This document shows positions 1 to 64,000 of a stretch of DNA of 64,000 bases, one piece after another (position 1 is the stretch's first letter; each line of letters opens with the position of its first letter). Both the position numbers and the translations under genes were made by a program. The stretch is taken from positions 3,590 through 67,589 of the forward strand of contig DAOULX010000042.1 of the NCBI GenBank assembly GCA_034414775.1. The letters are read 5' to 3'. The stretch comes from Dehalococcoidales bacterium (GTDB taxonomy: Bacteria; Chloroflexota; Dehalococcoidia; Dehalococcoidales; RBG-16-60-22). Below the pieces are notes generated by a model. The model was not told where the DNA came from. It saw only the letters and a program-made list of their open reading frames with translations, and ran no database searches.

Positions 1-555
1 AGGGACTTGGTACTGGCCGAACAGATAATCGCCGATGACGTGAATATTAACACCAACCGTTTTATAATAGAGAGCAAGTGTATCCAGCTGATCGTCACCC
101 AGCAGCCAATGGCCAGTGACATGCGGGTCATCATGGCGGTCGTCAATATAATAACTGAGCTCGAAAGAATCGGTGATTACGCTGAAGGCATCGCCAGGAT
201 TGTCCTGCTGATCGGTGACGAGCCCCCTCTTAAACCGCTGGTAACCATACCCCGCATGGCGGAGAAGACGGTGGACATGTTGCACCGCAGCCTCGAAGCA
301 TTCATCAACCACGATGTCGAGGCCGCTAAACAGATAGCCCTAGAGGACACCGAAGTAGACCATCTTTATGACGAGCTATACCGGGTACTGATCAGCTTCA
401 TGCTGGAAGACCCCAAAACCATTACCCGGGCTACCCGGCTCATCTGGGCATCTCACAATCTAGAGCGGGCGGCCGACCGTGTTACCAATATCTGTGAGCG
501 GGTAGTGTTTACCGTCACCGGCAAAATGGAGGAGATAGGCGCGTCCAGGTACTAG
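1..555 (+). CDS. phoU: Phosphate transport regulator PhoU (5' end outside window)
   Basis: The reading frame is open to the window edge. Both PhoU helical-repeat signatures are present (ELERIGDYAEGIA and NLERAADRVTNICERV). Stop is TAG at 553-555. Confidence 0.85.
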   Translation, partial: RDLVLAEQIIADDVNINTNRFIIESKCIQLIVTQQPMASDMRVIMAVVNIITELERIGDYAEGIARIVLLIGDEPPLKPLVTIPRMAEKTVDMLHRSLEAFINHDVEAAKQIALEDTEVDHLYDELYRVLISFMLEDPKTITRATRLIWASHNLERAADRVTNICERVVFTVTGKMEEIGASRY

Positions 556-758
556 GCACATCAAACTCGGCGAGGAGCCAGATGGCGGAAGCTTTCCTGA
601 GGTCTTACGCCGGCGATAGATATGAAGCCCATAGTGCCTGGCTCGTTCCTAAGGAGATTCACCCACTAACGAAACGTACTACCATTGGCGCCTGGTCATA
701 TTCTCCAGTTGGCATCCGTATTTCGCCGCCGAACTCCCAGGCCCCCATGGAGGCATAG
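552..758 (+). pseudogene. Remnant of an ArsC / low-molecular-weight phosphatase family gene
   Basis: Frame-3 translation LGTSNSARSQMAEAFLRSYAGDRYEAHSAWLVPKEIHPLT matches the P-loop region CTGNSxRSQMAE of the LMW-PTP/ArsC family. The catalytic Cys position reads Gly. There is no usable start codon, the 5' end overlaps the phoU stop, and a premature TAG lies at 756-758. Confidence 0.35.
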
Positions 759-949
759 CTTATCCAGGGGAAAAACACCCAGCCGAAATCCCGGCAGGTC
801 TTTCGGAGGGCATAGTAGCACGCTTCGGCATTGTTATAAGCGTCCGCCAGGGAGAGATCCGTGTGGAGCAAAGGGCCAGATTGGCACCCGGTCCGGTTTT
901 TTCCGTTTCAGTAGAGCTTCGATACGCTCGCGTTCCGTCGTGTCTATGC

Positions 950-3079
950 TCAAGCCTTATACATTTTACAAAGAAAGCCCCTCATCTTGGGAGACCCCAT
1001 TTCAGGGCTGTAGGGAGGCGAATCATCGGTCAGGATATTTACGTTCGCTTCATCCCAGCCGTACAATTCCGATTCCCCCCTCTCGGGGAACCACCAGCCG
1101 TGCCCCACGCAGATAACCCCGGGCATTATGTCCTGGCTCAGGCTGGTCTTTTGCTTTATCCTGCCCATCCTGTTCTCAATATAGACCATATCACCATCGG
1201 ATATGCCCCATTTCTCCGCGGTTACGGGATTAACGATGACCAGCGGCTCCGGTTTCTCACGGCGGAACGTCTCAAGGTACCTGTCCTGAGAATGAACGTA
1301 ATCAGCCTCGTGCGCGTTCGTCAGCACCAGCGGATATTCTTCGACCAGTTCCGGGCGGCTTGCCGGCGTTTTGTCTGGTTCGTGGTAGACGGGCAGGGGG
1401 TCATAGCCCCATTTTTCACAGAGACTCGAATATAGCTCAACTTTGCTGGAAGGAGTATTAAAGCCTTTTTCCAGGTACTTCCGGTAGCGGGTGGCCGAAG
1501 TGATTACCCTCGACATGTGGCGCAATTCCGCGAATGTTAAGCCCACTGGCGTCAGATACGCATCCAAATACTTCCCGAGGTCCTTCCAGAAAAATCGTTC
1601 TAGACCCAGTTTTTCAGCCAGCTTGATCAAGATTTCCTGGTTGGACAGGCATTCGCCGATCTGGACGACCTTTTGGCAGGCCTGGAGGACGGTCGCCCCT
1701 GAACCCAGGCTCGAAACCACGACACCGTCCGTTTCGAGGTACGAGGCGGCCGGGAGCACGATGTCGGCCAGGGCGGCCGTCGGCGTCATGACAAGCTCGC
1801 TCACGAACGAAAAGGGGACATTCAAAAAGGCTTCGTGGACACGGCGGGAGTTGCTCCATGTCAGTACGGGGTTGCTTCCTATGACACCGACTACCTTTAT
1901 GGGATAAGGTTGTCCCTCCAAGATCGCGTCGACAAGGTGTTGCGGGTGAATTTCGACCGGTTTGCTGGCGATTGAGTACCATAAATCACTCGGTGGGAGA
2001 TAGCCGCACTCGGCCCCAAGTTTTATCTTCTCTTTTTCAACGAGCAACTTGGGGCGTAGTATGTCATCGGAGGTAGCTTCGAACTTGATTGGCCCTTCCG
2101 TTTCGATGGTGCCGCCGGGGATGTCCAGGAGGCCGCAAATGGACTGAATGATAGCGATTGCCCGGGCGAATTGGGTGCTATTATATGTGTCTTCGCTGGC
2201 GTTTCCGGTCATCATACAGGCGTGACGATAGCTTGTGAAGAGTCTGGCGGCGGCAACAATATCTTCCGCTGGGACCCATGTGATTGCCGCCACATTTTCG
2301 GGAGAGTATGGCTGGATGTGCTCTTCCAGCCTGTCAAATCCGGTCGTCCAGGTATCAACAAAGTCGCGGTCATAGAGTTTCTCATTAATTATTACGTTAA
2401 GAATACCCAGAGCCAAGGCAAGATCTGTTGCCGGACGAGGTTGGAGCCAGATATCGGCTTTTTTAGCGGCCGCAGTCCTGAGGGTATTAACGACGATCAG
2501 TTTGCTGCCCTCATTAATGAAAGGGCAGGCGCTGGTTCCCCAACACATGATACATTCTGGAGAGCCATTCAAATCCGGAATACCATCAAACCCGTACGTC
2601 ATCAACCGACCCACTGCCGAAGGAACGTAGCAGGTATTGTCGATGCTGGCGACATTTGGCGTGCCGAAGGCGTTTCCCAGCCGGGACACGAAATCGGCAT
2701 GCCGGTCATAAAATCCCTTGACCAGGGCCACGGACTCAGCCCCGGATGTATCTCTGGCACGGAGGAGTTTCTCGGCGATCTCATCCAAAGCCTCTTCCCA
2801 GGTGATCCGCTCCCATTTTCCGGAGCCACGTTCTCCCGCCCGTCTCCTAGGATAAGTCAGGCGTCCTGGGTGGTAAAGCCTTTCCAGGCTGGCGGCCGCC
2901 CGGGAACAAAGCTGACCTCTTGACGCCAACGAATCGGGGGCATTTTCTATTTCTATCGCCTTGCCCCCAGTAACGTGTACGAGCATGCCGCACCTGTCCC
3001 CGCATTCACAGCACACGGTTTGGACTGTTGCAGATTTCGGTTTATTCACGACACTACCTTCCTTCGGTAGAATTGGCAA
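950..3079 (-). CDS. Molybdopterin (bis-MGD) oxidoreductase, DMSO-reductase superfamily, cytoplasmic type
   Basis: 709-aa ORF. The N-terminal Cys cluster CCECGDRCG...QLCSRA is a 4Fe-4S Mo/W-bisMGD-type domain, followed by molybdopterin oxidoreductase and C-terminal dinucleotide-binding domain patterns. No twin-arginine signal was seen. Confidence 0.85.
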   Translation of the reverse strand: MPILPKEGSVVNKPKSATVQTVCCECGDRCGMLVHVTGGKAIEIENAPDSLASRGQLCSRAAASLERLYHPGRLTYPRRRAGERGSGKWERITWEEALDEIAEKLLRARDTSGAESVALVKGFYDRHADFVSRLGNAFGTPNVASIDNTCYVPSAVGRLMTYGFDGIPDLNGSPECIMCWGTSACPFINEGSKLIVVNTLRTAAAKKADIWLQPRPATDLALALGILNVIINEKLYDRDFVDTWTTGFDRLEEHIQPYSPENVAAITWVPAEDIVAAARLFTSYRHACMMTGNASEDTYNSTQFARAIAIIQSICGLLDIPGGTIETEGPIKFEATSDDILRPKLLVEKEKIKLGAECGYLPPSDLWYSIASKPVEIHPQHLVDAILEGQPYPIKVVGVIGSNPVLTWSNSRRVHEAFLNVPFSFVSELVMTPTAALADIVLPAASYLETDGVVVSSLGSGATVLQACQKVVQIGECLSNQEILIKLAEKLGLERFFWKDLGKYLDAYLTPVGLTFAELRHMSRVITSATRYRKYLEKGFNTPSSKVELYSSLCEKWGYDPLPVYHEPDKTPASRPELVEEYPLVLTNAHEADYVHSQDRYLETFRREKPEPLVIVNPVTAEKWGISDGDMVYIENRMGRIKQKTSLSQDIMPGVICVGHGWWFPERGESELYGWDEANVNILTDDSPPYSPEMGSPKMRGFLCKMYKA

Positions 3080-3252
3080 CTTGAACTGTTTGTTTCAGTA
3101 TATTCCTTTGGAACGCCTATTTTCAACTGGCTTGAGCGGGCAGGGGACAGAACCCAAAATAATGGATTAACTATGCATCTTTAAATAGAAAGACCGCCCG
3201 AATAAACACACACATAGGCGGTCAATTATTTCAAGAGAATGAATGAAAAGGT

Positions 3253-3751
3253 TTACGGTTTTTTGTTTTTTAACGCTTTATGTATCTCATATCCAATGGC
3301 ACCGAAACTGCCTAGACCATAGGTCCCGATATATTTTGGCTTGTTTAATTCCAAGATAAACGTCAACATTTTTCTCGTCTTTAAGTAATGATTTTGGCAC
3401 ATTATCAATGGCTTTTGCAATACTGGTAGCCTTATCGATTGCTCTGACCGCTTTGATGCCCAATTTAGTCCCAATTGCCACGCTCCCAATAACCGGCACG
3501 CAGGCGGTGAAGGACAAGGCGGCATAAACATAGTCTCCTTCGGCGGCGTAAGCGATACCATTAACGGCATCGAAGGCTTCACCCTGGAGGGCTTTTGGGT
3601 ATTGTAAGAGAACCCCACGATAGAGATAGGTAGTCTTTTGGGCGACGGACCGCTAGTAAAGGCCGACCTTCTCGTAGGTGGCCAGGTTGCCTTGAAGGTC
3701 GCCCTTGAGATGCTTGTTCTTGGGGGCTTTGGTACGCCAGCGGTTAGCCAT
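3253..3751 (-). pseudogene. Disrupted hypothetical ORF (in-frame TAG, possible 3' frameshift)
   Basis: ATG at 3751 opens MANRWRTKAPKNKHLKGDLQGNLATYEKVGLY. An in-frame TAG follows at 3655-3653, and the same frame continues RSVAQKTTYLYRGVLLQYPKALQGEAFDAVNGIAY...VPVIGSVAIGTKLGIKAVRAIDKA to 3287. A second frame carries a plausible alternative tail (GTYGLGSFGAIGYEIHKALKNKKP) ending at 3253. The region looks AT-richer than its neighbours by eye. Confidence 0.3.
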
Positions 3752-3786
3752 GGGTATATTATATGGCGTCCGGGAAGGAACTAGAA

Positions 3787-3859
3787 TGCCCCCAATGGAA
3801 TTCGAATCCATGTTGCCGGCTTGAAAGGCCGGTGTCCTAGGCCACTAGACGATGGGGGC
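3787..3859 (-). tRNA. tRNA-Glu (anticodon UUC)
   Basis: Manual cloverleaf of GCCCCCATCGTCTAGTGGCCTAGGACACCGGCCTTTCAAGCCGGCAACATGGATTCGAATTCCATTGGGGGCA. It has a 7-bp acceptor stem, anticodon loop CTTTCAA and T-loop GGATTCGAATTCC. No CCA is encoded. Confidence 0.9.
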
Positions 3860-3994
3860 GTATGGGATAAGTATAACAGAGAAAGGCGTGGCCGGACAAT
3901 ACGACCGGTTCAAAGGGTTACGGCTGTTCAGCTTGCCTGTAAAGCCGTCTGATGCTAGAATTATACTGGAAGTGTTTGTTCGAGGTGACAATGC

Positions 3995-4228
3995 ATGCCC
4001 ATCTATGAGTACGAATGTATCCATTGCAACCACCGGTTCGAGCTGAGACAGAGCTATAAAGATAAGCCCGAGGCGGAATGCCCGGAATGCCAGGAGTCCG
4101 CCCGTCGGGTCTTTCATCCCACTCCAATCATATTCAGGGGGAGCGGTTTCTACGTAACCGACCATCGTCCGAGCCCGGCCCCGGAGACAGGTAAAAGCGA
4201 GTCCGAGCCGAGCAAGAGCGCCAAGTGA
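3995..4228 (+). CDS. FmdB-family zinc-ribbon protein
   Basis: The N-terminus [16 protein letters not shown]...CPECQ is the CxxC-CxxC_SSSS zinc-ribbon signature. Confidence 0.8.
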
Positions 4229-4677
4229 AAGCCGTTCTGCAGCGGGTTAGCCGGGCTTCCGTCAGTGTGGCCGGTGAGGAAGTAGGGGCGATCGGGAACG
4301 GTCTGGTCGTTCTGCTGGGTGTGGCTGAAGGTGATACTGAGGAAGATGCCCAGTTCCTGTTGCAGAAAATTATCAATCTACGCATTTTCACCGACTCGGA
4401 AGGGAAATTCAATCGCTCGCTCCTGGATGCCGGTGGAGAGCTCCTGCTGGTCAGTCAATTCACCCTACTGGCGGATACCCGCAAAGGTAGGCGTCCCAGC
4501 TTTACGGGGGCAGCACCGCCCGAACAAGCCGCGGCCCTTTTCGACCGTTTCGTAGACCTGGCCCGAGACAGTGGGTTGAAGGTGGCCACCGGACAGTTCC
4601 AGGCACATATGATGGTCGAGATACATAACGATGGTCCCGTCACGATAATACTGGATAGCCGCGAAAGGTCCGGTTGA
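4225..4677 (+). CDS. dtd: D-aminoacyl-tRNA deacylase
   Basis: 150 aa. MKAVLQRV...SQFTL...GRRPSF...NDGPVT are conserved Dtd motifs. The GTG start overlaps the upstream TGA stop. Confidence 0.9.
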
Positions 4678-4698
4678 GACTTTCGGGGGAGGCAGAGT

Positions 4699-4911
4699 AT
4701 GAGCAACGATGAAAAGTCCAAGCTACGGGCCCTCCTGGGCTACTGGGTGGAGCACAACCGCGAGCACGGTGAGGAGTTTCGGGAATGGGCAGACCGGGCG
4801 GTGAGGATGGGGGAGGTAGAGGTCGCCGGGGAGATTCGGCAGGCGGTGCGGCATATGGAAAGCGTCACCGAGATACTCTCCGGGACGCTGAAGAAACTGG
4901 AGGGAAAGTAG
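4699..4911 (+). CDS. Small helical hypothetical protein (His/Glu-rich)
   Basis: 70-aa ORF tightly coupled to the downstream CooT-like gene. No recognisable family. Confidence 0.45.
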   Translation: MSNDEKSKLRALLGYWVEHNREHGEEFREWADRAVRMGEVEVAGEIRQAVRHMESVTEILSGTLKKLEGK

Positions 4912-4913
4912 CA

Positions 4914-5108
4914 ATGTGCCTGGCAAAAGCATTCCTCGGCGGCGATGTCAAGCCGGTCGCCGAGGAAATCACTTCGATCAAGAAGGAAGACGGCCAGCTC
5001 CTGGTGACGACTCTCTTCGGGGAGAGAATGGAACTCGCTGCCGCCATCAAAGAGATAGACTTCCGGTCGAGCCGAGTCGTCCTGGAAAAAACTGCCGAAG
5101 GGAGCTAG
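4914..5108 (+). CDS. CooT-family (nickel-binding / RNA-binding-fold) small protein
   Basis: ATG at 4914 gives MCLAKAFLGG...LVTTLFGERMEL...IKEIDF, the typical CooT family pattern with an N-terminal Met-Cys. Confidence 0.65.
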   Translation: MCLAKAFLGGDVKPVAEEITSIKKEDGQLLVTTLFGERMELAAAIKEIDFRSSRVVLEKTAEGS

Positions 5109-5986
5109 GACGAAGGCGGTTCCATCTCCAGCGAGATGTCCAATGACCTGTAGGAGTGGGTCAGGGCACCGACGGAAATCATGTCCACGCCGGTCTCGGC
5201 AACGCGGCGGACATTTTCCAGGGTGATACCTCCGGAGGCTTCCATTCTGGCCCGCCCTCCAACCATTTTCACTACATGTCTCATTTCATCCGGGGCCATA
5301 TTGTCCAACATGATGATATCCGGGGCGGCCTTTAGGGCTTCTTCGGCTTCTTCGGTGCTGGTGACCTCTACTTCTATGGTAATGCCCGCGGGAGCGTTTT
5401 TCCGCGCCTTAGCTATGATATCTGCCAGGCCCAGGCCTGCGACTCGAAGCGCCGCGATGTGGTTGTCCTTGATAAGCACGGCGCCGCCAAGATTAAGGCG
5501 GTGGTTTTCGCCGCCCCCCGCCCGCACGGCGTACTTGTCCAGGGAGCGCAGGCCGGGGGTGGTCTTGCGGGTGTCAAAGACTTTCGCCTTGAGGCCACGG
5601 ACTTCCACCACGTACTGGGCCGTGGTCGTGGCGATGCCGCTGAGACGCTGGAGGAAATTGAGGGCGACACGTTCTCCCTTTAGAATACCGGCGATACTGC
5701 CGCTGACGGTGCCGATGATATCGCCATGCCGGATAGCTGTACCGTCCCCGATAAGGACTTCGAAATGGAGAGAAGGATCGACTTTTTGGAAAACACGCTT
5801 GGCGATATAGATGCCGGCCAGAACGCCGTCCTCTTTGACAACAAGGCAAGCCTGACCGGATAAATTTGGTGGCAGTAGAGCCTTGGTAGTAACGTCACCG
5901 CGGCCGATATCCTCCGCCAGCGCCGCCTCGATTATACCATCGAGCTGCTCTTGGGAAAGATATTCGCTGAGATTCATCCGCAGCAA
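5105..5986 (-). CDS. nadC: Nicotinate-nucleotide pyrophosphorylase (quinolinate phosphoribosyltransferase)
   Basis: 293 aa with full-length family pattern (DIGRGDVTT, ERVALNFLQRLSGIAT, DTRKTTPGLR, IMLDNM). Confidence 0.9.
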   Translation of the reverse strand: MLRMNLSEYLSQEQLDGIIEAALAEDIGRGDVTTKALLPPNLSGQACLVVKEDGVLAGIYIAKRVFQKVDPSLHFEVLIGDGTAIRHGDIIGTVSGSIAGILKGERVALNFLQRLSGIATTTAQYVVEVRGLKAKVFDTRKTTPGLRSLDKYAVRAGGGENHRLNLGGAVLIKDNHIAALRVAGLGLADIIAKARKNAPAGITIEVEVTSTEEAEEALKAAPDIIMLDNMAPDEMRHVVKMVGGRARMEASGGITLENVRRVAETGVDMISVGALTHSYRSLDISLEMEPPSS

Positions 5987-5998
5987 CTTGTGTCCCGG

Positions 5999-6388
5999 TT
6001 ATTTTATTGTGTAGTCCTGCTTTTGCTGGCGGACCGCCACGCTGCCGCGAGCGACCCTGAGCATACCGCCGCCCTCCACCTTGATGACGACGGTGTCATC
6101 GCTGAGGCTTTCGATCCTCCCGAAAATGCCGCCCGCCGTGATGACGTCATCACCTTTTTGCAGACTCTGCGTCATCTCTTGTTGCTCCCTCTGGCGCTTG
6201 CGCTGCGGCCGTATCATGACGAAATAGAACAGCCCGAAGATGACTACCAGGAAAATGATCATGTACCATATGCTGTTAGGGTCCTGTTCTGTCGTTCCGT
6301 CACCTGCCGGGGCATAGCAGCCGCTCAGGAATACCAGCATGACCAGGAGCACCCCGATTAGGGGGGCAAATCTCTTAATCCTGCTCAT
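5999..6388 (-). CDS. yajC: Preprotein translocase subunit YajC
   Basis: One TM segment followed by RPQRKRQ...LQKGDDVITAGGIFGRI, the YajC signature. Confidence 0.85.
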   Translation of the reverse strand: MSRIKRFAPLIGVLLVMLVFLSGCYAPAGDGTTEQDPNSIWYMIIFLVVIFGLFYFVMIRPQRKRQREQQEMTQSLQKGDDVITAGGIFGRIESLSDDTVVIKVEGGGMLRVARGSVAVRQQKQDYTIK

Positions 6389-7635
6389 TCTTCCTCCTCT
6401 ATCTTACCCTGCAGCGACCACGGGCTGGTTCTGGTGATCTTGGCGTTCACCAGTCGCCCCAGATGGTCATGGCCACCGCTGAAAAATACCAGCTTTCCGG
6501 TACGGGTGCGGCCGTACCATTTTCCGCCCTTTTTCCCCTCCACTAGCACCTCCATCGTCTTGTCCAAAAGCCCGGTGTTGATGCCGGTCTGGACGACCTC
6601 CTGGAGCCGCTCGACGGCGTCCAGCCGGGCCTTTTTCTCACCGGGTGGGACGTTATCGCCAAGATCGCGTGCGGCGGCGGTCCCGGGCCGGGTGGAATAG
6701 GCGGCTACATGAACTGTATCAAACTTCAGCTCCGAGAGCAAGTCCAGGGTCTGCCGGAACTGCTCCCCGCTTTCAAAGGGAAAGCCGACGATAACGTCGG
6801 TACTGATGGCCACGCCGGGGACCGTTTTCCTGATCTTGCCGATAAGCCGGTGGTAATCCTCGACCGTGTAGCCCCGCTTCATAGCCCGGAGGACTTCATT
6901 ACTGCCCGCCTGGATGGGCAGATTGACCTGCTCGCAGACTTTATTCAACCTGGCGATAGCATGGATGAGTTTATCACTCATGTCCTTGGGATGGTTGGTG
7001 AGGAATCGCAAACGCGCCAGGCCCTGGATACCGTTCAGCGTCGTCAGGAGGTCGGCAAGGTCCGGACGGCCGGGCAGGTCACGCCCGTAGGAATCGACGT
7101 TCTGCCCTAACAGGATGACTTCCCGGGTGCCCCTGTTTATCAACTCACGCGCCTCGCAGGTTATTTCCTCTGGCGGCCGGCTCTTTTCTCTCCCGCGCCG
7201 GAAGGGGACGATGCAATACGAGCAGAAATTATCACACCCCTGGCTGATGGTAACGTAAACGCTGGGGGTGGCGTGGTGGGGTAGGGGTAACGTTGTGGGC
7301 TGTTCCAGCCAGGGCGGATTATAACCTGCTTTGAAAAAATGGTCGACGTGCGGGTGTTTTTTCCGGAGGCTGGCGGTGTCCGAATCGACCAGGCATCCGG
7401 TGAGGGCAAGCTGCATCTCTGGGTGGGTTTTTTTCAGGGGCCTGAGGGCGTGGAGCTTGTTGACCACGCGGTTCTCGGCGCTCTGGCGTACGACACAGCT
7501 ATTCAACACAACAAGGTCAGCTTGATCGGGATTAGCCACTGCCTCATAGCCAAGCTCCTCGAAGCGGGCCGCCAGCCGCTCCGATTCCGCGGTGTTCATC
7601 TGGCAGCCGATGGTCCAGATATGGTATTTGGGCAT
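6385..7635 (-). CDS. miaB: tRNA methylthiotransferase (MiaB family radical SAM)
   Basis: The N-terminal MTTase domain (YHIWTIGCQMN), a radical SAM CxxxCxxC motif (CDNFCSYC) and a C-terminal TRAM domain are present. Confidence 0.85.
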   Translation of the reverse strand: MPKYHIWTIGCQMNTAESERLAARFEELGYEAVANPDQADLVVLNSCVVRQSAENRVVNKLHALRPLKKTHPEMQLALTGCLVDSDTASLRKKHPHVDHFFKAGYNPPWLEQPTTLPLPHHATPSVYVTISQGCDNFCSYCIVPFRRGREKSRPPEEITCEARELINRGTREVILLGQNVDSYGRDLPGRPDLADLLTTLNGIQGLARLRFLTNHPKDMSDKLIHAIARLNKVCEQVNLPIQAGSNEVLRAMKRGYTVEDYHRLIGKIRKTVPGVAISTDVIVGFPFESGEQFRQTLDLLSELKFDTVHVAAYSTRPGTAAARDLGDNVPPGEKKARLDAVERLQEVVQTGINTGLLDKTMEVLVEGKKGGKWYGRTRTGKLVFFSGGHDHLGRLVNAKITRTSPWSLQGKIEEEE

Positions 7636-7711
7636 TTATTCAACTCATTGGTAGGGATATGCTATAAATTTATTGTCGACGAAATAGGCTGACATGAAAA
7701 GGATAATTTTT

Positions 7712-8047
7712 CTATTCTCTGGCCCTTTTATCGACCAGCTTCAGTGCCTCGACGATTCTATTTTCATCAAAATCGATTGTATTGACTTTTATATGTCGCA
7801 TCGTTTTGCCGCTGCCTTCAAAAAAGGCTAAATCGTCTTTGGTCAGTCCCTGAATGGAGAATCCAAAATTGACATGGTCTTTCAGACCGACGATGTAAAA
7901 ACTGCCGCCGAAGAAGACGGGGGCGCCCCATTTCATTTCTTCGCTGGCATCAGGAAGGGTCGTGAAGATAAGCCTTCTCAATCGCTGGCAGATCTCTTTT
8001 TGGGGTGATGGCAGTTTGTCTATATAGTCGTCGACCTGATTGCTCAT
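7712..8047 (-). CDS. DUF1801 (YdhG-like) domain protein
   Basis: 111 aa with a pattern typical of the DUF1801 family (KWGAPVF...HVNFGF). Confidence 0.65.
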   Translation of the reverse strand: MSNQVDDYIDKLPSPQKEICQRLRRLIFTTLPDASEEMKWGAPVFFGGSFYIVGLKDHVNFGFSIQGLTKDDLAFFEGSGKTMRHIKVNTIDFDENRIVEALKLVDKRARE

Positions 8048-8065
8048 TTTCCCGGTAAATCTGGC

Positions 8066-8157
8066 TGGCGGAGGGGGAGGGATTCGAACCCTCGACCCCG
8101 GTCACCCAGGGTAAGCACTTAGCAGGCGCCCGCACTAGACCACTATGCGACCCCTCC
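8066..8157 (-). tRNA. tRNA-Ser (anticodon GCU)
   Basis: Manual fold of GGAGGGGTCGCATAGTGGTC...CTGCTAA...long variable arm...GGGTTCGAATCCCTCCCCCTCCGCCA. The 3' CCA is encoded. Confidence 0.9.
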
Positions 8158-8233
8158 CCGGCACGGACATAGATGGACCTTTTTGCCAGTGTTATGATAA
8201 CATAATACCCTGATCTGGCTCAATGGGGCTCTT

Positions 8234-9175
8234 CTATGGCCGCGCCGCCCCGATAATCTCCCCCAGTTCCTTTATGCCTTCTTCGGCCATAAAGTGCTCG
8301 ATACCCTCCAGGACGTCGAGGGCAGCGCGGGGATTGGACAGGGTCGCCGAGCCCACCTGGACGGCGGTCGCTCCGGCCATGATGAACTCCAGGGCGTCAG
8401 CAGCGGTGACGATGCCGCCGCAACCGATAACCGGCACCTTTACTGAATCGGCTACGTCGTAGACCAGGGCCAGTGCCAGGGGTTTAATCGCCGGTCCGGA
8501 CAGGCCGCCGGTAATATTCCCTATTATGGGACGCCGAGTAGTAACGCTTATAGCCATACCTCTTACGCTGTTGATGAGAGAAACGGCATCGGCACCGGCT
8601 TCAGCCACGGCAGCAGCCACCGTGGCGATATCCGCAGCGTTGGGAGTCAGTTTGATAATTAACGGTAATGATGTATTGGATCTGACCGCCTTGGTGACTT
8701 CGGCGGCACAGGTAGGGTCGGCCCCGAAAGCCGCCCCGCCAGCCTGGACATTGGGGCAGGAGATGTTGACCTCTAGGCCGCTAACGCCGGTCACCCCGTC
8801 GAGTCGGGAGGCCAGGCGGGCGTAATCCTCAACGGTATCGCCGGCGATATTAACAATGACCGGCACCTGCCAGTTCGCCCACACGGGCGCTTTTTCCTTG
8901 ATAACGGCCTCGACGCCAATGTTCTGCAGGCCAATGGAGTTGATAACCCCACCGGTGGTCTCGACCAGGCGCGGCTGGCGATTGCCCTGACGCGGCTCGA
9001 GGGTGGTGCCCTTACAGACGATGGCACCCAGCTTCTGAATATCGAAGAGTTGCTCGTACTCCGTCCCGTAGCCGAAAGTGCCGGAAGCCGTCATGACGGG
9101 ATTTATAAGCCGCAGGCCGCGCTTATGCTTGGGGGCTAACTGGACAGTCAGGTCCGTAGACATTGCCGGTCCCAT
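8234..9175 (-). CDS. pyrD: Dihydroorotate dehydrogenase, class 1B catalytic subunit
   Basis: 313 aa with conserved PyrD class 1 motifs (NPVMTASGTFG, GAIVCKGTT, NISCPN, IGCGGI). Confidence 0.9.
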   Translation of the reverse strand: MGPAMSTDLTVQLAPKHKRGLRLINPVMTASGTFGYGTEYEQLFDIQKLGAIVCKGTTLEPRQGNRQPRLVETTGGVINSIGLQNIGVEAVIKEKAPVWANWQVPVIVNIAGDTVEDYARLASRLDGVTGVSGLEVNISCPNVQAGGAAFGADPTCAAEVTKAVRSNTSLPLIIKLTPNAADIATVAAAVAEAGADAVSLINSVRGMAISVTTRRPIIGNITGGLSGPAIKPLALALVYDVADSVKVPVIGCGGIVTAADALEFIMAGATAVQVGSATLSNPRAALDVLEGIEHFMAEEGIKELGEIIGAARP

Positions 9176-9306
9176 ATCTGGCTGAAAGCTTATCAGACAG
9201 GCCCGCTTAATGCAAGTCCGTTGAGGGGCTTTACCCAGCCAAACCGGGTAAAAACATGGTTGTCGGTTAGTGTCCCGCGGTCTATTCTGGCGGAGGAGGC
9301 TGAATC

Positions 9307-9519
9307 ATGCCGTCAGAACAGGTTATTACCAATAAAGACAGCCGGGGTGATAAAGCCAAACGGCAGCGCGTTTCCAGCCTTCTTACCCAGGAGCAGTTGG
9401 CGGAGATGGCCGGTATCCCTGTCGAGCACGTTAATCTTTTCGAAAGGGACTTGCCGGTACCCCTGGACAGCCGACGCCGAATTCTGAAGGAACTCTGGGC
9501 AAAAAGAAACGGGAAGTGA
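9307..9519 (+). CDS. XRE-type helix-turn-helix protein
   Basis: LTQEQLAEMAGIPVEHVNLFERD is a classical HTH_3 core. The gene is convergent with the archaellin-like gene. Confidence 0.6.
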   Translation: MPSEQVITNKDSRGDKAKRQRVSSLLTQEQLAEMAGIPVEHVNLFERDLPVPLDSRRRILKELWAKRNGK

Positions 9520-9566
9520 TCTTCAGGAAACCACTTCCCGTCTGATTCTACAACAGGGCGTCTATT

Positions 9567-10148
9567 CTAATGAAGGTCCACGTACTGGGTAACCCGGCCG
9601 GGTATTTCTCTTTCTAAGGGGAGCACCGGGCCGTTGGGTGGCTTAACCTCCAGGGCAAACCTGTCATACGGGCCGATTGAGATATTGCCTGATGTCGGCA
9701 TGACAACGGTGATTTCGAAGAGCTCGTTGGGATCGAGAAGATTATCATCATTGACCGTGCTCAACTTTGCCAATGTCCAGTTGACCGAGGGAAGAAAGTT
9801 GCCCTGGTCATGGTAGGAAATAATGACAGGGCTTACATTCTCCGATGACGGAGCGAAATCTACCGGACTACCGGCCGAAGGAATCGCCACACCAAAGATG
9901 ATTTCCGTTACAACGCTGCTCTCCATCTTGGCGATGATGTTGCCCTTGATTTCTATCGTGGCCATGGTTGAATCGAGTCCGGCGTTGACGGCCTCTTTGG
10001 CCTTCTGTGAGGAGAACAGGCCTGCGGAGAGGACGACATAAGCGAACACCGAAGCCACAATGACGAACGCAATAAGTATTATTGCCGTTTCCAGGCCGGT
10101 GACACCCGCCTGGTTTTCGCGTATTTCCTTTACTCGTTTCCTAAACAT
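9567..10148 (-). CDS. Archaellin (archaeal flagellin) N-terminal domain protein with class III signal peptide
   Basis: A basic leader MFRKRVKEIRENQAG is followed by VTGLETAIILIAFVIVASVFAYVVLSAGLFSSQKAKEAVNAGL. This matches the archaellin N-terminal domain pattern, including the region after the hydrophobic helix. An RBS GGTGGAGG lies upstream. Confidence 0.75.
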   Translation of the reverse strand: MFRKRVKEIRENQAGVTGLETAIILIAFVIVASVFAYVVLSAGLFSSQKAKEAVNAGLDSTMATIEIKGNIIAKMESSVVTEIIFGVAIPSAGSPVDFAPSSENVSPVIISYHDQGNFLPSVNWTLAKLSTVNDDNLLDPNELFEITVVMPTSGNISIGPYDRFALEVKPPNGPVLPLEREIPGRVTQYVDLH

Positions 10149-10431
10149 ATTACCTCCACCTTTTCAGATGGCCACCACGCCACCTTGAGGTATAAAGCCA
10201 TGGTCTCACCGGTCCTTCCCTTCCGGCGACTTTAGAATAACAGGCGTATGGTAACTAAAACATAAATATCCCGAACTTTACTATAAACATTTCGTGAAGA
10301 AGTAAACTTATGGAAAAAGCGGACAGTCTGAATACAATGTTAAGATAGTAATAGTTGAATCGAGGGAGACTTCGTTATCTTTGATAAGTGGGTCTTCTCT
10401 CCATAGGAAAGACTTCAGAGAAAAACCTACT

Positions 10432-11142
10432 TTATACGATGGGACGATGGGGATTGAGGCAGCAGTCCCCGCAGCGGGGGATTTTGCGGCAGGTTTCTTT
10501 GCCCAGCCGAACGAGGAGGGCGTGGTACTCGTTGAAGAGTTGGGTATCGGCAGGAAGGTTTTCCACGAACAGGGCCTGATAGGCGGTATAACTATCCTGG
10601 GATGGGGCCAGCCCCAGCCTACTTAAAATCCGGCGGGTATAGGCATCGATAACGAACACCGGCCGGTTACCGGCATATAGAAGAATAGAATCAGCCGTCT
10701 CTTCGCCGATACCGTTAACGCCAAGCAACTCACGGCGTAGACCGTCCGTATCCCGGGAAAAGAGCCTGTCCAGATTGCCGGCGTATTTTTCGCTGAACCA
10801 TTTTACGAAGGCCTTCAGCCGCCGCGCCTTGATGTTATAGTAACCGCAGGGATGGATCAAGTCCGCCAGCTCCGGCTCGGATAGTTCCCGCAAGGCCGTT
10901 GCGGACAGCTTTCCGGCGGTACGGAGGTTGTCAATGGCCCTCTCGACATTGGTCCAGGCGGTGGATTGTGTCAGTATCGCCCCGACGATTACCTCGAAGG
11001 GCTCCCGGGCGGGCCACCAGTACTGGGGGCCGTACCGGTTCAGGAGTCTCCGGTAAGTGCCCAGCAACGCAACATCCCTCGCCTGATGATTCGCGAGGAT
11101 GTTGCAGTTTCCGTCCGGCGGACTGGGTACCGCTCGAGTCAT
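10432..11142 (-). CDS. Endonuclease III-like HhH-GPD DNA glycosylase family protein
   Basis: The HhH-GPD pattern (VNGIGEETADSILLYA) and a C-terminal Cys cluster (CRKIPRCGDCCL) are present. Confidence 0.75.
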   Translation of the reverse strand: MTRAVPSPPDGNCNILANHQARDVALLGTYRRLLNRYGPQYWWPAREPFEVIVGAILTQSTAWTNVERAIDNLRTAGKLSATALRELSEPELADLIHPCGYYNIKARRLKAFVKWFSEKYAGNLDRLFSRDTDGLRRELLGVNGIGEETADSILLYAGNRPVFVIDAYTRRILSRLGLAPSQDSYTAYQALFVENLPADTQLFNEYHALLVRLGKETCRKIPRCGDCCLNPHRPIV

Positions 11143-12392
11143 TTCACTTCCGCCAGCGGCGTTAACGTCAACAGTTTCCTAGCAATCCCCGGGTACTTGG
11201 CGATGAAGATGAGCTCGTCTTCAACGAGGGGTTTCTGCGACTCCACGTTAGCGTACCTGACCAGTTCGAGGATATCGTTGGCCTTATTCCTATCCGGGAA
11301 CTTGATAGGAACCGGAAGCTGGCTCATAACATGGCTGAACCCGGAGATGCCGCCGTATTCGCCGGTGCAGATCTCACGGCCGGACTCAACAAGCTCGGGC
11401 TCACCGCGGCCCAGCTCTTCGTAATGATAGAGCTCGTAGTTTTCCGGGTCTTTGAGGACACCATCGGCATGGATGCCGGACTCATGGGCGAAGGCGTTGG
11501 CTCCGACGCCCGGCTGATTAATAGGAATGGGGACGCCAAAAGCATAGCTGGTGAACCTGGTAATCTTGAAAGCCATATCCAGCTTGATTGAATTTCCCAG
11601 CTCATAGCGTTTGCAGGTAGCTTTCGATTTCCTGGCCGCCAGTATCACGGCGATGAGGTCGGCGTTGCCGGCCCGCTCGCCGATGCCATTGATAGTGGTA
11701 TTGATGTAGGCATCCTGGCCGCCGTCGATAGCGCCCATAGCTCCCGCGATGGAGTTAGCCACCGCCATACCCAAGTCGTTATGGCAGTGAAGCTCAACGG
11801 GCAGACCGATTTTCTCCGCCATCTTTCTCGCATTGTCGTAGATAGTGAAAGGGTTATCGTAACCGAGCGTATCGCAGTAACGGACCCTGTCAGCGCCATG
11901 TTCCTTCCCCGCTAGCCCGAACTCGATCAGGTAATCGACGTCGGTCCGGGAGGCATCCTCGGCATTGACACCGATGGACTCGGCCCCATGAGCGCGGGCG
12001 GCATCGACGGCTTCAGTCATATCCCGGATAATATCATGTTTGGATTTCTTGCCCAGGAACTTTCCGTTGATCATCTGGTCGGACGTAGAAATGGAAAGAT
12101 TGAGGTGGTTGATATTGGGCACATTGCGGAAGGTTAGCTCTACGTCGACGGGCATGGCCCTTATCCAACCACCGAGCCGCAGTGGTTTAATGACACCGAT
12201 CTCGGCCAGTTCCAGATTGGCCTGGAGATAGTTGATTTCGTGTCGGGTGGTCGGAAACCCGAACTCTGACTGGAAGACGCCCATATCATTGAGATATATA
12301 TTGATCATGGTCTTTTCCAGCTTGGACAGTCCGAGCCTGGCCGTCTGTACACCGTCCCGATTGGTTACATCTAGTAAATAAATCTTGGGCAT
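11139..12392 (-). CDS. Homocitrate / isopropylmalate / (Re)-citrate synthase family (HMGL-like) enzyme
   Basis: LDVTNRDGVQ..., HCHNDLGMAVANS, NGIGERAGNA are the DRE-TIM metallolyase motifs of the LeuA/NifV family. Substrate specificity cannot be assigned from sequence alone. Confidence 0.8.
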   Translation of the reverse strand: MPKIYLLDVTNRDGVQTARLGLSKLEKTMINIYLNDMGVFQSEFGFPTTRHEINYLQANLELAEIGVIKPLRLGGWIRAMPVDVELTFRNVPNINHLNLSISTSDQMINGKFLGKKSKHDIIRDMTEAVDAARAHGAESIGVNAEDASRTDVDYLIEFGLAGKEHGADRVRYCDTLGYDNPFTIYDNARKMAEKIGLPVELHCHNDLGMAVANSIAGAMGAIDGGQDAYINTTINGIGERAGNADLIAVILAARKSKATCKRYELGNSIKLDMAFKITRFTSYAFGVPIPINQPGVGANAFAHESGIHADGVLKDPENYELYHYEELGRGEPELVESGREICTGEYGGISGFSHVMSQLPVPIKFPDRNKANDILELVRYANVESQKPLVEDELIFIAKYPGIARKLLTLTPLAEVK

Positions 12393-12550
12393 TCACACCT
12401 CCACCTGCCGGCATCTAGTAGTGCCGACGCTATATTTTAAGATATATCGGCGCCAGCAAGCAAACATACCAGGCAGGTCTTGTATGGGATAATTCGCTGG
12501 TTTGACGTCCGAGGACTCAAATTTGACCGGGTCACCCGAATTCTGGTATC

Positions 12551-12805
12551 ATGCTCAAGGCCAGGTATTTTGGGTTCGGCATGAACAGGTGGGACTTGGC
12601 GGTCAGGCTGACAGGTGTTGGGTTCTATGTCGGGACCTGTATCGTGGGGGGGACGTTCGCCGGACTGTGGCTCGACGGAAAGCTGGATACCCGGCCGCTA
12701 TTCATGATAGGCGGGCTGCTGTTAGGGGTGGTAGTGGCTTTTTACGGTTTATATCGCATGCTCAAACCCCTCATGAATGACAAGCAAGACAAGGAGAACA
12801 GCTAG
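12551..12805 (+). CDS. atpZ: AtpZ/AtpI-like small membrane protein of the ATP synthase operon
   Basis: 84 aa with two TM segments (GVGFYVGTCIVGGTFAGLWLD, LFMIGGLLLGVVVAF). It lies immediately upstream of atpB. Confidence 0.7.
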   Translation: MLKARYFGFGMNRWDLAVRLTGVGFYVGTCIVGGTFAGLWLDGKLDTRPLFMIGGLLLGVVVAFYGLYRMLKPLMNDKQDKENS

Positions 12806-13777
12806 GTGGCTGAGCAGAAACGACGCGGCTGCTTGGGCTGCTCTTTCCCTATCTTAATCATCGTTGTCGTCTTCTTTCTAGGTCTTTTTATCCTCGGTTT
12901 CCTGGTAGGGCCAATCGGCCAGGGCTTGTTCGAGAAGTTCGGTGTTACCCTGAACTTCCCCGATTGGATGGTCGTACCCCGGCCCGCGCCGCATCTCCCG
13001 GCGCCGGAACTTTTCCACGTTTTCGGTCTGCCGATTACCAATACCTTGCTTGCCAGCTGGCTCACCGTGGTCTTTCTGATAGTATTCAGCTGGGCGGTTA
13101 CCCGCCGCATGAAGCTCGTTCCCGGCAGACTGCAGGTAGTATTCGAGGCCATACTCGGCTGGATGTTTGACCTCTGTAAAAGCGTTTCCGGCGAAGAAAA
13201 CGCGCGTAAATTCTTCCCGGTGGTGATGACAATATTCCTTTACGTTCTGTTTAATGCCTGGCTCAGCCTGATACCCGGCTTCGGCTCGATAGAGATTACC
13301 ATCCACGGGCATCACTATGAGCTGATACGGGGCGCCAATACCGATGTCAATACACCCATGGCATTGGCCGTTATTTCGTTCGTTTTTGTTGCCTTTTACG
13401 GACTCAAAACACTCGGCATAGGCTGGCTTCGGCAGTATTTTAACTTCGGGCCGTTTTTCCGCAGTGTGGGACAACTATTCAAGGGCAAACTGGATTTCAT
13501 GGGTCTTTTCTCCGGCCTAATCGAGATTGTTGTTGGTTTTTTAGAACTGCTTGGCAGGTTTATTACCATTATCAGTTTTACTTTCCGGCTCTTCGGTAAC
13601 ATGACGGCGGGAGAAATCCTGTTGCTGATCACGGCTTTCCTGATTCCCTGGATTCTGGCCCTGCCGTTCTACGGGCTGGAGTTATTAATCGGGGCTATCC
13701 AGGCATTTATCTTCAGCGGTCTGACGCTGGTTTTCGTTACTATGGCGGTGACTCCCCACGGTGGGGAAGCGCATTAG
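12806..13777 (+). CDS. atpB: F0F1 ATP synthase subunit a
   Basis: Polytopic membrane protein with the conserved FRLFGNMTAGE motif. The start codon (GTG at 12806) is uncertain. Confidence 0.9.
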   Translation: MAEQKRRGCLGCSFPILIIVVVFFLGLFILGFLVGPIGQGLFEKFGVTLNFPDWMVVPRPAPHLPAPELFHVFGLPITNTLLASWLTVVFLIVFSWAVTRRMKLVPGRLQVVFEAILGWMFDLCKSVSGEENARKFFPVVMTIFLYVLFNAWLSLIPGFGSIEITIHGHHYELIRGANTDVNTPMALAVISFVFVAFYGLKTLGIGWLRQYFNFGPFFRSVGQLFKGKLDFMGLFSGLIEIVVGFLELLGRFITIISFTFRLFGNMTAGEILLLITAFLIPWILALPFYGLELLIGAIQAFIFSGLTLVFVTMAVTPHGGEAH

Positions 13778-13788
13778 AATACTCATAA

Positions 13789-14034
<246 letters not shown>

Positions 14035-14067
14035 GCTGGTTATTTATCAGGATACAGGAGAGGAATC

Positions 14068-14184
14068 ATGGAAGAAAGCGGGATTCCGTCTTTAATAGCG
14101 GTTCTGGCCGCGGCTGGCGTCGTCATCGGTATCACGGTGGCTATGGCCGTGATTACCTGGGCGTTCATATTCGCTACCGCTTAG
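14068..14184 (+). CDS. 38-codon single-TM ORF between atpE and atpF (below the ORF-track cutoff)
   Basis: An RBS-like CAGGAGAGG is followed by ATG at 14068. The translation is MEESGIPSLIAVLAAAGVVIGITVAMAVITWAFIFATA, with stop TAG at 14182-14184. It sits in an otherwise unexplained 213-nt intergenic gap. Confidence 0.35.
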   Translation: MEESGIPSLIAVLAAAGVVIGITVAMAVITWAFIFATA

Positions 14185-14247
14185 GTGCCGATGACCGGTG
14201 ATATCCGGGACGTACAATAGTGGTCTGAACTGGATATCGGAGGTATT

Positions 14248-14763
14248 GTGGAAGGACTTATAGAGGGACTCGGGATAAACCTACCCGTATTGATAACACA
14301 GGTGGTAACCTTCATCATCCTGCTGGTTATCCTTCGCTTCGTTGCCTATAAACCGCTGATGCGCATGCTCGATGAGCGTTCTCAGCGGGTTAAGGAGAGT
14401 ATGGACCAGGCCGAGACCGTGAAACAGCAATCGGCCCACGCCGAGGAAGAGGTCAAGAAGCAACTCGAACAGGCCAGCCGCGAGGGTCAGGAAAGGATTG
14501 CCCGGGCGGTAAAGGCCGGTGAAGAGGTCAAGCAGCGGGCGCAGGAAGACGCCAAAAAAGAGGCCGATACCCTGCTCGAACGAGCACGCGCTGATATTCA
14601 GCGAGAGCGTGACGATGCCATCAGCGGAGTGAGGCGCGAGTTCGCTGACCTGACGGTGCTGGCGGCGGGTAAGGTTATCGAGCGTTCACTGGATAAAGAA
14701 GCCCATCGTGATCTAATCGAAAAGGTCCTTGAAGAAAGCTCGACACAGGAGAAGGAGCAGTAA
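14248..14763 (+). CDS. atpF: F0F1 ATP synthase subunit b
   Basis: An N-terminal TM helix is followed by a long charged helix. The operon position fits. The start is GTG with a GGAGG RBS. Confidence 0.85.
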   Translation: MEGLIEGLGINLPVLITQVVTFIILLVILRFVAYKPLMRMLDERSQRVKESMDQAETVKQQSAHAEEEVKKQLEQASREGQERIARAVKAGEEVKQRAQEDAKKEADTLLERARADIQRERDDAISGVRREFADLTVLAAGKVIERSLDKEAHRDLIEKVLEESSTQEKEQ

Positions 14764-14770
14764 TTAAATT

Positions 14771-14845
14771 GTCATTCTGAGGAACGAAGTGACGAAGAAT
14801 CTCGTTAATTCGAGGTACGGGATCCTTCACTTCGCTCAGGATGAC
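14771..14845. repeat. Palindromic intergenic repeat element, copy 1 (inverted orientation)
   Basis: Arms are gtcattctgaggaacgaagtgacgaagaatctc and gggatccttcacttcgctcaggatgac. The termini match those of copies at 18287-18373 and 46884-46974. Confidence 0.7.
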
Positions 14846-14865
14846 GCTGCTGGCGGGAACTTATT

Positions 14866-15399
14866 ATGCCGAGAAAGGCCCACGCGAGGCGCTACGCCCA
14901 GGCGGTCTTCGAGATAGCGCTGGAGAAAAAAGAGTTGGAACGGTGGCAGGCGGACCTGGAGAAGGTCGCCGGTGTCCTGGCGGACGAGATGCTCCTGGCG
15001 GCCATGGACAGTCCTAAGATCACATATGAAAACAAAGCCCGGCTGGTGAACGAACGGCTCAAGGATATCGGACCACTGACCAGGAACCTGGTACTCTTGC
15101 TCGTTTACCGAAATGGGGCCGGTATGATCCGTGAAATAGTTGCGGAGTACCATCGTATGGTGGATGCCTATTACGGCATTCAGGCGGCCGAGGTCGTCAC
15201 CGCCGTCCCCCTTGATGACAAGGATAAGGACAGGCTGGCCGAAAACCTCAGCGAGCTGGTGGGCAGTCGGGTTTTTCTCAAGACGGCGGTCGATCCCGAA
15301 ATCCTCGGGGGTATCGTTGCCAGGGTCGGCGGCAAGCTGCTGGACGGCAGTACCCGCAGCCGCCTGGTGGAACTCAAGAAAGAACTGGGTGGGGGATAG
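14866..15399 (+). CDS. atpH: F0F1 ATP synthase subunit delta
   Basis: 177 aa with an OSCP/delta family pattern (ARRYAQAVFE..., GGIVARVGGKLLDGS). The operon position fits. Confidence 0.85.
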   Translation: MPRKAHARRYAQAVFEIALEKKELERWQADLEKVAGVLADEMLLAAMDSPKITYENKARLVNERLKDIGPLTRNLVLLLVYRNGAGMIREIVAEYHRMVDAYYGIQAAEVVTAVPLDDKDKDRLAENLSELVGSRVFLKTAVDPEILGGIVARVGGKLLDGSTRSRLVELKKELGGG

Positions 15400-15424
15400 A
15401 AGGTAAGATAAAATCCCCCTTAAT

Positions 15425-15443
15425 CCCCCTTTACAAAAGGGGG
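15425..15443 (+). other. Perfect 8-bp hairpin (CCCCCTTT-ACA-AAAGGGGG) in the atpH-atpA spacer
   Basis: Read directly from the sequence. It is embedded in a C/G-run motif, atcccccttaatccccctttacaaaagggggaaactgggagggggg. Confidence 0.5.
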
Positions 15444-15516
15444 AAACTGGGAGGGGGGAGAGGCAAATAAATACTAAATACTCAAAACTAACTACTGTAA
15501 ATCCGGGAGGTAGGCG

Positions 15517-17028
15517 ATGACGACAAGAGGCGAAGACATAGTCTCAATTATCAAACAGCAGATAGAGCAGTTCGGGACGGCGGTAACCATGGTAGACGTC
15601 GGTACAGTTATCGAGGTCGGCGATGGCATCGCCAGGATCCATGGGCTGTCAGCGGCCAAATACAACGAGCTCCTCCAGTTCCCTAATGATATCATCGGCA
15701 TAGCCCTGAACCTGGAAGAGGACAGCGTTTCCTCTGTTATCCTGGGGGAGTACGCCGGGATCAAAGAAGGCGACGAGGTTAGATGCACCGGGCGCATCGC
15801 CGAGGTACCGGTCGGAGAGGCCATGATCGGACGCGTCGTCGACCCGCTGGGGCGCCCGCTGGACGGCAAAGGCGCTATCAAGACCGATAAGACCCGGCCT
15901 ATCGAGCGCGTGGCACCCAATGTGGTACTGCGGGCCTCGGTCGATACGCCTGTTCAGACCGGCATCAAGTCCGTCGATAGCATGTTCCCCATCGGCCGCG
16001 GCCAGCGCGAGCTTATCATCGGCGACCGCTCCACGGGCAAGACGGCCATCGCTCTGGATACCATCGTCAACCAGAAGGGCGGCGACCTTATCTGCATCTA
16101 CGTGGCCATCGGCCAGAAGGTGTCTCAGGTGGCCCGCGTTGTGGCCACGCTGACCAACTACAGTGCCATGGAGCACACTATCGTGGTCTCCGCCAGCGCT
16201 TCGGAGTCGGTGGCATTACAATATCTAGCACCCTACGCCGGCTGCGCCATGGGCGAAGAGTTCATGGAGGCCGGCAAGGATGTATTGATTATCTATGATG
16301 ACCTTTCCAAGCACGCCTGGGCCTACCGGCAGCTCTCGCTGCTGCTGCGGCGGCCGCCCGGCCGCGAAGCCTATCCGGGCGATGTCTTCTATCTGCACAG
16401 CCGCCTGCTGGAGAGATCGGCGAAGTACGCTAAAGAGTATGGAGGCGGGTCGCTAACGGCCCTTCCCATCATCGAGACACAGGCCGGTGACGTGTCCGCC
16501 TACATCCCCACCAATGTCATCTCTATCACCGACGGCCAGCTTTACCTGGAATCCGACCTTTTCAATGCCGGCATCAAACCGGCCCTGAATGTCGGCATCT
16601 CGGTATCCCGCGTCGGCAGTAAGGCCCAGACCCCGGCGATGAAGAAGGTGGCCGGAAGGCTCAAGCTGGACATGGGCCAGTACCGCGAGGTGGCGGCCTT
16701 CGCCCAGTTCGGTACCGCCGAGTTAGACAAGGCCACCCGCTCTCAGCTCGAACGCGGCCAGCGCATTCAGGAGGTCCTCAAGCAAAGCCAGTTCGTCCCG
16801 GTTGCGCTGGAGAACCAGGTCATGGTGCTCTATGCCGTTATCAACGGCTACATGGACGACGTCCCTGTAGAGAAAATTGCCGCTTTCGAAGATGATTTCT
16901 ACCGTTTCATGACGGCGGATTACGCGGATCTGGTCAAGGACATCGCGACGACGAAAGACCTCAGCGCAGAAAACGAGGAAATCCTCAAAAAGGCCATCGT
17001 CGAATTCAAGCAGGGCTTTGTAAAATAA
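15517..17028 (+). CDS. atpA: F0F1 ATP synthase subunit alpha
   Basis: 503 aa with a Walker A motif GDRSTGKT and full-length alpha-subunit conservation. Confidence 0.97.
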
Positions 17029-17044
17029 GGCGGAGGTGGAGTAT

Positions 17045-17392
17045 ATGGAAAAGCAGATTGCCTACTGTGGCCTGGACTGCTCCGAGTGCGGGGCTTATAT
17101 CGCCACACGGGAAAACGACGACGCCAAGAGGAAGGAAGTCGCTGCGGAGTGGTCACGGCAATACAAAGTCGATATCAAGCCGGGGGATATCAACTGCGTC
17201 GGCTGTACAACCATCGATGGACCACACGTCGGACACTGGAATATGTGCGAGGTGCATAACTGTGGGGCGAAGAAAGGCGTCATCAACTGCGCCTATTGCG
17301 ATGGTTATGTCTGCGATACGCTGGGTAAATATTTCGAGATGGCCCCGGTAATGAAGGCCAATCTTGAGGAGATAAGAAAGGGTTTGCATTAA
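17045..17392 (+). CDS. DUF3795 Cys-rich protein inserted between atpA and atpG
   Basis: MEKQIAYCGLDCSECGAY...CVGC...CEVHNCGAKKGVINCAYCDGYVC is the DUF3795 cysteine pattern. The RBS GGAGGTGG favours the ATG at 17045 over the GTG at 17036. Confidence 0.8.
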   Translation: MEKQIAYCGLDCSECGAYIATRENDDAKRKEVAAEWSRQYKVDIKPGDINCVGCTTIDGPHVGHWNMCEVHNCGAKKGVINCAYCDGYVCDTLGKYFEMAPVMKANLEEIRKGLH

Positions 17393-17398
17393 AGAAGT

Positions 17399-18256
17399 AT
17401 GCCTGATATTAGAAAAGTAAGGCGGCGCATCCGGGGCGTCCAGAACATCGCCAAGATTACCCGGGCCATGGAGATGATCGCCGCCTCCAAGATGAGGAAG
17501 GCTCAGGAGCGAGGACTGGCCGGGCGTCCCTACTCCGAAAAGATTCAGCAGGTCATCGCCGATTTAGCGGCCCTGCCCGAGACGACTCAGCAGCAGCCCC
17601 TCCTCGAGAGACGCCCTGTCGAGAAAATAGCCGTGGTGCATATTACTCCTGACCGGGGCCTCTGCGGCGGGTTAAACAGTAACCTCAATCGCGGGCTGGC
17701 ACGGTTTATCGTTAGTGGGGAAAAACCGGCCAATGTTATTGCCGTCGGGCGTAAAGGGCGTGATTTCGCCGTCCGGTACGGTTTTGATCTTACCGCCGAG
17801 TTCATCCAGCTAGGAGACCATCCTTCATTCCTGGAAACCCTCCCCATTTCCACGATCGTCATCGATGATTATACCAGGCGTGAGATAGACGCGGTCTACG
17901 TGTCTTACGCCCAATTTGTTTCTACTCTGGTACAGCGGCCGGTTATAAAGCAGTTGCTTCCTGTAGAACCGGCATCAATACCACAGGTCGAGAACGTCGA
18001 TTATATCTACGAGCCCGGGGCGGAGGTAGTGCTGGGTGGATTGCTGCCCCGCTTCGTGGAAATGGAGATATACCAGGCCATCATGGAATCAATCGCCAGC
18101 GAGCAGTCCGCCCGGATGGTCGCCATGAGGAACGCCACCGACAGAGCCAATGAACTTATTGGCGACCTGACACTGCTGTATAACAAGGCCAGACAGGAAG
18201 CCATCACCAAAGATCTCCTCGATATCGTCGGTGGCGTAACGGCGCTGGAAGGTTAG
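17399..18256 (+). CDS. atpG: F0F1 ATP synthase subunit gamma
   Basis: 285 aa with conserved termini (IRKVRRRIRGVQNIAKITRAMEMIAASKMRKAQ ... ITKDLLDIVGG). Confidence 0.95.
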   Translation: MPDIRKVRRRIRGVQNIAKITRAMEMIAASKMRKAQERGLAGRPYSEKIQQVIADLAALPETTQQQPLLERRPVEKIAVVHITPDRGLCGGLNSNLNRGLARFIVSGEKPANVIAVGRKGRDFAVRYGFDLTAEFIQLGDHPSFLETLPISTIVIDDYTRREIDAVYVSYAQFVSTLVQRPVIKQLLPVEPASIPQVENVDYIYEPGAEVVLGGLLPRFVEMEIYQAIMESIASEQSARMVAMRNATDRANELIGDLTLLYNKARQEAITKDLLDIVGGVTALEG

Positions 18257-18286
18257 ATTGAATAACAAAGGAGAATATCATAGTCA

Positions 18287-20212
<1,926 letters not shown>

Positions 20213-20234
20213 AATATGAGAACTGCTAACAGTT

Positions 20235-20262
20235 AGGCCGCTGATTTTTCAGCGGCCTTTTC
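20235..20262 (+). terminator. Rho-independent terminator of the atp operon
   Basis: aggccgctga-tttt-tcagcggcct is a 10-bp perfect stem followed by TTTC. It lies 23 nt after the atpC stop. Confidence 0.7.
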
Positions 20263-20382
20263 GCATTATGGCGAAACGACGGTTGCTTTTGAGTTTCTCG
20301 TGAGTAAGGGGCACGAGCTTGGTAAAGGGAGAAGAACGGGGGCTCTCCGGTCCAGGAGAGCCAACCGGTCGTGAGGAACCAA

Positions 20383-20610
20383 CTACATGATTTCGAGTCT
20401 GACTCTGGTGGAGGCCTTGGCCGCTTTGACTCGAAGTAGGGTGCGCATGGCCTGGGCGATTTGACCCTGCTTCCCGATGATCCTGCCCTTATCATCATCG
20501 GCGACGCGCAGCTTTAGCGTGATGCCCTCCTCGTTAGTTTCTTCGTCAACGTTCACTGCTTCGGGATCGTTGACGATCGACTTGGCGATGTACTCTACTA
20601 GCTCTTTCAT
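20383..20610 (-). CDS. KH-domain RNA-binding protein (YlqC/UPF0109)
   Basis: The 75-aa ORF contains GRIIGKQGQIAQAMRTLL, a KH GxxG motif. It overlaps the rpsP stop, the canonical position. Confidence 0.85.
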   Translation of the reverse strand: MKELVEYIAKSIVNDPEAVNVDEETNEEGITLKLRVADDDKGRIIGKQGQIAQAMRTLLRVKAAKASTRVRLEIM

Positions 20611-20876
20611 GGTTTCTCCTTGACCGGTCTGAACTTTTCTAGAATACCTGCCTTTCCTAGGAGTCTGGCAGAAGTATCTGTTGGCTTGGCTCCCTGAGTC
20701 AACCAGTGCAGTGCCTTGTCCTCCTGGATGACTATTGTCTCCGGTTCGGTCATGGGGTCATAATGACCGATTATGTCCACAAAGGCACCATCACGAGGTG
20801 CCCTGATATCGGCGACCACCAGCCGGTAGCTGGGCTTTTTCTTGGCTCCGACACGCCGTAGTCTTATTCTGAGCAT
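20607..20876 (-). CDS. rpsP: 30S ribosomal protein S16
   Basis: MLRIRLRRVGAKKKPSYRLVVAD is the S16 N-terminal signature. Confidence 0.95.
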   Translation of the reverse strand: MLRIRLRRVGAKKKPSYRLVVADIRAPRDGAFVDIIGHYDPMTEPETIVIQEDKALHWLTQGAKPTDTSARLLGKAGILEKFRPVKEKP

Positions 20877-21084
20877 TATTCGCCTTCTTCTATTTTGTAT
20901 TGATTCTTATACGTCCCCTATTATGCAACATAATATTATACCTGTCAATGGTAGTCTTCGGATATTTGATTTAGCGGCCGTTCGGGTGCGGACCGGACCA
21001 TGGTATAGCAATCAGGCTACTGCCCCTGCTATAATAGTCCCTGAGTTGTAACGGGGACTGGCCGGGCCGGCTCGAGGAGTAGAT

Positions 21085-21357
21085 ATGGAGACCAAGGAGT
21101 ACAAGGTAATTATACGTCTGGTGGGCAACCGCAGCCCGTGTCACATCGGCCATAAGGTCGGCGACTAGTGGATTTTCGATTCCATGGCTCCCGAGGGCAT
21201 GTGCGGCCTGGCTTTCAACGCCATCTATCCGGCCGCCCTGGCACTCCAGTACGGGGCCACGTTTCCCTGGCAGACGGACCCGGATGTCGTTGTCCTTACC
21301 TGTCCGGATGCCGATGTTAATAACGTCTTCGAGTTGAGGCGTGTACCCAAAAAATGA
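21085..21357 (+). pseudogene. TIGR04076-family protein gene with an in-frame TAG
   Basis: The translation is METKEYKVIIRLVGNRSPCHIGHKVGD, then TAG at 21166-21168, then WIFDSMAPEGMCGLAFNAIYPAALALQYGATFPWQTDPDVVVLTCPDADVNNVFELRRVPKK in one frame. The stop sits where family members usually have Glu, which is consistent with GAG->TAG. Confidence 0.55.
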
Positions 21358-21401
21358 GACTGGCGTGTCAATCCAGTCGCACGGGGAAAGGGGGACATGG
21401 T

Positions 21402-22187
21402 ATGCGGATTAAGAGACTGGCACTTTGCCTGTTGATGTTGGCTAACTTTCCTGTAGTCGGCTTGATCACCGGGTGTACCGTAGTCACTGGCTCCGGCGAG
21501 ACAGTGACCTGGGAGATGGACTTCGCGGATTTCACCAAGATCGATGCCGGTTACTCTTTCGATATCGAGGTCATGCAAGCCGATACGTTTCTGGTTATTA
21601 TCACCATCGATGAAGCCTTGAATGAGTACCTTAAAGTTGACCAGCGGGGAGATACGTTGCGTATCGGCCTGGAGCCGGGCACCGTTTATACCAATACCCG
21701 GCAAGAGGCCACTATCAATCTGCCGGATTTACGCCGCCTGGAGCTTTCCGGTGCCTCCAGGGCTACGGTCAGCGGATTCTCAACGTCTCACTCGGTGGAC
21801 TATGAACTCTCCGGGGCCAGCAATCTGGAACTTAACGATATAAAGGCCGGTGATACCAGCCTGAATCTTTCCGGAGCCAGCGAGGCAACGGGCACCATCG
21901 CTATGGATCGAGGGGAGTTCGATGCTTCCGGGGCGAGCCGGATTGAGCTGGAAGGCTCGGCCAGTAACATCAATATAGATGGTTCGGGCGCCAGTGAGTT
22001 ACAGCTGGCTGACTTCCCGGTTACCGATGCCGCCATATCCCTGTCTGGCGCCAGTCGCGCCGTCGTTCGCCTTGATGGCCGCATCGACCTGGACTTGAGC
22101 GGTGCTTCCAAAGTGGAATATATCGGCAATCCCCGGCTGGGTAGTATTAATATGTCCGGCGGTTCCAAGGTGGACCAGTGGAAATAG
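21402..22187 (+). CDS. Lipoprotein with DUF2807 / GIN (putative adhesin head) beta-helix repeats
   Basis: A lipobox signal MRIKRLALCLLMLANFPVVGLITGC is followed by the repeated LSGAS/GSGAS motif. The start is taken at the signal-peptide Met rather than the ORF-track 21354. Confidence 0.75.
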   Translation: MRIKRLALCLLMLANFPVVGLITGCTVVTGSGETVTWEMDFADFTKIDAGYSFDIEVMQADTFLVIITIDEALNEYLKVDQRGDTLRIGLEPGTVYTNTRQEATINLPDLRRLELSGASRATVSGFSTSHSVDYELSGASNLELNDIKAGDTSLNLSGASEATGTIAMDRGEFDASGASRIELEGSASNINIDGSGASELQLADFPVTDAAISLSGASRAVVRLDGRIDLDLSGASKVEYIGNPRLGSINMSGGSKVDQWK

Positions 22188-22220
22188 GACCGGGGAACAG
22201 TCACAAGGAGGAAACATGCG

Positions 22221-22505
22221 ATGAAAATGACCGAAGAGCAGATCTACGAACAAGCCAGGAAACGCGTCGAGGAAAAACGCGGTTTTTTCAGCCACCTTGC
22301 GGCGTATGTGATCGTCAATATCATCCTTTTCCTTATCTGGTATTTCACCGACAGCGACTTCCCCTGGTTCATCTTTCCCCTTGGCGGTTGGGGCATCGGA
22401 GTTCTGTTTCATTTCCTGGGGGTCTTTGTGTTCGACCCGTTAAGGAGCCAGGGCGCCGTAGAGAAGGAAGCCGATAAAATAAGGAAACAGCAAGGGCAGC
22501 CCTGA
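22221..22505 (+). CDS. 2TM-domain membrane protein
   Basis: The N-terminal pattern EQARKRVEEKRGFFSHLAAYVIVNIILFLIWY and a second TM segment are typical of the 2TM family. Confidence 0.7.
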   Translation: MKMTEEQIYEQARKRVEEKRGFFSHLAAYVIVNIILFLIWYFTDSDFPWFIFPLGGWGIGVLFHFLGVFVFDPLRSQGAVEKEADKIRKQQGQP

Positions 22506-22545
22506 ACCGGTTGTCTCTGTACCTGGTTTAGATGGTTTACTTCAC

Positions 22546-22782
22546 CTATACTGGTTTCCTCAGCAGTATGGTAAGTATTAACGTGTTCCGGGAAATGGTA
22601 ATGTTGTGAGAGACGACCTCCCATTCCGGCGGGATGGATTCGGGAAGATGACTCAAAACATCGTTGATCGTCCGTGTAAATCCTTCCTGGTCTTCGAGGC
22701 GGGAAAAATGGGGGAAACGCCCGGCCTCTTCAGGGCTGAGGTATTCCACGAGTGCTTTGTATTCGTAAGGATGGCTGTTCAT
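22546..22782 (-). CDS. Hypothetical protein
   Basis: The ATG at 22782 is preceded by GGGAGG. The 78-aa product has no recognisable family. The longer ORF-track start (22908) lacks an RBS and would overlap the divergent gene. Confidence 0.4.
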   Translation of the reverse strand: MNSHPYEYKALVEYLSPEEAGRFPHFSRLEDQEGFTRTINDVLSHLPESIPPEWEVVSHNITISRNTLILTILLRKPV

Positions 22783-22895
22783 GATGACCTCCCGAACAGG
22801 CTCTTCCCGAGGCGCCTTCATGAAGGGCACAGGATAATTCTCACATCGCGGGGGAAAAATTGTCAAGCGGGGGTGGTTGCGAAGGAGGGGTATAA

Positions 22896-25800
22896 TTGAA
22901 TATGACAAACCCGGAGGTTGACAAAGATATGGCGTTAACCGGCAAGGTAATAATCGATACAGGGGAAATCGATGCGGTGATTCTTGATATGGATGGTGTC
23001 ATCACCCAGACCGCTGACATCCATGCCGCTGCCTGGAAAGAGCTTTTCGACGAGTACCTGAAAACCCGGGCGGACCGTTCCGGGGAGAAGTACCGGCCGT
23101 TCGAAATCGATCCCGATTATTTCCAGTACGTTGACGGGAAACCCCGTGATGACGGCGTGAAAAGCTTCCTGGAATCCCGCGGCATGTCTATCCCGCTGGG
23201 GGGAAAAGCTGATTCTGAAGACCAGGAGACTGTCCGGGGGTTGGGTAGCCGAAAAAACCGGTATTTTCTCGAGCAACTGAGGCAGGAGGGAGCCACTGCT
23301 TTCCAGTCTTCGGTGGATTTTGTAAAAGAGCTCAAAGCTCTCGGCATTTACGTGGCGGTAATATCGGCCAGCCGGAACGCCGAGGAGGTATTACGGTCTG
23401 CCGGGGTACTCGACCTGTTTGACGTCAAGGTTGACGGCGTTGACGCCGGTGAACTCAGGTTAAAGGGTAAGCCCAATCCGGCTATATTCCTGGAGGCCGC
23501 CAGGCGGCTGAATGTCCGGCCGGACCGGGCGGCCGTGGTCGAAGATGCCATAGCCGGTGTCCAGGCTGGCCGAAGGGGTAACTTCAAGCTTGTCATTGGA
23601 GTCGACCGTACCGGGCAGGAGGAAAACCTCCGGGAAAATGGCGCCGATGTAGTCGTGGCGGACCTGTCCTGGCTTGGTATCAAACAACCGACCCGCCCGA
23701 AGTCATTCGGCCGCCCGCTGAACAGCCTTCCATCTGCCCTGGAACGGAGAGAAGAAATTTTCGCCCGGCTGAGTGAAAAGAGTCCCGCAATTTTCCTTGA
23801 CTTCGATGGTACGCTGGCACCAAGAGTTAAAGCCCCGGCCGAGGTGGTTCTTTCCGGGAAGACCCGGCAGGTCATCAAACACTTGGGCAGACACTATTCG
23901 GTTGCCGTTGTCAGCGGACGTGATCTGGATGACATTCGTAAACTGGTCGATATCAATGACATCGCCTACGCGGGTGGTCATGGAATAGACATTTCCGGCC
24001 CGGGTAACGCCTTCCGGAGAGAGGAACGCGGTAAAGAGTTCCTGCCGGCACTCACCCGCGCCGAGAAAGAATTACGCGGGGCACTCAAACGTATCAAGGG
24101 GATAAAGATTGAACGTAAACACTTCAGCGTTTCCGTTGATTATTGCCGGGTCAATGAGGCTGACCTGGGTACATTCAAGGAGAGGCTTGACGGGGTGGCC
24201 TCAAATAATCCAAGGTTGAAAAAGACCGCCGGTGAAATGTTGTTTGAGCTGACGCCCAAAATCGATTGGAACAAGGGCAAGGCTGTCTTAGCCCTGATGG
24301 ACGTATTATATGCGGACAGCAGTAAGATTACGCCTCTTTATATTGGCGAGGATACCGCCGATGAAAAGGCTTTCCGCGCCATGGGGGAACGGGGTATCGG
24401 CATCGCCGTTGGTAAGGGGCGCCGCCGGACCCTGGCGCATTACCGGCTGCACGATCCGGATGAGGTCAGGGAGTTTCTGGCAGGACTGGGGGCGCTGGCG
24501 GAAAAGAAGGTCTCTCGAGGCATCTGGTCGCTTGTTTTCGATGGTTTCGTTCCCGAGGAAGAAGGGTTGAGAGAGGCCCTGTGCACGCTGGGTAACGGCT
24601 ATTTCGCCACCCGTGGCGCTGCTCCCGAGTCTAAGGCAGACGCGGTTCACTATCCAGGCACCTATGTCGCGGGATGCTTTAACCGGCTGACCAGCAAGAT
24701 AGCTGGCAAGAAAATCGAGAATGAAAGCATGGTGAACCTCCCGAACTGGCTGCCGCTGTCGCTGCGTTTCAACGACGGCGCCTGGTTCGATGTTGAGAAG
24801 GTCCAGGTGCTGGAATACGAGCAGGAGCTCGACCTGAGACGGGGCGTCCTGAACCGGCGGATACGCTTTGCCGATGAGCAAGGCCGCCGGACACGCCTGC
24901 TGCAACGCCGTTTTGTCAGCATGGCCGATCCTCATCTGGCAGGGATAGAGACCACCATCGTCGCGGAAAACTGGTCGGGGCAGTTATCGGTCAGATCGGC
25001 GCTTGACGGGACGGTAACCAACGACGGCGTGGCCCGCTACCGGCAACTGGATTGTCAGCATCTAGTACCGCTGGAATGCTCCCGCATCAATAACGAGACG
25101 ATATTACTGCAAGTGGAGACATATCATTCGCACATCCGGATTGCCGAAGCGGCACGAACGAGATTGTTCCTTGACGCCACCCAGCTCACTCTGGAACCCG
25201 CGACTATAGAAGACAAGGGCTTTATCGCCCAGGAGTTCAGCATCCCTGTAAAGACGGGGGGGCAGATAAGCGTTGAAAAGATAATATCTTTATATACGTC
25301 TCGGGATTCGGCTATTTCGGAGAGTGGTGAAGCCGCCCGGGAATCCGTGGCACGTGCCCCGGGCTTTGAGGGGCTTCTGGAACGCCACGTGATGAGCTGG
25401 GCTAACCTCTGGAACCGGAGCCGTATCGCCATCGAAAACGGCGAGCGTGTGGCCATGATCCTGCACCTGCATATCTTTCACTTATTGCAGACGGTTTCGC
25501 CCAATAGCATCGGTCTTGACGTGGGTGTACCGCCGAGGGGCCTCCACGGCGAGGCTTATCGCGGCCATATCTTCTGGGATGAGCTGTTTATATTTCCATT
25601 TTTAAACCTGAGCATTCCGGATATCACCCGCTCGCTGCTGTTGTACCGTTACCGGCGCCTGCCGGAAGCACGCTGGGCGGCCGCCCGGGCCGGGTTCCGG
25701 GGGGCGTTGTACCCGTGGCAGAGCGGCAGCGACGGACGGGAGGAGAGCCAGACACTCCATCTGAATCCCCGCTCGGGGCGATGGCTACCCGACAACTCAC

Positions 25801-26942
25801 ACCTGCAAAGGCATATCAATATCGCTATCGCCTATAATATCTGGCTTTACTACCAGGTGACCGGCGATGTCGATTTTCTCTCTTACTATGGAGTGGAGAT
25901 GCTCGTCGAAATCGGGCGGTTCTTCGCCAGCATCGCCACATACAATCGCACGCTGGACCGTTACGAGATCCGCCGGGTCATGGGTCCTGACGAATACCAC
26001 GATTCTTATCCGAACGCCAGCGAACCCGGCATCGACAATAACGCCTATACCAATGTAATGACGGTCTGGCTGCTCTGCCGGATCCTGGAAGCACTTGATA
26101 TAATCCCCCCGGATAGGAAGGAGTCACTCCAGGATAAACTGGATCTTAGACGCCAGGAGCTGGAGCATTGGGATGACATCAGCCGTAAAATGCGGATCGT
26201 CTTCCATGACGGCGGTATCATAAGCCAGTTTGAGGGCTATGATGCTCTTGAGGAGTTCGATTGGAAAGGCTACGAAAAGAAGTACGGTAAAATCGAGCGC
26301 CTCGACCGTATCCTCGAGGCGGAAGACGATACTCCCAACCGGTACAAAGTCTCTAAGCAGGCCGATGTGCTAATGTTGTTTTACCTGCTTTCATCCGATG
26401 AACTGCGGGAGCTGTTCGGCCGGCTTAACTATCCCTTTGAATATGAGACCATTCCCAGGAACATCGATTATTACCTTCATCGTACTTCCCATGGCTCTAC
26501 TTTGAGCCGATTGGTGCATGCCTGGGTACTGGCCCGCTCCAAACGTGAACTTTCCTGGCACCTTTTCAAGGAGGCCCTGGAGAGCGATGTTTCCGATATT
26601 CAGGGCGGTACGACGATGGAGGGTATTCATCTCGGTGCCATGGCGGGGACGGTAGACCTGGTGCAGCGCTGTTTCACCGGGATCGAAACCCGCCGGGACA
26701 AGCTGCAGTTAAACCCGGTGCTACCAAACGAGCTCAAAGACATCCAGTTCGATATTGTGTTCCGTCGGCAGCATCTCAACCTTCAATTTACCCATAACCG
26801 GCTGATTATCAAGGGACAGCCGGGTGAAGTGTCACCGGTCAGGATTGGCTTCGGAAACCTGGAAACCGATCTCAAACCTGGTGAGACCATGGAATTCAAG
26901 CTTCCGGATCCCTTGGCGAACCCTGATGATCTTACCAGGTAG
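22896..26942 (+). CDS. Tri-domain fusion: beta-phosphoglucomutase-like HAD + trehalose-phosphatase-like HAD + GH65 glycoside phosphorylase
   Basis: Domain 1 has DAVILDMDGVIT...KGKPNP...VEDAIAGVQAG. Domain 2 has AIFLDFDGTLAP...VSGRD...GEDTADE. The C-terminal roughly 780 aa have a GH65 pattern (HIFWDELFIFPF, GPDEYH, QADVLML). The architecture is that of mycobacterial OtsB1-like proteins. Confidence 0.85.
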   Translation: MNMTNPEVDKDMALTGKVIIDTGEIDAVILDMDGVITQTADIHAAAWKELFDEYLKTRADRSGEKYRPFEIDPDYFQYVDGKPRDDGVKSFLESRGMSIPLGGKADSEDQETVRGLGSRKNRYFLEQLRQEGATAFQSSVDFVKELKALGIYVAVISASRNAEEVLRSAGVLDLFDVKVDGVDAGELRLKGKPNPAIFLEAARRLNVRPDRAAVVEDAIAGVQAGRRGNFKLVIGVDRTGQEENLRENGADVVVADLSWLGIKQPTRPKSFGRPLNSLPSALERREEIFARLSEKSPAIFLDFDGTLAPRVKAPAEVVLSGKTRQVIKHLGRHYSVAVVSGRDLDDIRKLVDINDIAYAGGHGIDISGPGNAFRREERGKEFLPALTRAEKELRGALKRIKGIKIERKHFSVSVDYCRVNEADLGTFKERLDGVASNNPRLKKTAGEMLFELTPKIDWNKGKAVLALMDVLYADSSKITPLYIGEDTADEKAFRAMGERGIGIAVGKGRRRTLAHYRLHDPDEVREFLAGLGALAEKKVSRGIWSLVFDGFVPEEEGLREALCTLGNGYFATRGAAPESKADAVHYPGTYVAGCFNRLTSKIAGKKIENESMVNLPNWLPLSLRFNDGAWFDVEKVQVLEYEQELDLRRGVLNRRIRFADEQGRRTRLLQRRFVSMADPHLAGIETTIVAENWSGQLSVRSALDGTVTNDGVARYRQLDCQHLVPLECSRINNETILLQVETYHSHIRIAEAARTRLFLDATQLTLEPATIEDKGFIAQEFSIPVKTGGQISVEKIISLYTSRDSAISESGEAARESVARAPGFEGLLERHVMSWANLWNRSRIAIENGERVAMILHLHIFHLLQTVSPNSIGLDVGVPPRGLHGEAYRGHIFWDELFIFPFLNLSIPDITRSLLLYRYRRLPEARWAAARAGFRGALYPWQSGSDGREESQTLHLNPRSGRWLPDNSHLQRHINIAIAYNIWLYYQVTGDVDFLSYYGVEMLVEIGRFFASIATYNRTLDRYEIRRVMGPDEYHDSYPNASEPGIDNNAYTNVMTVWLLCRILEALDIIPPDRKESLQDKLDLRRQELEHWDDISRKMRIVFHDGGIISQFEGYDALEEFDWKGYEKKYGKIERLDRILEAEDDTPNRYKVSKQADVLMLFYLLSSDELRELFGRLNYPFEYETIPRNIDYYLHRTSHGSTLSRLVHAWVLARSKRELSWHLFKEALESDVSDIQGGTTMEGIHLGAMAGTVDLVQRCFTGIETRRDKLQLNPVLPNELKDIQFDIVFRRQHLNLQFTHNRLIIKGQPGEVSPVRIGFGNLETDLKPGETMEFKLPDPLANPDDLTR

Positions 26943-26984
26943 TACGAGCAGAGGTAGAGCCACTTAATCGGAAATCCGAGTTGT

Positions 26985-27013
26985 TTGACGATGCCATATT
27001 ATTGGGGCATAAT
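26985..27013 (+). promoter_or_regulatory. Sigma70-type promoter for tRNA-Ser
   Basis: TTGACG-N17-CATAAT ends 13 nt before the tRNA 5' end. Confidence 0.45.
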
Positions 27014-27026
27014 GGGTACGGCATCG

Positions 27027-27113
27027 GGAGGGGTGTCCGAGTGGCCTATGGTGACGGTCTTGAAAACCGTTGTCGGTGCAAGCCGACCGCGGGTTCGAAT
27101 CCCGCCCCCTCCG
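27027..27113 (+). tRNA. tRNA-Ser (anticodon UGA)
   Basis: Manual fold of GGAGGGGTGTCCGAGTGGCC...ACGGTCTTGAAAACCGT...long variable arm...GCGGGTTCGAATCCCGCCCCCTCCG. No CCA is encoded. Confidence 0.9.
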
Positions 27114-27309
27114 CTTCGGTTGTAAAGACGTGTTGGGTTTTAGAAACACAACAATATTGTTCGTGGCCGGGTTTGGTTCAGTTGTCCGTAACTATGAGGC
27201 GAGCCACCGGCTCTATGCCGAGGTGTTCGGTCCCCTTCAAAGAGTTTGAGAACGATTACTATTATAATCATCAATAAACATCGAATTCTGTGTGACCGAG
27301 TCGTTCCTA

Positions 27310-27655
27310 ATGATTAACGACCCGCATACCCGCGATTTCGACCAGTTACTGGCTTTCCAGAACGCCGATGCCACCCGCGTCAACGTTTCGACGCGGAGGT
27401 CTGGCTCTACCTGGGTCCCGAGGGCGAGCAGGAAAAACTGGTAATCACGGAGTCCTGTTTTGTCCACGTCCCCGCAGGGATGGTCCACACCCCTTGGAGT
27501 TCAAAATAATCCTCAAACCGATTGTGTTTATGGACTCCGCACTGACCACTGCGTACGTACGCAAGCCGGAAGACCCGGATGAGCCAATTGTGAGGGATGA
27601 GAACCGGAGCCTGCCAGGTAAAGAGAGCGGAGATTGGAAAAACTGCTCCTTTTAA
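27310..27655 (+). pseudogene. Decayed cupin-like gene split over three frames
   Basis: The translation reads MINDPHTRDFDQLLAFQNADATRVN in frame 1, FDAEVWLYLGPEGEQEKLVITESCFVHVPAGMVHTP in a second frame, and LEFKIILKPIVFMDSALTTAYVRKPEDPDEP in a third. Together they form one contiguous cupin-like sequence, which implies two frameshifts. Confidence 0.5.
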
Positions 27656-27736
27656 TTAAGGCTGATGTTTTTCAGGACGAGGGTATGACTTGCTACTTTT
27701 ACGTCTCACTTGGCGCGGGGTGCTCTGGATATGGTC

Positions 27737-28144
27737 TCAGGCCTCTTCTTCAGGCCACTTCCAGGCGAACCAGGTGATTAAGAATGCGAATATAATCCCT
27801 AAAATGAAAATCAGCCAGTGAGCGATGGGCACTGCTTCTCCCGCCGTTAGGCGACTGATTAATTCATAAATATAAAATAGCGTAAAAATAGTCCCTAGGA
27901 CGAAATTTAGCCACTTTGATTTGTTCAAGGTCAAACATAGTACCGCTATTACCAGAGGAATCAACCATATGAGAGCATAGATAATCATCCTCTGGTCAGT
28001 AAGCTGTCCTCCTTTGAAATTGCCGGACATCATTTCCTCTAATGTGCCCGGCATCATTAAACTTATAAACCACCCTGCCGTAAAACCTATGGTCATAGAG
28101 ACCCAAAGTACGGAAAGCCTCGTTTTACATCTCAGGATTTCCAT
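27737..28144 (-). CDS. Hypothetical 4-TM membrane protein
   Basis: 135 aa with four hydrophobic segments. No family was recognised. Confidence 0.55.
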   Translation of the reverse strand: MEILRCKTRLSVLWVSMTIGFTAGWFISLMMPGTLEEMMSGNFKGGQLTDQRMIIYALIWLIPLVIAVLCLTLNKSKWLNFVLGTIFTLFYIYELISRLTAGEAVPIAHWLIFILGIIFAFLITWFAWKWPEEEA

Positions 28145-28162
28145 AATTGGTCACCTCCTTGC

Positions 28163-28873
28163 TTATAAAAGCCCGTTCCGTTTCAGGCTTATATAGTTAT
28201 TACCGCCGATGATTATGTGGTCCAGCACCTCTATCCCCACTATTTCTCCGGCCTCGTTCAGTCTTTTCGTCAACCGGATATCATCTTCTGATGCCTCGGT
28301 ATCGCCGGAAGGGTGATTATGAACAAAAATCACCGAGGCGGCGCTCGCGGATATCGCTTCTTTGAACACCTCTCTGGGATGGACAATACTGCTGTCCAGT
28401 GAGCCGATGGACACCTCGGCCACACGGATGAGCCGGTTCCTCGTATCCAGCAGAATTGCCAGGAAATATTCTTTCTTTTTATCTTTCAGCCGTCCCTGCA
28501 CGAGGGCGGCGGCGTCTTCCGGCGTTTTAATGATTGCCTGACTACCGGGATCCTCAGTGCCATCTACCCGGTTGGCAAGGTCCACCGCCGCCTTGATCTG
28601 GGAGGCCTTAGCGATGCCGATGCCCCTGACCCCGGCCAGCTCCTCAAGTGACGCCCGGGCGACACCTTTCAGACCCCCGAACCGGCTGAGCAGTCTTTGG
28701 GCAGTCACCATCACCGATTCGCCGGAGATTCCCCTCCCCAGTATCACGGCCAGCAATTCCTGGGCGGAAAGGGCTTCAACTCCCAGTCTCTGGAGCCTCT
28801 CCCGCGGCCGGTCGGCAGCCGGCAGGTCGTGTATCGTCAGCGAGCTTTTTTCAACCCGGTGAGGTTTTTCCAT
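28163..28873 (-). CDS. radC: RadC-family (JAB/MPN) protein
   Basis: An HhH region (LSAQELLAVILGRG) and the JAMM motif HNHPSGD are present. The start is taken at Met31 of the ORF-track ORF to give family-typical length. Confidence 0.85.
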   Translation of the reverse strand: MEKPHRVEKSSLTIHDLPAADRPRERLQRLGVEALSAQELLAVILGRGISGESVMVTAQRLLSRFGGLKGVARASLEELAGVRGIGIAKASQIKAAVDLANRVDGTEDPGSQAIIKTPEDAAALVQGRLKDKKKEYFLAILLDTRNRLIRVAEVSIGSLDSSIVHPREVFKEAISASAASVIFVHNHPSGDTEASEDDIRLTKRLNEAGEIVGIEVLDHIIIGGNNYISLKRNGLL

Positions 28874-29146
28874 ATCAGCCCAGTCTATCACCCCTGGCTT
28901 ATCGCTGGCAAGCCATCTGTCATCACGAGAATATCCCGAGAAGGCTAGGAATCGTCGTATCAATCCTCCCTATCTTATAAACCCGGTTCCGTTCTTTATA
29001 CCCGATAAAAGTACTGGGTACAGCCCACCAGTTGATTTGAAGGTGAGTTAATTTGAGAATCAGGGCTGACCAGATTCAAAAGCTTCCCCATAACGAATAT
29101 TATCAAGATGGCTGATATTCCGAACCGAAGGGGATTTGAGAAAAAC

Positions 29147-29377
29147 ATGCTCTGTGTGATACGTACCAAGAGTTGCAAAAGATGCGGGGGAGACCTCTCA
29201 TTGGAAAGTGATGTCTACGGCGTCTATATCCAGTGCATCCAGTGTGGCGCCAGCTATAACAAAGATAACCTGCCGCCGGCGGCCCTTCAGTCTCAAAAGG
29301 CTCTGAGAGCTGTCAAAGCTCCACCCTGGGCGGTTACGACTCTTCACCCATCGAAGCCCGCAGGTAAGCATCTATAA
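29147..29377 (+). CDS. Small zinc-ribbon hypothetical protein
   Basis: MLCVIRTKSCKRCGGDL...CIQCGA contains two CxxC pairs, with the RBS-like AAGGGGA upstream. The 3' end overlaps convergent prfB by 44 nt, so the call is tentative. Confidence 0.35.
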   Translation: MLCVIRTKSCKRCGGDLSLESDVYGVYIQCIQCGASYNKDNLPPAALQSQKALRAVKAPPWAVTTLHPSKPAGKHL

Positions 29378-30432
29378 AGCCGTCCAGTTCGCCGTCCAGC
29401 ACGGCCTCGGTATTACTCGTCTCGAAGTCGGTGCGGTGGTCCTTGACCATACGGTAGGGATGTAAGACATAGCTCCTGATCTGATTGCCCCAGCCAGCCT
29501 CGATACGCCTGCCTTTGAGCCTGGCTTTTTCTTCCTCGCGTTTTTCAAGCTCCTGTTCCAGGAGACGCGCCCGAAGGATCTTAAAGGCGAACTCCTTGTT
29601 CATGTACTGTGAGCGCTCGCTCTGGCAGGTCACCGTGACGCCGGTCGGCAGGTGGGTCAACCGCACGGCGCTGCTGGTCTTCTGCATGTGTTGGCCTCCG
29701 GGGCCGCTGGAACGGAACGTCTCTACCCTGACGTCGTCGGGGGAGATCTCCAGCTCGACATCGGATTCGGCCTCGGGCATCACCTCCACCAGGGCAAAAG
29801 AGGTATGGCGGGCATGATCGGCGTCGAAGGGGGAGAGACGTACCAGGCGATGGACGCCGTGCTCGGATTTCAGGTAACCGAAGGCGTACTGGCCGCTGAC
29901 GGCAATAACGGCGCTCTTGATACCGGCCTCATCGCCGGGGGAGGTATCCAGTACTTCTGCCTCGAAGCCGCGACGCTCGCACCAGCGCAGGTACATACGT
30001 ATCAAAATTTCGGCCCAGTCCTGGGACTCGGTGCCGCCGGCGCCGGCATGAATGGCCAGGATGGCATTGCGGGTGTCGTACTCGCCGCCGAGTGAGAGCT
30101 GAAATTCCAGTTCGTCGAGTTTTGCCGCCAGCTCGTCCAGTTCCTTCTCCAGACCGGCCTGGAGGGAGTTGTCTTCCTCGGCCAGGGGGATTAATTCAGC
30201 AGCATCGGCCAGCTTTTTCTCCAGTTCCCGCCAGGACTGTACCGTTCGAGTCAGGCTGGCAAGCTGACGCATGGTATCTTGAGCATTGGTCTGGTCGAGC
30301 CAGAAATCGGGATTGGATGATTGCTTTTCCAGCGCGGTTATTTCTTTTTCTTTTCCGGCGATGTCAAAGATGCTCCACGGCCTCGGCTACCCGGGCCCGC
30401 AAGTTTTTCAGTTTATCGATCAATTCCTGCAT
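29334..30432 (-). CDS. prfB: Peptide chain release factor 2, with programmed +1 frameshift
   Basis: ATG at 30432 gives MQELIDKLKNLRARVAEAVEHL. The sequence CTT TGA C follows (TGA at 30366-30364), preceded by an SD-like GGAG. The +1 frame continues DIAGKEKEITALEKQSSNPDFW... into the 312-aa ORF, which contains the SPF and GGQ motifs. Confidence 0.92.
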
Positions 30433-30456
30433 CCTTCCTCGCCCTTCTCAGAGTAT

Positions 30457-31158
30457 TTATCCGGTGGCTCCGACCGATGTTACATAGTGTTCTTTTGAGT
30501 TAATTCCAGCGGCCAGGTGGGCCAGGCGGGCCGGCTCCGGCAGACGGTAGCCGCGACAGCAGGCCAGCACCAGGCCAATCGCTGAAGACAAGTCAATATT
30601 ATTGCCAATAGACACGTAAACCGGTTTGACACCCGTCCGGGTACGCAGCACCGCCCCGATGACCTCGCCGCTGTCGGTAAGGTCGGCCTGGCTGCCGGCG
30701 GTCGGCCCCGGTTCTGTGTATTCACCGATGAGCCGTGATTTGGCGCAGCCGATGGTCGGGACACTGAGGCAGAGGCCCAGGTGGGAAGCGATGCCCAGCC
30801 GGTGGGGATGGGCAATGCCCTGGCCGTCCACCAGAAAGACATCCGGAGTAAGCGTAAGTTTTTCGCAGGCGGCCAGGGTCAGCGGGGCTTCCCGGAAGGA
30901 GAGAAGACCGGGGACGTAGGGAAATTCGATCGGGCCAGTGTATACGGCTGTCTCCAGCAGTTTCAGTTCCGGAAAGCTGAGGATAACTGCGGCGGCGGTT
31001 CCCGTTTTGGCGAACCGGTTGACGGAGATGTCCAGCCCGCCAACGAGATGCGGATTTTCCACCCGACCTTCCCGTGAGACCTGTCCCGCCAGTTTTTCCT
31101 GTATCTCCCTGGCGCGGGTCGTGGTCACCTGCCACTCGTGCCATCGGACGATTTTCAT
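30457..31158 (-). CDS. nfi: Endonuclease V (deoxyinosine 3' endonuclease)
   Basis: GGLDIS...YVPGLLSFREAP...DGQGIAHPHRLGIASHLG are Nfi motifs. The start is taken at the ATG at 31158, because the ORF-track start is a TTG. Confidence 0.85.
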   Translation of the reverse strand: MKIVRWHEWQVTTTRAREIQEKLAGQVSREGRVENPHLVGGLDISVNRFAKTGTAAAVILSFPELKLLETAVYTGPIEFPYVPGLLSFREAPLTLAACEKLTLTPDVFLVDGQGIAHPHRLGIASHLGLCLSVPTIGCAKSRLIGEYTEPGPTAGSQADLTDSGEVIGAVLRTRTGVKPVYVSIGNNIDLSSAIGLVLACCRGYRLPEPARLAHLAAGINSKEHYVTSVGATG

Positions 31159-31206
31159 AGTAAGATTATAGGGGTTGGGAGGGGGTGGGGGCAAGACAAT
31201 CTTTGA

Positions 31207-32445
31207 CTATCCAATAATCTTGGTGCCCACGAAATCCTGTAAAACCTCCGGCACGGTGATGCGGCCGTCGGCCTGCTGGTAATTTTCAATGACGGCAATC
31301 ATTATCCTGGGCAGGGCCAGGCCGGAGCCATTGAGTGTATGAACGAACCGGGGGCGGGCGTCCGGGGTGGCGCGGTAGCGTACATTGGTCCGCCGGGCCT
31401 GGAAGTCCCCGCAATTTGAGCAGGAGGAGACCTCGAGCCACTCCTGGCAGCCGGGCGCCCAGACATCGATATCGTAGGACTTCACCGAGGCGAAACCGAG
31501 GTCGCCGGTGCAAAGCTGGCGGACCCGGTAGGGCAGGTCGAGCTTTTGACAGACGTCCTCGGCATCGGCGGTCAGTTTCTCAAGCTCGTCATCAGAGGTC
31601 TCCGGCACGACGAACTTATAAAGCTCCACCTTGTCGAACTGGTGGCCGCGCTTGATACCACGGGTATCCTTACCGGCGGACATTTTTTCGCGGCGAAAGC
31701 AGGCGGTGTAGGCGGCGTAATAGAGCGGCAGATCGTCATTAGTGAGTATCTCGTCGCGGTGCAGGTTGGTCAGCGGTATCTCGGCGGTGCCGACGAACCA
31801 GAGGTCATCGGTGACGTCATGATAGATATTATCCTCGAACTTGGGCAACTGCGCCGAGCCGACCATGCAATCACGCTTGACCATGAAAGGAGGATATATC
31901 TCCCGGTAGCCGTGCTCACGGGTATGCAAGTCGAGAAAAAGGGCGATGAGGGCCCGTTGGAGGCGGGCACCGGCTCCGCTGAGAACGTAAAACCGGCTCC
32001 CTGAAATTTTAACGCCGCGTTCGAAATCGATAATACCCAGGTCTTCCCCCAGTTTCCAGTGGGGGGCCGGTTCGAAGGGAAAGGTCCGGGGCTCTTTCCA
32101 GGTGCGGACAGTTACATTGTCAGCGTCATCTTGGCCGATGGGGACATCGGGTGCGGGGATATTGGGCAGTTGGAGGAGAAGCTCTTCGAGTTGCGAGTCC
32201 AGATTCCTGACCGCCTCTTCCATTTCCTGTATCTCGGTGCGGAGTTGGCGGCCCCGTTCCTGGGCCTTTTCCCGCTCCCTGGAGACAGTCTTTCTTTCCT
32301 GTCGGAGGGCATCGAGCTGGCCTATTTTCTGGCGGCGCTCGGCGTCGAGACGGAGGACGTCATCGAGGGGGGCGCTATCATGGCGGTTTTCAATCGCTTT
32401 AAGGACGAGTTCCGGGTTTTCGCGTATCAGTTTGATGTCCAGCAT
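31207..32445 (-). CDS. serS: Seryl-tRNA synthetase
   Basis: 412 aa with an N-terminal coiled-coil arm and class II motifs (FRRE, GSGLALPR). Confidence 0.95.
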   Translation of the reverse strand: MLDIKLIRENPELVLKAIENRHDSAPLDDVLRLDAERRQKIGQLDALRQERKTVSREREKAQERGRQLRTEIQEMEEAVRNLDSQLEELLLQLPNIPAPDVPIGQDDADNVTVRTWKEPRTFPFEPAPHWKLGEDLGIIDFERGVKISGSRFYVLSGAGARLQRALIALFLDLHTREHGYREIYPPFMVKRDCMVGSAQLPKFEDNIYHDVTDDLWFVGTAEIPLTNLHRDEILTNDDLPLYYAAYTACFRREKMSAGKDTRGIKRGHQFDKVELYKFVVPETSDDELEKLTADAEDVCQKLDLPYRVRQLCTGDLGFASVKSYDIDVWAPGCQEWLEVSSCSNCGDFQARRTNVRYRATPDARPRFVHTLNGSGLALPRIMIAVIENYQQADGRITVPEVLQDFVGTKIIG

Positions 32446-32463
32446 GGTGTTTATCCCTGTTCG

Positions 32464-32904
32464 TTACCAGTTACGTTTACCGGTGATGAAGCTCTCGATT
32501 CCTGATTTCTTGATTATTTTCAGGTTTTTGATGTGGGCGTCTTCGTGGTTTGGTTTAAGGAAGTCCAGCTTGGTACAGGTCTCGAAATCTTCGCATTCCC
32601 AGCAGCCTTCGATGCCTTTTTTCTGGCAACAATTTCTCATTTTACAGGGAGGGCCGCCACCGCCCCGGCAGGCCCTCTTACAGCGGAACTTAACCATAGC
32701 CCCCAATACCTTGTAACATTGGGGGTAGTCTTCAAATACCTTAAAGAAAGGTGTCTGGGATACATACGCAGCCGTTTTCTCGAATTTGGACCTTCTCAGC
32801 TCTTCTCTGAGGTCTCTGGCCAGATCAGCAATTCTTCCCTGGTAGGCGAAACAGTCGCCGCAATAAAGACCGCAATAGGCAATAAGGTTTTTCGTTTCTT
32901 CCAT
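32464..32904 (-). CDS. DUF3795 Cys-rich protein (second paralog in the window)
   Basis: LIAYCGLYCGDCFAY...CKRACRGGGGPPCKMRNCCQKKGIEGCWECEDFETC matches the DUF3795 cysteine pattern. Confidence 0.8.
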   Translation of the reverse strand: MEETKNLIAYCGLYCGDCFAYQGRIADLARDLREELRRSKFEKTAAYVSQTPFFKVFEDYPQCYKVLGAMVKFRCKRACRGGGGPPCKMRNCCQKKGIEGCWECEDFETCTKLDFLKPNHEDAHIKNLKIIKKSGIESFITGKRNW

Positions 32905-32953
32905 TTTTCAATCCTTACTCAACTAAGACTTACCTTCATACTGGAGAGTTGGA

Positions 32954-34453
32954 TTAACCTTTCTCCTTCAACTGCGGGAACAGAATCACCTCTCTTATCG
33001 AAGACTGGTTGGTAAACAGCATGATAAGGCGGTCGATGCCGATACCCAGGCCACCCGTCGGGGGCATACCGAACTCCAGCGCCGTCAGGTAGTCTTCGTC
33101 GATGGTCCAGCGTTCCTCGTCCTCGGCCGGTCGCTCCTTGAGCTGCTCCTCAAAGCGCTGCCGCTGCTCGATAGGGTCGTTGAGCTCGCTGTAGGCATTG
33201 GCAATCTCGAGGCCGCCGGCCACGGCCTGGAAACGCTCGACCACCCGCTCCTCGCCGGGTTTGTTCTTGGCCAGCGGTGACATCAAGACCGGATAATCGA
33301 GGAGAAAGGTGGGTTGCACCAGTTTCGGCCTGACCACGGTCTTGTAAAGCTCATCGACGAGCTTGGCCCAGTTTTTGGTGGGGTCAGCCTCAAGGCCTGT
33401 CGATCTGATTTTCTCCCGCAGTCCGTCGGCCGTTGGATATTTGACGAAGTCGATACCGCTATGTTCCTTAACGGCATTCCGTAACGTAAGGCGTCGCCAG
33501 GGCGGTTTTAGGTTAACGATTTCGCCGCCGTAATTGATTTCTGACTTGCCCAATACTTGCCCACTGACCTGGTAGACCATTTCCTCGAGCATGGCCATGA
33601 CGTCGGCGTAGTCGGCGTAGGCCTCATAACTTTCGAGGAGGGTATATTCCGGGCTATGGGTCGTGGAGATACCCTCGTTGCGGAAGACCCGTCCGATTTC
33701 ATAGACCTTGTCAAATCCACCGACGATCAGCCGCTTGAGGTGAAGCTCCAGGGCGATGCGTAGATAGAAGTCCTGATCGAGGGCGTTGTGGTGCGTGATA
33801 AAGGGCAGGGCCAGGGCGCCGCCGGCCGAGGCCTGGAGGACCGGCGATTCCACCTCGATGAAGCCGCGCTGGTCGAAAAAGCGCCGTATCGCGGCGATGA
33901 CTAGGCTGCGCACCCGGAATATCTCCTTGACCTCGCTGTTGGCGATGAGGTCGACATAACGCTGGCGGTAGCGGGTGTCCGTATCGCTCAGGCCGTGCCA
34001 TTTTTCCGGCAACGGCTGGAGTGATTTTGAGAGTAGGGCAAATCCGGCGACATCGACAGTCGGCTCGCCGGTTCTGGTGCGCAGCAGCGTCCCCTCGGCG
34101 CCGATGATATCCCCGATATCCAGGTCACCGAAGAGGTCCTGCCGGGCCTCGTCGAACTCCGAATTGCGAAAGAGGAGCTGTATCTTGCCGGAACCGTCCC
34201 GGATATCCACGAAGGAGCTTTTACCCATCTTCCGGATGGCCATAATCCTACCGGCCACGCCCAACGGCTCGGCGGTCTTGCCGGATACGCTTTTACCCTG
34301 GCTAGCCTTTTCTTGTTCTTCCAACCGCTTGATGGCCTCACCCGTGGTGTGGGTACGGTGATAGCGGTTGGGGTAGGGATTGATGCCCCGCGTGCGCAGC
34401 CGCTCCAGTTTCTGTCTTCGCTGTTGGTTGATGTTATCAAATCGGGATGGCAT
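32954..34453 (-). CDS. lysS: Lysyl-tRNA synthetase, class II
   Basis: 499 aa with an OB anticodon-binding domain and class II motifs (FRNEG, GGLGIGIDRL). Confidence 0.95.
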   Translation of the reverse strand: MPSRFDNINQQRRQKLERLRTRGINPYPNRYHRTHTTGEAIKRLEEQEKASQGKSVSGKTAEPLGVAGRIMAIRKMGKSSFVDIRDGSGKIQLLFRNSEFDEARQDLFGDLDIGDIIGAEGTLLRTRTGEPTVDVAGFALLSKSLQPLPEKWHGLSDTDTRYRQRYVDLIANSEVKEIFRVRSLVIAAIRRFFDQRGFIEVESPVLQASAGGALALPFITHHNALDQDFYLRIALELHLKRLIVGGFDKVYEIGRVFRNEGISTTHSPEYTLLESYEAYADYADVMAMLEEMVYQVSGQVLGKSEINYGGEIVNLKPPWRRLTLRNAVKEHSGIDFVKYPTADGLREKIRSTGLEADPTKNWAKLVDELYKTVVRPKLVQPTFLLDYPVLMSPLAKNKPGEERVVERFQAVAGGLEIANAYSELNDPIEQRQRFEEQLKERPAEDEERWTIDEDYLTALEFGMPPTGGLGIGIDRLIMLFTNQSSIREVILFPQLKEKG

Positions 34454-34603
34454 GTTTCATTCCGCAAATATATAGATATTTCATTATATGTTAAAGCGCT
34501 GGGAGCGGTAAAGTGGGAAAATGTCGGGTGAGCTTTAATGCGAATATTGATACCTGGCCGGGGAAACAATGACTTGATAGTGGAACCTACGAACCAGGTG
34601 TTT

Positions 34604-35389
34604 TCAAGTAAGGGCATCCTGTCTGCTGGTCATGGCGCGGAGCTCATCCAGCCAGGCGGCGGACCTTACCTCCCGTTCCAGCAGGTACCGCAGGTAGCCG
34701 CGCAGGACATCGTCCAACTCACGGGACAGGGTAGCGTCAATCCGGACGCGGCTGACCTCGCCGAAATCATGGGTGGTCTGGAGAAGTCGCAGCACTTTCT
34801 GCGCGTTCAACGATAGCAAATACGCCAAAGTTTGTTCCTGAGCACAGCCCGGGCAGAGCAGGCCACCGGCGGCGGGATGAAAATAGTTGGGGACGGGCTC
34901 CAGGGGGCGGTGACAGGCGGTGCACTGGCGGAGCTGGGGACGGTAGCCGGCGCTTTCCAAGAGATGGAGTTCGAAGAAGCGGAGGACCAGTTCTTTGTCG
35001 TTCTCGGCGGTGAGTCGCTCTAATGTCGCCAATAGCAATTCAAAGACAGCACGGTTCTCTTCCCGCTCGGCGGTGAACTGGTTGACCAGCTCGGCGATAT
35101 AAAGTCCACAGGAGGTCAGCCAGAGGTCGTTGCGCAGGAGCAGAAAGCTGTTAATGGTCTGGCTGCCGATAATTGTGTCAAGGTTGCGGCCACGGACGAA
35201 GGACACCTGGCTGTGGGTGAGGAGCTCCAGGTGGCCGGCCAGCTTGCTCTTGGGCTTACGCAGGCTCCTGGCGAAACCCTGGATTTTGCCGAGGTTGGGG
35301 GTAAAGAACGTGAGGATGGTATCCGCCTCCCCCAGCTTGGTCTTTTTAATGACGATGGCCTCGGTCTTATATTCACGGGGGTCCGACAT
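34604..35389 (-). CDS. recO: DNA repair protein RecO
   Basis: An N-terminal OB fold pattern (EAIVIKKTKLGEAD) and a zinc motif C..C...C..C (CTACHRP...CPGC) are present. Confidence 0.85.
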   Translation of the reverse strand: MSDPREYKTEAIVIKKTKLGEADTILTFFTPNLGKIQGFARSLRKPKSKLAGHLELLTHSQVSFVRGRNLDTIIGSQTINSFLLLRNDLWLTSCGLYIAELVNQFTAEREENRAVFELLLATLERLTAENDKELVLRFFELHLLESAGYRPQLRQCTACHRPLEPVPNYFHPAAGGLLCPGCAQEQTLAYLLSLNAQKVLRLLQTTHDFGEVSRVRIDATLSRELDDVLRGYLRYLLEREVRSAAWLDELRAMTSRQDALT

Positions 35390-35525
35390 AATATCCCACT
35401 TTTTCGACTGCTCCTGTTATTCTGAGGAATATAACTTTACAGTTTCATTATACACCAATTGGAGATAGAATCTCCTCTACCAACGCTTGGGAAAAGGCCT
35501 GTTTTGAGGTATAATAGAGGCTGTA

Positions 35526-37172
35526 ATGTCATCTCAGGTGTTCTATCGCAAGTGGCGCCCCCAGCTTCTCGCCGAGGTGGTCGGCCAGGAGCATGTCACA
35601 CGGACGCTGCTCAATGCCCTGGCCAAAGGGCGCATCTCGCACGCTTACCTCTTCTGTGGCCCGCGCGGCACAGGCAAGACCAGCACGGCGCGCAATCTGG
35701 CCAAGGCGGTCAACTGCCTGGCGGACGGTAAAGGTGAGCCATGTAATGAATGCGATATATGCCGGTCTATCATCGAGGGGCGGGCCATGGATGTCATCGA
35801 GGTGGATGCCGCCAGCAACACCGGCGTCGACGATATCCGCAGCCTGAGGGAGAAGGTGAACTACGCCCCGAACCAGGCCCGCTACAAGGTCTATATCATC
35901 GACGAAGTCCATATGCTGAGTACCAGCGCCTCCAACGCCCTGCTCAAGACGCTGGAAGAGCCACCGCCCCATGTCATCTTCATCCTGGCCACCACCGAGA
36001 CCCACAAGATACTCCCGACCATCCTGTCACGGTGTCAGCGTTTCGATTTCCACCGCCTGGCCCAGTCCAATGTGGTGGACAAGCTGGTCCGGATATGCGA
36101 GAAAGAGGGTATCAGCACCGACCCGGAGTCACTGCGGCTGATCGCCCGGGCGGCCACCGGCAGCCTGCGGGATGCGGAAAATCTCCTTCAGCAGTTGACA
36201 ACCGGCTACGGGAACGAGATCACCCTGACGCAGGTGCAGACCCTCCTCGGTATGGCCGATAACGAGCGCAGTCGCGAGCTGGTGAGGCATATCGTCAACG
36301 GAGACGTCGCCGCCGGCGTGGCCACGATCAATAACGTCAACAACGACGGCCTCGACCTGCGCCAGTTCAATCGGGAGGTTGTCGACTACCTGCGCTTGAT
36401 GCTGCTGGTCAAGACCGGCTCCGGTGATTCCATCGAGCTTACGCCGGAAGACCTCAGCGAGCTTAAAGAGCTGGCCTCCCGGGTGCCTTTGTCGCGTGTA
36501 TTAGGGGCCGTCAGGAGCTTCGGGCAGCTTGACCTCAGCCTGGATAACTACTCTACTCTGCCGCTGGAGCTGGCGATGGTCGAATGCACCCTCTCTACAT
36601 CCGAAGAATCGGTGAAGACAAGCCCTCCGGTTGTTGAAGAGAACACTGAACCTGTTCGACATTCCAGACATCATCCGGCTATATCCGAGGATTCGCAGCG
36701 GGTAACTCCGCCTCCCGTCGAGCCAGCCGCTCGCGAAGAGGCGAAGAATATTCCTGAAACGGAGTCTCGCGTGACCGACACAGCACCGGAGGTGAAACCT
36801 CCGCCTTCAACCACGCCAGAAGCAGAAGCCGAACCCGCCGCCGGCGAAATAATCGGGCAGTTACAAGTCCATTGGACCAAAATCATCAATGAAGCCCCGG
36901 AGAACCTCAGCCGCACCCCGGCGGCCGCTCTGCTCAGGAGCGCCCGGCCGATATCTATCGAGGACAACACAGTGGTGGTTTCCTTTAAATTTCCGTTCCA
37001 CAAAGAAAAGATGGAGGCTGTTGAGAATCAGAAAACGGCCGATAAGATCGTAAGTTGTTTTTTGGGGCGTTCCTGCCGGGTACGCTGTGTCTACGAACAC
37101 GAGAATAACCACCTGGTCAAAGCGGCGCTGCGCATGGGCGCCCAGGTTATCGATAACGGGGAGGGAAAATGA
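35526..37172 (+). CDS. dnaX: DNA polymerase III subunit gamma/tau
   Basis: A Walker A motif GPRGTGKTS, a zinc module CNECDICRS, a DExx box IIDEVHML and an SRC motif are present. Confidence 0.9.
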   Translation: MSSQVFYRKWRPQLLAEVVGQEHVTRTLLNALAKGRISHAYLFCGPRGTGKTSTARNLAKAVNCLADGKGEPCNECDICRSIIEGRAMDVIEVDAASNTGVDDIRSLREKVNYAPNQARYKVYIIDEVHMLSTSASNALLKTLEEPPPHVIFILATTETHKILPTILSRCQRFDFHRLAQSNVVDKLVRICEKEGISTDPESLRLIARAATGSLRDAENLLQQLTTGYGNEITLTQVQTLLGMADNERSRELVRHIVNGDVAAGVATINNVNNDGLDLRQFNREVVDYLRLMLLVKTGSGDSIELTPEDLSELKELASRVPLSRVLGAVRSFGQLDLSLDNYSTLPLELAMVECTLSTSEESVKTSPPVVEENTEPVRHSRHHPAISEDSQRVTPPPVEPAAREEAKNIPETESRVTDTAPEVKPPPSTTPEAEAEPAAGEIIGQLQVHWTKIINEAPENLSRTPAAALLRSARPISIEDNTVVVSFKFPFHKEKMEAVENQKTADKIVSCFLGRSCRVRCVYEHENNHLVKAALRMGAQVIDNGEGK

Positions 37173-37474
37173 ACAAACACATGATGCAGCAGGCCCAGAA
37201 GCTCCAGGCGCAGCTTCTCAAAGCCCAGGAAGATCTGGCCAGCCTGACCGTAGAGGCCAGTTCCGGCGGCGGCGCCGTGACAGTCGTAATGAGCGGCCAG
37301 CAAAAAATTATATCGGTGAAAATATCTCCGGAGGTGGTCGATCCAGCGGATGTCGAGATGCTCGAGGACATGGTATTGAGCGCCGTTAGCGAGGCCCTGG
37401 CCAAGTCCCAGGAGGCGGCCACCAAGATGATGGGCGGACTGACGGGTGGATTGAAGATACCCGGGTTGATGTAG
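37169..37474 (+). CDS. ybaB: Nucleoid-associated protein YbaB/EbfC
   Basis: 101 aa with the family pattern ([26 protein letters not shown]) in the canonical dnaX-ybaB-recR context. Confidence 0.9.
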
Positions 37475-37481
37475 GATTACT

Positions 37482-38093
37482 ATGAACCAGGAAACCACCC
37501 CCGCGACCGACGCTATCGGCCGACTGGTACAAGAGTTCAGCCGGCTGCCGGGCATCGGCCCCAAGAGCGCCCAGCGCATCGCCTTTTACCTGATGCGCTC
37601 CCCGGAGGAGCAGTCCCGCGAACTTGCCGAGGCCTTGCTGGGGTTGAAACAGAAGATCACCCTGTGCTCAGCGTGCTGCAACGTCACGGAAGTTGATCCC
37701 TGTCCCATCTGTCGCAACCCGCAGCGGGAGACCGGCCAGCTATGCATCGTGGAGCAGCCCCAGGATATCCTGGCCCTTGAGCACACCGGCGCCTACAAGG
37801 GGCTATACCACGTCCTCCACGGAGCCATTTCCCCCGGCGAGGGGGTGGGGGCGGGCGATATACGGATCAAGGAGCTGCTCGACCGGCTGCGGAACAACAC
37901 CATCAGCGAAGTCATCCTGGCGACCAATACCAATCTTGAAGGCGAGCAGACGGCGATGTACCTGGGCCGGGTCATCGCCCCGCTGGGCATCAAAGTGACC
38001 CGCTTAGCCCGCGGCCTGCCCTTCGGCACCGAGCTGGAATACGCCGACGATGTCACCCTTACCCGCGCCCTGGAAGGCCGGTCTGAGTTTTAA
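37482..38093 (+). CDS. recR: Recombination protein RecR
   Basis: An HhH motif, a zinc finger [16 protein letters not shown] and a Toprim domain are present. Confidence 0.95.
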
Positions 38094-38123
38094 ATACATC
38101 TGTATCAAAAACCTGAGGTATAT

Positions 38124-38702
38124 ATGTCATTGTTACCAGACTTTGGTATTGGAGTTTGGAACGTCTGGTTGTTTATGATTATTTATCCTCTCCAATGGTT
38201 GGCGGTCGTCGTATTCCCTAAAGGAATTGGTGAAAGAGCCAGTCATGCCCCGGAAATCATCCGGGACCGCCGGGACAAAATCATGGCTATACTCACCCAG
38301 GGACTCTGGGTCGGCGCTACGCTCTACTCCATATTCGTGCCGCTGCGAACGGGCGAGCCCTGGTTGTGGGTGGGGCTGGCGCTGTTCGCCGCCGGTCTGG
38401 TGGTGTTAATTCTAGCGACAGTAGCCGTATCCAGCACGCCTCAAGGAATGCCCTTTTCGACCGGTATCTACCGCTTTTCACGCCACCCCATGTACCTTTC
38501 CATGTTCCTTGTCTATGCGGCGGTCAGTGTCGCTGCCGCTTCCTGGCTGTTTTTCGTTATCACCATTGCCACCTTCTTTCTCCAGCAGTACCAGGCAAGG
38601 AAAGAAGAAGCCCAATGCTGTGATATATTCGGCCCGGCCTATCGGGAGTATATGGGCAGGACGCCCATGTGGATAGGTGTACCGAAGCTACAGCGACAAT
38701 AG
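38124..38702 (+). CDS. Membrane methyltransferase, ICMT/PEMT-like family
   Basis: Polytopic membrane protein with YRFSRHPMYLSMFLVY, the motif typical of isoprenylcysteine carboxyl methyltransferase-like enzymes. Confidence 0.7.
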   Translation: MSLLPDFGIGVWNVWLFMIIYPLQWLAVVVFPKGIGERASHAPEIIRDRRDKIMAILTQGLWVGATLYSIFVPLRTGEPWLWVGLALFAAGLVVLILATVAVSSTPQGMPFSTGIYRFSRHPMYLSMFLVYAAVSVAAASWLFFVITIATFFLQQYQARKEEAQCCDIFGPAYREYMGRTPMWIGVPKLQRQ

Positions 38703-38726
38703 GGGATAGGATAGGGAATACCCCCT

Positions 38727-38767
38727 AAAAAACCACACCCCGCCCCCGGAATCCCGGGGAGCGGGGT
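38727..38767 (-). terminator. GC-rich hairpin with T-tract downstream of CetZ-like gene A
   Basis: The minus strand reads ACCCCGCTCCCCGG-GATT-CCGGGGGCGGGGT, then GTGG, then TTTTTT. It lies 27 nt after the stop at 38794, between convergent genes. Confidence 0.5.
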
Positions 38768-38793
38768 AAATGTTCATCTGGTACCCGGATAAT

Positions 38794-39969
38794 TTACAAT
38801 AGTGAGGGGATGTCTTTGGAGACGTCATCCAGCGCCTTGAGCTTGTCCTCCGTCTCCTCCTGGCGTTTCTTGAACTCGGGGATAAGGTCGGTCGAGCGGA
38901 GATAGTAGTCGCGTACTTTCTCAACGTCGCTGAGCTCGGAGAGAAGTACGGTAACATCTACCAGGCCCCTTTCCCTGGGGTAGTCACCGTTGCGGATGAT
39001 GGCCTCCGGCGCGATGTCCCTCATATAATCGCCGATCTCTTTGACCATGTCCATGTTCATTTCCTTGGCCGGGCCGGACACCAGGTATAGCGCCCGGCGC
39101 GAATCGGCGGGATTGCATTTCAGGGAAAGCTCGCTGATGGCCTCATCCATAGCCTGGATGCCCTTCTGGATCTCGGTGCCCTTCTTGCGGAAATCGCTCT
39201 TCCACTCGGTCGGCCACTTGAACAGGGGAGCCTGGGTCTTACCGTAGCCGATGACTGTCCAGCCGACCACGGTCTGGATAATGTCCCCGGCGTCGAGCAG
39301 CTTGGCACCGATGAACTTGGACTTCTTTTCCTCGCCGGCGCAGAGCATATTATAGAACGGCTCGGCAATCATGCCATTTATTTTGGATAGATTGGTCTGG
39401 ATGGAAGAGTCCTTTCTTACGTAGCGCTGGTTATCAACGAGGAAGACGGCATCGGCGACCGAGTAGCAGGACTTGAGGCAGGTGGCCACGTTGAAGACGG
39501 TCCTTTCCTCGGTAGTCTCTTCGTGCTCGAAAGGCAAGACAATCAGGTTCCAAATCGGTTTATCGATGTAGCGTTCCTTCAGGTGCTGCGAGACGATGGA
39601 GATAGCGCCGGATCCGGTGCCTCCTGCCGAACCGGCGATAAGGAGGAAGGCGTCCGTTTCGAAGAAGTGCTTGGTTGTCCTGATCGCGTCTACGATTTTA
39701 TCGGAATCTTCCTTGGCTATCTCGGCACCGAGCTCGTTGATTTTCCCGACGCCGTGGCCGCCGGTCTTGCGGCTACCGATAAGGATCCGATGGCGGTGGT
39801 CGTTACCTATGCTGGACAGGCCGCTCAGATCAGCGGCATCAGTATTGACAGCGAAACAGCCTGTGACGATGGTCATACGACGGCGGCTACGGGCTTTGGA
39901 ATTAAGCCGAGCAAATTCATCGGCAATTCTGCCACCGCACTGCCCCAAGCCAACAACGACTAATTTCAT
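38794..39969 (-). CDS. Tubulin/FtsZ-superfamily GTPase, CetZ-like (paralog A)
   Basis: 391 aa. The T1 loop is MKLVVVGLGQCGGRIADEF, the T4 tubulin signature is SAGGTGSGA, and a T7-like loop is KLLDAGDII. An FtsZ-type C-terminal domain pattern is present (RALYLVSGPAKEMNMDMVKEIG...VDVTVLLSEL). The tail ends KDIPSLL. The RBS is AGGGGG. Confidence 0.85.
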   Translation of the reverse strand: MKLVVVGLGQCGGRIADEFARLNSKARSRRRMTIVTGCFAVNTDAADLSGLSSIGNDHRHRILIGSRKTGGHGVGKINELGAEIAKEDSDKIVDAIRTTKHFFETDAFLLIAGSAGGTGSGAISIVSQHLKERYIDKPIWNLIVLPFEHEETTEERTVFNVATCLKSCYSVADAVFLVDNQRYVRKDSSIQTNLSKINGMIAEPFYNMLCAGEEKKSKFIGAKLLDAGDIIQTVVGWTVIGYGKTQAPLFKWPTEWKSDFRKKGTEIQKGIQAMDEAISELSLKCNPADSRRALYLVSGPAKEMNMDMVKEIGDYMRDIAPEAIIRNGDYPRERGLVDVTVLLSELSDVEKVRDYYLRSTDLIPEFKKRQEETEDKLKALDDVSKDIPSLL

Positions 39970-39997
39970 TGCAGCCCCCTAAGTTTGAGTTATGTCT

Positions 39998-40027
39998 ATT
40001 TTAAGCATAATGTCAGCGCAATGTCAA
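39998..40027 (-). promoter_or_regulatory. Sigma70-type promoter of CetZ-like gene A
   Basis: The minus strand reads TTGACA (40027-40022), an 18-nt spacer, then TAAAAT (40003-39998), about 28 nt upstream of the ATG. Confidence 0.5.
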
Positions 40028-40121
40028 TTAGCGTAAAGTAATTTAATCATATATATTTTCGTACTAATTGTATATATGACCAATTTCCTATCTTAGGTTT
40101 GTTTGGCTTGAAAAGTAGTTA

Positions 40122-40150
40122 TTGAAAAAGTGCTACCCGAATAATATAAT
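40122..40150 (+). promoter_or_regulatory. Sigma70-type promoter of the 818-aa repeat protein gene
   Basis: TTGAAA-N17-TATAAT is followed by the RBS GGGGGGTGG and the ATG at 40183. It is divergent from the CetZ-like A promoter within an AT-rich 213-bp spacer. Confidence 0.5.
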
Positions 40151-40182
40151 AAAGATTGCCATAAAAATTTGGGGGGTGGCGA

Positions 40183-42639
40183 ATGTCTCCGAATCTGAGG
40201 GAAGAAGTCGAGGGGAATATCACAGATTTCGAACGGGCGGTAGCTAAGGCTGAGGAACTCAGCCGGGCTGCCCGAGAGGCTGCCGGTAAATCGACGAAGA
40301 GCGCCATGGAAGCCGCTCAGCGGGCGGAGGAGGTGGGGCTGAAGGCCAAGAAGGCGGCGGAAGATGCCGCCAGGGCGGCCCAGGATGCGATAGCCCGGGC
40401 GGAAAAAGTCAGCCGGGAGGCCAAAGAGGCCGCTGACGCAGCGATGAAAGCCGCTAATGAAGCCATCGCCAAGTCGGAGGAGATCGCCAAGCGGCCGCAG
40501 GAAACGGCCCAATCCATGGCCAAAGCCTTCGAGGAAGCTATCGCACGGGCGGAGAAGATTGGTGGGGAAGCGATGCGGGCGGCGGAATCGGCATTGATGC
40601 TTTCCCAGGAGAGGCTCCAGCGCATCGATGAAATCAGCCGCGAAGCCAAGAAAATAGCTGATACAGCCGAAGAAACAACCCAGGAGGCTATTTCCACAGC
40701 AGAATCAGCCGTTAGCGCCGCCAGAGAGGCCACCGAAGAGTCAATCAGAGCAACCAAGGAAGCTACCAAACAGGCGGAAAAAATGGCCCGAGAGGCCAGG
40801 GAGGCCGCCGAGGCAACCACCAAGGTGTCCAAAGACGTGGTAAGCCGGACGGAGAAGACCAGTCTGTCCACCCGGGAAGCCGCCGAAGTAGCCGCCCGGG
40901 CCGCTGAGGAAGTAGCCACGCGGGCGGAGACTATCAGCAAGGTAGCCCGTGAGGTCGCCGAGGCGTCACAGCGTTCATCCCAGGAAACGATGAACCGTGT
41001 TGAAATGGTGAGTCGGGAGGCCAAACTGGCCAACGACGCTTCTCAGAAGACCGCCCAGGAAGCACTCAAGCGGGCGGAAGACGTTACCAGGGAGACTAGA
41101 GCCGCTACGGATATGGCGGCCAAGATTGCCAAGGAGGCTTCGGCAGCTTCTGTGAAGGCCTCACAGGAAGCGATGGCCAAGGCTGAACTTCTGAGCCAGG
41201 AGGCCGGTACCAAAGCTGCTGCAGCGGCTACCGAATTACAGGAGGCGGTCGCCAGGGCGGAGCAGGTATCACGGGATACCATTGATGCTACCGAAACGGC
41301 CGTGAGGAATGTGAAGGAAGCCCAAGCCCTTACGGAGAAACAGAGTCAGACCGCCAGGGAGGAGGCCGAGGCGGCGTCGCTGTCCGCCCGGGAAGCCGCC
41401 GAAATGGCCGCGCAGTCTGCCCGGGAAACCGCCGAGGCAGCCGCACAATCAGCCAAGGAGGCCGCCCGGGCAGCCGCCGAGAATGCCCGGCAGGCCGCCG
41501 AAGCTGCGGCACAGTCGGCGCGAGAGGCCGCCGATGCGTCAGCCCAACAGGCCAGCGAGGATGTGGAAGCCGCTTCACGTAGCGCCTGGGAAGCGACCGA
41601 GGCGGCAGCTGTAGCCGTGCGGGGTGCAGTCGATGCTGCTGTACAGAAGATACTAGAGGCTTCTCAGAAGACGACTGAAGAATCCGCCGCGGCTGTAACC
41701 AGAGTCGAAGAAGTTAGCGGTGAAGCCCGGCAGAAGTCGGAGGCCGCTTCTGAAGAGTTCCGCCAGGCGGTGGCGCGGATGGAAGAAATAAATAATGCAG
41801 CCGGGGTGTCCGTCGAGGAATCGGCCAGGAGCGCCCGTGAAGCGGTCGAAAAGATCGAGAAAGAGACCCAGGAAGCGGTGGCCAGGGCCGAGGAGATTGG
41901 CCAGTCCGCCAAACAGACAGCCGAGGAATCGACAAGAGTGATGCGGGAAGCCATCGACGCCGCCATTGCGACAGTGCAGGAGACGTCCCAGGTATCCCAA
42001 CAGGAAATCCAGGAGGCGATCGCCAGAGCTGAGGAAATCAGCCGGGAGACAAAGGAAGCGGCCGAGGCAGCGGTCCAGGCCGCCCGGGAAGTGACGGACG
42101 GGCTGGTCAAAGCCGCCACGGAATCCGCGGAGAGGACGGTCAAGGCGGTCAAGGAAGCCACCGAAGCAGCCGCCAAGGTTGCCCGAGAAGCTGCCGGGGT
42201 TTCCATTTCCGCTTTCAGGGAGGCGATAAGCCGGGCGGAGACAAGCGGGCAGCTGGCCAGGCAGACAGCGGACGAGTCCTTCCGCCGCTACGAAGAGTCC
42301 CTGGGTAAGGTCCGGCAAGACGAAACCGGAGAAGGCGAAAGTCAGGAAGAAACCCCGGTCAGCGCCGAAGATGCTGTTGAAGATGAGATGGCCGCTACGC
42401 TGGAGACAGATACCGAGTTTGAGACCGAGATGGGGAGCGCTCAGGATTTGGAGGAAGAAGAGCTAGGCTCGGACATAAAGCTGGAAAAGGAAGACGTTAA
42501 AAACAACGACAAGAACGGTTCAAGGGGAGAACCCAAGGGGAAAATGGAAGCTCGTCTTGAATCCCTGGCCCGGATGTATGAGGCCAAGAGAAACCAGCAA
42601 TCCGGCAAGGGAGATGAGAATAACGATAACGGCGAATGA
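40183..42639 (+). CDS. 818-aa Ala/Glu-rich all-helical repeat protein (25-residue and 11-residue repeats) with an acidic disordered tail
   Basis: A long ORF with RBS and promoter. It has no TM segment and no signal peptide. About 20 copies of a motif resembling A-[IV]-A-R-A-E-x-[IV]-S-R-E-A-K-x-A-A are present. The conserved Glu falls at residues 24, 49, 74, 99, 124, (D149), 174, 199, 224, 249, 274 and 299. A pure 11-mer block covers about residues 392-480. The C-terminal roughly 130 aa are Glu/Asp-rich. Confidence 0.85.
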   Translation: MSPNLREEVEGNITDFERAVAKAEELSRAAREAAGKSTKSAMEAAQRAEEVGLKAKKAAEDAARAAQDAIARAEKVSREAKEAADAAMKAANEAIAKSEEIAKRPQETAQSMAKAFEEAIARAEKIGGEAMRAAESALMLSQERLQRIDEISREAKKIADTAEETTQEAISTAESAVSAAREATEESIRATKEATKQAEKMAREAREAAEATTKVSKDVVSRTEKTSLSTREAAEVAARAAEEVATRAETISKVAREVAEASQRSSQETMNRVEMVSREAKLANDASQKTAQEALKRAEDVTRETRAATDMAAKIAKEASAASVKASQEAMAKAELLSQEAGTKAAAAATELQEAVARAEQVSRDTIDATETAVRNVKEAQALTEKQSQTAREEAEAASLSAREAAEMAAQSARETAEAAAQSAKEAARAAAENARQAAEAAAQSAREAADASAQQASEDVEAASRSAWEATEAAAVAVRGAVDAAVQKILEASQKTTEESAAAVTRVEEVSGEARQKSEAASEEFRQAVARMEEINNAAGVSVEESARSAREAVEKIEKETQEAVARAEEIGQSAKQTAEESTRVMREAIDAAIATVQETSQVSQQEIQEAIARAEEISRETKEAAEAAVQAAREVTDGLVKAATESAERTVKAVKEATEAAAKVAREAAGVSISAFREAISRAETSGQLARQTADESFRRYEESLGKVRQDETGEGESQEETPVSAEDAVEDEMAATLETDTEFETEMGSAQDLEEEELGSDIKLEKEDVKNNDKNGSRGEPKGKMEARLESLARMYEAKRNQQSGKGDENNDNGE

Positions 42640-42690
42640 GATTGCGGCTCGGGGGCCGGAAAACGCCGGTTAAAGGCTATCAGAAACAAT

Positions 42691-42719
42691 TTGACTTTTA
42701 AATATTAGGGCAATATACT
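42691..42719 (+). promoter_or_regulatory. Sigma70-type promoter of the 162-aa repeat protein gene
   Basis: TTGACT-N17-TATACT lies about 90 nt upstream of the GTG start at 42811. Confidence 0.5.
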
Positions 42720-42810
42720 GGGCACAAAGTAGCAACCGGACTACTGGAAACGCCCCTTTATTGTTGCCGGTGATTAATGGAGAAATCAGTTTCATATAAG
42801 GAGGTGCCAG

Positions 42811-43299
42811 GTGGCCAACCCGAAGGAACGAACCAAGAAGACTACAGCAGAACTTGAACCCGAACCATCTGTAGAAGTGGCACCGGAGGAACAGCCCAAG
42901 AGTCCTCTTGATGAGGTCATGAGCCAGGCCGAAAAGGCCTATGCCGCTTATATGGACGCCGAGCGGCAGGTGGCCCGGGCCTATCATGAGAACGAGGTGC
43001 AGGTGGCCAAGGCTTACAAGCGGGCGGAGGAGCAGGCCGCCCGGGCTTATGAAGCGGCCGTTGCGAAGGCATTGAAAGACCGTGACGAGGCGATATCGCG
43101 GGCGGCTAAAAGCCGTGAGGACATGATGAGGCGGGCTGAAGAGGCTTACCAGGCGGCCGTCGATTCAGCCTGCGCCAATAGTGAAACGGCCATTGCCGAG
43201 GCTGTTAAAGTTCGTGATGAAAGCGTTGAGAAAGCCTGGCAGGTACGCGACCAGACCATTGAACAGGCCTGGCAGATTTACTCCAAGATAGCCAGGTAG
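42811..43299 (+). CDS. 162-aa hendecad-repeat helical protein
   Basis: The start is GTG, preceded by AAGGAGG. After a Pro/Glu-rich N-terminus, an aromatic residue recurs every 11th residue (Y47, Y58, Y69, Y80, Y113, then W143 and W154). Confidence 0.75.
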   Translation: MANPKERTKKTTAELEPEPSVEVAPEEQPKSPLDEVMSQAEKAYAAYMDAERQVARAYHENEVQVAKAYKRAEEQAARAYEAAVAKALKDRDEAISRAAKSREDMMRRAEEAYQAAVDSACANSETAIAEAVKVRDESVEKAWQVRDQTIEQAWQIYSKIAR

Positions 43300-43349
43300 C
43301 AATCCGTGGCGGTCGGCCGACTGCCTGTCATTAACCGGAAACCGACTGT

Positions 43350-43390
43350 AAAAAAGTCCGGAGCAACCTGATTCAGGCGGCGCCCCGGAC
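43350..43390 (-). terminator. Hairpin with T6 tract downstream of CetZ-like gene B (A-tract on the other side)
   Basis: The minus strand reads GTCCGGGGCGCCGCCTGAATCAGGTTGCTCCGGAC followed by TTTTTT, 26 nt after the stop at 43416. It may also serve the convergent 162-aa gene. Confidence 0.55.
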
Positions 43391-43415
43391 ATTTAAACCG
43401 ATATTTAGCAGTTAC

Positions 43416-44591
43416 TTAAAGCAGCGAGGGTATATCCTTGATGGTAATATCAATCCCTCGCTGCGTACTTATTGCACCCTCCTGGCGTTTCTTCAATTCG
43501 CTCATGAGATTGATAGCCTTGGTAAAGTAGTTCCTAACCTTCTCCACATCGCTGAGTTCGGATAGTATCAGGGTTATATCCACAGCGCCTTTTTCACGGG
43601 GGTAATCGCCGCTCCTGATGATAGCTTCTGGGGACATATTCTTGATGTGGGCTCCCATTTCCTTGATAAGGTCCACGTTGATTTCCTTGGCCGGGGCGGA
43701 AACCAGGTAGAGAGCCCTCTTCGAGTCCAGCGGATTACACCTGATGGACAGGCCGCTGATGGCGGAATCGAGGGCCTGGATGCCCTTCTGTGTTTCCGTA
43801 GCTTTGTTCCTGAAATGGCGGTTGCGGCCGAAGAGGTTTTTAAACGCGGAAGTGTGGGACCGGCCATATCCCAGAGTTGTCCAGCCTACCAGTGTCTGGA
43901 TGATATCCCCCGCATCTAGTATCTTGGCGCCGATGTGGCGGGACTTTATCTCCTCGCCGGCGCAGAGCAGATCGTAGAAGGGTTGGACGATGGTAGTGTT
44001 AATGCGGTGGAGGTTGCCCATGATATGCCGGTCTTTCATGACATAGCGCTGGTTATCGATGAGGAAGACGGCATCGGCAACCAGGTAGCTGGACTTGAGG
44101 CAGGTAGCCACGTTGTAAACCGTCCTTTCCTCGGTGGCCTCTTCATGTTCAAAGGGCAGGATGATGAGGTCGTAAACAGGCTTATCGACATAGCGTTCTT
44201 TTATCTGTTGGGTCATAACGGAGATGGCGCCGGAACCGGTGCCGCCGGCTGCCCCGGCAATAAGCAGGAAGGCATCGGTTTCCTGAAAGCCCTTCGAGCT
44301 TCTGATGGTCTCGATGATTTTATCGGCGTCTTCCCGGGCGACTTCGGCGCCGAGCTCGTTGATTTTACCGACGCCATGGCCCTGGGTCTTCTTATTACCG
44401 ATGAGGATACGGGTGTCATAGCGAGGTTTTATGGTCTTCAGGCCATGGAGGTCGGCTAAATCGGTATTGACGGCGAAAGCGCCGGTGATTATATTCAGCC
44501 CGCGGGTACTACGTGCCCGACTATTAAGCCGGGCGAACTCGTCAGCAATCCTGCCACCGCATTGCCCCAGGCCGATGACGATTAGTTTCAT
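43416..44591 (-). CDS. Tubulin/FtsZ-superfamily GTPase, CetZ-like (paralog B)
   Basis: 391 aa, collinear with paralog A without gaps and roughly two-thirds identical by eye. The same motifs are present (GLGQCGGRIADEF, AAGGTGSGA, KILDAGDII), and it ends in the identical KDIPSLL. Confidence 0.85.
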   Translation of the reverse strand: MKLIVIGLGQCGGRIADEFARLNSRARSTRGLNIITGAFAVNTDLADLHGLKTIKPRYDTRILIGNKKTQGHGVGKINELGAEVAREDADKIIETIRSSKGFQETDAFLLIAGAAGGTGSGAISVMTQQIKERYVDKPVYDLIILPFEHEEATEERTVYNVATCLKSSYLVADAVFLIDNQRYVMKDRHIMGNLHRINTTIVQPFYDLLCAGEEIKSRHIGAKILDAGDIIQTLVGWTTLGYGRSHTSAFKNLFGRNRHFRNKATETQKGIQALDSAISGLSIRCNPLDSKRALYLVSAPAKEINVDLIKEMGAHIKNMSPEAIIRSGDYPREKGAVDITLILSELSDVEKVRNYFTKAINLMSELKKRQEGAISTQRGIDITIKDIPSLL

Positions 44592-44619
44592 GGAGCGACC
44601 CTATTTTATTGTTGTATTC

Positions 44620-44648
44620 ATTGTACGCAATAAATAATGGGATGTCAA
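44620..44648 (-). promoter_or_regulatory. Sigma70-type promoter of CetZ-like gene B
   Basis: The minus strand reads TTGACA (44648-44643), a 17-nt spacer, then TACAAT (44625-44620), about 28 nt upstream of the ATG at 44591. Confidence 0.55.
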
Positions 44649-44790
44649 TCGGTACTAAGGTACAAGGTTAATCGTTCCATCAGACGTGCTGAAGGAGGAG
44701 AATGCGTACATTAGCTTGCTTCGCCGTCCCGAAAAGGCCCGGGAGACGAAATAAGCAAAAACGAAAAATCTAGGAGATTTAAGCTTCCGC

Positions 44791-45804
44791 TTATATCCCT
44801 TTCGAAGCTATGAAATGGACGAGGTCACCGAGGCGGCAGCTATAGCCCCACTCGTTGTCATACCAGGCCAGTATCTTGACCATGTTGCCGCCGATGACCA
44901 TCGTGCTCAGCGCATCAATAATCGAACTGTGGGGATTTCCCTTGAAGTCCATGCTGACAAGTTCCTCGTCGCAGTACTCCATGATGCCCTTGAGCGGCCC
45001 GGTGCAGGCCGTCCGTAAAGCGTCGTTGACCTGCTCCACGGTAACTTCTTTAGATACGTCGCAGACAAAATCGATGACCGAGACCGTCGGGGTCGGCACG
45101 CGGAAGGCCAGTCCGTGGATCATACCCTTGAGGTCCGGGATAACCTGCGTCACGGCTTTGGCGGCCCCGGTGGTGGTGGGAATAATGTTGAGGGCAGCGC
45201 CCCGCGCCCGGCGGAGGTCGCTGTGGACGGTATCCATGATACGCTGGTCATTGGTGTAGGAGTGGATAGTGGTCATCAGGCCTTTGGTGACGCCGAAGGC
45301 ATCATGCAGGACCTTGACCGGCGGGGCGATGCCATTGGTGGTGCAGGAGGCGTTAGAAATGACGTTGTGCTTGTCCGGGTCGTAGTCCTTATCGTTAACG
45401 CCGAGGACAATGGTGACGTCCTCGTTCTTGGCGGGGGCCGAGATGATGACCTTTTTAGCGCCGCCCTGGCGGTGGGCGACGGCTTTGGTAGCGTCCGTGA
45501 AAAGACCGGTCGATTCGATGACGATGTCAACGCCATGGTCTTTCCAAGGAATGGCGCCGGGATCCCGCTCGGAGATCACCTTGATTTCATGACCGTCCAA
45601 GATGATGGCGTTTTCGCTATGGTTGACCTCTCCCGGATAGCGGCCGTAAACGCTGTCCCATTTCAACAAGTGGGCGTTGGTCCTGGTGTCGGTCAGGTCG
45701 TTGATAGCCACCACCTCCAGCCGGTCGCGGTGGTACTGGTTGATGGTCCTGAGGGTCAGCCGTCCGATGCGGCCGAAACCATTGATGCCTACTCGGGTTA
45801 CCAT
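44791..45804 (-). CDS. gap: Glyceraldehyde-3-phosphate dehydrogenase, type I
   Basis: 337 aa with NGFGRIGR at the N-terminus and the active site SNASCTTN. Confidence 0.95.
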   Translation of the reverse strand: MVTRVGINGFGRIGRLTLRTINQYHRDRLEVVAINDLTDTRTNAHLLKWDSVYGRYPGEVNHSENAIILDGHEIKVISERDPGAIPWKDHGVDIVIESTGLFTDATKAVAHRQGGAKKVIISAPAKNEDVTIVLGVNDKDYDPDKHNVISNASCTTNGIAPPVKVLHDAFGVTKGLMTTIHSYTNDQRIMDTVHSDLRRARGAALNIIPTTTGAAKAVTQVIPDLKGMIHGLAFRVPTPTVSVIDFVCDVSKEVTVEQVNDALRTACTGPLKGIMEYCDEELVSMDFKGNPHSSIIDALSTMVIGGNMVKILAWYDNEWGYSCRLGDLVHFIASKGI

Positions 45805-45805
45805 A

Positions 45806-46843
45806 TTAGCCTCCTTGCGAGTAAATTTTATCCGGTGACCGCCGAACTTTTTTCACGGCGGAGCGTTGTAACATGTCGAGGAAAGCCTCGATGCGGGTGC
45901 GATTATGGGCATTGAGGAAGAAATCGGCGTTACCTTCCAGGGTCAATACCGGCAGTCCGAGTTCCTTCCTGAAGATAATATCACCTATGCCACGATGGCA
46001 GAAGGCCTGCACGTAATGGATAACCCCACTCACATGGCGGCGCCGGACCTCGTTTTTGATGTCCTGCAGGCGTTCCTGGATGGAATATGGATAGGTATAA
46101 TTAGCATACCCCTCGGCGAGGGAACCGCCTGGCTCCGGCAAGGTAAACTGACGCTGGACCTCATTGAAAACGATACGTCCCCCGTTTCGCTCGATAAAGG
46201 GATATAAGTCCCGTGCGTAGACCGCCGGCACGCCGATATAAGCCAGTCGTGTCTCACCGTCCGGATAGGGCTGGCGTTTCGAGCAGGTTTCCAGAAGCGA
46301 ACGCAACTCTTGCTCGTAGCGGCTTACGTCCCGGTTAAAGTCCGATGTGGAGACGAGCCAGAGGTGGTTTTCCCAGCCGCTGACCGTATTCTCTCGCCAT
46401 GTCATCCCGTCGAGGCGGGCGGCTAACTCGCGGCAGGGTCGGAGATCTTCCCGGATAGCCTCGGCTTTTTCCAGAGTCGTACCCAGGGGCGCCGCCAGTT
46501 CTTCCAGGGATAATTGCATGGCGGCGGGATCCGGACGGGTGGGGAAGGCAAAGGGGATGGCCTTGAGACCTTTAAGCTTGAGGGTCTCCATGAGCATTAT
46601 GGTATTGGAGCAGTCGCCGCCGGTGACACAAAGGACTTCTTCGATACCGGAATCGAGGCAGACGCCGTATATACCCTTGATCCAGGCGCAGCAGTTCATC
46701 GGGAAACCGTCCCGCTCGGCGATGGTTATAAAGCGTTCGGGATTGGCGTCGGCGACAAGGATATTGTTGAGGTCTACCGGCTGGTAACCGGCGGACAGAA
46801 GCACCTCGATGGGGACGGTCGTGGTAATGCCGATTTTTTTCAT
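45806..46843 (-). CDS. 2-hydroxyacyl-CoA dehydratase (HgdB/BcrB-like) family protein
   Basis: Family-like pattern (MKKIGITTTVPIEVLLSAGYQPVDLNN..., CAWIKG, CSNT). The start is taken at Met16, because the longer ORF would run into repeat copy 3. Confidence 0.65.
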   Translation of the reverse strand: MKKIGITTTVPIEVLLSAGYQPVDLNNILVADANPERFITIAERDGFPMNCCAWIKGIYGVCLDSGIEEVLCVTGGDCSNTIMLMETLKLKGLKAIPFAFPTRPDPAAMQLSLEELAAPLGTTLEKAEAIREDLRPCRELAARLDGMTWRENTVSGWENHLWLVSTSDFNRDVSRYEQELRSLLETCSKRQPYPDGETRLAYIGVPAVYARDLYPFIERNGGRIVFNEVQRQFTLPEPGGSLAEGYANYTYPYSIQERLQDIKNEVRRRHVSGVIHYVQAFCHRGIGDIIFRKELGLPVLTLEGNADFFLNAHNRTRIEAFLDMLQRSAVKKVRRSPDKIYSQGG

Positions 46844-46883
46844 AAGCACATGCAAACAGGATAGACTCCAAGGACTCTGAAAT

Positions 46884-46974
46884 GTCATCCTGAGCGAAGC
46901 GAAGGATCTCGTTGTGGGGTATTTGCCCTTCTACCCCGAGATTCTTCGGTCGCTACGAGCTCCCTCAGAATGAC
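46884..46974. repeat. Palindromic intergenic repeat element, copy 3
   Basis: gtcatcctgagcgaagcgaaggatctc ... gagattcttcggtcgctacgagctccctcagaatgac. Confidence 0.7.
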
Positions 46975-47033
46975 AGCTCAATAAGCGCCCTGGGCCTTAT
47001 TCATATCGTTAAGATTGCACCCATTAGATTATA

Positions 47034-48023
47034 TCAAATCTGCCGGTAGTAGTTAATGCCGTCCCGGGAGAGCCGGTCCAGAAGCCCGTTGGCGGCCATC
47101 ATCTCCAGGTGGGCCAGCGTCTCGAAGATGGCCATCCTTTTGTGGAAGTTGGGAAGTTCGTGCCAGCCAGTCCAGGTACCCCATCTCGTCTTCAGGGCGA
47201 TCTGGTAGGCTGTCCGTGGCCCGCTATCCATCATACTGTAGATCTCCCGGTTCCTTTCTTCATGGTGCCGCATAATCTGGTCGATGCGGGGTACCAGCCT
47301 GGTAAATGGCTCATCATGGCCGGGGAGGGTCAGCTCAACATTTAGTTGGCGCGTTTCCTTAAGCGATTTCAGATAGCGGCCGAGGGGATTTTCGATAGAC
47401 TGCGGGTGCACGCTGATGTTGGGCGTGATTTTCGGGAGGATATGGTCGCCGGCGAGGAGGATTTTTTTCTCCGGCTCGTAGAGGCAAATGTGACCGGATG
47501 AGTGACCGGGCGTCCACACGACGCGAAAGTTGAACAGTCCCGTGGAAATGGTTTCACCGCCGTGAAAGGTGGAGTCGGGTTGGGTGGGGACGACTAACGG
47601 CACCAGGTCCACGGTGGCATCACGGAGCCGGACCATTTCATCGTGGGTTACACCGTTGGCGATGAGCATCCGGTCGGTGTCGTGGAGCAGTTCCTGCATC
47701 GTAACATAGCGGGAGGCAATGAAATCCTTCTCTATGTGGTGCATAGACAGGGTCGCCCCGGAGAGCTGTTTAATGCGCCCGGCCATACCGTAGTGGTCCG
47801 GATGGACATGGGTGCAGATTACCTGCGAGATGTCTTTGATATCAGCCCCGATTTCCTTCAGGCCGCGGGAGAACATATCGAAGGATTCGGGCGTGTTCCA
47901 GCCAGCATCCACCAGGAGATAACCGTCCCGGCCGCGGGTCAGGTAGATGTTGACCTCTTCCGGGCCATCCATGGGCGATGGCATTTTAATCCAGTAAATA
48001 CCTGGCGAAACTTCTTTTATCAA
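47034..48023 (-). CDS. MBL-fold metallo-hydrolase with a C-terminal winged-helix-like extension
   Basis: The HxHxDH motif (THVHPDHYG) and downstream His/Asp ligands (GHSSGH, GDH) are present. Confidence 0.8.
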   Translation of the reverse strand: MIKEVSPGIYWIKMPSPMDGPEEVNIYLTRGRDGYLLVDAGWNTPESFDMFSRGLKEIGADIKDISQVICTHVHPDHYGMAGRIKQLSGATLSMHHIEKDFIASRYVTMQELLHDTDRMLIANGVTHDEMVRLRDATVDLVPLVVPTQPDSTFHGGETISTGLFNFRVVWTPGHSSGHICLYEPEKKILLAGDHILPKITPNISVHPQSIENPLGRYLKSLKETRQLNVELTLPGHDEPFTRLVPRIDQIMRHHEERNREIYSMMDSGPRTAYQIALKTRWGTWTGWHELPNFHKRMAIFETLAHLEMMAANGLLDRLSRDGINYYRQI

Positions 48024-48062
48024 TTTTATTTCTTTCTAGCTACCGTGTTCACGGGAATGATG

Positions 48063-49364
<1,302 letters not shown>

Positions 49365-49410
49365 CTAAACACTATCCGTTGTCACATCAAGAAAGGTATC
49401 ACCGGGATTT

Positions 49411-49893
49411 TCATGGTTCTAGAAGCTCCAACGCCTTGTTGACCGCATCTTGTGGGCTGGCCGCCACGATAATGTTATCGTATTTTCGACCTTCAATAGC
49501 TATCTCCCAGGTGTTCAGGCCGATAACGGGGATCCCGCTCTGGAGAGCATGGCCGATCTCCGAGAGAGTGCCGTAGCTGCCATCGACGGCGATGACAACC
49601 TGACATGATTTAACTACGGCAACGTTTCGGGCATAACCTATGCCGGTGACGATGGGAATTCGGACATAGGGATTGGCCGCCAGGCGATTCTCCCCGGGGA
49701 GGATGCCGATCGTAAGACCACCTTCGGCGGCGGCTCCCCGGCAGGCGGCCTCCATAACACCCCCCAATCCCCCGCATACCAGGACCGCGCCCCGCCGGGC
49801 AATCTCGCGGCCGACCTCTTCCGCCAGGTCGGCTATCCGGGGAGGCACTTCGCTACCACCGATCACGCCGATAAAAACAGGTCTATCTTTCAA
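49411..49893 (-). CDS. TIGR00725 / LOG-like Rossmann-fold protein
   Basis: 160 aa with GVIGGS...VCGGLGGVMEAACRGA...GIGYARN, the pattern of the TIGR00725 family. Confidence 0.75.
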   Translation of the reverse strand: MKDRPVFIGVIGGSEVPPRIADLAEEVGREIARRGAVLVCGGLGGVMEAACRGAAAEGGLTIGILPGENRLAANPYVRIPIVTGIGYARNVAVVKSCQVVIAVDGSYGTLSEIGHALQSGIPVIGLNTWEIAIEGRKYDNIIVAASPQDAVNKALELLEP

Positions 49894-49946
49894 GATTACT
49901 TCCTGATGGGATATAAAGAATTATAACACCTGGGTGTGAACGGGGG

Positions 49947-49987
49947 CAAAAGGGGAGGGCTGCGGGAAGTGTACCACCGCAGCCCTC
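49947..49987 (-). terminator. Candidate terminator downstream of ftsZ
   Basis: An 11-bp stem GAGGGCTGCGG / CCGCAGCCCTC is followed on the minus strand by CCCCTTTTG. Confidence 0.45.
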
Positions 49988-50073
49988 TAGACTTACATCT
50001 GCCTGGCAACTCGGCAAGCGGAGCTCGGGGGCTCCGCCTACCAAGTCACCCTTTATTGATGACTTCTATTTTC

Positions 50074-51201
50074 TTAAGTGAAGTGACGTTGCTTGGCCGA
50101 CTCGCTCGGTGTTTCACTGGATGCCACGTGCCGTCGGTGACTGAAAAGGGGACGGCGCAGGAAGGAAGGCATATCCAGCTCGTCCTCTGTCTTCATGCCT
50201 TTCAGGATCTTGGTGAGCTCGTCATCCTCGGTCTCCTGGCCCATGCCCAGCTTGGCATGGAATCCGGTGGTGATGAGGGTAATCCTCACTTCGTTTTCCA
50301 TGGACGGGTCATTGGCGACGCCGAAGATGATGTTGGCATCCGGATCGACAGCCTGTTTGATGACATCGGCCGCCTGGTTGACCTCGAACAGAGAGAGATT
50401 GCTGCCGCCGACGACGTTAAACAGGACAGCCTTGGATCCTTCGATGGACACATCGAGGAGCGGACTGGCCAAGGCTTCCTTGGCAGCATCGGTGGCCCGG
50501 TTCTGTCCGGATCCCTTACCGATTGACATCCAGGCCGGGCCGGCATCCTTCATGATGGCCTTGACATCGGCGAAGTCGAGGTTGATCATACCGGGGGTGG
50601 TAATCACCTCGGCGATGGCCTGGACGCCGTGTCGCAGGACATCATCGGCGAGCTTAAAGGCGCTGTCGACACCGGTCTTGTGGTCACAGAGAGTCAGCAG
50701 GCGGTCGTTGGGGATGATAATCAGGGTATCGACCTTATCGATCAGGGTAGTGATGCCTTCTTCAGCCGTCTCCATGCGGTGAGCACCCTCGAAAGTGAAG
50801 GGTTTGGTAACTACGGCGATGGTCAGGGCACCGCTGTGCTTGGAAATCTCCGCTAATATCGGGATAGCACCGGTACCGGTACCGCCGCCCATACCCGCTG
50901 TGATAAACACCATGTCCGCACCGGAGAGGATCTCCTTCAGCTCATCGCGGTTTTCCTCGGCGGCCTTTTGCCCGATGCGATGGTCGCCGCCGGCGCCGAG
51001 TCCCTTGGTCAGCTTGGGGCCAAGCTGGACGCAAACCGGGGCTTCACAGATCGCCATAGCCTGGGCGTCCGTGTTCATGGCGATGAATTCTACCCCCTGG
51101 ATGTTTTCCCTGACCATACGTGTTACGGCATTGCTGCCACCACCACCCAGACCGACGACTTTTATCCTGGCTGGGTTGGTTACAAAACTTGTTCTAGCCA
51201 T
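50074..51201 (-). CDS. ftsZ: Cell division protein FtsZ (canonical)
   Basis: 375 aa with [18 protein letters not shown] and NLDFADV motifs and a C-terminal peptide LDMPSFLRR. Confidence 0.97.
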
Positions 51202-51245
51202 CTCCTCCTCCTTTCACTGATACCTTTTTATTTATTATTCTGTTT

Positions 51246-52448
51246 TCATACGAAGAACTTTTTAAGCTGGGCCGCGATGCGGTTGAATAGCCCCGGTTTC
51301 CAGTTCCTCCTACTCTGGTATTTGCTCCCCCAGAGCAGCAGACCGACACTGGTGGCGTAGGCCGGGTCACGGAGTGTGTCGGCGATACCATGGAGGTTAG
51401 CAGGGGCGCCAACCCTCACCGGGAGCTTGAGGATATCGCGCCCGAGGGCAGCCATGCCGGATAGATTGGCACTGCCACCGGTAAGCACCAGACCGGCGGG
51501 TACCAGTGCTTCGTAGTCCGAATTCGGCATTTCCAGGAGGATGAGCTTCAAGATTTCCTCGACCCTGGCCCGGATGATGTCGCAGAGGTCCTGATAGGAT
51601 ACGCCGTGGCCGTCTTTGGATATAGCCGGAGCCGTATCACTTTTGCTTTCATAAACAGGCATAACACTGCCGTACTTTTTCTTCATCTCTTCGGCAATCT
51701 CGAACGGCAGCCCCAGGCCGATAGCGACATCGCGGGTGAGCTGGTATCCGGCTACCGGTAGAATGGAGGTATGCCAGATGCTGCCTTCCCTGAAGACAGC
51801 AACGTCCGTGGTGCCACCACCGACATCAGCCATGATGACACCGACCTGCTTTTCGTCATCGGTGAGGATGGCCTCGCTGCTGGCCAGGGGCTCCAGGACA
51901 AGGTCTTCGATGTCTATCCCGATGCTCCGGATGCATTTGACCAGGTTCTGGATCGAGGTCACCGCCGCTGTGATAATATGGGTTTCCACGTCGAGTCGGA
52001 AGCCGTGCATGCCGACGGGATTTTTAACGCCCGTCTGACCGTCGACGGCATAGGCGCGGGGGATAACGTGAAGCAGTCTTCTATCAGTGGCGGTCTTCAC
52101 GCTCTGGGCGGAGGCCAGGACCCGTTTCAAGTCGTCCGGGCGTACGACGCGGTCGTTACGAGTGATAGCGACAACGCCGTGGTTGTTGATCGACGTAACG
52201 TGGCGGCCGGTAACGCCGACGTAGGCAGATTCCACTTTATAATTGCTGGCCTGCTCCGCCTTTTTAACCGAGTCCCTGATGGATTCCCTCGCTTCGTTGA
52301 TATTGACCACGAGCCCTTTGTGCAGCCCCCGGGAAGGAGAAACGCCCACGCCCAGGATGCGAGGGCCGCCGTCACTGACATCCGAAAGTATCGTACAAAT
52401 CTTGGTCGTGCCAACATCAACTGAAGCTACGACATTCTGTTTTTTCAT
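51246..52448 (-). CDS. ftsA: Cell division protein FtsA
   Basis: 400 aa with actin-fold motifs (VDVGTTK, DVGGGTTD). It lies immediately upstream of ftsZ and has a strong RBS, AAGGAGGG. Confidence 0.95.
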   Translation of the reverse strand: MKKQNVVASVDVGTTKICTILSDVSDGGPRILGVGVSPSRGLHKGLVVNINEARESIRDSVKKAEQASNYKVESAYVGVTGRHVTSINNHGVVAITRNDRVVRPDDLKRVLASAQSVKTATDRRLLHVIPRAYAVDGQTGVKNPVGMHGFRLDVETHIITAAVTSIQNLVKCIRSIGIDIEDLVLEPLASSEAILTDDEKQVGVIMADVGGGTTDVAVFREGSIWHTSILPVAGYQLTRDVAIGLGLPFEIAEEMKKKYGSVMPVYESKSDTAPAISKDGHGVSYQDLCDIIRARVEEILKLILLEMPNSDYEALVPAGLVLTGGSANLSGMAALGRDILKLPVRVGAPANLHGIADTLRDPAYATSVGLLLWGSKYQSRRNWKPGLFNRIAAQLKKFFV

Positions 52449-52536
52449 CTGCCCTCCTTAAATATCCGTGGTCTTTCGTACCATATTTCTTTCGGTTCTC
52501 ACATACAAGAACCTCCTTTATTGGTTTGCTTATGGT

Positions 52537-53589
52537 TCAAGCGGCCAATAATACCGTCTTGATCTTTTGTAACAGGGCTGGCCGACGCCATCCCCGATAC
52601 TCGGCGATGGTGAGGACCGGATGGTCTCGGGCGGCGTCGGGCGAAGAGTTGTTATTGATCACACGCTGCGCGGCCCTCATTTTGGCGCTGCGGCTGCGCA
52701 CGTTGAGCCCGATTTCGGCTCGGGTGGGGGTAATGACTTTCTTGTTGACCAGTTCCAGGCGTGGGGTATGGCCGCAGATACAGGCCGGCGTCCCCGGGGG
52801 GCAAATACAACCGCGGGACTCTGTCTGCATGAACTGCTTGACGATTCTGTCTTCGAGAGAGTGGTAGCTGATGACTACCAGCCGGCCAGCGTGGCCGAGG
52901 AGATCAACGGCCTGTCTCAGAGCGGCTTCCAGGTGTTCCAGTTCGTGGTTGACGGCGATGCGGAGCGCCTGGAAGGTTTTCGTGGCCGGGTGAATACGGC
53001 CGCTCCGTCCGATGGCCGTTTCAACCAGTGATGCCAGCTGGCGAGTTGTGGAAACGGGACGATTCTCCACGATAATCCGGGCAATTCTGCGACTGCGCTT
53101 TTCCTCGCCGTAGGTCTTGATGATATGGGCCAGCCGGGCTTCCGGTGTCGTGTTGACGATATCGGCGGCGGTGGTCTTTTGGGTGGGATTAAATCTCATG
53201 TCCAACGGGGCATCGGTCTGGAAGCTGAAACCGCGCCGGCTTCCGTTGAGCTGAAGGGAGGACAGTCCCAGATCGAAAAGGATGCCGTGTACGGGGAAAA
53301 AGTCATATTTAATACAAATGGATTGCAGATTGGCGAAATTATCATTGACCAGGAGGGCGGACTCCTTATAGCGCTGGAGTCTTTTCTTCGCCGCCTCGAT
53401 AGCGGCGGGGTCGGCGTCAATACCCAGAAGCTGACCCCCCGGAGAGCTGTGGTCGAGGATAGCCGCGGCGTGCCCGCCGGCACCGACGGTGCAATCGATA
53501 TAGCGGCCGCCAGGCTGTACAGCGAGGGCGCGAAGCGCCTCAGAGAGGAGGACCGGGGTGTGGGTGTGGGTTGATCTCTGGTTCACCAT
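52537..53589 (-). CDS. rsmH: 16S rRNA (cytosine1402-N4)-methyltransferase RsmH
   Basis: [15 protein letters not shown] and FDLGLSS motifs are present. The protein is about 40 aa longer at the C-terminus than typical RsmH. Confidence 0.92.
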
Positions 53590-53592
53590 TAA

Positions 53593-54018
53593 TTATTTGT
53601 TCTCCAGGCTTTCGATAATCTGCCAGGCCTGTTCCTGGCTGTCCATCTTCTCTTCTTCCCAGACTTCCTTGTTCCAAATCTCAAGGTAAGTGTTAGCTCC
53701 GGCGATAACCACGTCGTCGACGATTTCGGCGTGTTCGCGGAGAGGAGCGGGAATGGCGATGCGTCCTTGATTATCGACACGGGTACTGAAAGCGGTGGCG
53801 AAGATGGCGCGGCTCAATTTTCTCATTTTGCTGCGGGTCAGGCCGCTGCCGGTGAGTTGTTCGGCGATCTTCTTCCATTCAACCGGGGTATAGCAGGTGA
53901 TGCACTTTTCCTGACCGGGCGTCAGAACGATACCGTCTTTCAGGGCGTTCCTGAAGCGCGGCGGGACGGGTACCCGGCCCTTGTCATCTACCTTATAATC
54001 GAACTCACCGTAAAACAT
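53593..54018 (-). CDS. mraZ: Transcriptional regulator MraZ
   Basis: MFYGEFDYKVDDKGRVPVP plus a second DxxGR motif (VDNQGRIAIP). Confidence 0.92.
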   Translation of the reverse strand: MFYGEFDYKVDDKGRVPVPPRFRNALKDGIVLTPGQEKCITCYTPVEWKKIAEQLTGSGLTRSKMRKLSRAIFATAFSTRVDNQGRIAIPAPLREHAEIVDDVVIAGANTYLEIWNKEVWEEEKMDSQEQAWQIIESLENK

Positions 54019-54033
54019 CGTCTTCCTGGAATC

Positions 54034-54099
54034 TTACCACTATTTACCACTATTTACCATATTTCACCATTTTATAACACAGACTCCCACATTTGTCAA
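54034..54099 (-). promoter_or_regulatory. mraZ promoter with four 10-bp-phased TGGT direct repeats (candidate MraZ operator)
   Basis: The minus strand reads TTGACA-N17-TATAAA, immediately followed by ATGGTGAAAT ATGGTAAATA GTGGTAAATA GTGGTAAGAT. On the plus strand, ACCA occurs at 54036, 54046, 54056 and 54066. Confidence 0.5.
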
Positions 54100-54328
54100 G
54101 CGATTTGGGAAGAATTTTTAAGAAAAAAAGCGAAAAATCAGGGTGGTGTAATGGCGTATTCTTGATAAAAGCCTCGGAAATAGAACATATGGTCGGATAT
54201 TCACCCGTCAATGGCTCTCAGCAGTTGGTGGGGGAAAGTGGGGGGAAGTCGGTCAAACCGCGCCGGTCGATTGAAATTCCGTTGGATGCAGAGTTTATCT
54301 CTCTGGAGTCAACAGGCAAAATGGTATA

Positions 54329-55057
54329 ATGAAAGCCGTGGGCGGCATTACCGTTATAATATTGTATTCACTGGCATCCGGCGCGACGGTTCTTCTCGGG
54401 GGATTGATTGCCAGGATCAACCCGTTCCCGAAGAATGAAACCGGTCAGGAAATTACCCACGGCATCGTCGCATTCGGGGGTGGCATACTCGTGGCCGCCG
54501 TGGCCTTTGTCTTGGCGCCGAGAGGGATACGTTTTCTCTCGCTGCCCATCATTATTCCCGTCTTCTTCGGCGGTGTTGTGTTATTCTTACTTGTTGACCG
54601 TTTCATTTCGCTGCGTGGTGACCGGGCGGGGCAACTTATCTCCATGTTAATGGATTTTGTCCCCGAAGCGATCGCTCTCGGGGCGGTTTTTTCGAGTGAT
54701 CCAAGGACCGGATTGCTGCTGGCCTTGTTCATCGGGATGCAGAACCTCCCCGAGGCATATAACTCATTCGGAGACCTGGTCAACAGCGGCTTTTCCCCTA
54801 ACCGGTCCTGGCTCATACTGGTCCCTTTCAGCCTGGTGGGAGTGGTGGCTGCCGTAGCCGGTTATTTGTTTCTAACTGGGCATGAAGAGATAATTGCGGC
54901 CCTCATGTTATTTTCGGCGGGGGCCATACTTTACCTGGTATTTCAGGATATCGCGCCAATGGCTAAACTCCGGAACCACTGGATGCCCGCCACAGGCGCG
55001 ACCCTGGGATTTATGATGGGTATGATAGGTGAGAAATTGCTGGGAAGCCTGGTATAA
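54329..55057 (+). CDS. ZIP-family divalent metal transporter
   Basis: 242 aa polytopic membrane protein with a ZIP signature region (LALFIGMQNLPEAYNSF). Confidence 0.8.
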   Translation: MKAVGGITVIILYSLASGATVLLGGLIARINPFPKNETGQEITHGIVAFGGGILVAAVAFVLAPRGIRFLSLPIIIPVFFGGVVLFLLVDRFISLRGDRAGQLISMLMDFVPEAIALGAVFSSDPRTGLLLALFIGMQNLPEAYNSFGDLVNSGFSPNRSWLILVPFSLVGVVAAVAGYLFLTGHEEIIAALMLFSAGAILYLVFQDIAPMAKLRNHWMPATGATLGFMMGMIGEKLLGSLV

Positions 55058-55129
55058 CGCTTTGCCCGTCCCACTTTCCCCACTGGTCGAAGTTATGGTA
55101 AAATATACTTTGTTTTCCGAGTAGAAATT

Positions 55130-55627
55130 GTGATAAATGCGGCCATACTTACCGTAAGTGATAAAGGTTCCCGGGGACAGCGCCAGGATATTAGCGGTGG
55201 CCTCATCCGGGAGATGCTGGCCGGCATTGAAATTAGCGTGGTCAAATACGAAATCGTTCCGGACGAAATGGAGGTTATCACCACCAGGCTTGCGGAATGG
55301 GCCGACGGGGGAGGCGTGGATATTATATTGACGAGCGGTGGGACCGGCCTGGCGGCTCGGGACATCACGCCGGAGGCAACCCTTGCGGTGGTTGACCGGG
55401 CTGTTCCCGGTATCGCCGAGACCATGCGGGTAAAATCGCTGGAAAAGACCCCGATGGCCATGCTGAGCCGGGCTGTGGCGGGACTGCGGGGGCAATGCCT
55501 GATAATAAATCTGCCGGGGAGTCCTAAAGCCGTACGGGAGTGTCTCGAAGTGGTACTGCCGGCTATCCCTCACGCCGTGGAAATCATTAAGGGAGAGGTT
55601 ACCGATCATACTATTGGTATGCCGTAA
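55130..55627 (+). CDS. mogA: Molybdenum cofactor biosynthesis protein MogA/MoaB family
   Basis: ILTVSDKGS...[18 protein letters not shown]...GSPKAV is the MoCF_biosynth domain pattern. Confidence 0.85.
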
Positions 55628-55635
55628 ACGGGAAG

Positions 55636-56397
55636 ATGCGTATTGATGTTCTCACCCTTTTCCCGTCGATGTTCGAGGCACCGTTCAGCTTCGGGATTTT
55701 CAAGCGGGCTGTCGAGAACGGGCTGGTGGAAATGAACCTCGTCGATATCAGGGACTATGCTCATGATAAGCACCGTACTACGGATGACTATCCCTACGGC
55801 GGTGGTGCCGGTATGGTCCTCAAACCGGAACCTATCTTCGAAGCCGTCGACACTATTAAGTCAGGCGTAAAGCACGAGCCGCGGGTCGTTTTACCTACCC
55901 CTCAGGGGCGGCGCCTTACTCAGGATATCACCGCCGAGTTGGCCCGGGAGAATCACCTGGTCTTTATCTGCGGTCACTACGAGGGAATTGACGAACGGGT
56001 ACACGAGCACCTGGCAACTGATGAGATCAGCATCGGAGACTACGTTCTGACAGGAGGGGAGCTACCGGCCATGGTCATCATCGACGCTTTAGTGCGGCTG
56101 CTGCCCGGTGTGCTCGGTTCGGAGGACTCGCATATAGATGATTCACACGTTAGTGGTCTGCTTGAATATCCCCAGTACACCCGCCCGGCAGATTTCCGTG
56201 GCTGGCTGGTACCGGAGGTGCTGGTTTCCGGAGACCACGCCCGGATAGCCAGGTGGCGTCGGGAGCAAATAATACGACGAACCCTGGAGCGCCGGCCGGA
56301 TCTGTTGGACCGGGCTGAACTGGGACTTGAAGAAAAAATGTTGGTTGAGCGGTTGATGGCTGCCCAGCCAGAGGTTATTAATAACAGGGAGTCATAA
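55636..56397 (+). CDS. trmD: tRNA (guanine37-N1)-methyltransferase
   Basis: [13 protein letters not shown]..., [11 protein letters not shown] and [16 protein letters not shown] motifs are present. Confidence 0.95.
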
Positions 56398-56398
56398 C

Positions 56399-57268
56399 AT
56401 GGACGTTGCATCGCTGGTTGAACTCAAGGAGAACCCTAAAATCCCGGATATCGCTCCCGGGGATACCGTCAAGGTCAGCGCCAGGATTGTGGAGGCCGGT
56501 AAGGAGCGTATCCAGGTCTTCCAGGGCGTTGTACTCAAGATAAGGCGCGGCGGCGCCGGTGCCAGTTTTACGGTACGGCACGTCGCCTATGGCATAGGAG
56601 TGGAGAGGACATTCCCGCTTTACTCGCCGCTGGTCGAAAAAGTAGAGATCGTGCGTCAGGGTAAAGTACGGCGGGCCCGGCTTTATTACCTGCGCGGCCT
56701 TAGCGGCAAAGAAGCACGTCGCAAGATCAAGCGCGTTGAGAGGAAAGTGAAGCAGGTCGGCGAGGAGCTTTTAGAACCGGTTCAGGAAGAGGTCATGGAG
56801 CCTGAGGTTGCTGAGCTGGCTGAAGAAGTGGCACCCGTAGAAGGGGTGGAAGCAGTAGAAGCCCAGGTTGCCGAAGAGAAACCGACCGAAGCTCCGGCTA
56901 TGGAGGCAGAGCCAGTAGTGGAGGAGCTTGAGGTTGCCGAAGCCCCACCTGCTGAAGAGCCAGCCGAACCGGTAGCCGAGGAGAAACCGGCCGAAGCACC
57001 GGCCATGGAAGCGGAGCCAGTGGTGGAGGCGCCAGAGGTTGCCGAAGAGCCAGTTGAGCCGGTAGCCGAGGAGAAACCGGCCGAAGCACCAGCCATGGAA
57101 GCGGAACCAGCGGTGGAGACACCAGAAGTTGCCGAAGCCTTGCCTGCCGAAGAAACAGTTGAACCGGTAACCGAGGAGAAACCGGCCGAAGCGCCGTCCA
57201 TGGAAACAGAACCAACTGAAGTTCCTCCTGATGAAGAACCTCCCGCTGAGGAGAAAGAGACCGGCTAA
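56399..57268 (+). CDS. rplS: 50S ribosomal protein L19 with a roughly 170-aa acidic Pro/Glu/Ala tandem-repeat C-terminal extension
   Basis: Residues 1 to about 120 are a normal L19 ([11 protein letters not shown]...[16 protein letters not shown]...[10 protein letters not shown]...RRARLYYLR). Repeated [17 protein letters not shown]...PEVAE units follow, up to residue 289. Confidence 0.9.
56873..57240 (+). repeat. In-frame tandem DNA repeats (105/90/105 nt plus a partial unit) inside the rplS 3' region
   Basis: Units begin with GA(A/G)GAGAAACCG(A/G)CCGAAGC at 56873, 56978, 57068 and 57173. Confidence 0.8.
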
Positions 57269-57313
57269 CCGGGGCAGGGCCTTGCCCCCAATAACTCCAC
57301 GCCGGAGTCCGGG

Positions 57314-59713
57314 ATGAGATACGCCGAAGTCAGCGTTAACTCACCGGCAGCCCGGCGCCGAACTTTCAGCTATGCCATACCGCCGGGACTCGATGTCCGC
57401 GAAGGACAGGCGGTGTTGGTCCCTTTCGGCGAGAGGACTCTCCAGGGTATCGTGCTGGCACTTAGTTTCGTCCCGGCCGTCGAGGATACCCGGGAAATAA
57501 TCGATATCATAGAACCTGAGCCGGTACTTTTCCAACACCATATCGCTTTAGCCCGCTGGATAAGCGATTATTATCTTTCACCGTTGTTCGATGCCGTTTC
57601 TCTGATGCTTCCTCCGGGATTCGAACGCAAGACCGTCACTCGTTTGAGCTTGACGTACGATGGTGTCGATACTTCGATGCTCGGTGATGACGAGCAGCGG
57701 GTGCTGGAACTGATGGCGCAGGGGAAAGTCGAGCCTGTCCAAATTGAAAAAGCCTTGGGTAAGAAAAGGGCCACCGTGGCTATCGCCAGCATCGTCCGGC
57801 GGGGACTGATTTCTCGTAACTATGAACTGGGTCCGGTACGCGTCAAACCGCGTAGCGAACTGTATATAAAGGTAGTAAGCGACACAGGGCGGGAGTACGG
57901 ACTGACGGAAAAGCAGGCAACACTCCTCGATTTTTTAAAGAGCCAGGACGCTCCAGTACACTGGGCGGAGGCCCGTCGCCAGACAGGTACTACTAAAGCC
58001 ATTGCTGATAACCTTGCCAAACGAGGGATGGTTAAATTATCTCAGGTCGAAGTTCAGCGGGAGCCAGTATCTTACAATAATATAAAGGTGTCCCGGCCGC
58101 TGGTGCTTACTGCTGACCAGTCTTCGGCTTTCGAAGCCATTAAGGAGTCGCTGGAAAAAGAAGAACAGCCAGAGGTATTTCTGCTCCATGGCGTCACCGG
58201 CAGTGGCAAGACGGAGGTCTATCTACAGACCCTGGCCGCAGCGGTACAACGGGGAAAGAAGGGTATCGTTCTGGTGCCGGAGATAGCCCTCACGCCTCAG
58301 ACCATAGAGCGTTTTGCCTCACGGTTCCCGCGACGGGTAGCGGTGCTGCACAGTCGGCTGTCCCTCGGTGAGCAGTACGACGAATGGTATCGCATCCGCG
58401 CCGGTGAGTTCGACGTCGTCATCGGCTCCCGCAGCGCCATCTTCGCTCCGCAGCCTGACCTGGGCCTGATTATTATCGATGAAGAGCACGAGTGGACCTA
58501 CAAGCAGGACAACTCGCCGCACTACCATGCCCGGAGCGTTGCCATCAAACTGGCAGAGATGGTCGGGGGCACCGTTGTCCTGGGGAGCGCCACACCGGAC
58601 ATCGAGACATATTTCAGAGCCCTTAACGGAGAGTACAGGTTACTGAAACTGCCGGAGAGGGTAGCCCCGGTCGCCGGGACGCCCCTGCCCCGCGTGGAAG
58701 TGGTGGACATGAGGGAGGAGCTCAAAACTGGTAACCGGGGAGTTTTCAGCCGGGCGCTGTCCCAGGCTGTTAATGAGGCTGTTGCGGCCGGGGAGCAGGT
58801 CATTCTCTTTCTGAACAGGCGGGGTGGGGCTACGTTCATCCAGTGCCGGCGTTGCGGTTATGTATTGCGCTGCCGCCGTTGCGAAGTGCCCCTGGCCCAG
58901 CATATCGCCGAAAATGTTCTTACCTGTCATCAATGCGGCTACAAGACGGCCGTTCCGCAAACCTGCCCGCAGTGCGGTAGTCCCCAGCTCAAGTTTCTCG
59001 GTACCGGGACGCAAAAGCTGGAGCAGGAAACGCGCTATACGTTTCCGCGGGCCCGGCAGCTCCGCTGGGACAGCGATATCGCCACCGGGCGCACGTCCCA
59101 CCAGGACATCTTGGAGAAGTTTCGCGGCCGCCAGGCCGAAATCCTCATCGGTACACAAATGGTGGCCAAGGGGCTGGATATCCCCTCGGTAACACTGGTT
59201 GGGGTAGTCAGCGCCGATACCTCGTTGAACCTGCCTGATTTTCGGGCCGGGGAGCGGACCTACCAGCTCCTCAGCCAGGTTGCAGGGCGGGCTGGGAGGG
59301 GGCCTTCCGGGGGCCGGGTTATTATCCAGACGTACTCGCCGGAGCACTATGCCATTCGCGCCGCCGTCCGTCATGACTATCAGTCATTTTACGAACAGGA
59401 AATAGACTTCCGGCGGCAGCTCAACGAGCCACCTTTGACGCAGCTGGCGCGGCTCCTCTATGTCCATACCAACGATGCCGCTTGCCAACGTGAAGCGGAG
59501 CGGATGAAGCAGCGTCTCAACGAGGAGATCGGGGCACGGGGTGTCGGAGGCATCGATATTATTGGACCGGCACCGGCCTTTATCCACCGCCGTCGCGGCC
59601 GTTTCCGCTGGCACCTCATTCTCCGCGGTACCGGGCTGGCGGCTTTCCTGACTCCGGTAGACTTTCCCAAAGGCTGGACGGTGGATGTTGACCCGGTGGG
59701 TTTGCTTCAGTAA
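57314..59713 (+). CDS. priA: Primosomal protein N' (replication restart helicase PriA)
   Basis: 799 aa with a Walker A motif GVTGSGKTE, a DEEH box and a Cys-rich zinc region (CRRCGYVLRCRRCEVPL...CHQCGY...CPQCGS). Confidence 0.95.
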   Translation: MRYAEVSVNSPAARRRTFSYAIPPGLDVREGQAVLVPFGERTLQGIVLALSFVPAVEDTREIIDIIEPEPVLFQHHIALARWISDYYLSPLFDAVSLMLPPGFERKTVTRLSLTYDGVDTSMLGDDEQRVLELMAQGKVEPVQIEKALGKKRATVAIASIVRRGLISRNYELGPVRVKPRSELYIKVVSDTGREYGLTEKQATLLDFLKSQDAPVHWAEARRQTGTTKAIADNLAKRGMVKLSQVEVQREPVSYNNIKVSRPLVLTADQSSAFEAIKESLEKEEQPEVFLLHGVTGSGKTEVYLQTLAAAVQRGKKGIVLVPEIALTPQTIERFASRFPRRVAVLHSRLSLGEQYDEWYRIRAGEFDVVIGSRSAIFAPQPDLGLIIIDEEHEWTYKQDNSPHYHARSVAIKLAEMVGGTVVLGSATPDIETYFRALNGEYRLLKLPERVAPVAGTPLPRVEVVDMREELKTGNRGVFSRALSQAVNEAVAAGEQVILFLNRRGGATFIQCRRCGYVLRCRRCEVPLAQHIAENVLTCHQCGYKTAVPQTCPQCGSPQLKFLGTGTQKLEQETRYTFPRARQLRWDSDIATGRTSHQDILEKFRGRQAEILIGTQMVAKGLDIPSVTLVGVVSADTSLNLPDFRAGERTYQLLSQVAGRAGRGPSGGRVIIQTYSPEHYAIRAAVRHDYQSFYEQEIDFRRQLNEPPLTQLARLLYVHTNDAACQREAERMKQRLNEEIGARGVGGIDIIGPAPAFIHRRRGRFRWHLILRGTGLAAFLTPVDFPKGWTVDVDPVGLLQ

Positions 59714-59750
59714 ACTGAAAATGGATATCTAGGTAGGGACAAGGAGACCT

Positions 59751-60239
59751 ATGGCGGTTCTACCGATACGGACTGTGCCGGACCCCATTTTGAGGCGTAA
59801 AACCAGGCGTGTCTCGACGATCGATAAGTCAGTCAAGAAACTGATCGCGGACATGGTGGAAACTTTACACGCCGAAGAGGGGCGGGTCGGCCTGGCCGCC
59901 AATCAAATCGGTGTTTCCCTGCGTGCCACGGTAATCTGCCTGCCGGAGGGAGAGGATATTATCCTGGTCAACCCGGAGATAGTCCGCCGTAAGGGCGAGC
60001 GGCTGGTTTCCGAAGGGTGTCTCAGTGTGCCCGGCTATATCGGCCAGCTTACGCGGGCAGAATCGGTAACGGCCAAAGGACTGGATATCGACGGGAAACA
60101 GGTCAGAATCAAGGCGGACGGACTGCTGGCGCAAGCCCTGGAGCACGAGACCGATCATCTCAACGGGAAGCTTTACATCGACTATCCCGGCTGCCTGGAT
60201 ACGCTGCGTAAGGTCCAACCGGAGGACATAGAGATATAA
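59751..60239 (+). CDS. def: Peptide deformylase
   Basis: GLAANQIG, EGCLSVPG and HETDHLNG motifs are present. Confidence 0.95.
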   Translation: MAVLPIRTVPDPILRRKTRRVSTIDKSVKKLIADMVETLHAEEGRVGLAANQIGVSLRATVICLPEGEDIILVNPEIVRRKGERLVSEGCLSVPGYIGQLTRAESVTAKGLDIDGKQVRIKADGLLAQALEHETDHLNGKLYIDYPGCLDTLRKVQPEDIEI

Positions 60240-60257
60240 AAAGGTCAAGTCGGGCTT

Positions 60258-60590
60258 TCAGACTTCTACCAGAGGATCGGCGGAGGCCATTCGCCGGACG
60301 ATGTGATTATATCGCCTCACGGGTGTCTCGGCCATGGCCGGGGTAGACGGCTCGGCATTGAAATAAAACAGGTCGTCGAGAAGGCACTCGGGAAAGGCCT
60401 TTTTAGCTCCGACGATGAACTTTTCATTAATGCCACGCTTTCCTTCACGAACGCGGTATACCTGACTGACAGATAATCCCATAGCCCTGGCTAGGTCGGA
60501 CAGGTTATTATACCTGCTGCTGGCCATATCAAAGACCCTTGTCCTGATAATCATAAGCGTATTAGGATTACTTATGTGCCAAATGTCCAC
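60258..60590 (-). CDS. XRE-type helix-turn-helix protein
   Basis: NLSDLARAMGLSVSQVYRVREGKRGI is an HTH core. The start codon is uncertain because several in-frame Met codons are available. Confidence 0.55.
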   Translation of the reverse strand: MDIWHISNPNTLMIIRTRVFDMASSRYNNLSDLARAMGLSVSQVYRVREGKRGINEKFIVGAKKAFPECLLDDLFYFNAEPSTPAMAETPVRRYNHIVRRMASADPLVEV

Positions 60591-60759
60591 ATTATAGTAT
60601 CAATAATTACAATTGTCAAGACTGTAATAAACATAAATCAGGAAAATGTTAACGAGCGAATCAAAAGCCGCGGCGCCAGATTCGGTTATAACTCAAGCGG
60701 CAACTGACAACCGGTAAACGATTTGTGCTACAATAATGTGATTATGTCAGTGATAAGCT

Positions 60760-62217
60760 ATGCCTGAAGTTCACAAGCCGGGAGATAGGATCTTCCGTCC
60801 CCGGCGAATAAAGCGTTTCCGGCTCAGGAGGGTGCTGGGGATACCCGCCGTATTCTCCGCAGGTTACGGAAACGTCGGCTCGTCTATCTATTACGCCCTG
60901 GGTATCGTGGCGCTGGTTGCCCTGGGCGCGACGCCGGTGGCGCTGGGCATCGCCGGTATCCTTTTTATTTTTACAGCATTGACCTACGCCGAAGGTACGG
61001 CCGCCTTGCCGGAAGCGGGCGGTTCGGCCAGCTTCGCCCGGCACGGCTTCGGCAATACGGCCGGCTTCGTGGCCGGCTGGGCTCTTATGCTCAGTTATAT
61101 CGTAACCATCTCTATTTCGGCCTATACCATTCCGCCCTACCTGGGTTTTTTCTGGGAGCCGTTCAAGTCTTCGCCTGTAATCGGCACTCTGGCTTCGGTT
61201 GTTATTGTTTTTTTCCTGATGGTCGTCAATGTCATCGGCATCAGGGAGACGTCTCTGATCAATGTCGGGGCGACCCTGATTGACATTCTGACCCAGGTGT
61301 CGCTGGTGGTGATAGGCTTCATCCTGCTGTTTGATCCATCGCGAGTCTGGAACAGCATGCTGGCGAACTGGCCCAGCGGCGAGAACCTGGTGCTCGGTAT
61401 AGCCCTGGCGACAATAGCCTATACCGGCATCGAGACGATGTCTCAGATGGCGGAAGAGACCAAGCGGCCGGAGACCAATGTCCCTCGGGCGCTGGTAATG
61501 ATGATCGTCGCCGTGCTGGTGATATTCGCCGGCATTTCCCTGGTCTCGCTTTCCGCCATGACCCCTCAGGAACTGGCCACGGACTGGGCGCGGGACCCCG
61601 TGGCCGGGATTGCCTCCAATCTGCCGGTGGCGATGATACGTTTTATCCTGGAGCCACTCATCGCCATCCTGGCGGGCACGATACTGCTGATTGCCACCAA
61701 CGCCGGGGTGATCGGGATATCGCGGCTTGCTTTCTCGCAGGGTACTCACGGCCTGGTACCTCCGCTGCTGAGCAAGGTGCACACCCGCTTCAAGACCCCG
61801 TACATAGCTATCATCATCTTTAGCCTTATCGCTATTGCTTTGCTGATCCCGGGATTCTTCGCAACGGACGTCTTCGCCAACATGGGGGCCTTGTACGCGG
61901 TCGGTTCTCTCCTGGCTTTCATGTTCTCCCATGCTTCCATCCTCGGGCTGCGCATCAGAAAACCGGAGATGGAGCGTCCGTTCAAGCTCGGCTGGAATCT
62001 CAGGATAAAGGGGCGGGAACTTCCCATCAGCGCCGTTATCGGCCTACTGGCGACTTCGACGATTTGGGTGATCATCCTTATCACCCAGGACTACAGCCGC
62101 TGGGTGGGCCTCGGCTGGATGGCCGGCGGCCTGATCATCTACTTTGCATTCCAGAGGAGGCGGCGCCTGAAGAAGCCTTCCGAGGAATGGGAGATAAAGC
62201 CGGAGAAAAGACGGTAA
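60760..62217 (+). CDS. APC-superfamily amino acid/polyamine permease
   Basis: 485 aa with about 12 TM segments and an N-terminal APC pattern (FSAGYGNVGSSIYYALG). Confidence 0.85.
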   Translation: MPEVHKPGDRIFRPRRIKRFRLRRVLGIPAVFSAGYGNVGSSIYYALGIVALVALGATPVALGIAGILFIFTALTYAEGTAALPEAGGSASFARHGFGNTAGFVAGWALMLSYIVTISISAYTIPPYLGFFWEPFKSSPVIGTLASVVIVFFLMVVNVIGIRETSLINVGATLIDILTQVSLVVIGFILLFDPSRVWNSMLANWPSGENLVLGIALATIAYTGIETMSQMAEETKRPETNVPRALVMMIVAVLVIFAGISLVSLSAMTPQELATDWARDPVAGIASNLPVAMIRFILEPLIAILAGTILLIATNAGVIGISRLAFSQGTHGLVPPLLSKVHTRFKTPYIAIIIFSLIAIALLIPGFFATDVFANMGALYAVGSLLAFMFSHASILGLRIRKPEMERPFKLGWNLRIKGRELPISAVIGLLATSTIWVIILITQDYSRWVGLGWMAGGLIIYFAFQRRRRLKKPSEEWEIKPEKRR

Positions 62218-62277
62218 AATCCACCAATCGGGTATTGTAGAATTACGGCAATTAGATTATAATAACTGTCTGATAAA

Positions 62278-62694
62278 ATGGAATTTAAAAAGGTACTGGT
62301 GCCCGTGGCGGGCAGTCCGGCGGACGAAGAGGCGATGAGGCTGGCCTGTCGGTTCGCCAAGAAAGATAAGGGTAAAATCTGGGTAGTATCCGTCGTGGCC
62401 GTTAAACGCGCCCTGCCACTTGACGCTGAAATTGATTCCGAAATCAGGCATGCTGAGGATGTACTGGACAAGGCGCAAACCATTGCCGAAGAGGAAGATT
62501 ACGAGGTAGAGACGGATATTCTTCAGGCCAGGGATGCTGGCCCGGCGATTGTGGACGAGGCGGTAGAGAGGGGTGTGGACCTCATTTTAATGGGGTTTTC
62601 TTACAAGAGGCGCTTTGGCCAGTACAGCCTGGGGCATGTCGTGCCATTCGTCTTGAAAAACTCACCATGCCCGGTTATACTTTACCAGCAATAA
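62278..62694 (+). CDS. Universal stress protein (UspA family)
   Basis: 138 aa with KKVLVPVAGS... and a C-terminal G-x2-G-x9-G(S/T)-like region (GFSYKRRFGQYSLGHV). Confidence 0.85.
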   Translation: MEFKKVLVPVAGSPADEEAMRLACRFAKKDKGKIWVVSVVAVKRALPLDAEIDSEIRHAEDVLDKAQTIAEEEDYEVETDILQARDAGPAIVDEAVERGVDLILMGFSYKRRFGQYSLGHVVPFVLKNSPCPVILYQQ

Positions 62695-62721
62695 CACTGA
62701 AACATTGAAATTATTTATAGC

Positions 62722-63132
62722 ATGAAAATTATTATTATGGGTTGCGGACGAGTTGGAGCCCGGCTGGCATCCCTCCTGGATGAGGACGGACACGAAGTAA
62801 CCGTCCTGGATAATGATACTTACAGTTTCCGCCGGTTACCGTCTTCCTTCGGTGGTACGGCTCTCTTCGGCAACGGCATCGATGAAGAAGCGTTAAAGCG
62901 GGCTGGCATCGAGGGGGCGGATGTTTTTGTAGCGTTGACTCAGGGCGACAACCGCAACGTCATGTCCTGCCAGATCGCCAAGCACATCTTCAACGTGCCA
63001 AGGGTCATTTGTCGCATATATGACCCTCTACGAGAGGAAATGTACGGTACGTTGGGACTGGAAACGATAAGCCCAACCAAGATTTTCGCTCAACTATTCC
63101 GTACGAAACTAGAGAATCCCGAGGTTGAATAA
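62722..63132 (+). CDS. trkA: TrkA-N (RCK N-terminal, NAD-binding) domain protein
   Basis: MKIIIMGCGRVG Rossmann motif. The 136-aa product has the N domain only. Confidence 0.8.
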   Translation: MKIIIMGCGRVGARLASLLDEDGHEVTVLDNDTYSFRRLPSSFGGTALFGNGIDEEALKRAGIEGADVFVALTQGDNRNVMSCQIAKHIFNVPRVICRIYDPLREEMYGTLGLETISPTKIFAQLFRTKLENPEVE

Positions 63133-63135
63133 TAT

Positions 63136-63804
63136 ATGTATATTGTAGTAATCGGCGGAGGGCGCCTGGGCTACTACTTGTTAAAAGGATTGATTAACGA
63201 GGGACACGAGGTCCTTGTGGTAGAAAAAGACCCACGTATCTGCAAGACCATCACCGATGAACTGGGGAGCGTCTGCTTCCGTGGGGACGGTTGTGAGGTG
63301 GCGACACTGGCCGAGGTGGGAACGGGCCGCGCTGATATGCTGGTGGCCGTTACCGGCGACGATGAAGACAACCTGGTTTCCTGCCAGGTAGCCAAGCACA
63401 AGTATAACGTACCACGGACCATCTCGCGGATCCGTAATCCCCAGAACGCTATCCTCTTTAAAAAGCTGGGAATAGACAGAACGGTCAGTTCCACGGACCT
63501 CATCCTGGAGGCCATCGAACGTGATGTACCAACGCACCCGGTAACCGAGCTGCTTTCCCTGGAAGAACAAGGGGAAGTGATTGTCGATGTCAAGATATCG
63601 GAGCAATCTGCCACGGTAGGTAAGAATGTCAGGGATCTATCCCTGCCCCAGGAGAGCAAACTGGCGTTGATAATACCGGCGGAAGGTAGCGCCTATGTAC
63701 CTGCACCCAATACGGTGCTCCATGCCGGCGACCAGATAATAGCCGTTACCACGGCAGAGACCAAGGAAGCGCTGCGGGCGGCTCTACGGGGCGTCGAACC
63801 CTAG
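63136..63804 (+). CDS. trkA: Trk/Ktr potassium uptake regulatory subunit (TrkA-N + TrkA-C)
   Basis: IVVIGGGRLG Rossmann motif plus a C-terminal RCK_C pattern. Confidence 0.85.
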   Translation: MYIVVIGGGRLGYYLLKGLINEGHEVLVVEKDPRICKTITDELGSVCFRGDGCEVATLAEVGTGRADMLVAVTGDDEDNLVSCQVAKHKYNVPRTISRIRNPQNAILFKKLGIDRTVSSTDLILEAIERDVPTHPVTELLSLEEQGEVIVDVKISEQSATVGKNVRDLSLPQESKLALIIPAEGSAYVPAPNTVLHAGDQIIAVTTAETKEALRAALRGVEP

Positions 63805-63933
63805 TCGGTACCTTCAGGGTTCGCTTATTTTCAACCATTTTAGAGTCTTTCTATTTCAATTCGTATTTGACTTCCGACGCCGGTTTGTTATATCGTCAGT
63901 TCCGGTTCGCCAATTGGCAAACCGGAGACGCTC

Positions 63934-64000
63934 GTGAAGTCCGAAAATCTTAAAGGCGTCTGGATTCTGGCGGCTTTACTGCTGGCGGCGGTTATCATCG
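63934..64000 (+). CDS. Possible 5' end of a membrane protein gene (runs off the window)
   Basis: A GTG is preceded by GGAGA, and the translation VKSENLKGVWILAALLLAAVII is hydrophobic. A Trk/Ktr membrane subunit would be expected here, but identity cannot be shown from 22 codons. Confidence 0.25.
   Translation, partial: MKSENLKGVWILAALLLAAVII

Follow-up and report, generated by a model that had tools for sequence, protein, structure and literature searches.

A predicted hendecad-repeat rod protein within a conserved four-gene CetZ-like cassette of Dehalococcoidales

Organization of the S162 locus

The window analyzed here, a stretch of 64,000 nucleotides, belongs to the chromosome of a Dehalococcoidales host (Chloroflexota). 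It carries four genes in the order CetZa (minus strand), CC818 (plus strand), S162 (plus strand), and CetZb (minus strand), all of which have their own strong promoter-like site. The S162 coding sequence (positions 42811 to 43299, plus strand) specifies 162 amino acids from a GTG start, and the identical gene is called in assembly GCA_964393175.1. A consensus scan placed a sigma-70-type promoter, TTGACT-N17-TATACT (10/12 matches), at positions 42691 to 42719 of the plus strand, and the ribosome binding site (RBS) AAGGAGG, read from the sequence, lies at positions 42798 to 42804 on the same strand, 6 nucleotides 5′ of the GTG. These expression signals, which an earlier note on this DNA had pointed out, are conserved in orthologs. 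Of 60 orthologous intergenic regions, 57 contained a promoter-like TTGA..-N16-18-TA...T element; both hexamers were exact (TTGACT, TATACT) in 55 of those 57 regions, and the spacer sequence was variable. The AAGGAG(G) RBS was kept in 58/60 upstream regions, and the start codon was usually GTG. Orthologs of S162 remain 54 to 75% identical despite synonymous divergence near saturation (median dS of 1.8). No dN/dS ratio is given, since dS was near saturation and some pairs were misaligned. Judged by this pattern of sequence conservation, S162 is a real gene under purifying selection. A defense-system or phage origin was considered and rejected: PADLOC returned no matches, and matches to PHROG were sub-threshold only.

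Both 391-amino-acid products that flank the cassette belong to the tubulin/FtsZ superfamily. CetZa (positions 38794 to 39969, minus strand; pI of ~6.4) is a predicted GTPase with Pfam Tubulin (1.9e-31) and CetZ_C (8.7e-16) domains, and its promoter-like site, TTGACA-N18-TAAAAT (11/12 matches), spans positions 39998 to 40027 of the minus strand. CetZb (positions 43416 to 44591, minus strand), the second paralog, is convergent with S162, is basic (pI of ~9.05), and has Tubulin and CetZ_C matches of 7.3e-32 and 1.3e-17; its site, TTGACA-N17-TACAAT (11/12 matches), lies at positions 44620 to 44648 of the minus strand. The two proteins are 66% identical and both end in KDIPSLL. CetZa orthologs are 86 to 95% identical with an invariant C-terminal tail, and CetZb orthologs have a median pI of 8.6. 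The best PDB relative of CetZb was Haloferax volcanii CetZ2 (4B46, 5.7e-44), followed by CetZ1 (4B45). Both paralogs contain PF00091 and PF21011 above the cutoffs, as expected of the CetZ family, but the host is a Dehalococcoidales bacterium and not an archaeon (Euryarchaeota), so we call both "CetZ-like," as was done in PMC9871819.

Santana-Molina et al. had noted in 2023 that Chloroflexota-Dehalococcoidia contain CetZ-like sequences (PMC9871819). The window proteins share with H. volcanii CetZ1 and CetZ2 the combination of a tubulin GTPase domain and CetZ_C. The CetZ1 tail LESLF is essential, and both it and the KDIPSLL of CetZa and CetZb are short, conserved, hydrophobic C-terminal tails. 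The present system differs from archaeal CetZ in its bacterial host, in its two tightly linked paralogs of differing charge, and in its two dedicated helical partner genes. In a comparison confined to the literature, we found no CetZ paper that names a dedicated helical partner or accessory protein for CetZ filaments. The division FtsZ of the host is encoded separately, at positions 50074 to 51201, in a window division cluster reduced to rsmH-ftsA-ftsZ.

The upstream partner gene, CC818 (positions 40183 to 42639, plus strand), encodes an 818-amino-acid, Ala/Glu-rich protein (pI of 4.7) in which one linker is acidic and disordered and a C-terminal helix, K[MI]E[AS]RLESLARMYE, is conserved. Its promoter-like site, TTGAAA-N17-TATAAT, was located by the consensus scan of the window at positions 40122 to 40150 of the plus strand (11/12 matches). 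CC818 had no family match in Pfam or NCBIfam. Its AlphaFold2 model consists entirely of long helices and, being a single-sequence model of low confidence (pLDDT of 61), was used only to call the protein all helical. The periodicity of CC818 is 3.56 in residues 1 to 310 and 3.63 to 3.65 in residues 530 to 704, close to the 3.66 of S162. A homology between S162 and CC818 was rejected (hhalign probability of 2%). The charges within the cassette are complementary, with S162 at −6 and CC818 at −54 against +7 for the basic CetZb.

The gene order CetZa-CC818-S162-CetZb recurs in nearly all of ~95 orthologous loci. When loci were anchored on CetZb, an S162 ortholog was present in 16/16 genome loci of sufficient length; the gene is thus not missing from CetZ-like loci, an absence that the earlier note had said would count against its reading. 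In loci anchored on S162, CetZb was convergent downstream in 57/60, a CC818 homolog lay upstream in 55/56 (the tightest adjacency), and CetZa followed beyond the CC818 homolog in 28/28. The linkage of S162 to CetZ-like genes also persists where the gene order differs, in the divergent lineages L145 and L146. This linkage supports the earlier suggestion of a small adaptor that acts with the 818-amino-acid protein and the CetZ-like pair. From gene content and order, S162 is a conserved, previously undescribed component of a four-gene CetZ-like cassette in Dehalococcoidales.

Hendecad periodicity of the predicted S162 helix

As a single chain, S162 was predicted by AlphaFold2 to form one unbroken helix from residue 32 to residue 161 (positions 42904 to 43293, plus strand), with pLDDT values of 97 to 98. 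This continuous helix would be ~19.5 nm long and, by hydrophobic moment and column statistics, comprises 11 hendecads with an Ala/Tyr-Arg/Trp seam. Residues 1 to 31 (positions 42811 to 42903, plus strand; pLDDT of 49 to 54) form a predicted disordered tail in which a conserved basic motif, M-x-x-QKERTKK, is followed by a Pro/Glu-rich linker that varies in length and sequence. The tail has the composition described in the earlier note, which had set its length at 37 residues, but the predicted helix begins at residue 32 and not at residue 38. The net charge is −6 for the whole protein (pI of 5.1) and −4 for the helix; the mean hydrophobicity of the helix is 0.09, and its apolar face is mainly Ala. 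A PDB profile search and a Foldseek search with the S162 model gave no meaningful match, as expected for a single helix. No relatives were found in Pfam, NCBIfam, or the PDB, and the searchable literature contains no description of the family.

The aromatic residues of S162 are Tyr44, Tyr47, Tyr58, Tyr69, Tyr80, Tyr113, Tyr157, Trp143, and Trp154. Every position listed in the earlier note was correct, but Tyr44 and Tyr157 had been omitted; its division of the chain into 11-residue units (Q53-V63, Q64-E74, and onward to Q152-R162) agrees with the sequence. The aromatic Fourier power at 3.67 residues exceeded that of all 5,000 shuffles of residues 38 to 162. The power at period 11 was also significant (P = 0.006), and the same shuffle test gave no signal at periods of 3.5, 3.6, or 7. 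With hendecad columns numbered 1 to 11 and rows counted from residue 38, column 7 contains Trp143, Trp154, and Tyr44, and column 10 contains the remaining Tyr residues. The phase shift of 3 proposed earlier is therefore real; since these columns lie only 65 degrees apart on an 11/3 helix, they form one common stripe. Column 10 is always filled, reading Y47, Y58, Y69, Y80, R91, R102, Y113, S124, R135, R146, and Y157; position 124, Ser in S162, is Tyr in most homologs. The earlier description included neither this filled column nor the invariant Ala of column 6.

The apolar periodicity agrees with the aromatic one. Over 131 helical residues, the hydrophobic moment was 0.31 at 98.2 to 98.4 degrees (best period, 3.66) and was coherent only there, dropping to 0.14 at 100 degrees and to 0.06 at heptad spacing. 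An exhaustive profile search retrieved 165 relatives of S162, and locus scans show the family to be much larger; the family statistics refer to 152 members. Across these, the hydrophobic period had a median of 3.66 and a 5 to 95% range of 3.64 to 3.67. Aromatic 11/3 power was significant (P of ≤0.05 against each member's own shuffles) in 98% of the 152 members and in 95% of the 39 members whose identity to the window S162 is below 35%. Loss of the aromatic periodicity in homologs, which had been named beforehand as grounds for rejecting the stripe, was thus not observed.

Column statistics define the seam. Entropy is lowest in columns 6 and 10 of the hendecad; the family hydrophobic moment is directed at column 10 (164 degrees) and the conservation moment between columns 6 and 10 (143 degrees). 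Column 6 is Ala in 72% and Val in 16% of cases across the family and is invariant Ala at 8 of its 11 positions among S162 orthologs. Column 10 is occupied by Tyr (52%), Arg (28%), or Phe (8%), together 88%, and stripe positions show exchanges among Y, R, H, F, and C. Of the 152 members, 130 retain Trp143 and 137 retain Trp154. The flanks of the stripe are acidic or neutral and not Lys-rich, with column 11 mostly Asp or Glu. Invariant Glu51, Glu62, and Glu73 and four Arg residues also lie within the seam.

Conservation varies along the rod. Among orthologs, residues 38 to 75 and 138 to 162 are near-invariant on every face, and between residues 75 and 138 conservation is confined to the seam columns. 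Exactly residues 96 to 106, one hendecad at the helix center, are missing from 37 of the 152 members. Apart from one 7-residue insertion, family members differ in length by units of 11 residues (1.65 nm), and the sole super-period seen is 44 residues (6.6 nm).

Candidate roles of S162

With a confidence falling somewhat short of even, we read S162 as a rod-shaped coiled-coil accessory subunit of a Dehalococcoidales-specific CetZ-like cytoskeleton. It most likely acts as a linker through a coiled coil and not as a membrane helix. It would consist of a short basic N-terminal motif, a flexible acidic linker, and a 130-residue helix of 11 hendecads, whose aromatic stripe would be the seam along which helices pack in a hendecad coiled coil that is straight and not supercoiled. 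In each repeat, the seam would be built from a core column of almost invariant Ala, an adjoining column of Tyr/Arg/Phe, and outer columns of Ile/Val/Glu and Ala/Trp. S162 has the ~3.67 apolar periodicity over a long unbroken helix that marks hendecad coiled coils. In dimeric hendecad coiled coils, of which FilP and Scy are examples, the core residue directed at the axis has to be small, above all Ala (PMC9858780). Column 6 provides such a residue, and the seam composition therefore fits a two-stranded hendecad coiled coil, the oligomeric state that the sequence makes most likely.

Two arrangements may be envisaged. S162 could form a homodimer, possibly antiparallel, with the Tyr/Glu-rich N-terminal half packed on the Trp/Arg/Ile-rich C-terminal half, or it could pair as a heteromer with the C-terminal rod of CC818, which is near-hendecad. 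Mutual information over antiparallel registers peaked at sums of ~219 to 223 with all sequences and at ~201 to 202 after deletion variants were removed; neither peak was significant after multiple testing. A charge-plus-volume score singled out no antiparallel register, including the sums of 197 and 200 expected from a-h′, d-e′ geometry. Glu and Arg are not usual in a homomeric core, and their presence in the seam may point instead to a hetero-interface with a globular partner. In the coiled-coil reading, the middle hendecads would act as a length-quantized spacer, and the end blocks that are invariant on all faces (residues 32 to 75 and 138 to 162) are putative docking sites for CC818 and/or CetZ filaments. 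The rod would then bridge or organize CetZa/CetZb filaments together with CC818, its presumptive partners, in the manner of the coiled-coil cross-linkers of FtsZ. Like ZapB and ZapA, S162 is a small, acidic, almost all-helical protein encoded within a system that has a tubulin-superfamily polymer, and we propose for it a role in bridging and organizing filaments. It differs from ZapB, to which it has no homology, in that ZapB is heptad based (a control sequence peaked at 3.50) and in that S162 is linked to the CetZ-like pair and not to division FtsZ.

An aromatic stripe on an 11/3 helix had earlier been taken to suggest a membrane-surface or filament-groove-binding helix. The membrane version, in which S162 is an amphipathic helix of the alpha-synuclein, perilipin, exchangeable apolipoprotein, or group-3 LEA type that tethers or curves the membrane under CetZ filaments with Tyr and Trp at the lipid interface, we consider very unlikely. 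Tyr and Trp do prefer membrane interfaces, the N-terminus bears the basic KERTKK motif, and the 11/3 periodicity and straight amphipathic stripe are those of lipid-bound 11-mer repeat proteins (an alpha-synuclein control sequence also peaked at 3.66). HeliQuest-type discriminants reached at least 0.68 in three central 22-residue windows, but 7 of 10 windows fell below 0.68, six of them negative. The apolar face of 11-mer lipid binders is net positive or Lys flanked and has no charged interruption; S162 has a helix charge of −4, a pI of 5.1, a mean hydrophobicity of 0.09, a mainly Ala apolar face, no Lys belt, and Arg in 28% of stripe-center positions. Moreover, the polar faces of its ends are invariant, and a lipid-facing helix needs no such invariance on all faces. 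A distinctly unlikely alternative is that CC818 and S162 form their own intermediate-filament-like scaffold beside CetZ filaments, in the manner of FilP/Scy or DivIVA, such that the linkage reflects a shared cell-shape pathway and not CetZ binding. With the DivIVA-like FilP/Scy proteins of Streptomyces, bacterial cytoskeleton-associated rods, S162 shares long unbroken helices, 11-residue periodicity, and an Ala-rich core, and the likeness extends to CC818, whose mixed heptad/hendecad periodicity (3.56 to 3.65) is like that of bacterial intermediate-filament-like proteins (PMC9858780). The adjacency of CC818 and S162 is the tightest in the cassette (55/56), a CC-like and S162-like gene pair stands without adjacent CetZ genes in L061, and in L060 and L141 the neighbors of S162-like genes encode coiled-coil proteins that are DivIVA-like or V-ATPase-G-like. 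In Dehalococcoidales, however, the pair is always bracketed by both CetZ paralogs, and L146 has an S162-like gene immediately ahead of a CetZ-like gene, without an intervening CC gene. The two proteins are not homologous to each other, and no DivIVA N-terminal motif was detected: neither S162 nor 37 family members matched DivIVA in Pfam, and NCBIfam DivIVA_Wag31 gave 13 bits against a cutoff of 260. S162 is also far shorter (162 amino acids) than FilP/Scy and without homology to them, has a regular Tyr/Arg/Trp ladder in its core and a tubulin-superfamily linkage, and comes from Chloroflexota, not Actinobacteria.

The filament-groove version is less parsimonious than a coiled-coil seam, and we regard it as unlikely. 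Here S162 would stay a single helix with its stripe along the CetZa/CetZb protofilament or an inter-protofilament groove, like stathmin, tropomyosin, or filamentous microtubule inner proteins, and would stabilize, measure, or sequester ~4 to 5 subunits while the disordered N-terminus caps or regulates. Stathmin begins with a disordered tail and continues as a single very long helix, a layout that the AlphaFold2 model of S162 resembles, and like stathmin/Op18 and the inner proteins, S162 accompanies a pair of tubulin-family paralogs. The stripe is filled by Tyr, Trp, and Arg, residues that typically act as hot spots in protein-protein interfaces, and Y, R, H, F, and C replace one another there; Glu and Arg inside it suit a hetero-interface better than a homomeric core. 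Acidic S162 complements basic CetZb, and the CetZ-like linkage is tight and survives rearrangement. Against this, the length unit lacks the match to the polymer subunit spacing that a stathmin-like protein would be expected to show: the longitudinal repeat of CetZ1 is 4.2 nm (bioRxiv 10.1101/2024.04.08.588506), equivalent to ~28 residues, whereas S162 changes in 11-residue steps (1.65 nm), apart from the one 7-residue insertion, and its only super-period is 44 residues. An invariant Ala column is a textbook sign of helix-helix packing in hendecads, and some homologs have no neighboring CetZ genes. S162 has no sequence relation to stathmin or any known microtubule-associated protein (MAP); the stathmin Pfam model was absent among S162 matches at E values of ≤1 and among those of 37 members at E values of ≤0.05, and no PDB sequence relative was found. 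A bolder form, which we think quite improbable, makes S162 a prokaryotic MAP analogue, a single 19-nm helix whose Tyr/Arg/Trp ladder would read the surface of a CetZa/CetZb heteropolymer and which, with CC818, would determine how filaments are spaced or curved beneath the envelope of wall-less Dehalococcoidales. If true, it would mean a bacterial tubulin-type shape cytoskeleton with dedicated lattice-binding proteins that arose independently of eukaryotic MAPs.

Significance and distribution of the family

Dehalococcoidales are abundant subsurface bacteria whose relatives in culture are described as having no peptidoglycan wall, and they conserve a pair of CetZ-like proteins, a family otherwise tied to archaeal cell-shape control. 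S162 and CC818, syntenic in almost every locus examined, are two candidate CetZ accessory proteins, and the coiled-coil reading of S162 provides a testable model in which a straight rod of hendecads has a seam of Ala, Tyr, and Arg and is invariant at both ends. Confirmation of this model would open a way into the organization of a bacterial tubulin-superfamily cytoskeleton. The hendecad coiled coils, a class described as "largely unexplored" in a paper from the Lupas laboratory, would also gain a natural example with a very regular aromatic ladder.

Relatives of S162 also occur outside the cassette. Members without adjacent CetZ genes were found in four loci (L141, L144, L060, and L061), which indicates that the S162 module is not obligatorily CetZ bound. 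In two proteins (P0172 and P0146), an S162-like module sits C-terminal to PAS domains, a fusion typical of a self-associating coiled-coil module. A few members lie in unrelated contexts; in L001, for example, the gene adjoins a PemK toxin gene.

Hendecad order in S162

S162, a 162-aa protein, carries Tyr at residues 44, 47, 58, 69, 80, 113, and 157 and Trp at residues 143 and 154. The Fourier power of these aromatics at 3.67 residues was matched in 0/5,000 shuffles of residues 38 to 162, and their power at period 11 was also significant (P = 0.006); no signal was present at period 3.5, 3.6, or 7 in the same test. The protein is more ordered in 11-residue rows than the earlier note described. 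With columns 1 to 11 counted from residue 38, successive rows give Y Y Y Y R R Y S R R Y in column 10 and A V V A A A A A A A A in column 6; Y44, W143, and W154 fall in column 7, and column 3 changes from Glu in the first half to Val/Ile/Met in the second. Columns 2, 6, 10, 3, and 7 form a single straight stripe spanning 98 to 229 degrees on an 11/3 helix.

Family statistics were taken from 152 well-covered members. The best apolar period had a median of 3.66 (5 to 95% range, 3.64 to 3.67), and aromatic 11/3 power was significant against each member's own shuffles in 98% of members and in 95% of the 39 that are <35% identical to the window protein. The aromatic residue at every 11th position claimed in the earlier note was borne out, and it is strongly conserved. 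Column 6 is Ala (72%) or Val (16%) family-wide, and column 10 is Tyr (52%), Arg (28%), or Phe (8%); Trp143 is retained in 130 members and Trp154 in 137. Variability is lowest in columns 6 and 10, the hydrophobic moment is directed at column 10, and the conservation moment lies between the two.

AlphaFold2, run with a 34-sequence alignment, predicted residues 1 to 31 to be disordered (pLDDT of ~50) and residues 32 to 161 to form one continuous helix (pLDDT of 97 to 98), ~19.5 nm long at 0.15 nm per residue. Over the 131 helical residues, the hydrophobic moment was 0.31 at 98.2 degrees; at 100 degrees it was 0.14 and with heptad spacing 0.06, and the best period was 3.66. Residues 96 to 106, one hendecad at the helix center, are exactly the residues missing in 37/152 members, and a single member has 7 extra residues inserted at this site. 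Among orthologs, residues 38 to 75 and 138 to 162 are near-invariant on all faces; between these ends, conservation is limited to the seam columns.

The S162 gene and its distribution

The gene (42811 to 43299, + strand) has a GTG start codon, 6 nt downstream of an AAGGAGG RBS (42798 to 42804, +), and a consensus scan placed a TTGACT-N17-TATACT promoter at 42691 to 42719 (+). An identical gene is annotated on MAG contig GCA_964393175.1. A promoter-like counterpart was found in 57/60 orthologous intergenic regions, 55 of which have both hexamers exact with a different spacer; the RBS is retained in 58/60 orthologous upstream regions, and the start codon is usually GTG. Synonymous sites are near saturation among orthologs (median dS of 1.8), and the protein is nonetheless conserved.

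When species-representative genomes were scanned with the CetZ-like neighbor as the query, 17 Dehalococcoidales loci were recovered, and all 16 sufficiently long ones encode an S162 ortholog (59 to 74% identical). A further 80 loci (54 to 75% identity) came from scanning metagenomes with the S162 family, and a profile search run exhaustively against 1.84 billion cluster representatives returned 165 relatives at an E value of ≤1e-3, 86 of them at ≤1e-10. Searches of Pfam, NCBIfam, PADLOC, and PHROG gave no above-threshold match for S162, and no sequence relative was found in the PDB. The S162 family is new but probably of a known structural kind, the hendecad coiled coil, and belongs to an unstudied tubulin-superfamily system of bacteria. 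A phylogenetic survey (PMC9871819) had already noted CetZ-like sequences in Chloroflexota-Dehalococcoidia. Full-text literature searches found no account of either helical partner or of accessory proteins acting with these bacterial CetZ-like genes.

The module also occurs fused C-terminally to PAS domains in two relatives (P0172 and P0146), the first of which additionally carries DUF4062. S162-like paralogs (locus L001, 537 to 1635, and proteins P0002, P0127, and P0134) have a C-terminal extension of ~70 aa; in L001, a PemK/MazF-type toxin gene lies 4 nt downstream of the S162-like gene, which occupies an antitoxin-like position. Two weak profile matches, P0248 and P0254, consist of 15 to 20 tandem "KAYDEAVAPAx" 11-residue repeats, each with a Pro, and had no Pfam match; they seem to represent a separate family of aromatic hendecad repeats.

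A cassette with two CetZ-like genes

S162 lies downstream of CC818, an 818-aa protein (40183 to 42639, +), and between two 391-aa CetZ-like paralogs, CetZa (38794 to 39969, −) and CetZb (43416 to 44591, −). A near-consensus promoter-like site precedes each of the four genes. CetZa and CetZb both have tubulin GTPase and CetZ_C domains, share 66% identity, and have Haloferax volcanii CetZ2 (4B46, 5.7e-44) and CetZ1 (4B45) as best solved relatives; by median pI, CetZa is near neutral (6.6) and CetZb basic (8.6). The C terminus of each is an invariant KDIPSLL (38794 to 38820 and 43416 to 43442), which resembles the C-terminal peptide of FtsZ (D-I/M-P-x-F-L-R) as well as the hydrophobic LESLF tail that is essential for rod formation by archaeal CetZ1 (bioRxiv 10.1101/2024.04.08.588506). 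The tail is likely a docking peptide, with FtsA, S162, or CC818 as candidate receptors.

CC818 is rich in Ala (24%) and Glu (17%), has a pI of 4.7, and matched no Pfam or NCBIfam family; a low-confidence single-sequence model consists entirely of long helices. Apolar residues recur with a period of 3.56 across residues 1 to 310 and of 3.63 to 3.65 across residues 530 to 704, and an acidic disordered linker leads into a C-terminal helix that is conserved, K[MI]E[AS]RLESLARMYE. Residues 397 to 480 (41371 to 41622) are a lineage-variable Ala-rich insert of ~7 perfect hendecads (SAREAAEAAAQ type) that is lacking or far shorter in most orthologs (gap fraction, 0.64 to 0.79) and looks like a recent repeat expansion. 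Homology between the S162 and CC818 families was ruled out (hhalign probability, 2%).

Among S162-anchored loci with enough flanking DNA, CetZb lies downstream and convergent in 57/60, a CC818 homolog upstream on the same strand in 55/56, and CetZa beyond that homolog in 28/28. This gene order supports the earlier proposal that S162 may be an adaptor acting with CC818 and the CetZ-like pair. The CetZ linkage persists in divergent lineages despite altered gene order. Locus L145 has a CC-like gene, an S162-like gene (product ~28% identical), and two tandem CetZ-like genes whose products end in KDIPTLL and KDLPSLL; in L146, a CetZ-like gene immediately follows the S162-like gene on the same strand. 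S162-like genes occur in other contexts at L141, L144, and L060. In two divergent contexts, L060 (1452 to 2561) and L141 (5677 to 6828), they have coiled-coil proteins of 370 to 380 aa with weak DivIVA or V-ATPase-G similarity nearby, in place of CetZ.

A possible coiled-coil linker, and the chromosomal setting

According to a Lupas-lab analysis (PMC9858780), each hendecad directs one core residue straight at the bundle axis, and in two-stranded assemblies such as FilP and Scy this residue is necessarily small, particularly Ala. The S162 stripe fits such a seam, since a near-invariant Ala column is accompanied by large Tyr/Arg/Phe beside it and Trp/Ile/Val in the outer columns. Together with the central one-hendecad deletion, variable middle, and invariant ends, this make-up suggests a straight coiled-coil rod in which the middle would be a length-quantized spacer and the ends docking sites. 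Such a rod, either homodimeric or in a heteromer that includes the near-hendecad C-terminal rod of CC818, could link or organize CetZa/CetZb filaments, a mechanism that we infer tentatively and place slightly short of an even chance. An antiparallel homodimer is attractive on the column pattern: column 3 Glu accompanies column 10 Tyr in the N-terminal half, and column 3 Ile/Val accompanies column 10 Arg in the C-terminal half, so parallel in-register pairing would put Glu against Glu and Arg against Arg. A simple complementarity score did not single out a register, however, and coevolution did not either.

The membrane-surface helix suggested in the earlier note is unlikely, given a net charge of −4, a mean hydrophobicity of 0.09, an apolar face dominated by Ala, Arg at the stripe center, and acidic flanks. 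S162 may instead bind laterally along CetZ filaments in the manner of stathmin or MIPs. The predicted disordered tail followed by one long helix, the interface hot-spot residues that make up the stripe, and a charge complementary to basic CetZb are consistent with this possibility, although 11-residue length steps match the 4.2-nm subunit repeat poorly. A CC818/S162 scaffold independent of CetZ is suggested by locus L061, where a CC-like and S162-like pair has no adjoining CetZ gene, but conflicts with L146 and with the invariant CetZ bracketing in Dehalococcoidales.

The window is bacterial chromosome (dnaX-ybaB-recR, recO, priA, and tRNA synthetase genes are present), and proteins closely related to the flanking ones are labeled Dehalococcoidales or Chloroflexota. 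Its division cluster (50074 to 53589, −) is reduced to rsmH/mraW-ftsA-ftsZ and has no intervening mur, ftsW, or ftsI genes, which is compatible with a Dehalococcoidia host that lacks peptidoglycan. The true FtsZ, with DMPSFLRR at its C terminus, is distinct from the CetZ-like pair. A gene for a PEMT/ICMT-family membrane methyltransferase (38124 to 38702, +) adjoins the cassette; in some relatives it is expanded, to six tandem paralogs in L067 (2196 to 5751) and to two to three in L069 and L143. Elsewhere in the window (22896 to 26942, +), HAD/beta-phosphoglucomutase-like, trehalose-phosphatase, and GH65 (trehalose/maltose phosphorylase) domains are fused in a single protein of 1,348 aa.

Follow-up and report, generated by a model that had tools for sequence, protein, structure and literature searches.

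The shared C-terminal tail of two CetZ-like proteins of Dehalococcoidales is probably a bacterial form of the CetZ-family docking motif

The C-terminal peptide of FtsZ is the docking site for FtsA, ZipA, SepF and others, and the C-terminal tails of the plasmid protein TubZ and the phage protein PhuZ contact a neighbouring subunit and/or an adaptor. CetZ1 of Haloferax volcanii ends in a short conserved sequence in which hydrophobic residues are exposed, and mutation of LESLF to AESGG abolishes rod development (bioRxiv 10.1101/2024.04.08.588506). In the polymer model of the same authors, as described in that preprint with reference to Duggin 2015, the tail appears to be in contact with the adjacent subunit. 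A C-terminal fluorescent fusion of CetZ1 was also reported there to be largely functional, indicating that a free end is not essential. CetZ is still called archaea-specific in several recent papers, while a survey of 2023 (PMC9871819) had already recorded CetZ-like proteins in Chloroflexota-Dehalococcoidia and also argued that the C-terminal regions of CetZ derive from archaeal FtsZ. The archaeal FtsZ peptide of M. smithii, NEDQLDDFIDGIF (...DDFIDGIF), is bound by SepF, and SepF-like proteins are described in PMC8178401 as the only bacterial FtsZ tethers that archaea possess. A literature search found no account of the tail described below for Dehalococcoidales, or of the four-gene module in which its two carriers are encoded.

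The DNA analysed here (the window) is a contiguous stretch of 64,000 nt from an uncultured Dehalococcoidales bacterium. It carries two genes for CetZ-like GTPases of the tubulin superfamily, both on the minus strand and both specifying 391 aa: paralogue A (nt 38794–39969) and paralogue B (nt 43416–44591). A and B align without gaps along their 391 aa, with 66% identity. Each has the Pfam domains Tubulin (PF00091; 110.3 bits in A and 111.6 bits in B) and CetZ_C (PF21011; 58.3 and 64.3 bits, respectively, with a cut-off of 21.6 bits), and the GTPase signature of GGTGSG type, AGGTGSG at residues 115–121, is invariant. By sequence, the solved structure closest to B is H. volcanii CetZ1 (4B46, E-value 1e-44), followed by CetZ2 and a Methanosaeta CetZ, whereas the best FtsZ reaches only 9e-12. 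The fold gives the same picture: when B was modelled with AlphaFold2 (pLDDT 90.7), the model matched best the three solved structures of CetZ proteins, CetZ1, CetZ2 and the CetZ of M. thermophila (4B46, 4B45 and both chains of 3ZID), with a TM score of 0.92 to CetZ1 and CetZ2. Both proteins fail the FtsZ equivalog model TIGR00065, scoring 58 bits against a cut-off of 295 bits. Both keep the acidic residues D226 and D229, which correspond in alignments to the catalytic residue of the inter-subunit T7 loop, so that neither A nor B looks like an inactive partner. On the evidence of their domains (including CetZ_C), structure matches and tail motif, A and B belong to the CetZ family; a role in cell shape may be suggested for them only by homology with that family. 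The archaeal host expected from descriptions of CetZ is not what is found here. The homologues carry the names of Dehalococcoidales or Chloroflexota, the window includes a bacterial mraZ-rsmH-ftsA-ftsZ cluster, and the host is a bacterium. The host bacteria appear to be without a cell wall.

Both proteins end in the heptapeptide KDIPSLL. The C-terminus of A is LDDVSKDIPSLL, with the KDIPSLL codons at nt 38797–38817 and the stop codon at nt 38794–38796. That of B is IDITIKDIPSLL, encoded together with its stop codon by nt 43416–43460 on the reverse strand, where the codons for KDIPSLL (residues 385–391) occupy nt 43419–43439 and the stop codon nt 43416–43418. Orthologues were collected by scanning one genome per species, starting from an alignment of three sequences. 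A relative is encoded in at least 517 genome stretches, and nearly all of the best 79 loci carry the label Dehalococcoidales, Dehalococcoidia or Chloroflexota. The resulting set comprises 131 sequences (53 A and 78 B) from 79 Dehalococcoidales species, with almost no variation in the core DIP[ST]L[LI]. The 78 orthologues of B end in [KNH]DIPSL[LI], and the 53 of A in [KR][DE]IP[ST]LL, followed in some by one S or Q; [KN]DIPSLL ends all of the 120 closest B homologues listed. I387, P388 and L390 show no variation in the joint alignment of the 53 A and 78 B sequences. Mean column entropy is 0.17 bit over residues 385–391 compared with 1.28 bit over residues 355–384, and among windows of seven residues the tail ranks 25th of 385 by conservation, level with the GTP-binding loops. 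Chance alone would not account for conservation of this degree.

The sequence-only reading had stated that both proteins end in KDIPSLL and that these seven residues are selectively conserved, and the translations of both ORFs and the figures above bear out both statements. Its description of the roughly 25 preceding residues as diverged has to be narrowed. The block KKRQE (residues 367–371) is common to A and B, and the divergence is confined to residues 372–384, where only 1 of 13 positions is identical. In B this segment is GAISTQRGIDITI (nt 43440–43478, minus strand) and forms the last part of the predicted terminal helix, on which the tail sits. Although A and B differ at 12 of its 13 positions, it is conserved within the orthologues of each paralogue, and judged by this pattern it is a paralogue-specific stalk and not an unconstrained linker. 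In the AlphaFold2 model of B a helix is predicted for residues 350–384, with pLDDT dropping from 93 to 73 along it, while the last 10 residues have a pLDDT of 48. The tail is thus predicted to be free and unbound in the monomer, at the tip of its helical stalk.

The motif extends well beyond Dehalococcoidales. A search of cluster representatives at 50% identity returned 919 relatives, and 14 of the 21 best full-length representatives have hydrophobic-P-x-L within their last few residues (e.g. KDLPSLE, DIPLLL, DIPTLL, EVPSLL and GLPSLL), with DIDSLL, RIDGLL, DELEPLF and IEPLF among the tails of more distant representatives. Across 25 homologues of 24–66% identity, only 9 columns are invariant, L390 among them, the rest being nucleotide-binding glycines and a few core residues. 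A further search, seeded with a member from Bathyarchaeia, listed 120 archaeal CetZ proteins from Haloferax, Halosimplex, Methanoregula, Methanomicrobium, Syntropharchaeia and others, and all but one or two of these 120 end in [DE]-[LI]-[DE]-[PS]-L-[FIY] with an optional Glu after it (e.g. ELDPLF, ELESLF). The family motif can be written as acidic [DE], hydrophobic, x, x, Leu, hydrophobic, and is seen in Haloarchaea, Methanomicrobia, Bathyarchaeia and Thermococci. What varies is the proline register. Tails of Dehalococcoidales have Pro at +1, whereas in most archaeal tails +1 is acidic (Asp or Glu) and +2 is Pro or Ser. An intermediate register (P-P) occurs in a Bathyarchaeia protein ending in KDIPPLL, the gene for which has archaeal neighbours (F420 ligase, aldehyde:ferredoxin oxidoreductase and HMG-CoA reductase), and in a Thermococci protein with the C-terminus FDLPPL. 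Extra residues follow the motif in some homologues, which is compatible with docking of the tail onto CetZ itself or onto another partner. The tail motif has been inherited with the family, strong purifying selection acts on its protein sequence, and KDIPSLL is probably the form that a C-terminal docking motif of the CetZ family takes in Dehalococcoidales.

Between the two CetZ-like genes, on the opposite (plus) strand, lie two genes for proteins built of 11-residue repeats, neither of which has a significant match to a Pfam or NCBIfam family. The larger, CC818 (818 aa, nt 40183–42639), is rich in Ala and Glu, has repeat lags of 11, 22, 25 and 36 residues, and is conserved in its N-terminal third and in MEARLESLARMYEAK, a short block of its C-terminal part; it may serve as a partner of CetZ or as a scaffold. 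The smaller, CC162 (162 aa, nt 42811–43299), is a candidate partner or tether, with repeat lags of 11, 22, 33 and 44 residues and a Tyr or Trp every 11. AlphaFold2 predicts a single 130-residue helix for its residues 32–161 (pLDDT >90) after a disordered N-terminus, and the conserved blocks are residues 32–75 and 141–160. The order cetZB / CC162 / CC818 / cetZA is kept in essentially all sufficiently long members of the 79 related loci. An A orthologue adjoins B in every locus long enough to show A, and CC162 is present in about 70 of the 79, the contig ending first in several of the others. The module usually lies between gap (GAPDH) and dnaX-ybaB-recR. This conserved arrangement indicates that A and B are an obligate pair within a four-gene cytoskeletal module. 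Outside the clade, CC162 and CC818 were not found beside CetZ-like genes in the seven loci inspected (P0140, P0157, P0126, P0276, P0135, P0203 and P0304), nor did these distant loci have in common any neighbour that could be a receptor candidate. The neighbours there include FtsH, phage-like genes, oxidoreductases, RlmN, a membrane protein with two TM segments, and transposases; one CetZ-like subfamily, with tails of the form ...LPSL or ...LPDL, is found in phage-like or transposon-rich contexts.

The sequence-only reading had likened the tail to the C-terminal peptide of FtsZ and noted that the FtsZ of this window carries such a peptide near its C-terminus. The latter is correct. The FtsZ gene (nt 50074–51201; TIGR00065 412 bits, cut-off 295 bits) has the peptide core DMPSFL at nt 50158–50175 (minus strand), 27 residues before the end of the protein. 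Close relatives of this FtsZ have LD[VM]P[AS]FLR[RQH] followed by 25–37 further residues, more distant FtsZ proteins have the usual D-I-P-A-F-L-R, and related FtsZ proteins D-[IV]-P-[AS]-F-L. In the six-frame translation of the window the loose form of the motif occurs 8 times (4.6 expected), and only three matches, those in CetZ-A, CetZ-B and FtsZ, fall in a real gene and at or close to its C-terminus. Both the FtsZ peptide and the CetZ tail are short conserved C-terminal peptides on a tubulin-superfamily GTPase. DIPSLL and DMPSFL have in common the Asp, Pro, Ser and final Leu, with the same i/i+3/i+4 spacing of hydrophobic residues. Set against the FtsZ consensus D-[ILV]-P-x-[FWY]-[LIM], the CetZ tail matches at D, I, P and the final L, but position +3 is Leu and not an aromatic residue. 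The FtsZ peptide has basic residues after the motif, while the CetZ tail is without Arg or Lys there, as the chain ends at that point. The FtsZ peptide also follows a long disordered linker, whereas the CetZ tail, some 7–10 residues modelled at low confidence, sits directly on the predicted helix 350–384. Finally, the carrier of the FtsZ peptide is FtsZ, and CetZ-A and CetZ-B fail the FtsZ family model. The proposed resemblance therefore stands for the Asp, the proline register and the hydrophobic spacing, but not for the aromatic residue, the basic residues or the linker. As a hub, the FtsZ peptide stays conserved with many partners, and wide conservation of a tail is thus no proof of self-docking.

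The tail may be pictured as a short hook, which would insert the side chains of I387, L390 and L391 into a groove on another protein. By analogy with LESLF in Haloferax CetZ1, this contact would be needed for the assembly or positioning of CetZ filaments. A docking role would agree with the literature on CetZ1 and, more widely, on the tails of tubulin-superfamily proteins. With the same hook on different helical stalks, A and B would engage the same kind of receptor in different presentations, and it might be speculated that the two hooks are held in different geometries in, for example, a mixed polymer.

What the receptor would be depends on how several explanations of the tail are weighed. 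That the two tails are alike through chance, recent gene conversion, or a DNA or RNA element at the 3' end (e.g. a terminator) has next to no probability. Gene conversion is conceivable in principle, the genes being 3.4 kb apart and on the same strand, but the adjacent 13 residues are stably paralogue-specific and the tail codons of A and B in the window differ (AAAGACATCCCCTCACTATTG vs AAGGATATACCCTCGCTGCTT). Across the orthologues the tail uses 3 of 3 Ile, 4 of 4 Pro, at least 5 Ser and 6 of 6 Leu codons, and such saturation with synonymous codons, while the residues stay fixed, points to the peptide, not a DNA or RNA element, as the target of selection. Even homologues of only 24% identity keep the motif. 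Paralogue-specific stalks, synonymous codons and the family-wide motif together rule out these explanations. A more substantial proposal, which builds on the sequence-only reading, takes the tail for a mimic or a homologue of the FtsZ peptide that would bind FtsA (nt 51246–52448, minus strand) or another FtsZ tether, the anchor being shared with FtsZ or competed for. The FtsA of the window is a bona fide equivalog (Pfam FtsA and SHS2_FTSA; TIGR01174 382 bits, cut-off 176 bits), and its C-terminus, GLFNRIAAQLKKFFV, is amphipathic-looking and resembles a membrane helix. The likeness of DIPSLL to DMPSFL, in a lineage where FtsZ keeps D-[VM]-P-[AS]-F-L, favours this proposal, as does the hydrophobic-P-x register that tails of Dehalococcoidales share with bacterial FtsZ, canonical archaeal CetZ having hydrophobic-[DE]-[PS]. 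Archaeal CetZ tails such as RIDGLL and DIDSLF, with [IL]-D-[PGS]-L-F as a general form, in turn resemble the SepF-binding FtsZ peptide of M. smithii, and an origin of CetZ C-terminal regions from archaeal FtsZ (PMC9871819) would fit as well. Tails matched to their hosts in this way could reflect common descent from FtsZ or tuning to the FtsZ adaptors of the host. In its fullest form, CetZ tails would be retained FtsZ-type adaptor peptides that track the FtsZ anchor of the host, those of Dehalococcoidales having shifted to the bacterial register so that CetZ is tethered via FtsA, but this is regarded as improbable; if it were true, a CetZ cytoskeleton of two paralogues together with its two repeat-protein partners would share FtsA with FtsZ or compete for it, coupling shape to division. 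Conservation of the tail in homologues from other genomes, a check suggested with the original proposal, was found family-wide, but the occurrence of the motif in archaea cuts against FtsA. Tails with proline at the same position are found in Bathyarchaeia and Thermococci, and archaea, according to PMC8178401, have only SepF-like tethers, so that the presence of the motif where there is no FtsA weakens docking onto FtsA. Being a trait of the whole CetZ family, the tail need not have arisen as, or act as, a ligand of FtsA. The tail is also without the aromatic at +3, the basic residues and the long linker, and across the 79 related loci ftsA and ftsZ show no synteny with the CetZ module. Docking onto FtsA or another FtsZ tether is a possible, though quite unlikely, function of the tail. 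As regards other tethers and division proteins, SepF, ZapA, MinD and DivIVA were not found among the unassigned ORFs of the window that were scanned.

The two repeat proteins of the module are better candidates. CC162 or CC818 would receive the tail while acting as scaffolds of the filaments or as tethers to the membrane surface, and this would suit a module order kept across 79 species wherever the locus is long enough, the 11-residue repeats of both proteins, the predicted single helix of CC162 with an aromatic residue every 11 positions, and the strongly conserved blocks that both proteins have amid variable repeats. The tail motif is, however, much older than the clade in which these two proteins stand beside CetZ, and gene linkage speaks for a shared process and not for direct contact with the tail, so that one of the two as receptor is doubtful, if less so than FtsA. 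Some other partner is given the same standing as the repeat proteins. Ranked first, if tentatively, is the neighbouring subunit of a CetZ-A/CetZ-B polymer, because the motif persists across archaea, bacteria and mobile elements, and CetZ is the only protein common to all of these. The candidates that can be named are few, namely the adjacent CetZ subunit, CC162, CC818 and FtsA. If the tail uses FtsA, a shape cytoskeleton would be linked to the anchor of the divisome; if it binds the filament, the principle of tail-stabilised polymers known from TubZ and PhuZ would be extended to CetZ.

The closest described system is the tail of H. volcanii CetZ1 (...DELESLF), which belongs to the same family and occupies the same extreme C-terminal position after the last helix. 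Like KDIPSLL, the archaeal CetZ tail follows the pattern acidic, hydrophobic, x, x, Leu, hydrophobic, and the archaeal one is experimentally required. The tail described here differs from it in having a bacterial host, in its proline, which is one position earlier (I-P-S-L-L compared with L-D-P-L-F or L-E-S-L-F), in its last residue, which is Leu or Ile and not Phe, and in its stalk, which is not poly-acidic; it is also carried, in the same form, by two obligatorily paired paralogues. From TubZ and PhuZ the present case differs in its sequence motif and in genomic setting, as the genes of the window belong to the chromosome, have housekeeping genes around them and are conserved throughout an order. 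The occurrence of the CetZ tail motif in a bacterial order provides a second lineage, independent of the archaeal one, in which the binding partner of the tail can be sought. What was known before is the C-terminal tail of CetZ; what is new is its bacterial variant, with a four-gene module built around paired paralogues, and of the two it is the module that merits more attention than the tail.

The two CetZ-like genes belong to a four-gene module (window 38794–44591) in which they lie on one strand and flank two repeat-protein genes carried on the other, and this gene order is conserved in essentially all of the long-enough loci among those of 79 related Dehalococcoidales species. The enclosed genes specify proteins of 818 aa (nt 40183–42639, plus strand) and 162 aa (nt 42811–43299, plus strand), neither of which matched a known family. 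Both are built of 11-residue repeats, with a Tyr or Trp every 11 residues in the shorter protein, which is predicted to form a single helix of 130 residues. Repeats of this kind are known from membrane-surface helices and unusual coiled coils. Beside the module (nt 35526–38702, plus strand), the dnaX-ybaB-recR block is inverted in orientation relative to the related loci, and a gene for a PEMT/ICMT-like membrane methyltransferase (nt 38124–38702, plus strand) lies between recR and cetZA.

The division cluster of the window, mraZ-rsmH-ftsA-ftsZ (nt 50074–54018, minus strand), is a reduced set: ftsA immediately follows rsmH, and ftsL, ftsI, ftsW and the mur genes are all missing from the interval. 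Wall-less biology has been reported for the Dehalococcoidia, and the reduced cluster is consistent with it. FtsZ continues for 27 residues beyond its conserved C-terminal peptide (nt 50074–50157, minus strand), and its close relatives for 25–37 residues, often ending in SFNSW[NT][KR]; an extension of this kind is unusually long.

Elsewhere in the window, a 193 aa protein (nt 9567–10148, minus strand) with an archaeal flagellin domain (PF01917, E 3e-24) and a class III-type signal peptide makes its gene the second of archaeal type, among those for structural proteins, in this stretch of bacterial DNA. A 1348 aa fusion protein (nt 22896–26942, plus strand) combines HAD hydrolase, trehalose-phosphatase and glycoside hydrolase family 65 domains, the last of trehalose/maltose phosphorylase type.

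CetZ-like genes also occur in other contexts. At locus L080, the bacterial CetZ-like gene P0140 (tail GLPSLLETEED) has two FtsH genes beside it and adjoins a 3.2 kb stretch without called genes, in which lies a LAGLIDADG-type homing endonuclease ORF (nt 5267–5872 of that locus, minus strand). In a subfamily with LPSL or LPDL tails (P0157 at L082, P0304 at L167), one member lies on a phage-like contig that carries an Acb1 homologue as well as small genes of unknown function, and the region of another is crowded with resolvase, TnpB and IS66 genes. These surroundings suggest that the subfamily represents mobile-element tubulins related to CetZ.

Follow-up and report, generated by a model that had tools for sequence, protein, structure and literature searches.

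A reduced mraZ-rsmH-ftsA-ftsZ division operon in a Dehalococcoidales bacterium

In a 64-kb stretch of DNA from a Dehalococcoidales bacterium (analysed as a whole and referred to here as the window), the open reading frames and family models define a division cluster of four genes, mraZ-rsmH-ftsA-ftsZ, arranged head-to-tail on the minus strand. We consider it highly probable (roughly 0.85) that this is the reduced division operon of the Dehalococcoidales, from which the wall genes were lost in an ancestor, and that this reading explains the locus overall. The main finding is already known: a 2023 paper (PMC10608941) described the arrangement, its likeness to the Mollicutes operon and its tie to the loss of peptidoglycan in an ancestor. 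Our main result is a further genome that follows this pattern, of confirmatory and taxonomic value. Three further details look new: a promoter with four MraZ boxes, a start-stop mini-ORF upstream of ftsA, and a C-terminal tail of RsmH that elsewhere forms a separate small gene.

Results

All four proteins exceeded the curated cut-offs of their TIGR families (Table 1). MraZ scored 111.8 bits against TIGR00242 (cut-off 98.35; PF02381, 4.8e-30), RsmH 350 bits against TIGR00006 (cut-off 154.3; PF01795, 1.3e-109), FtsA 382 bits against TIGR01174 (cut-off 175.85) and FtsZ 412 bits against TIGR00065 (cut-off 295.2); RsmH is also 43% identical to its E. coli counterpart over residues 6–309. Intergenic gaps measure 3 bp between mraZ and rsmH, 88 bp between rsmH and ftsA (52449-52536) and 44 bp between ftsA and ftsZ, so that the reading frames and family matches bear out the gene coordinates and the 88-bp gap given in an earlier, sequence-only reading of this DNA. 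FtsA closes in a basic and hydrophobic C-terminal end, NWKPGLFNRIAAQLKKFFV, that is kept in relatives, and FtsZ carries a conserved C-terminal peptide of 12 residues followed by a tail of ~24 residues closing in KQRHF.

Table 1 Features of the division operon and its flanks, in window coordinates.
Feature	Position	Strand	Remarks
-35 hexamer TTGACA, mraZ operon promoter	54094-54099	-	Invariant in 68/68 related upstream regions
Fifth box, GTGGG	54086-54090	-	Inside promoter spacer
Extended -10, TGTTATAAA	54071-54079	-	17 nt past -35
Putative MraZ operator	54036-54070	-	Four RTGGT direct repeats, each exactly 10 bp from the next, starting right downstream of -10
RTGGT boxes ATGGT, ATGGT, GTGGT, GTGGT	54066-70, 54056-60, 54046-50, 54036-40	-	
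mraZ	53593-54018	-	141-aa transcriptional regulator built of two MraZ/AbrB-type halves
rsmH (mraW)	52537-53589	-	16S rRNA m4C1402 methyltransferase, 350 aa
RsmH tail (residues 310-350)	52540-52662	-	41 residues, lineage-specific
Mini-ORF	52499-52519	-	Conserved start-stop: SD AAAGGAGG (52512-52519), 7 nt, ATG-TGA (52499-52504)
ftsA ribosome-binding site, AAGGAGGGCAG	52449-52459	-	Near-invariant among relatives
ftsA	51246-52448	-	400 aa, actin-like membrane tether for FtsZ
ftsZ	50074-51201	-	375 aa, tubulin-like division GTPase
Likely operon terminator	49957-49985	-	GC-rich hairpin GGGCUGCGG...CCGCAGCCC then UCCCCUUUU; predicted fold energy -25.4 kcal/mol

An identical FtsA was found in NCBI MAG GCA_964393175.1, and the best 80 genome matches to FtsA, at 74–87% identity, all come from MAGs named as Dehalococcoidales, Dehalococcoidia or Chloroflexota, the same taxon names that the RsmH matches bear. 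On these sequence matches, the organism is placed as a Dehalococcoidales bacterium (class Dehalococcoidia, phylum Chloroflexota), an affiliation with the Dehalococcoidia that the sequence-only reading had guessed. The order mraZ-rsmH-ftsA-ftsZ is contiguous in the best 80 loci wherever the contig extends far enough (71 complete, 9 interrupted by a contig end). Two marks of the reduced dcw cluster, four genes adjacent on one strand and membership of the Dehalococcoidales, are found here. As the sequence is metagenome-derived, the rsmH-ftsA junction could be an assembly or binning artefact in which unlinked pieces were joined and wall genes dropped. We regard this as vanishingly improbable, since the junction recurs in the best 80 independent MAG contigs, which come from many studies and include long-read contigs of 0.3–2 Mb, the rsmH-ftsA spacer is itself conserved, and an independent NCBI contig has an identical gene order over the stretch that it has in common with the window.

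In E. coli, the dcw cluster runs mraZ-rsmH-ftsL-ftsI-murE-murF-mraY-murD-ftsW-murG-murC-ddlB-ftsQ-ftsA-ftsZ. The window resembles this canonical cluster in the end pairs mraZ-rsmH and ftsA-ftsZ, which have the same orientation, and in the MraZ-type operator upstream, but all 11 intervening genes are absent, with the short spacer in their place. Using E. coli K-12 FtsL, FtsI, MurE, MurF, MraY, MurD, FtsW, MurG, MurC, DdlB, FtsQ and LpxC as phmmer queries against all six-frame ORFs of the 64-kb window, we obtained no match at E<=1e-3, whereas the search did pick up each of the four positive controls (MraZ, RsmH, FtsA and FtsZ). For FtsL and FtsQ the miss is weaker evidence: sequence conservation is low in both, and the E. 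coli queries would overlook a divergent copy. Pfam annotation of essentially every plausible window gene returned non-wall functions only. Together, the controlled search and this annotation uphold the earlier observation that nothing resembling ftsL, ftsI, mur, mraY, ftsW, ddl or ftsQ lies within the 64 kb. Around the related loci, 1.18 Mb searched by phmmer with the E. coli queries, controls again being recovered, likewise contained no dcw-type wall gene.

These observations agree with what has been described for the lineage. According to PMC10608941, the four genes lie side by side in D. mccartyi, in every member of the Dehalococcoidales examined and in SAR202; HMM surveys place the loss of the wall genes in the common ancestor of Dehalococcoidales and SAR202, before their divergence; and the cells have an S-layer-like envelope, on which nothing in the 64-kb window bears. 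Peptidoglycan pathways are missing in related genomes (PMC3971608, PMC11994032), and these three papers support the statement in the sequence-only reading that Dehalococcoidia have been reported to lack a peptidoglycan wall. From this lineage-level literature, we infer that the organism with this particular genome is wall-less. The arrangement could also belong to a walled organism whose dcw cluster was split, with mur, mraY, ftsW and pbp genes elsewhere in the genome: the DNA examined comprises 64 kb of this genome and the dcw neighbourhoods of relatives, and the basal Dehalococcoidia orders Tepidiformales and UBA6077 retain dcw genes (PMC10608941). The nearest relatives, however, are Dehalococcoidales rather than these basal walled orders, and both the inferred loss before the Dehalococcoidales/SAR202 split (PMC10608941) and the 1.18 Mb of related contigs free of wall genes make a split cluster very improbable.

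A partial or cryptic peptidoglycan pathway, such as one that builds a short-lived septal ring as in Chlamydia, could likewise be encoded by genes scattered outside the window. Chlamydia and Planctomycetes were once thought to be wall-less and were later shown to make peptidoglycan, a precedent that counts in favour of such a pathway. Those lineages, however, keep mur, mraY and pbp genes, which are reported missing in Dehalococcoidales and SAR202 (PMC10608941, PMC11994032), and D. mccartyi showed no peptidoglycan layer, so we hold a cryptic pathway to be very improbable and retain ancestral loss of the wall genes as the explanation.

Owing to its strict rules, a consensus scanner called neither the conserved promoter nor the terminator-like hairpin, and conservation was used instead. 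The -10 element was overlooked because the scanner demands a T at hexamer position 6, and the hairpin lacks a clean U-run. Spacing between the -35 and -10 elements is 17 nt in 52/68 relatives, and the TGG cores of the boxes are in register across 68 relatives. In the 64 kb, the pattern RTGGK-N5-RTGGK-N5-RTGGK occurs once, with 0.01 occurrences expected by chance. Published MraZ boxes are GTG(G/T) with 6-nt spacers (PMC12957436), which the window boxes fit: four boxes in register at a 10-bp period lie upstream of mraZ, besides the one in the promoter spacer. Judging from this sequence pattern, MraZ probably binds the RTGGK boxes and represses its own operon.

Within the rsmH-ftsA spacer, a Shine-Dalgarno sequence followed by a start codon and an immediate stop, the sequence hallmarks of a Start-Stop site, is present in 69/80 sequences, compared with 1.4% by chance, and the mini-ORF start lies 48–59 nt upstream of the ftsA start. 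A local hairpin, GGTTCT/AGAACC (52494-52513), surrounds the mini-ORF ATG. RNAalifold predicted no consensus RNA structure for the spacer; a hand-named 7-bp stem, weak in the window itself, has modest support among the sequences (69% of cells paired; 23 double-change cells vs 12.3 in shuffles). Rfam detected no known RNA family in the operon, and three tRNAs only in the window. E. coli Start-Stop sites (Meydan et al., bioRxiv 10.1101/520783) also consist of an SD-like sequence, a start codon and an immediate stop, with a proposed role in adjusting how a neighbouring gene is translated. They occur inside genes and out of frame, whereas the putative site in the window is intergenic, upstream of ftsA and order-wide.

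The Pfam model, the TIGR model and the alignment to E. coli RsmH all stop at residue 309 of 350, leaving 41 extra residues in RsmH, close to the extension of about 40 residues first noticed in the sequence. This tail is kept across the lineage and consists of a variable linker of ~22 residues and a conserved end motif closing in +xxFLAA; the last 16 codons of rsmH are under coding constraint. At 15 related loci, in a subclade, the tail homologue is a free-standing ORF of 63–75 aa between rsmH and ftsA. An exhaustive profile search with the tail gave only 23 clusters, which are representatives and do not gauge taxonomic reach; each was either a C-terminal fragment of RsmH or a free small ORF, with no new domain context that might point to a function. 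AlphaFold2 modelling of RsmH from a 54-sequence alignment gave a mean pLDDT of 66, and ~30 over the tail, so that the model is uninformative on the tail. We also considered an amphipathic membrane helix like the ends of FtsA and MinD, and rejected it on a hydrophobic moment of 0.01–0.07, compared with 0.27–0.57 in known membrane-targeting helices.

Discussion

In the scheme that we propose, the genes for peptidoglycan synthesis and the septal wall, ftsL through ftsQ, which usually occupy the interval from rsmH to ftsA, would have disappeared in an ancestor of this lineage, and the remainder would form one compact transcription unit. A strong sigma-70-type promoter would drive mraZ-rsmH-ftsA-ftsZ, a hairpin past ftsZ would end transcription, and the autorepression by MraZ would act through four or five boxes, 10 bp apart, right after the -10 element. 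FtsZ would build the division ring and FtsA would anchor it to the membrane through the conserved C-terminal peptide of FtsZ, and, as in Mollicutes, the cell would constrict with no septal peptidoglycan being made. Ahead of ftsA, the start-stop mini-ORF, to judge by its sequence features, probably holds a ribosome, and would thereby tune ftsA translation or shield the ftsA-ftsZ mRNA.

At the level of the description in PMC10608941, the locus does not differ from the reduced dcw cluster of D. mccartyi, Dehalococcoidales and SAR202: the four genes and their sequence along the DNA agree, the taxonomic order is shared, and the wall genes are missing between rsmH and ftsA. The accessible text of that paper makes no mention of the promoter with its boxes, of the start-stop mini-ORF, or of the RsmH tail and its small-ORF counterpart. 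The Mollicutes operon mraZ-mraW-ftsA-ftsZ (e.g. Mycoplasma genitalium; PMC8475190, PMC12957436) has the same genes and order in bacteria without peptidoglycan, and shares four GTG(G/T)-type MraZ boxes with a 10-bp period beside the promoter. This likeness is convergent, because Chloroflexota and Mycoplasmatota are unrelated phyla. FtsA here is canonical by its TIGR01174 score, whereas the M. genitalium gene is a putative ftsA homologue only, and RsmH differs from that of Mollicutes in bearing the lineage-specific tail.

The three additional details are modest, and the functions that we infer for them, that of the RsmH tail included, are put forward as suggestions. The spacer and the tail might be lineage-specific control devices of wall-less division, with the mini-ORF either fixing the ratio of FtsA to FtsZ or lending stability to the ftsA-ftsZ mRNA, and with the RsmH motif, found also as a free small protein in the usual place of ftsL, representing a small, new module associated with division; we advance this tentatively and hold it to be rather doubtful. 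The mini-ORF, the MraZ operator and the RsmH tail or small gene could nevertheless serve as experimental handles on the regulation of FtsZ and FtsA where there is no septal wall.

Downstream of ftsZ, relatives carry RsmD-like, CoaD-like, CvpA-like and ABC transporter genes on a reading of their sequences, none of them division-specific and none in common with the window. A tie between wall-less division and CetZ-like genes would be speculation; CetZ-like proteins of Dehalococcoidia are already in print (PMC9871819), and two such genes are present in the window.

A conserved four-gene division operon

Four consecutive open reading frames (ORFs) on the minus strand (50074–54018) were found to encode MraZ, RsmH, FtsA and FtsZ, with scores far over the curated cut-offs of the Pfam and NCBIfam equivalog models and with intergenic gaps of 3 bp (mraZ–rsmH), 88 bp (rsmH–ftsA) and 44 bp (ftsA–ftsZ). 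These ORF positions confirm the four-gene cluster described in the sequence-only reading, including its gene coordinates and the 88-bp gap. FtsZ retains the GGGTGTG loop and C-terminal peptide, FtsA retains its basic and hydrophobic C-terminal end, and both proteins look functional from their sequences. The C-terminal binding peptide of FtsZ is not terminal (50074–50160, minus strand); about 24 more residues follow, ending in KQRHF, an end conserved in most relatives.

Features of the division operon (window positions)
Feature	Position	Strand	Description
-35 TTGACA	54094–54099	-	read upstream of mraZ
extended -10 TGTTATAAA	54071–54079	-	17-nt spacer after TTGACA
boxes ATGGT, ATGGT, GTGGT, GTGGT	54036–54070	-	exact 10-bp steps, directly after -10
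mraZ	53593–54018	-	ORF, 141 aa; MraZ TIGR00242, 111.8 bits
rsmH	52537–53589	-	ORF, 350 aa; RsmH TIGR00006, 350 bits
Shine-Dalgarno AAAGGAGG	52512–52519	-	within 88-bp spacer
ATG TGA mini-ORF	52499–52504	-	7 nt after AAAGGAGG
ftsA ribosome-binding site AAGGAGGGCAG	52449–52459	-	after mini-ORF
ftsA	51246–52448	-	ORF, 400 aa; FtsA TIGR01174, 382 bits
ftsZ	50074–51201	-	ORF, 375 aa; FtsZ TIGR00065, 412 bits
GC-rich hairpin then UCCCCUUUU	49957–49985	-	after ftsZ; -25.4 kcal/mol

The exact FtsA sequence was also present on a contig of the NCBI metagenome-assembled genome (MAG) GCA_964393175.1, where the neighbouring genes are identical. When FtsA was scanned against one genome per species (GTDB) and the best 80 loci were taken, every one belonged to a MAG labelled Dehalococcoidales, Dehalococcoidia or Chloroflexota, with 74–87% FtsA identity, and the source names of RsmH homologues agreed with those of the FtsA matches, therefore confirming the Dehalococcoidia placement guessed from the sequence. 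Gene order was kept on one strand in 80/80 loci, with all four genes visible in 71; nine of the 80 end at a contig edge within the operon. Since the same order recurs across 80 related loci, an assembly artefact is ruled out as the source of the four-gene arrangement.

Upstream of mraZ the operon is bordered by a ZIP-family transporter gene (54329–55057, plus strand), and downstream of ftsZ by a SLOG/TIGR00725 gene (49411–49893, minus strand). Both are also present in the identical NCBI copy of the region and in 0/79 other related loci by tblastn, and are therefore local insertions.

Absence of wall genes

[quoted passage not shown] The search picked up the positive controls MraZ, RsmH, FtsA and FtsZ (E-values 3e-15 to 1.7e-95) and gave no match in the window at E<=1e-3 for FtsL, FtsI, MurE, MurF, MraY, MurD, FtsW, MurG, MurC, DdlB, FtsQ or LpxC. 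FtsL and FtsQ are poorly conserved in sequence, so that their misses count for less. When practically every plausible gene of the 64 kb was annotated with Pfam, only functions unrelated to the wall came up, including ATP synthase, aminoacyl-tRNA synthetases, RecO/RecR/DnaX, GAPDH, enolase, PriA, TrmD, L19 and S16. The claim that the window holds no peptidoglycan genes thus stood up to both approaches; dcw-type wall genes were likewise missing, by phmmer, from 1.18 Mb of related loci.

A reduced operon in a wall-less lineage is already known, both the finding and its interpretation having been published (PMC10608941, PMC3971608, PMC11994032). Wiegand et al. 2023 (PMC10608941) describe an HMM search of Dehalococcoidia genomes for MurA-G, MraY, MreBCD, PBP2 and Fts proteins, adjacency of the four division genes in D. 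mccartyi, in all Dehalococcoidales examined there and in SAR202, a gene order identical to that of the wall-less Mollicutes, retention of dcw genes in the basal orders Tepidiformales and UBA6077, and wall-gene loss in an ancestor shared by Dehalococcoidales and SAR202. For related genomes, missing peptidoglycan pathways and S-layer-type envelopes were reported by Hug et al. 2013 (PMC3971608) and by a SAR202 study of 2025 (PMC11994032); the window itself contains nothing that speaks to an S-layer. Wall-lessness of the organism studied here is supported at the lineage level, with the 64-kb window scanned in this work.

Putative regulatory signals of the operon

The operator layout, a start-stop mini-ORF, and an RsmH tail with a related small ORF appear undescribed; these are modest additions with putative roles. 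The mraZ promoter spacer holds a further box, GTGGG, besides the four that follow the -10 element. The three-box pattern is unique in the window, with 0.01 matches expected by chance, and across 68 related upstream regions the TTGACA -35 is invariant and TGG cores stay in register at 31–33, 41–43, 51–53 and 61–63 from it. Published MraZ boxes are of the GTG(G/T) type with 6-nt spacers, a format that the window boxes match, and number three in most bacteria and four in some mycoplasmas (PMC12957436); the window has four in register. On the strength of promoter, boxes and terminal hairpin, we therefore read the region as one putatively MraZ-autoregulated operon, MraZ binding and transcript ends being predicted from these signals.

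A strong Shine-Dalgarno (SD) sequence, a short spacer and a start codon with an immediate stop were found in 69 of 80 rsmH–ftsA spacers (the window, 52449–52536 on the minus strand, plus 79 related loci), whereas random 70-mers matched for composition show it by chance at a rate of 1.4%. Its start codon lies 48–59 nt upstream of the ftsA start, and several spacers without it have an ORF of 2–4 codons in its place. SD-to-ATG spacing varies while SD, start and stop are all kept, which favours a translation logic over a fixed RNA motif; RNAalifold gave no consensus structure for the spacer, Rfam no family match, and a hand-named 7-bp stem had modest covariation support. E. coli "Start-Stop" sites, to which we liken this mini-ORF, bind ribosomes and slightly damp their host gene (bioRxiv 10.1101/520783). 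We infer that the mini-ORF may park a ribosome ahead of ftsA, which would tune ftsA translation or protect the ftsA-ftsZ message.

An RsmH tail and a related small ORF

The E. coli RsmH alignment covers only residues 6–309 of the window protein. Residue 309 is likewise where the Pfam and TIGR models stop, which leaves a tail of 41 residues, in agreement with the extension of about 40 aa noted earlier. Retained in nearly all relatives, this tail consists of a variable stretch of ~22 residues and an end motif closing in (K/R)xxFLAA. Over the last 16 rsmH codons, differences of 0.36, 0.22 and 0.53 at codon positions 1, 2 and 3 show protein-level constraint, with little on the linker. The tail is not amphipathic, and AlphaFold gave no confident model of it.

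In 17 related loci the rsmH–ftsA gap is 318–387 bp, and 15 of these (L048, L050, L054-L056, L058-L060, L063, L065-L067, L070, L079 and L080) contain an ORF of 63–75 aa ending in ETKVGAWRRxxLLxKLxxxFS, with the start-stop element still present after it. Metagenome gene callers also predict this ORF, which has no Pfam domain; JGI labels one member 'ubiquitin', which looks spurious. An HMM of the small ORF matched RsmH residues 303–349 with up to 48 bits, the homology covering the last ~47 residues, and gave no match to reversed sequences or E. coli RsmH. The small gene therefore appears to be a partial copy of the 3' end of rsmH that has been retained as coding sequence; it occupies the place of ftsL in the canonical dcw cluster. 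When 1.84 billion representative proteins were searched exhaustively with a profile of the tail, the module turned up in just 23 clusters, every one of them either a C-terminal piece of RsmH or a free-standing small protein.

Other genes in the window

Two tubulin-family paralogues with a CetZ-type C-terminal domain (PF00091 + PF21011; 38794–39969 and 43416–44591, minus strand) have ORFs of 818 and 162 aa without Pfam match between them; CetZ-like proteins in Dehalococcoidia have been mentioned (PMC9871819). An archaeal flagellin match (PF01917, 3.3e-24) lies in a bacterial gene (9567–10148, minus strand), and archaeal-type flagellar genes are reported from SAR202 (PMC11994032). Ribosomal protein L19 (residues 12–109) continues in frame into a Glu/Pro/Ala-rich repetitive C-terminal extension of ~175 residues (56399–57268, plus strand); in the NCBI copy only an 81-aa gene is called there, sharing the strand of the neighbouring priA and trmD. 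Finally, a 1348-aa fusion protein (22896–26942, plus strand) carries a HAD hydrolase and a trehalose-phosphatase together with a complete phosphorylase of glycoside hydrolase family 65.
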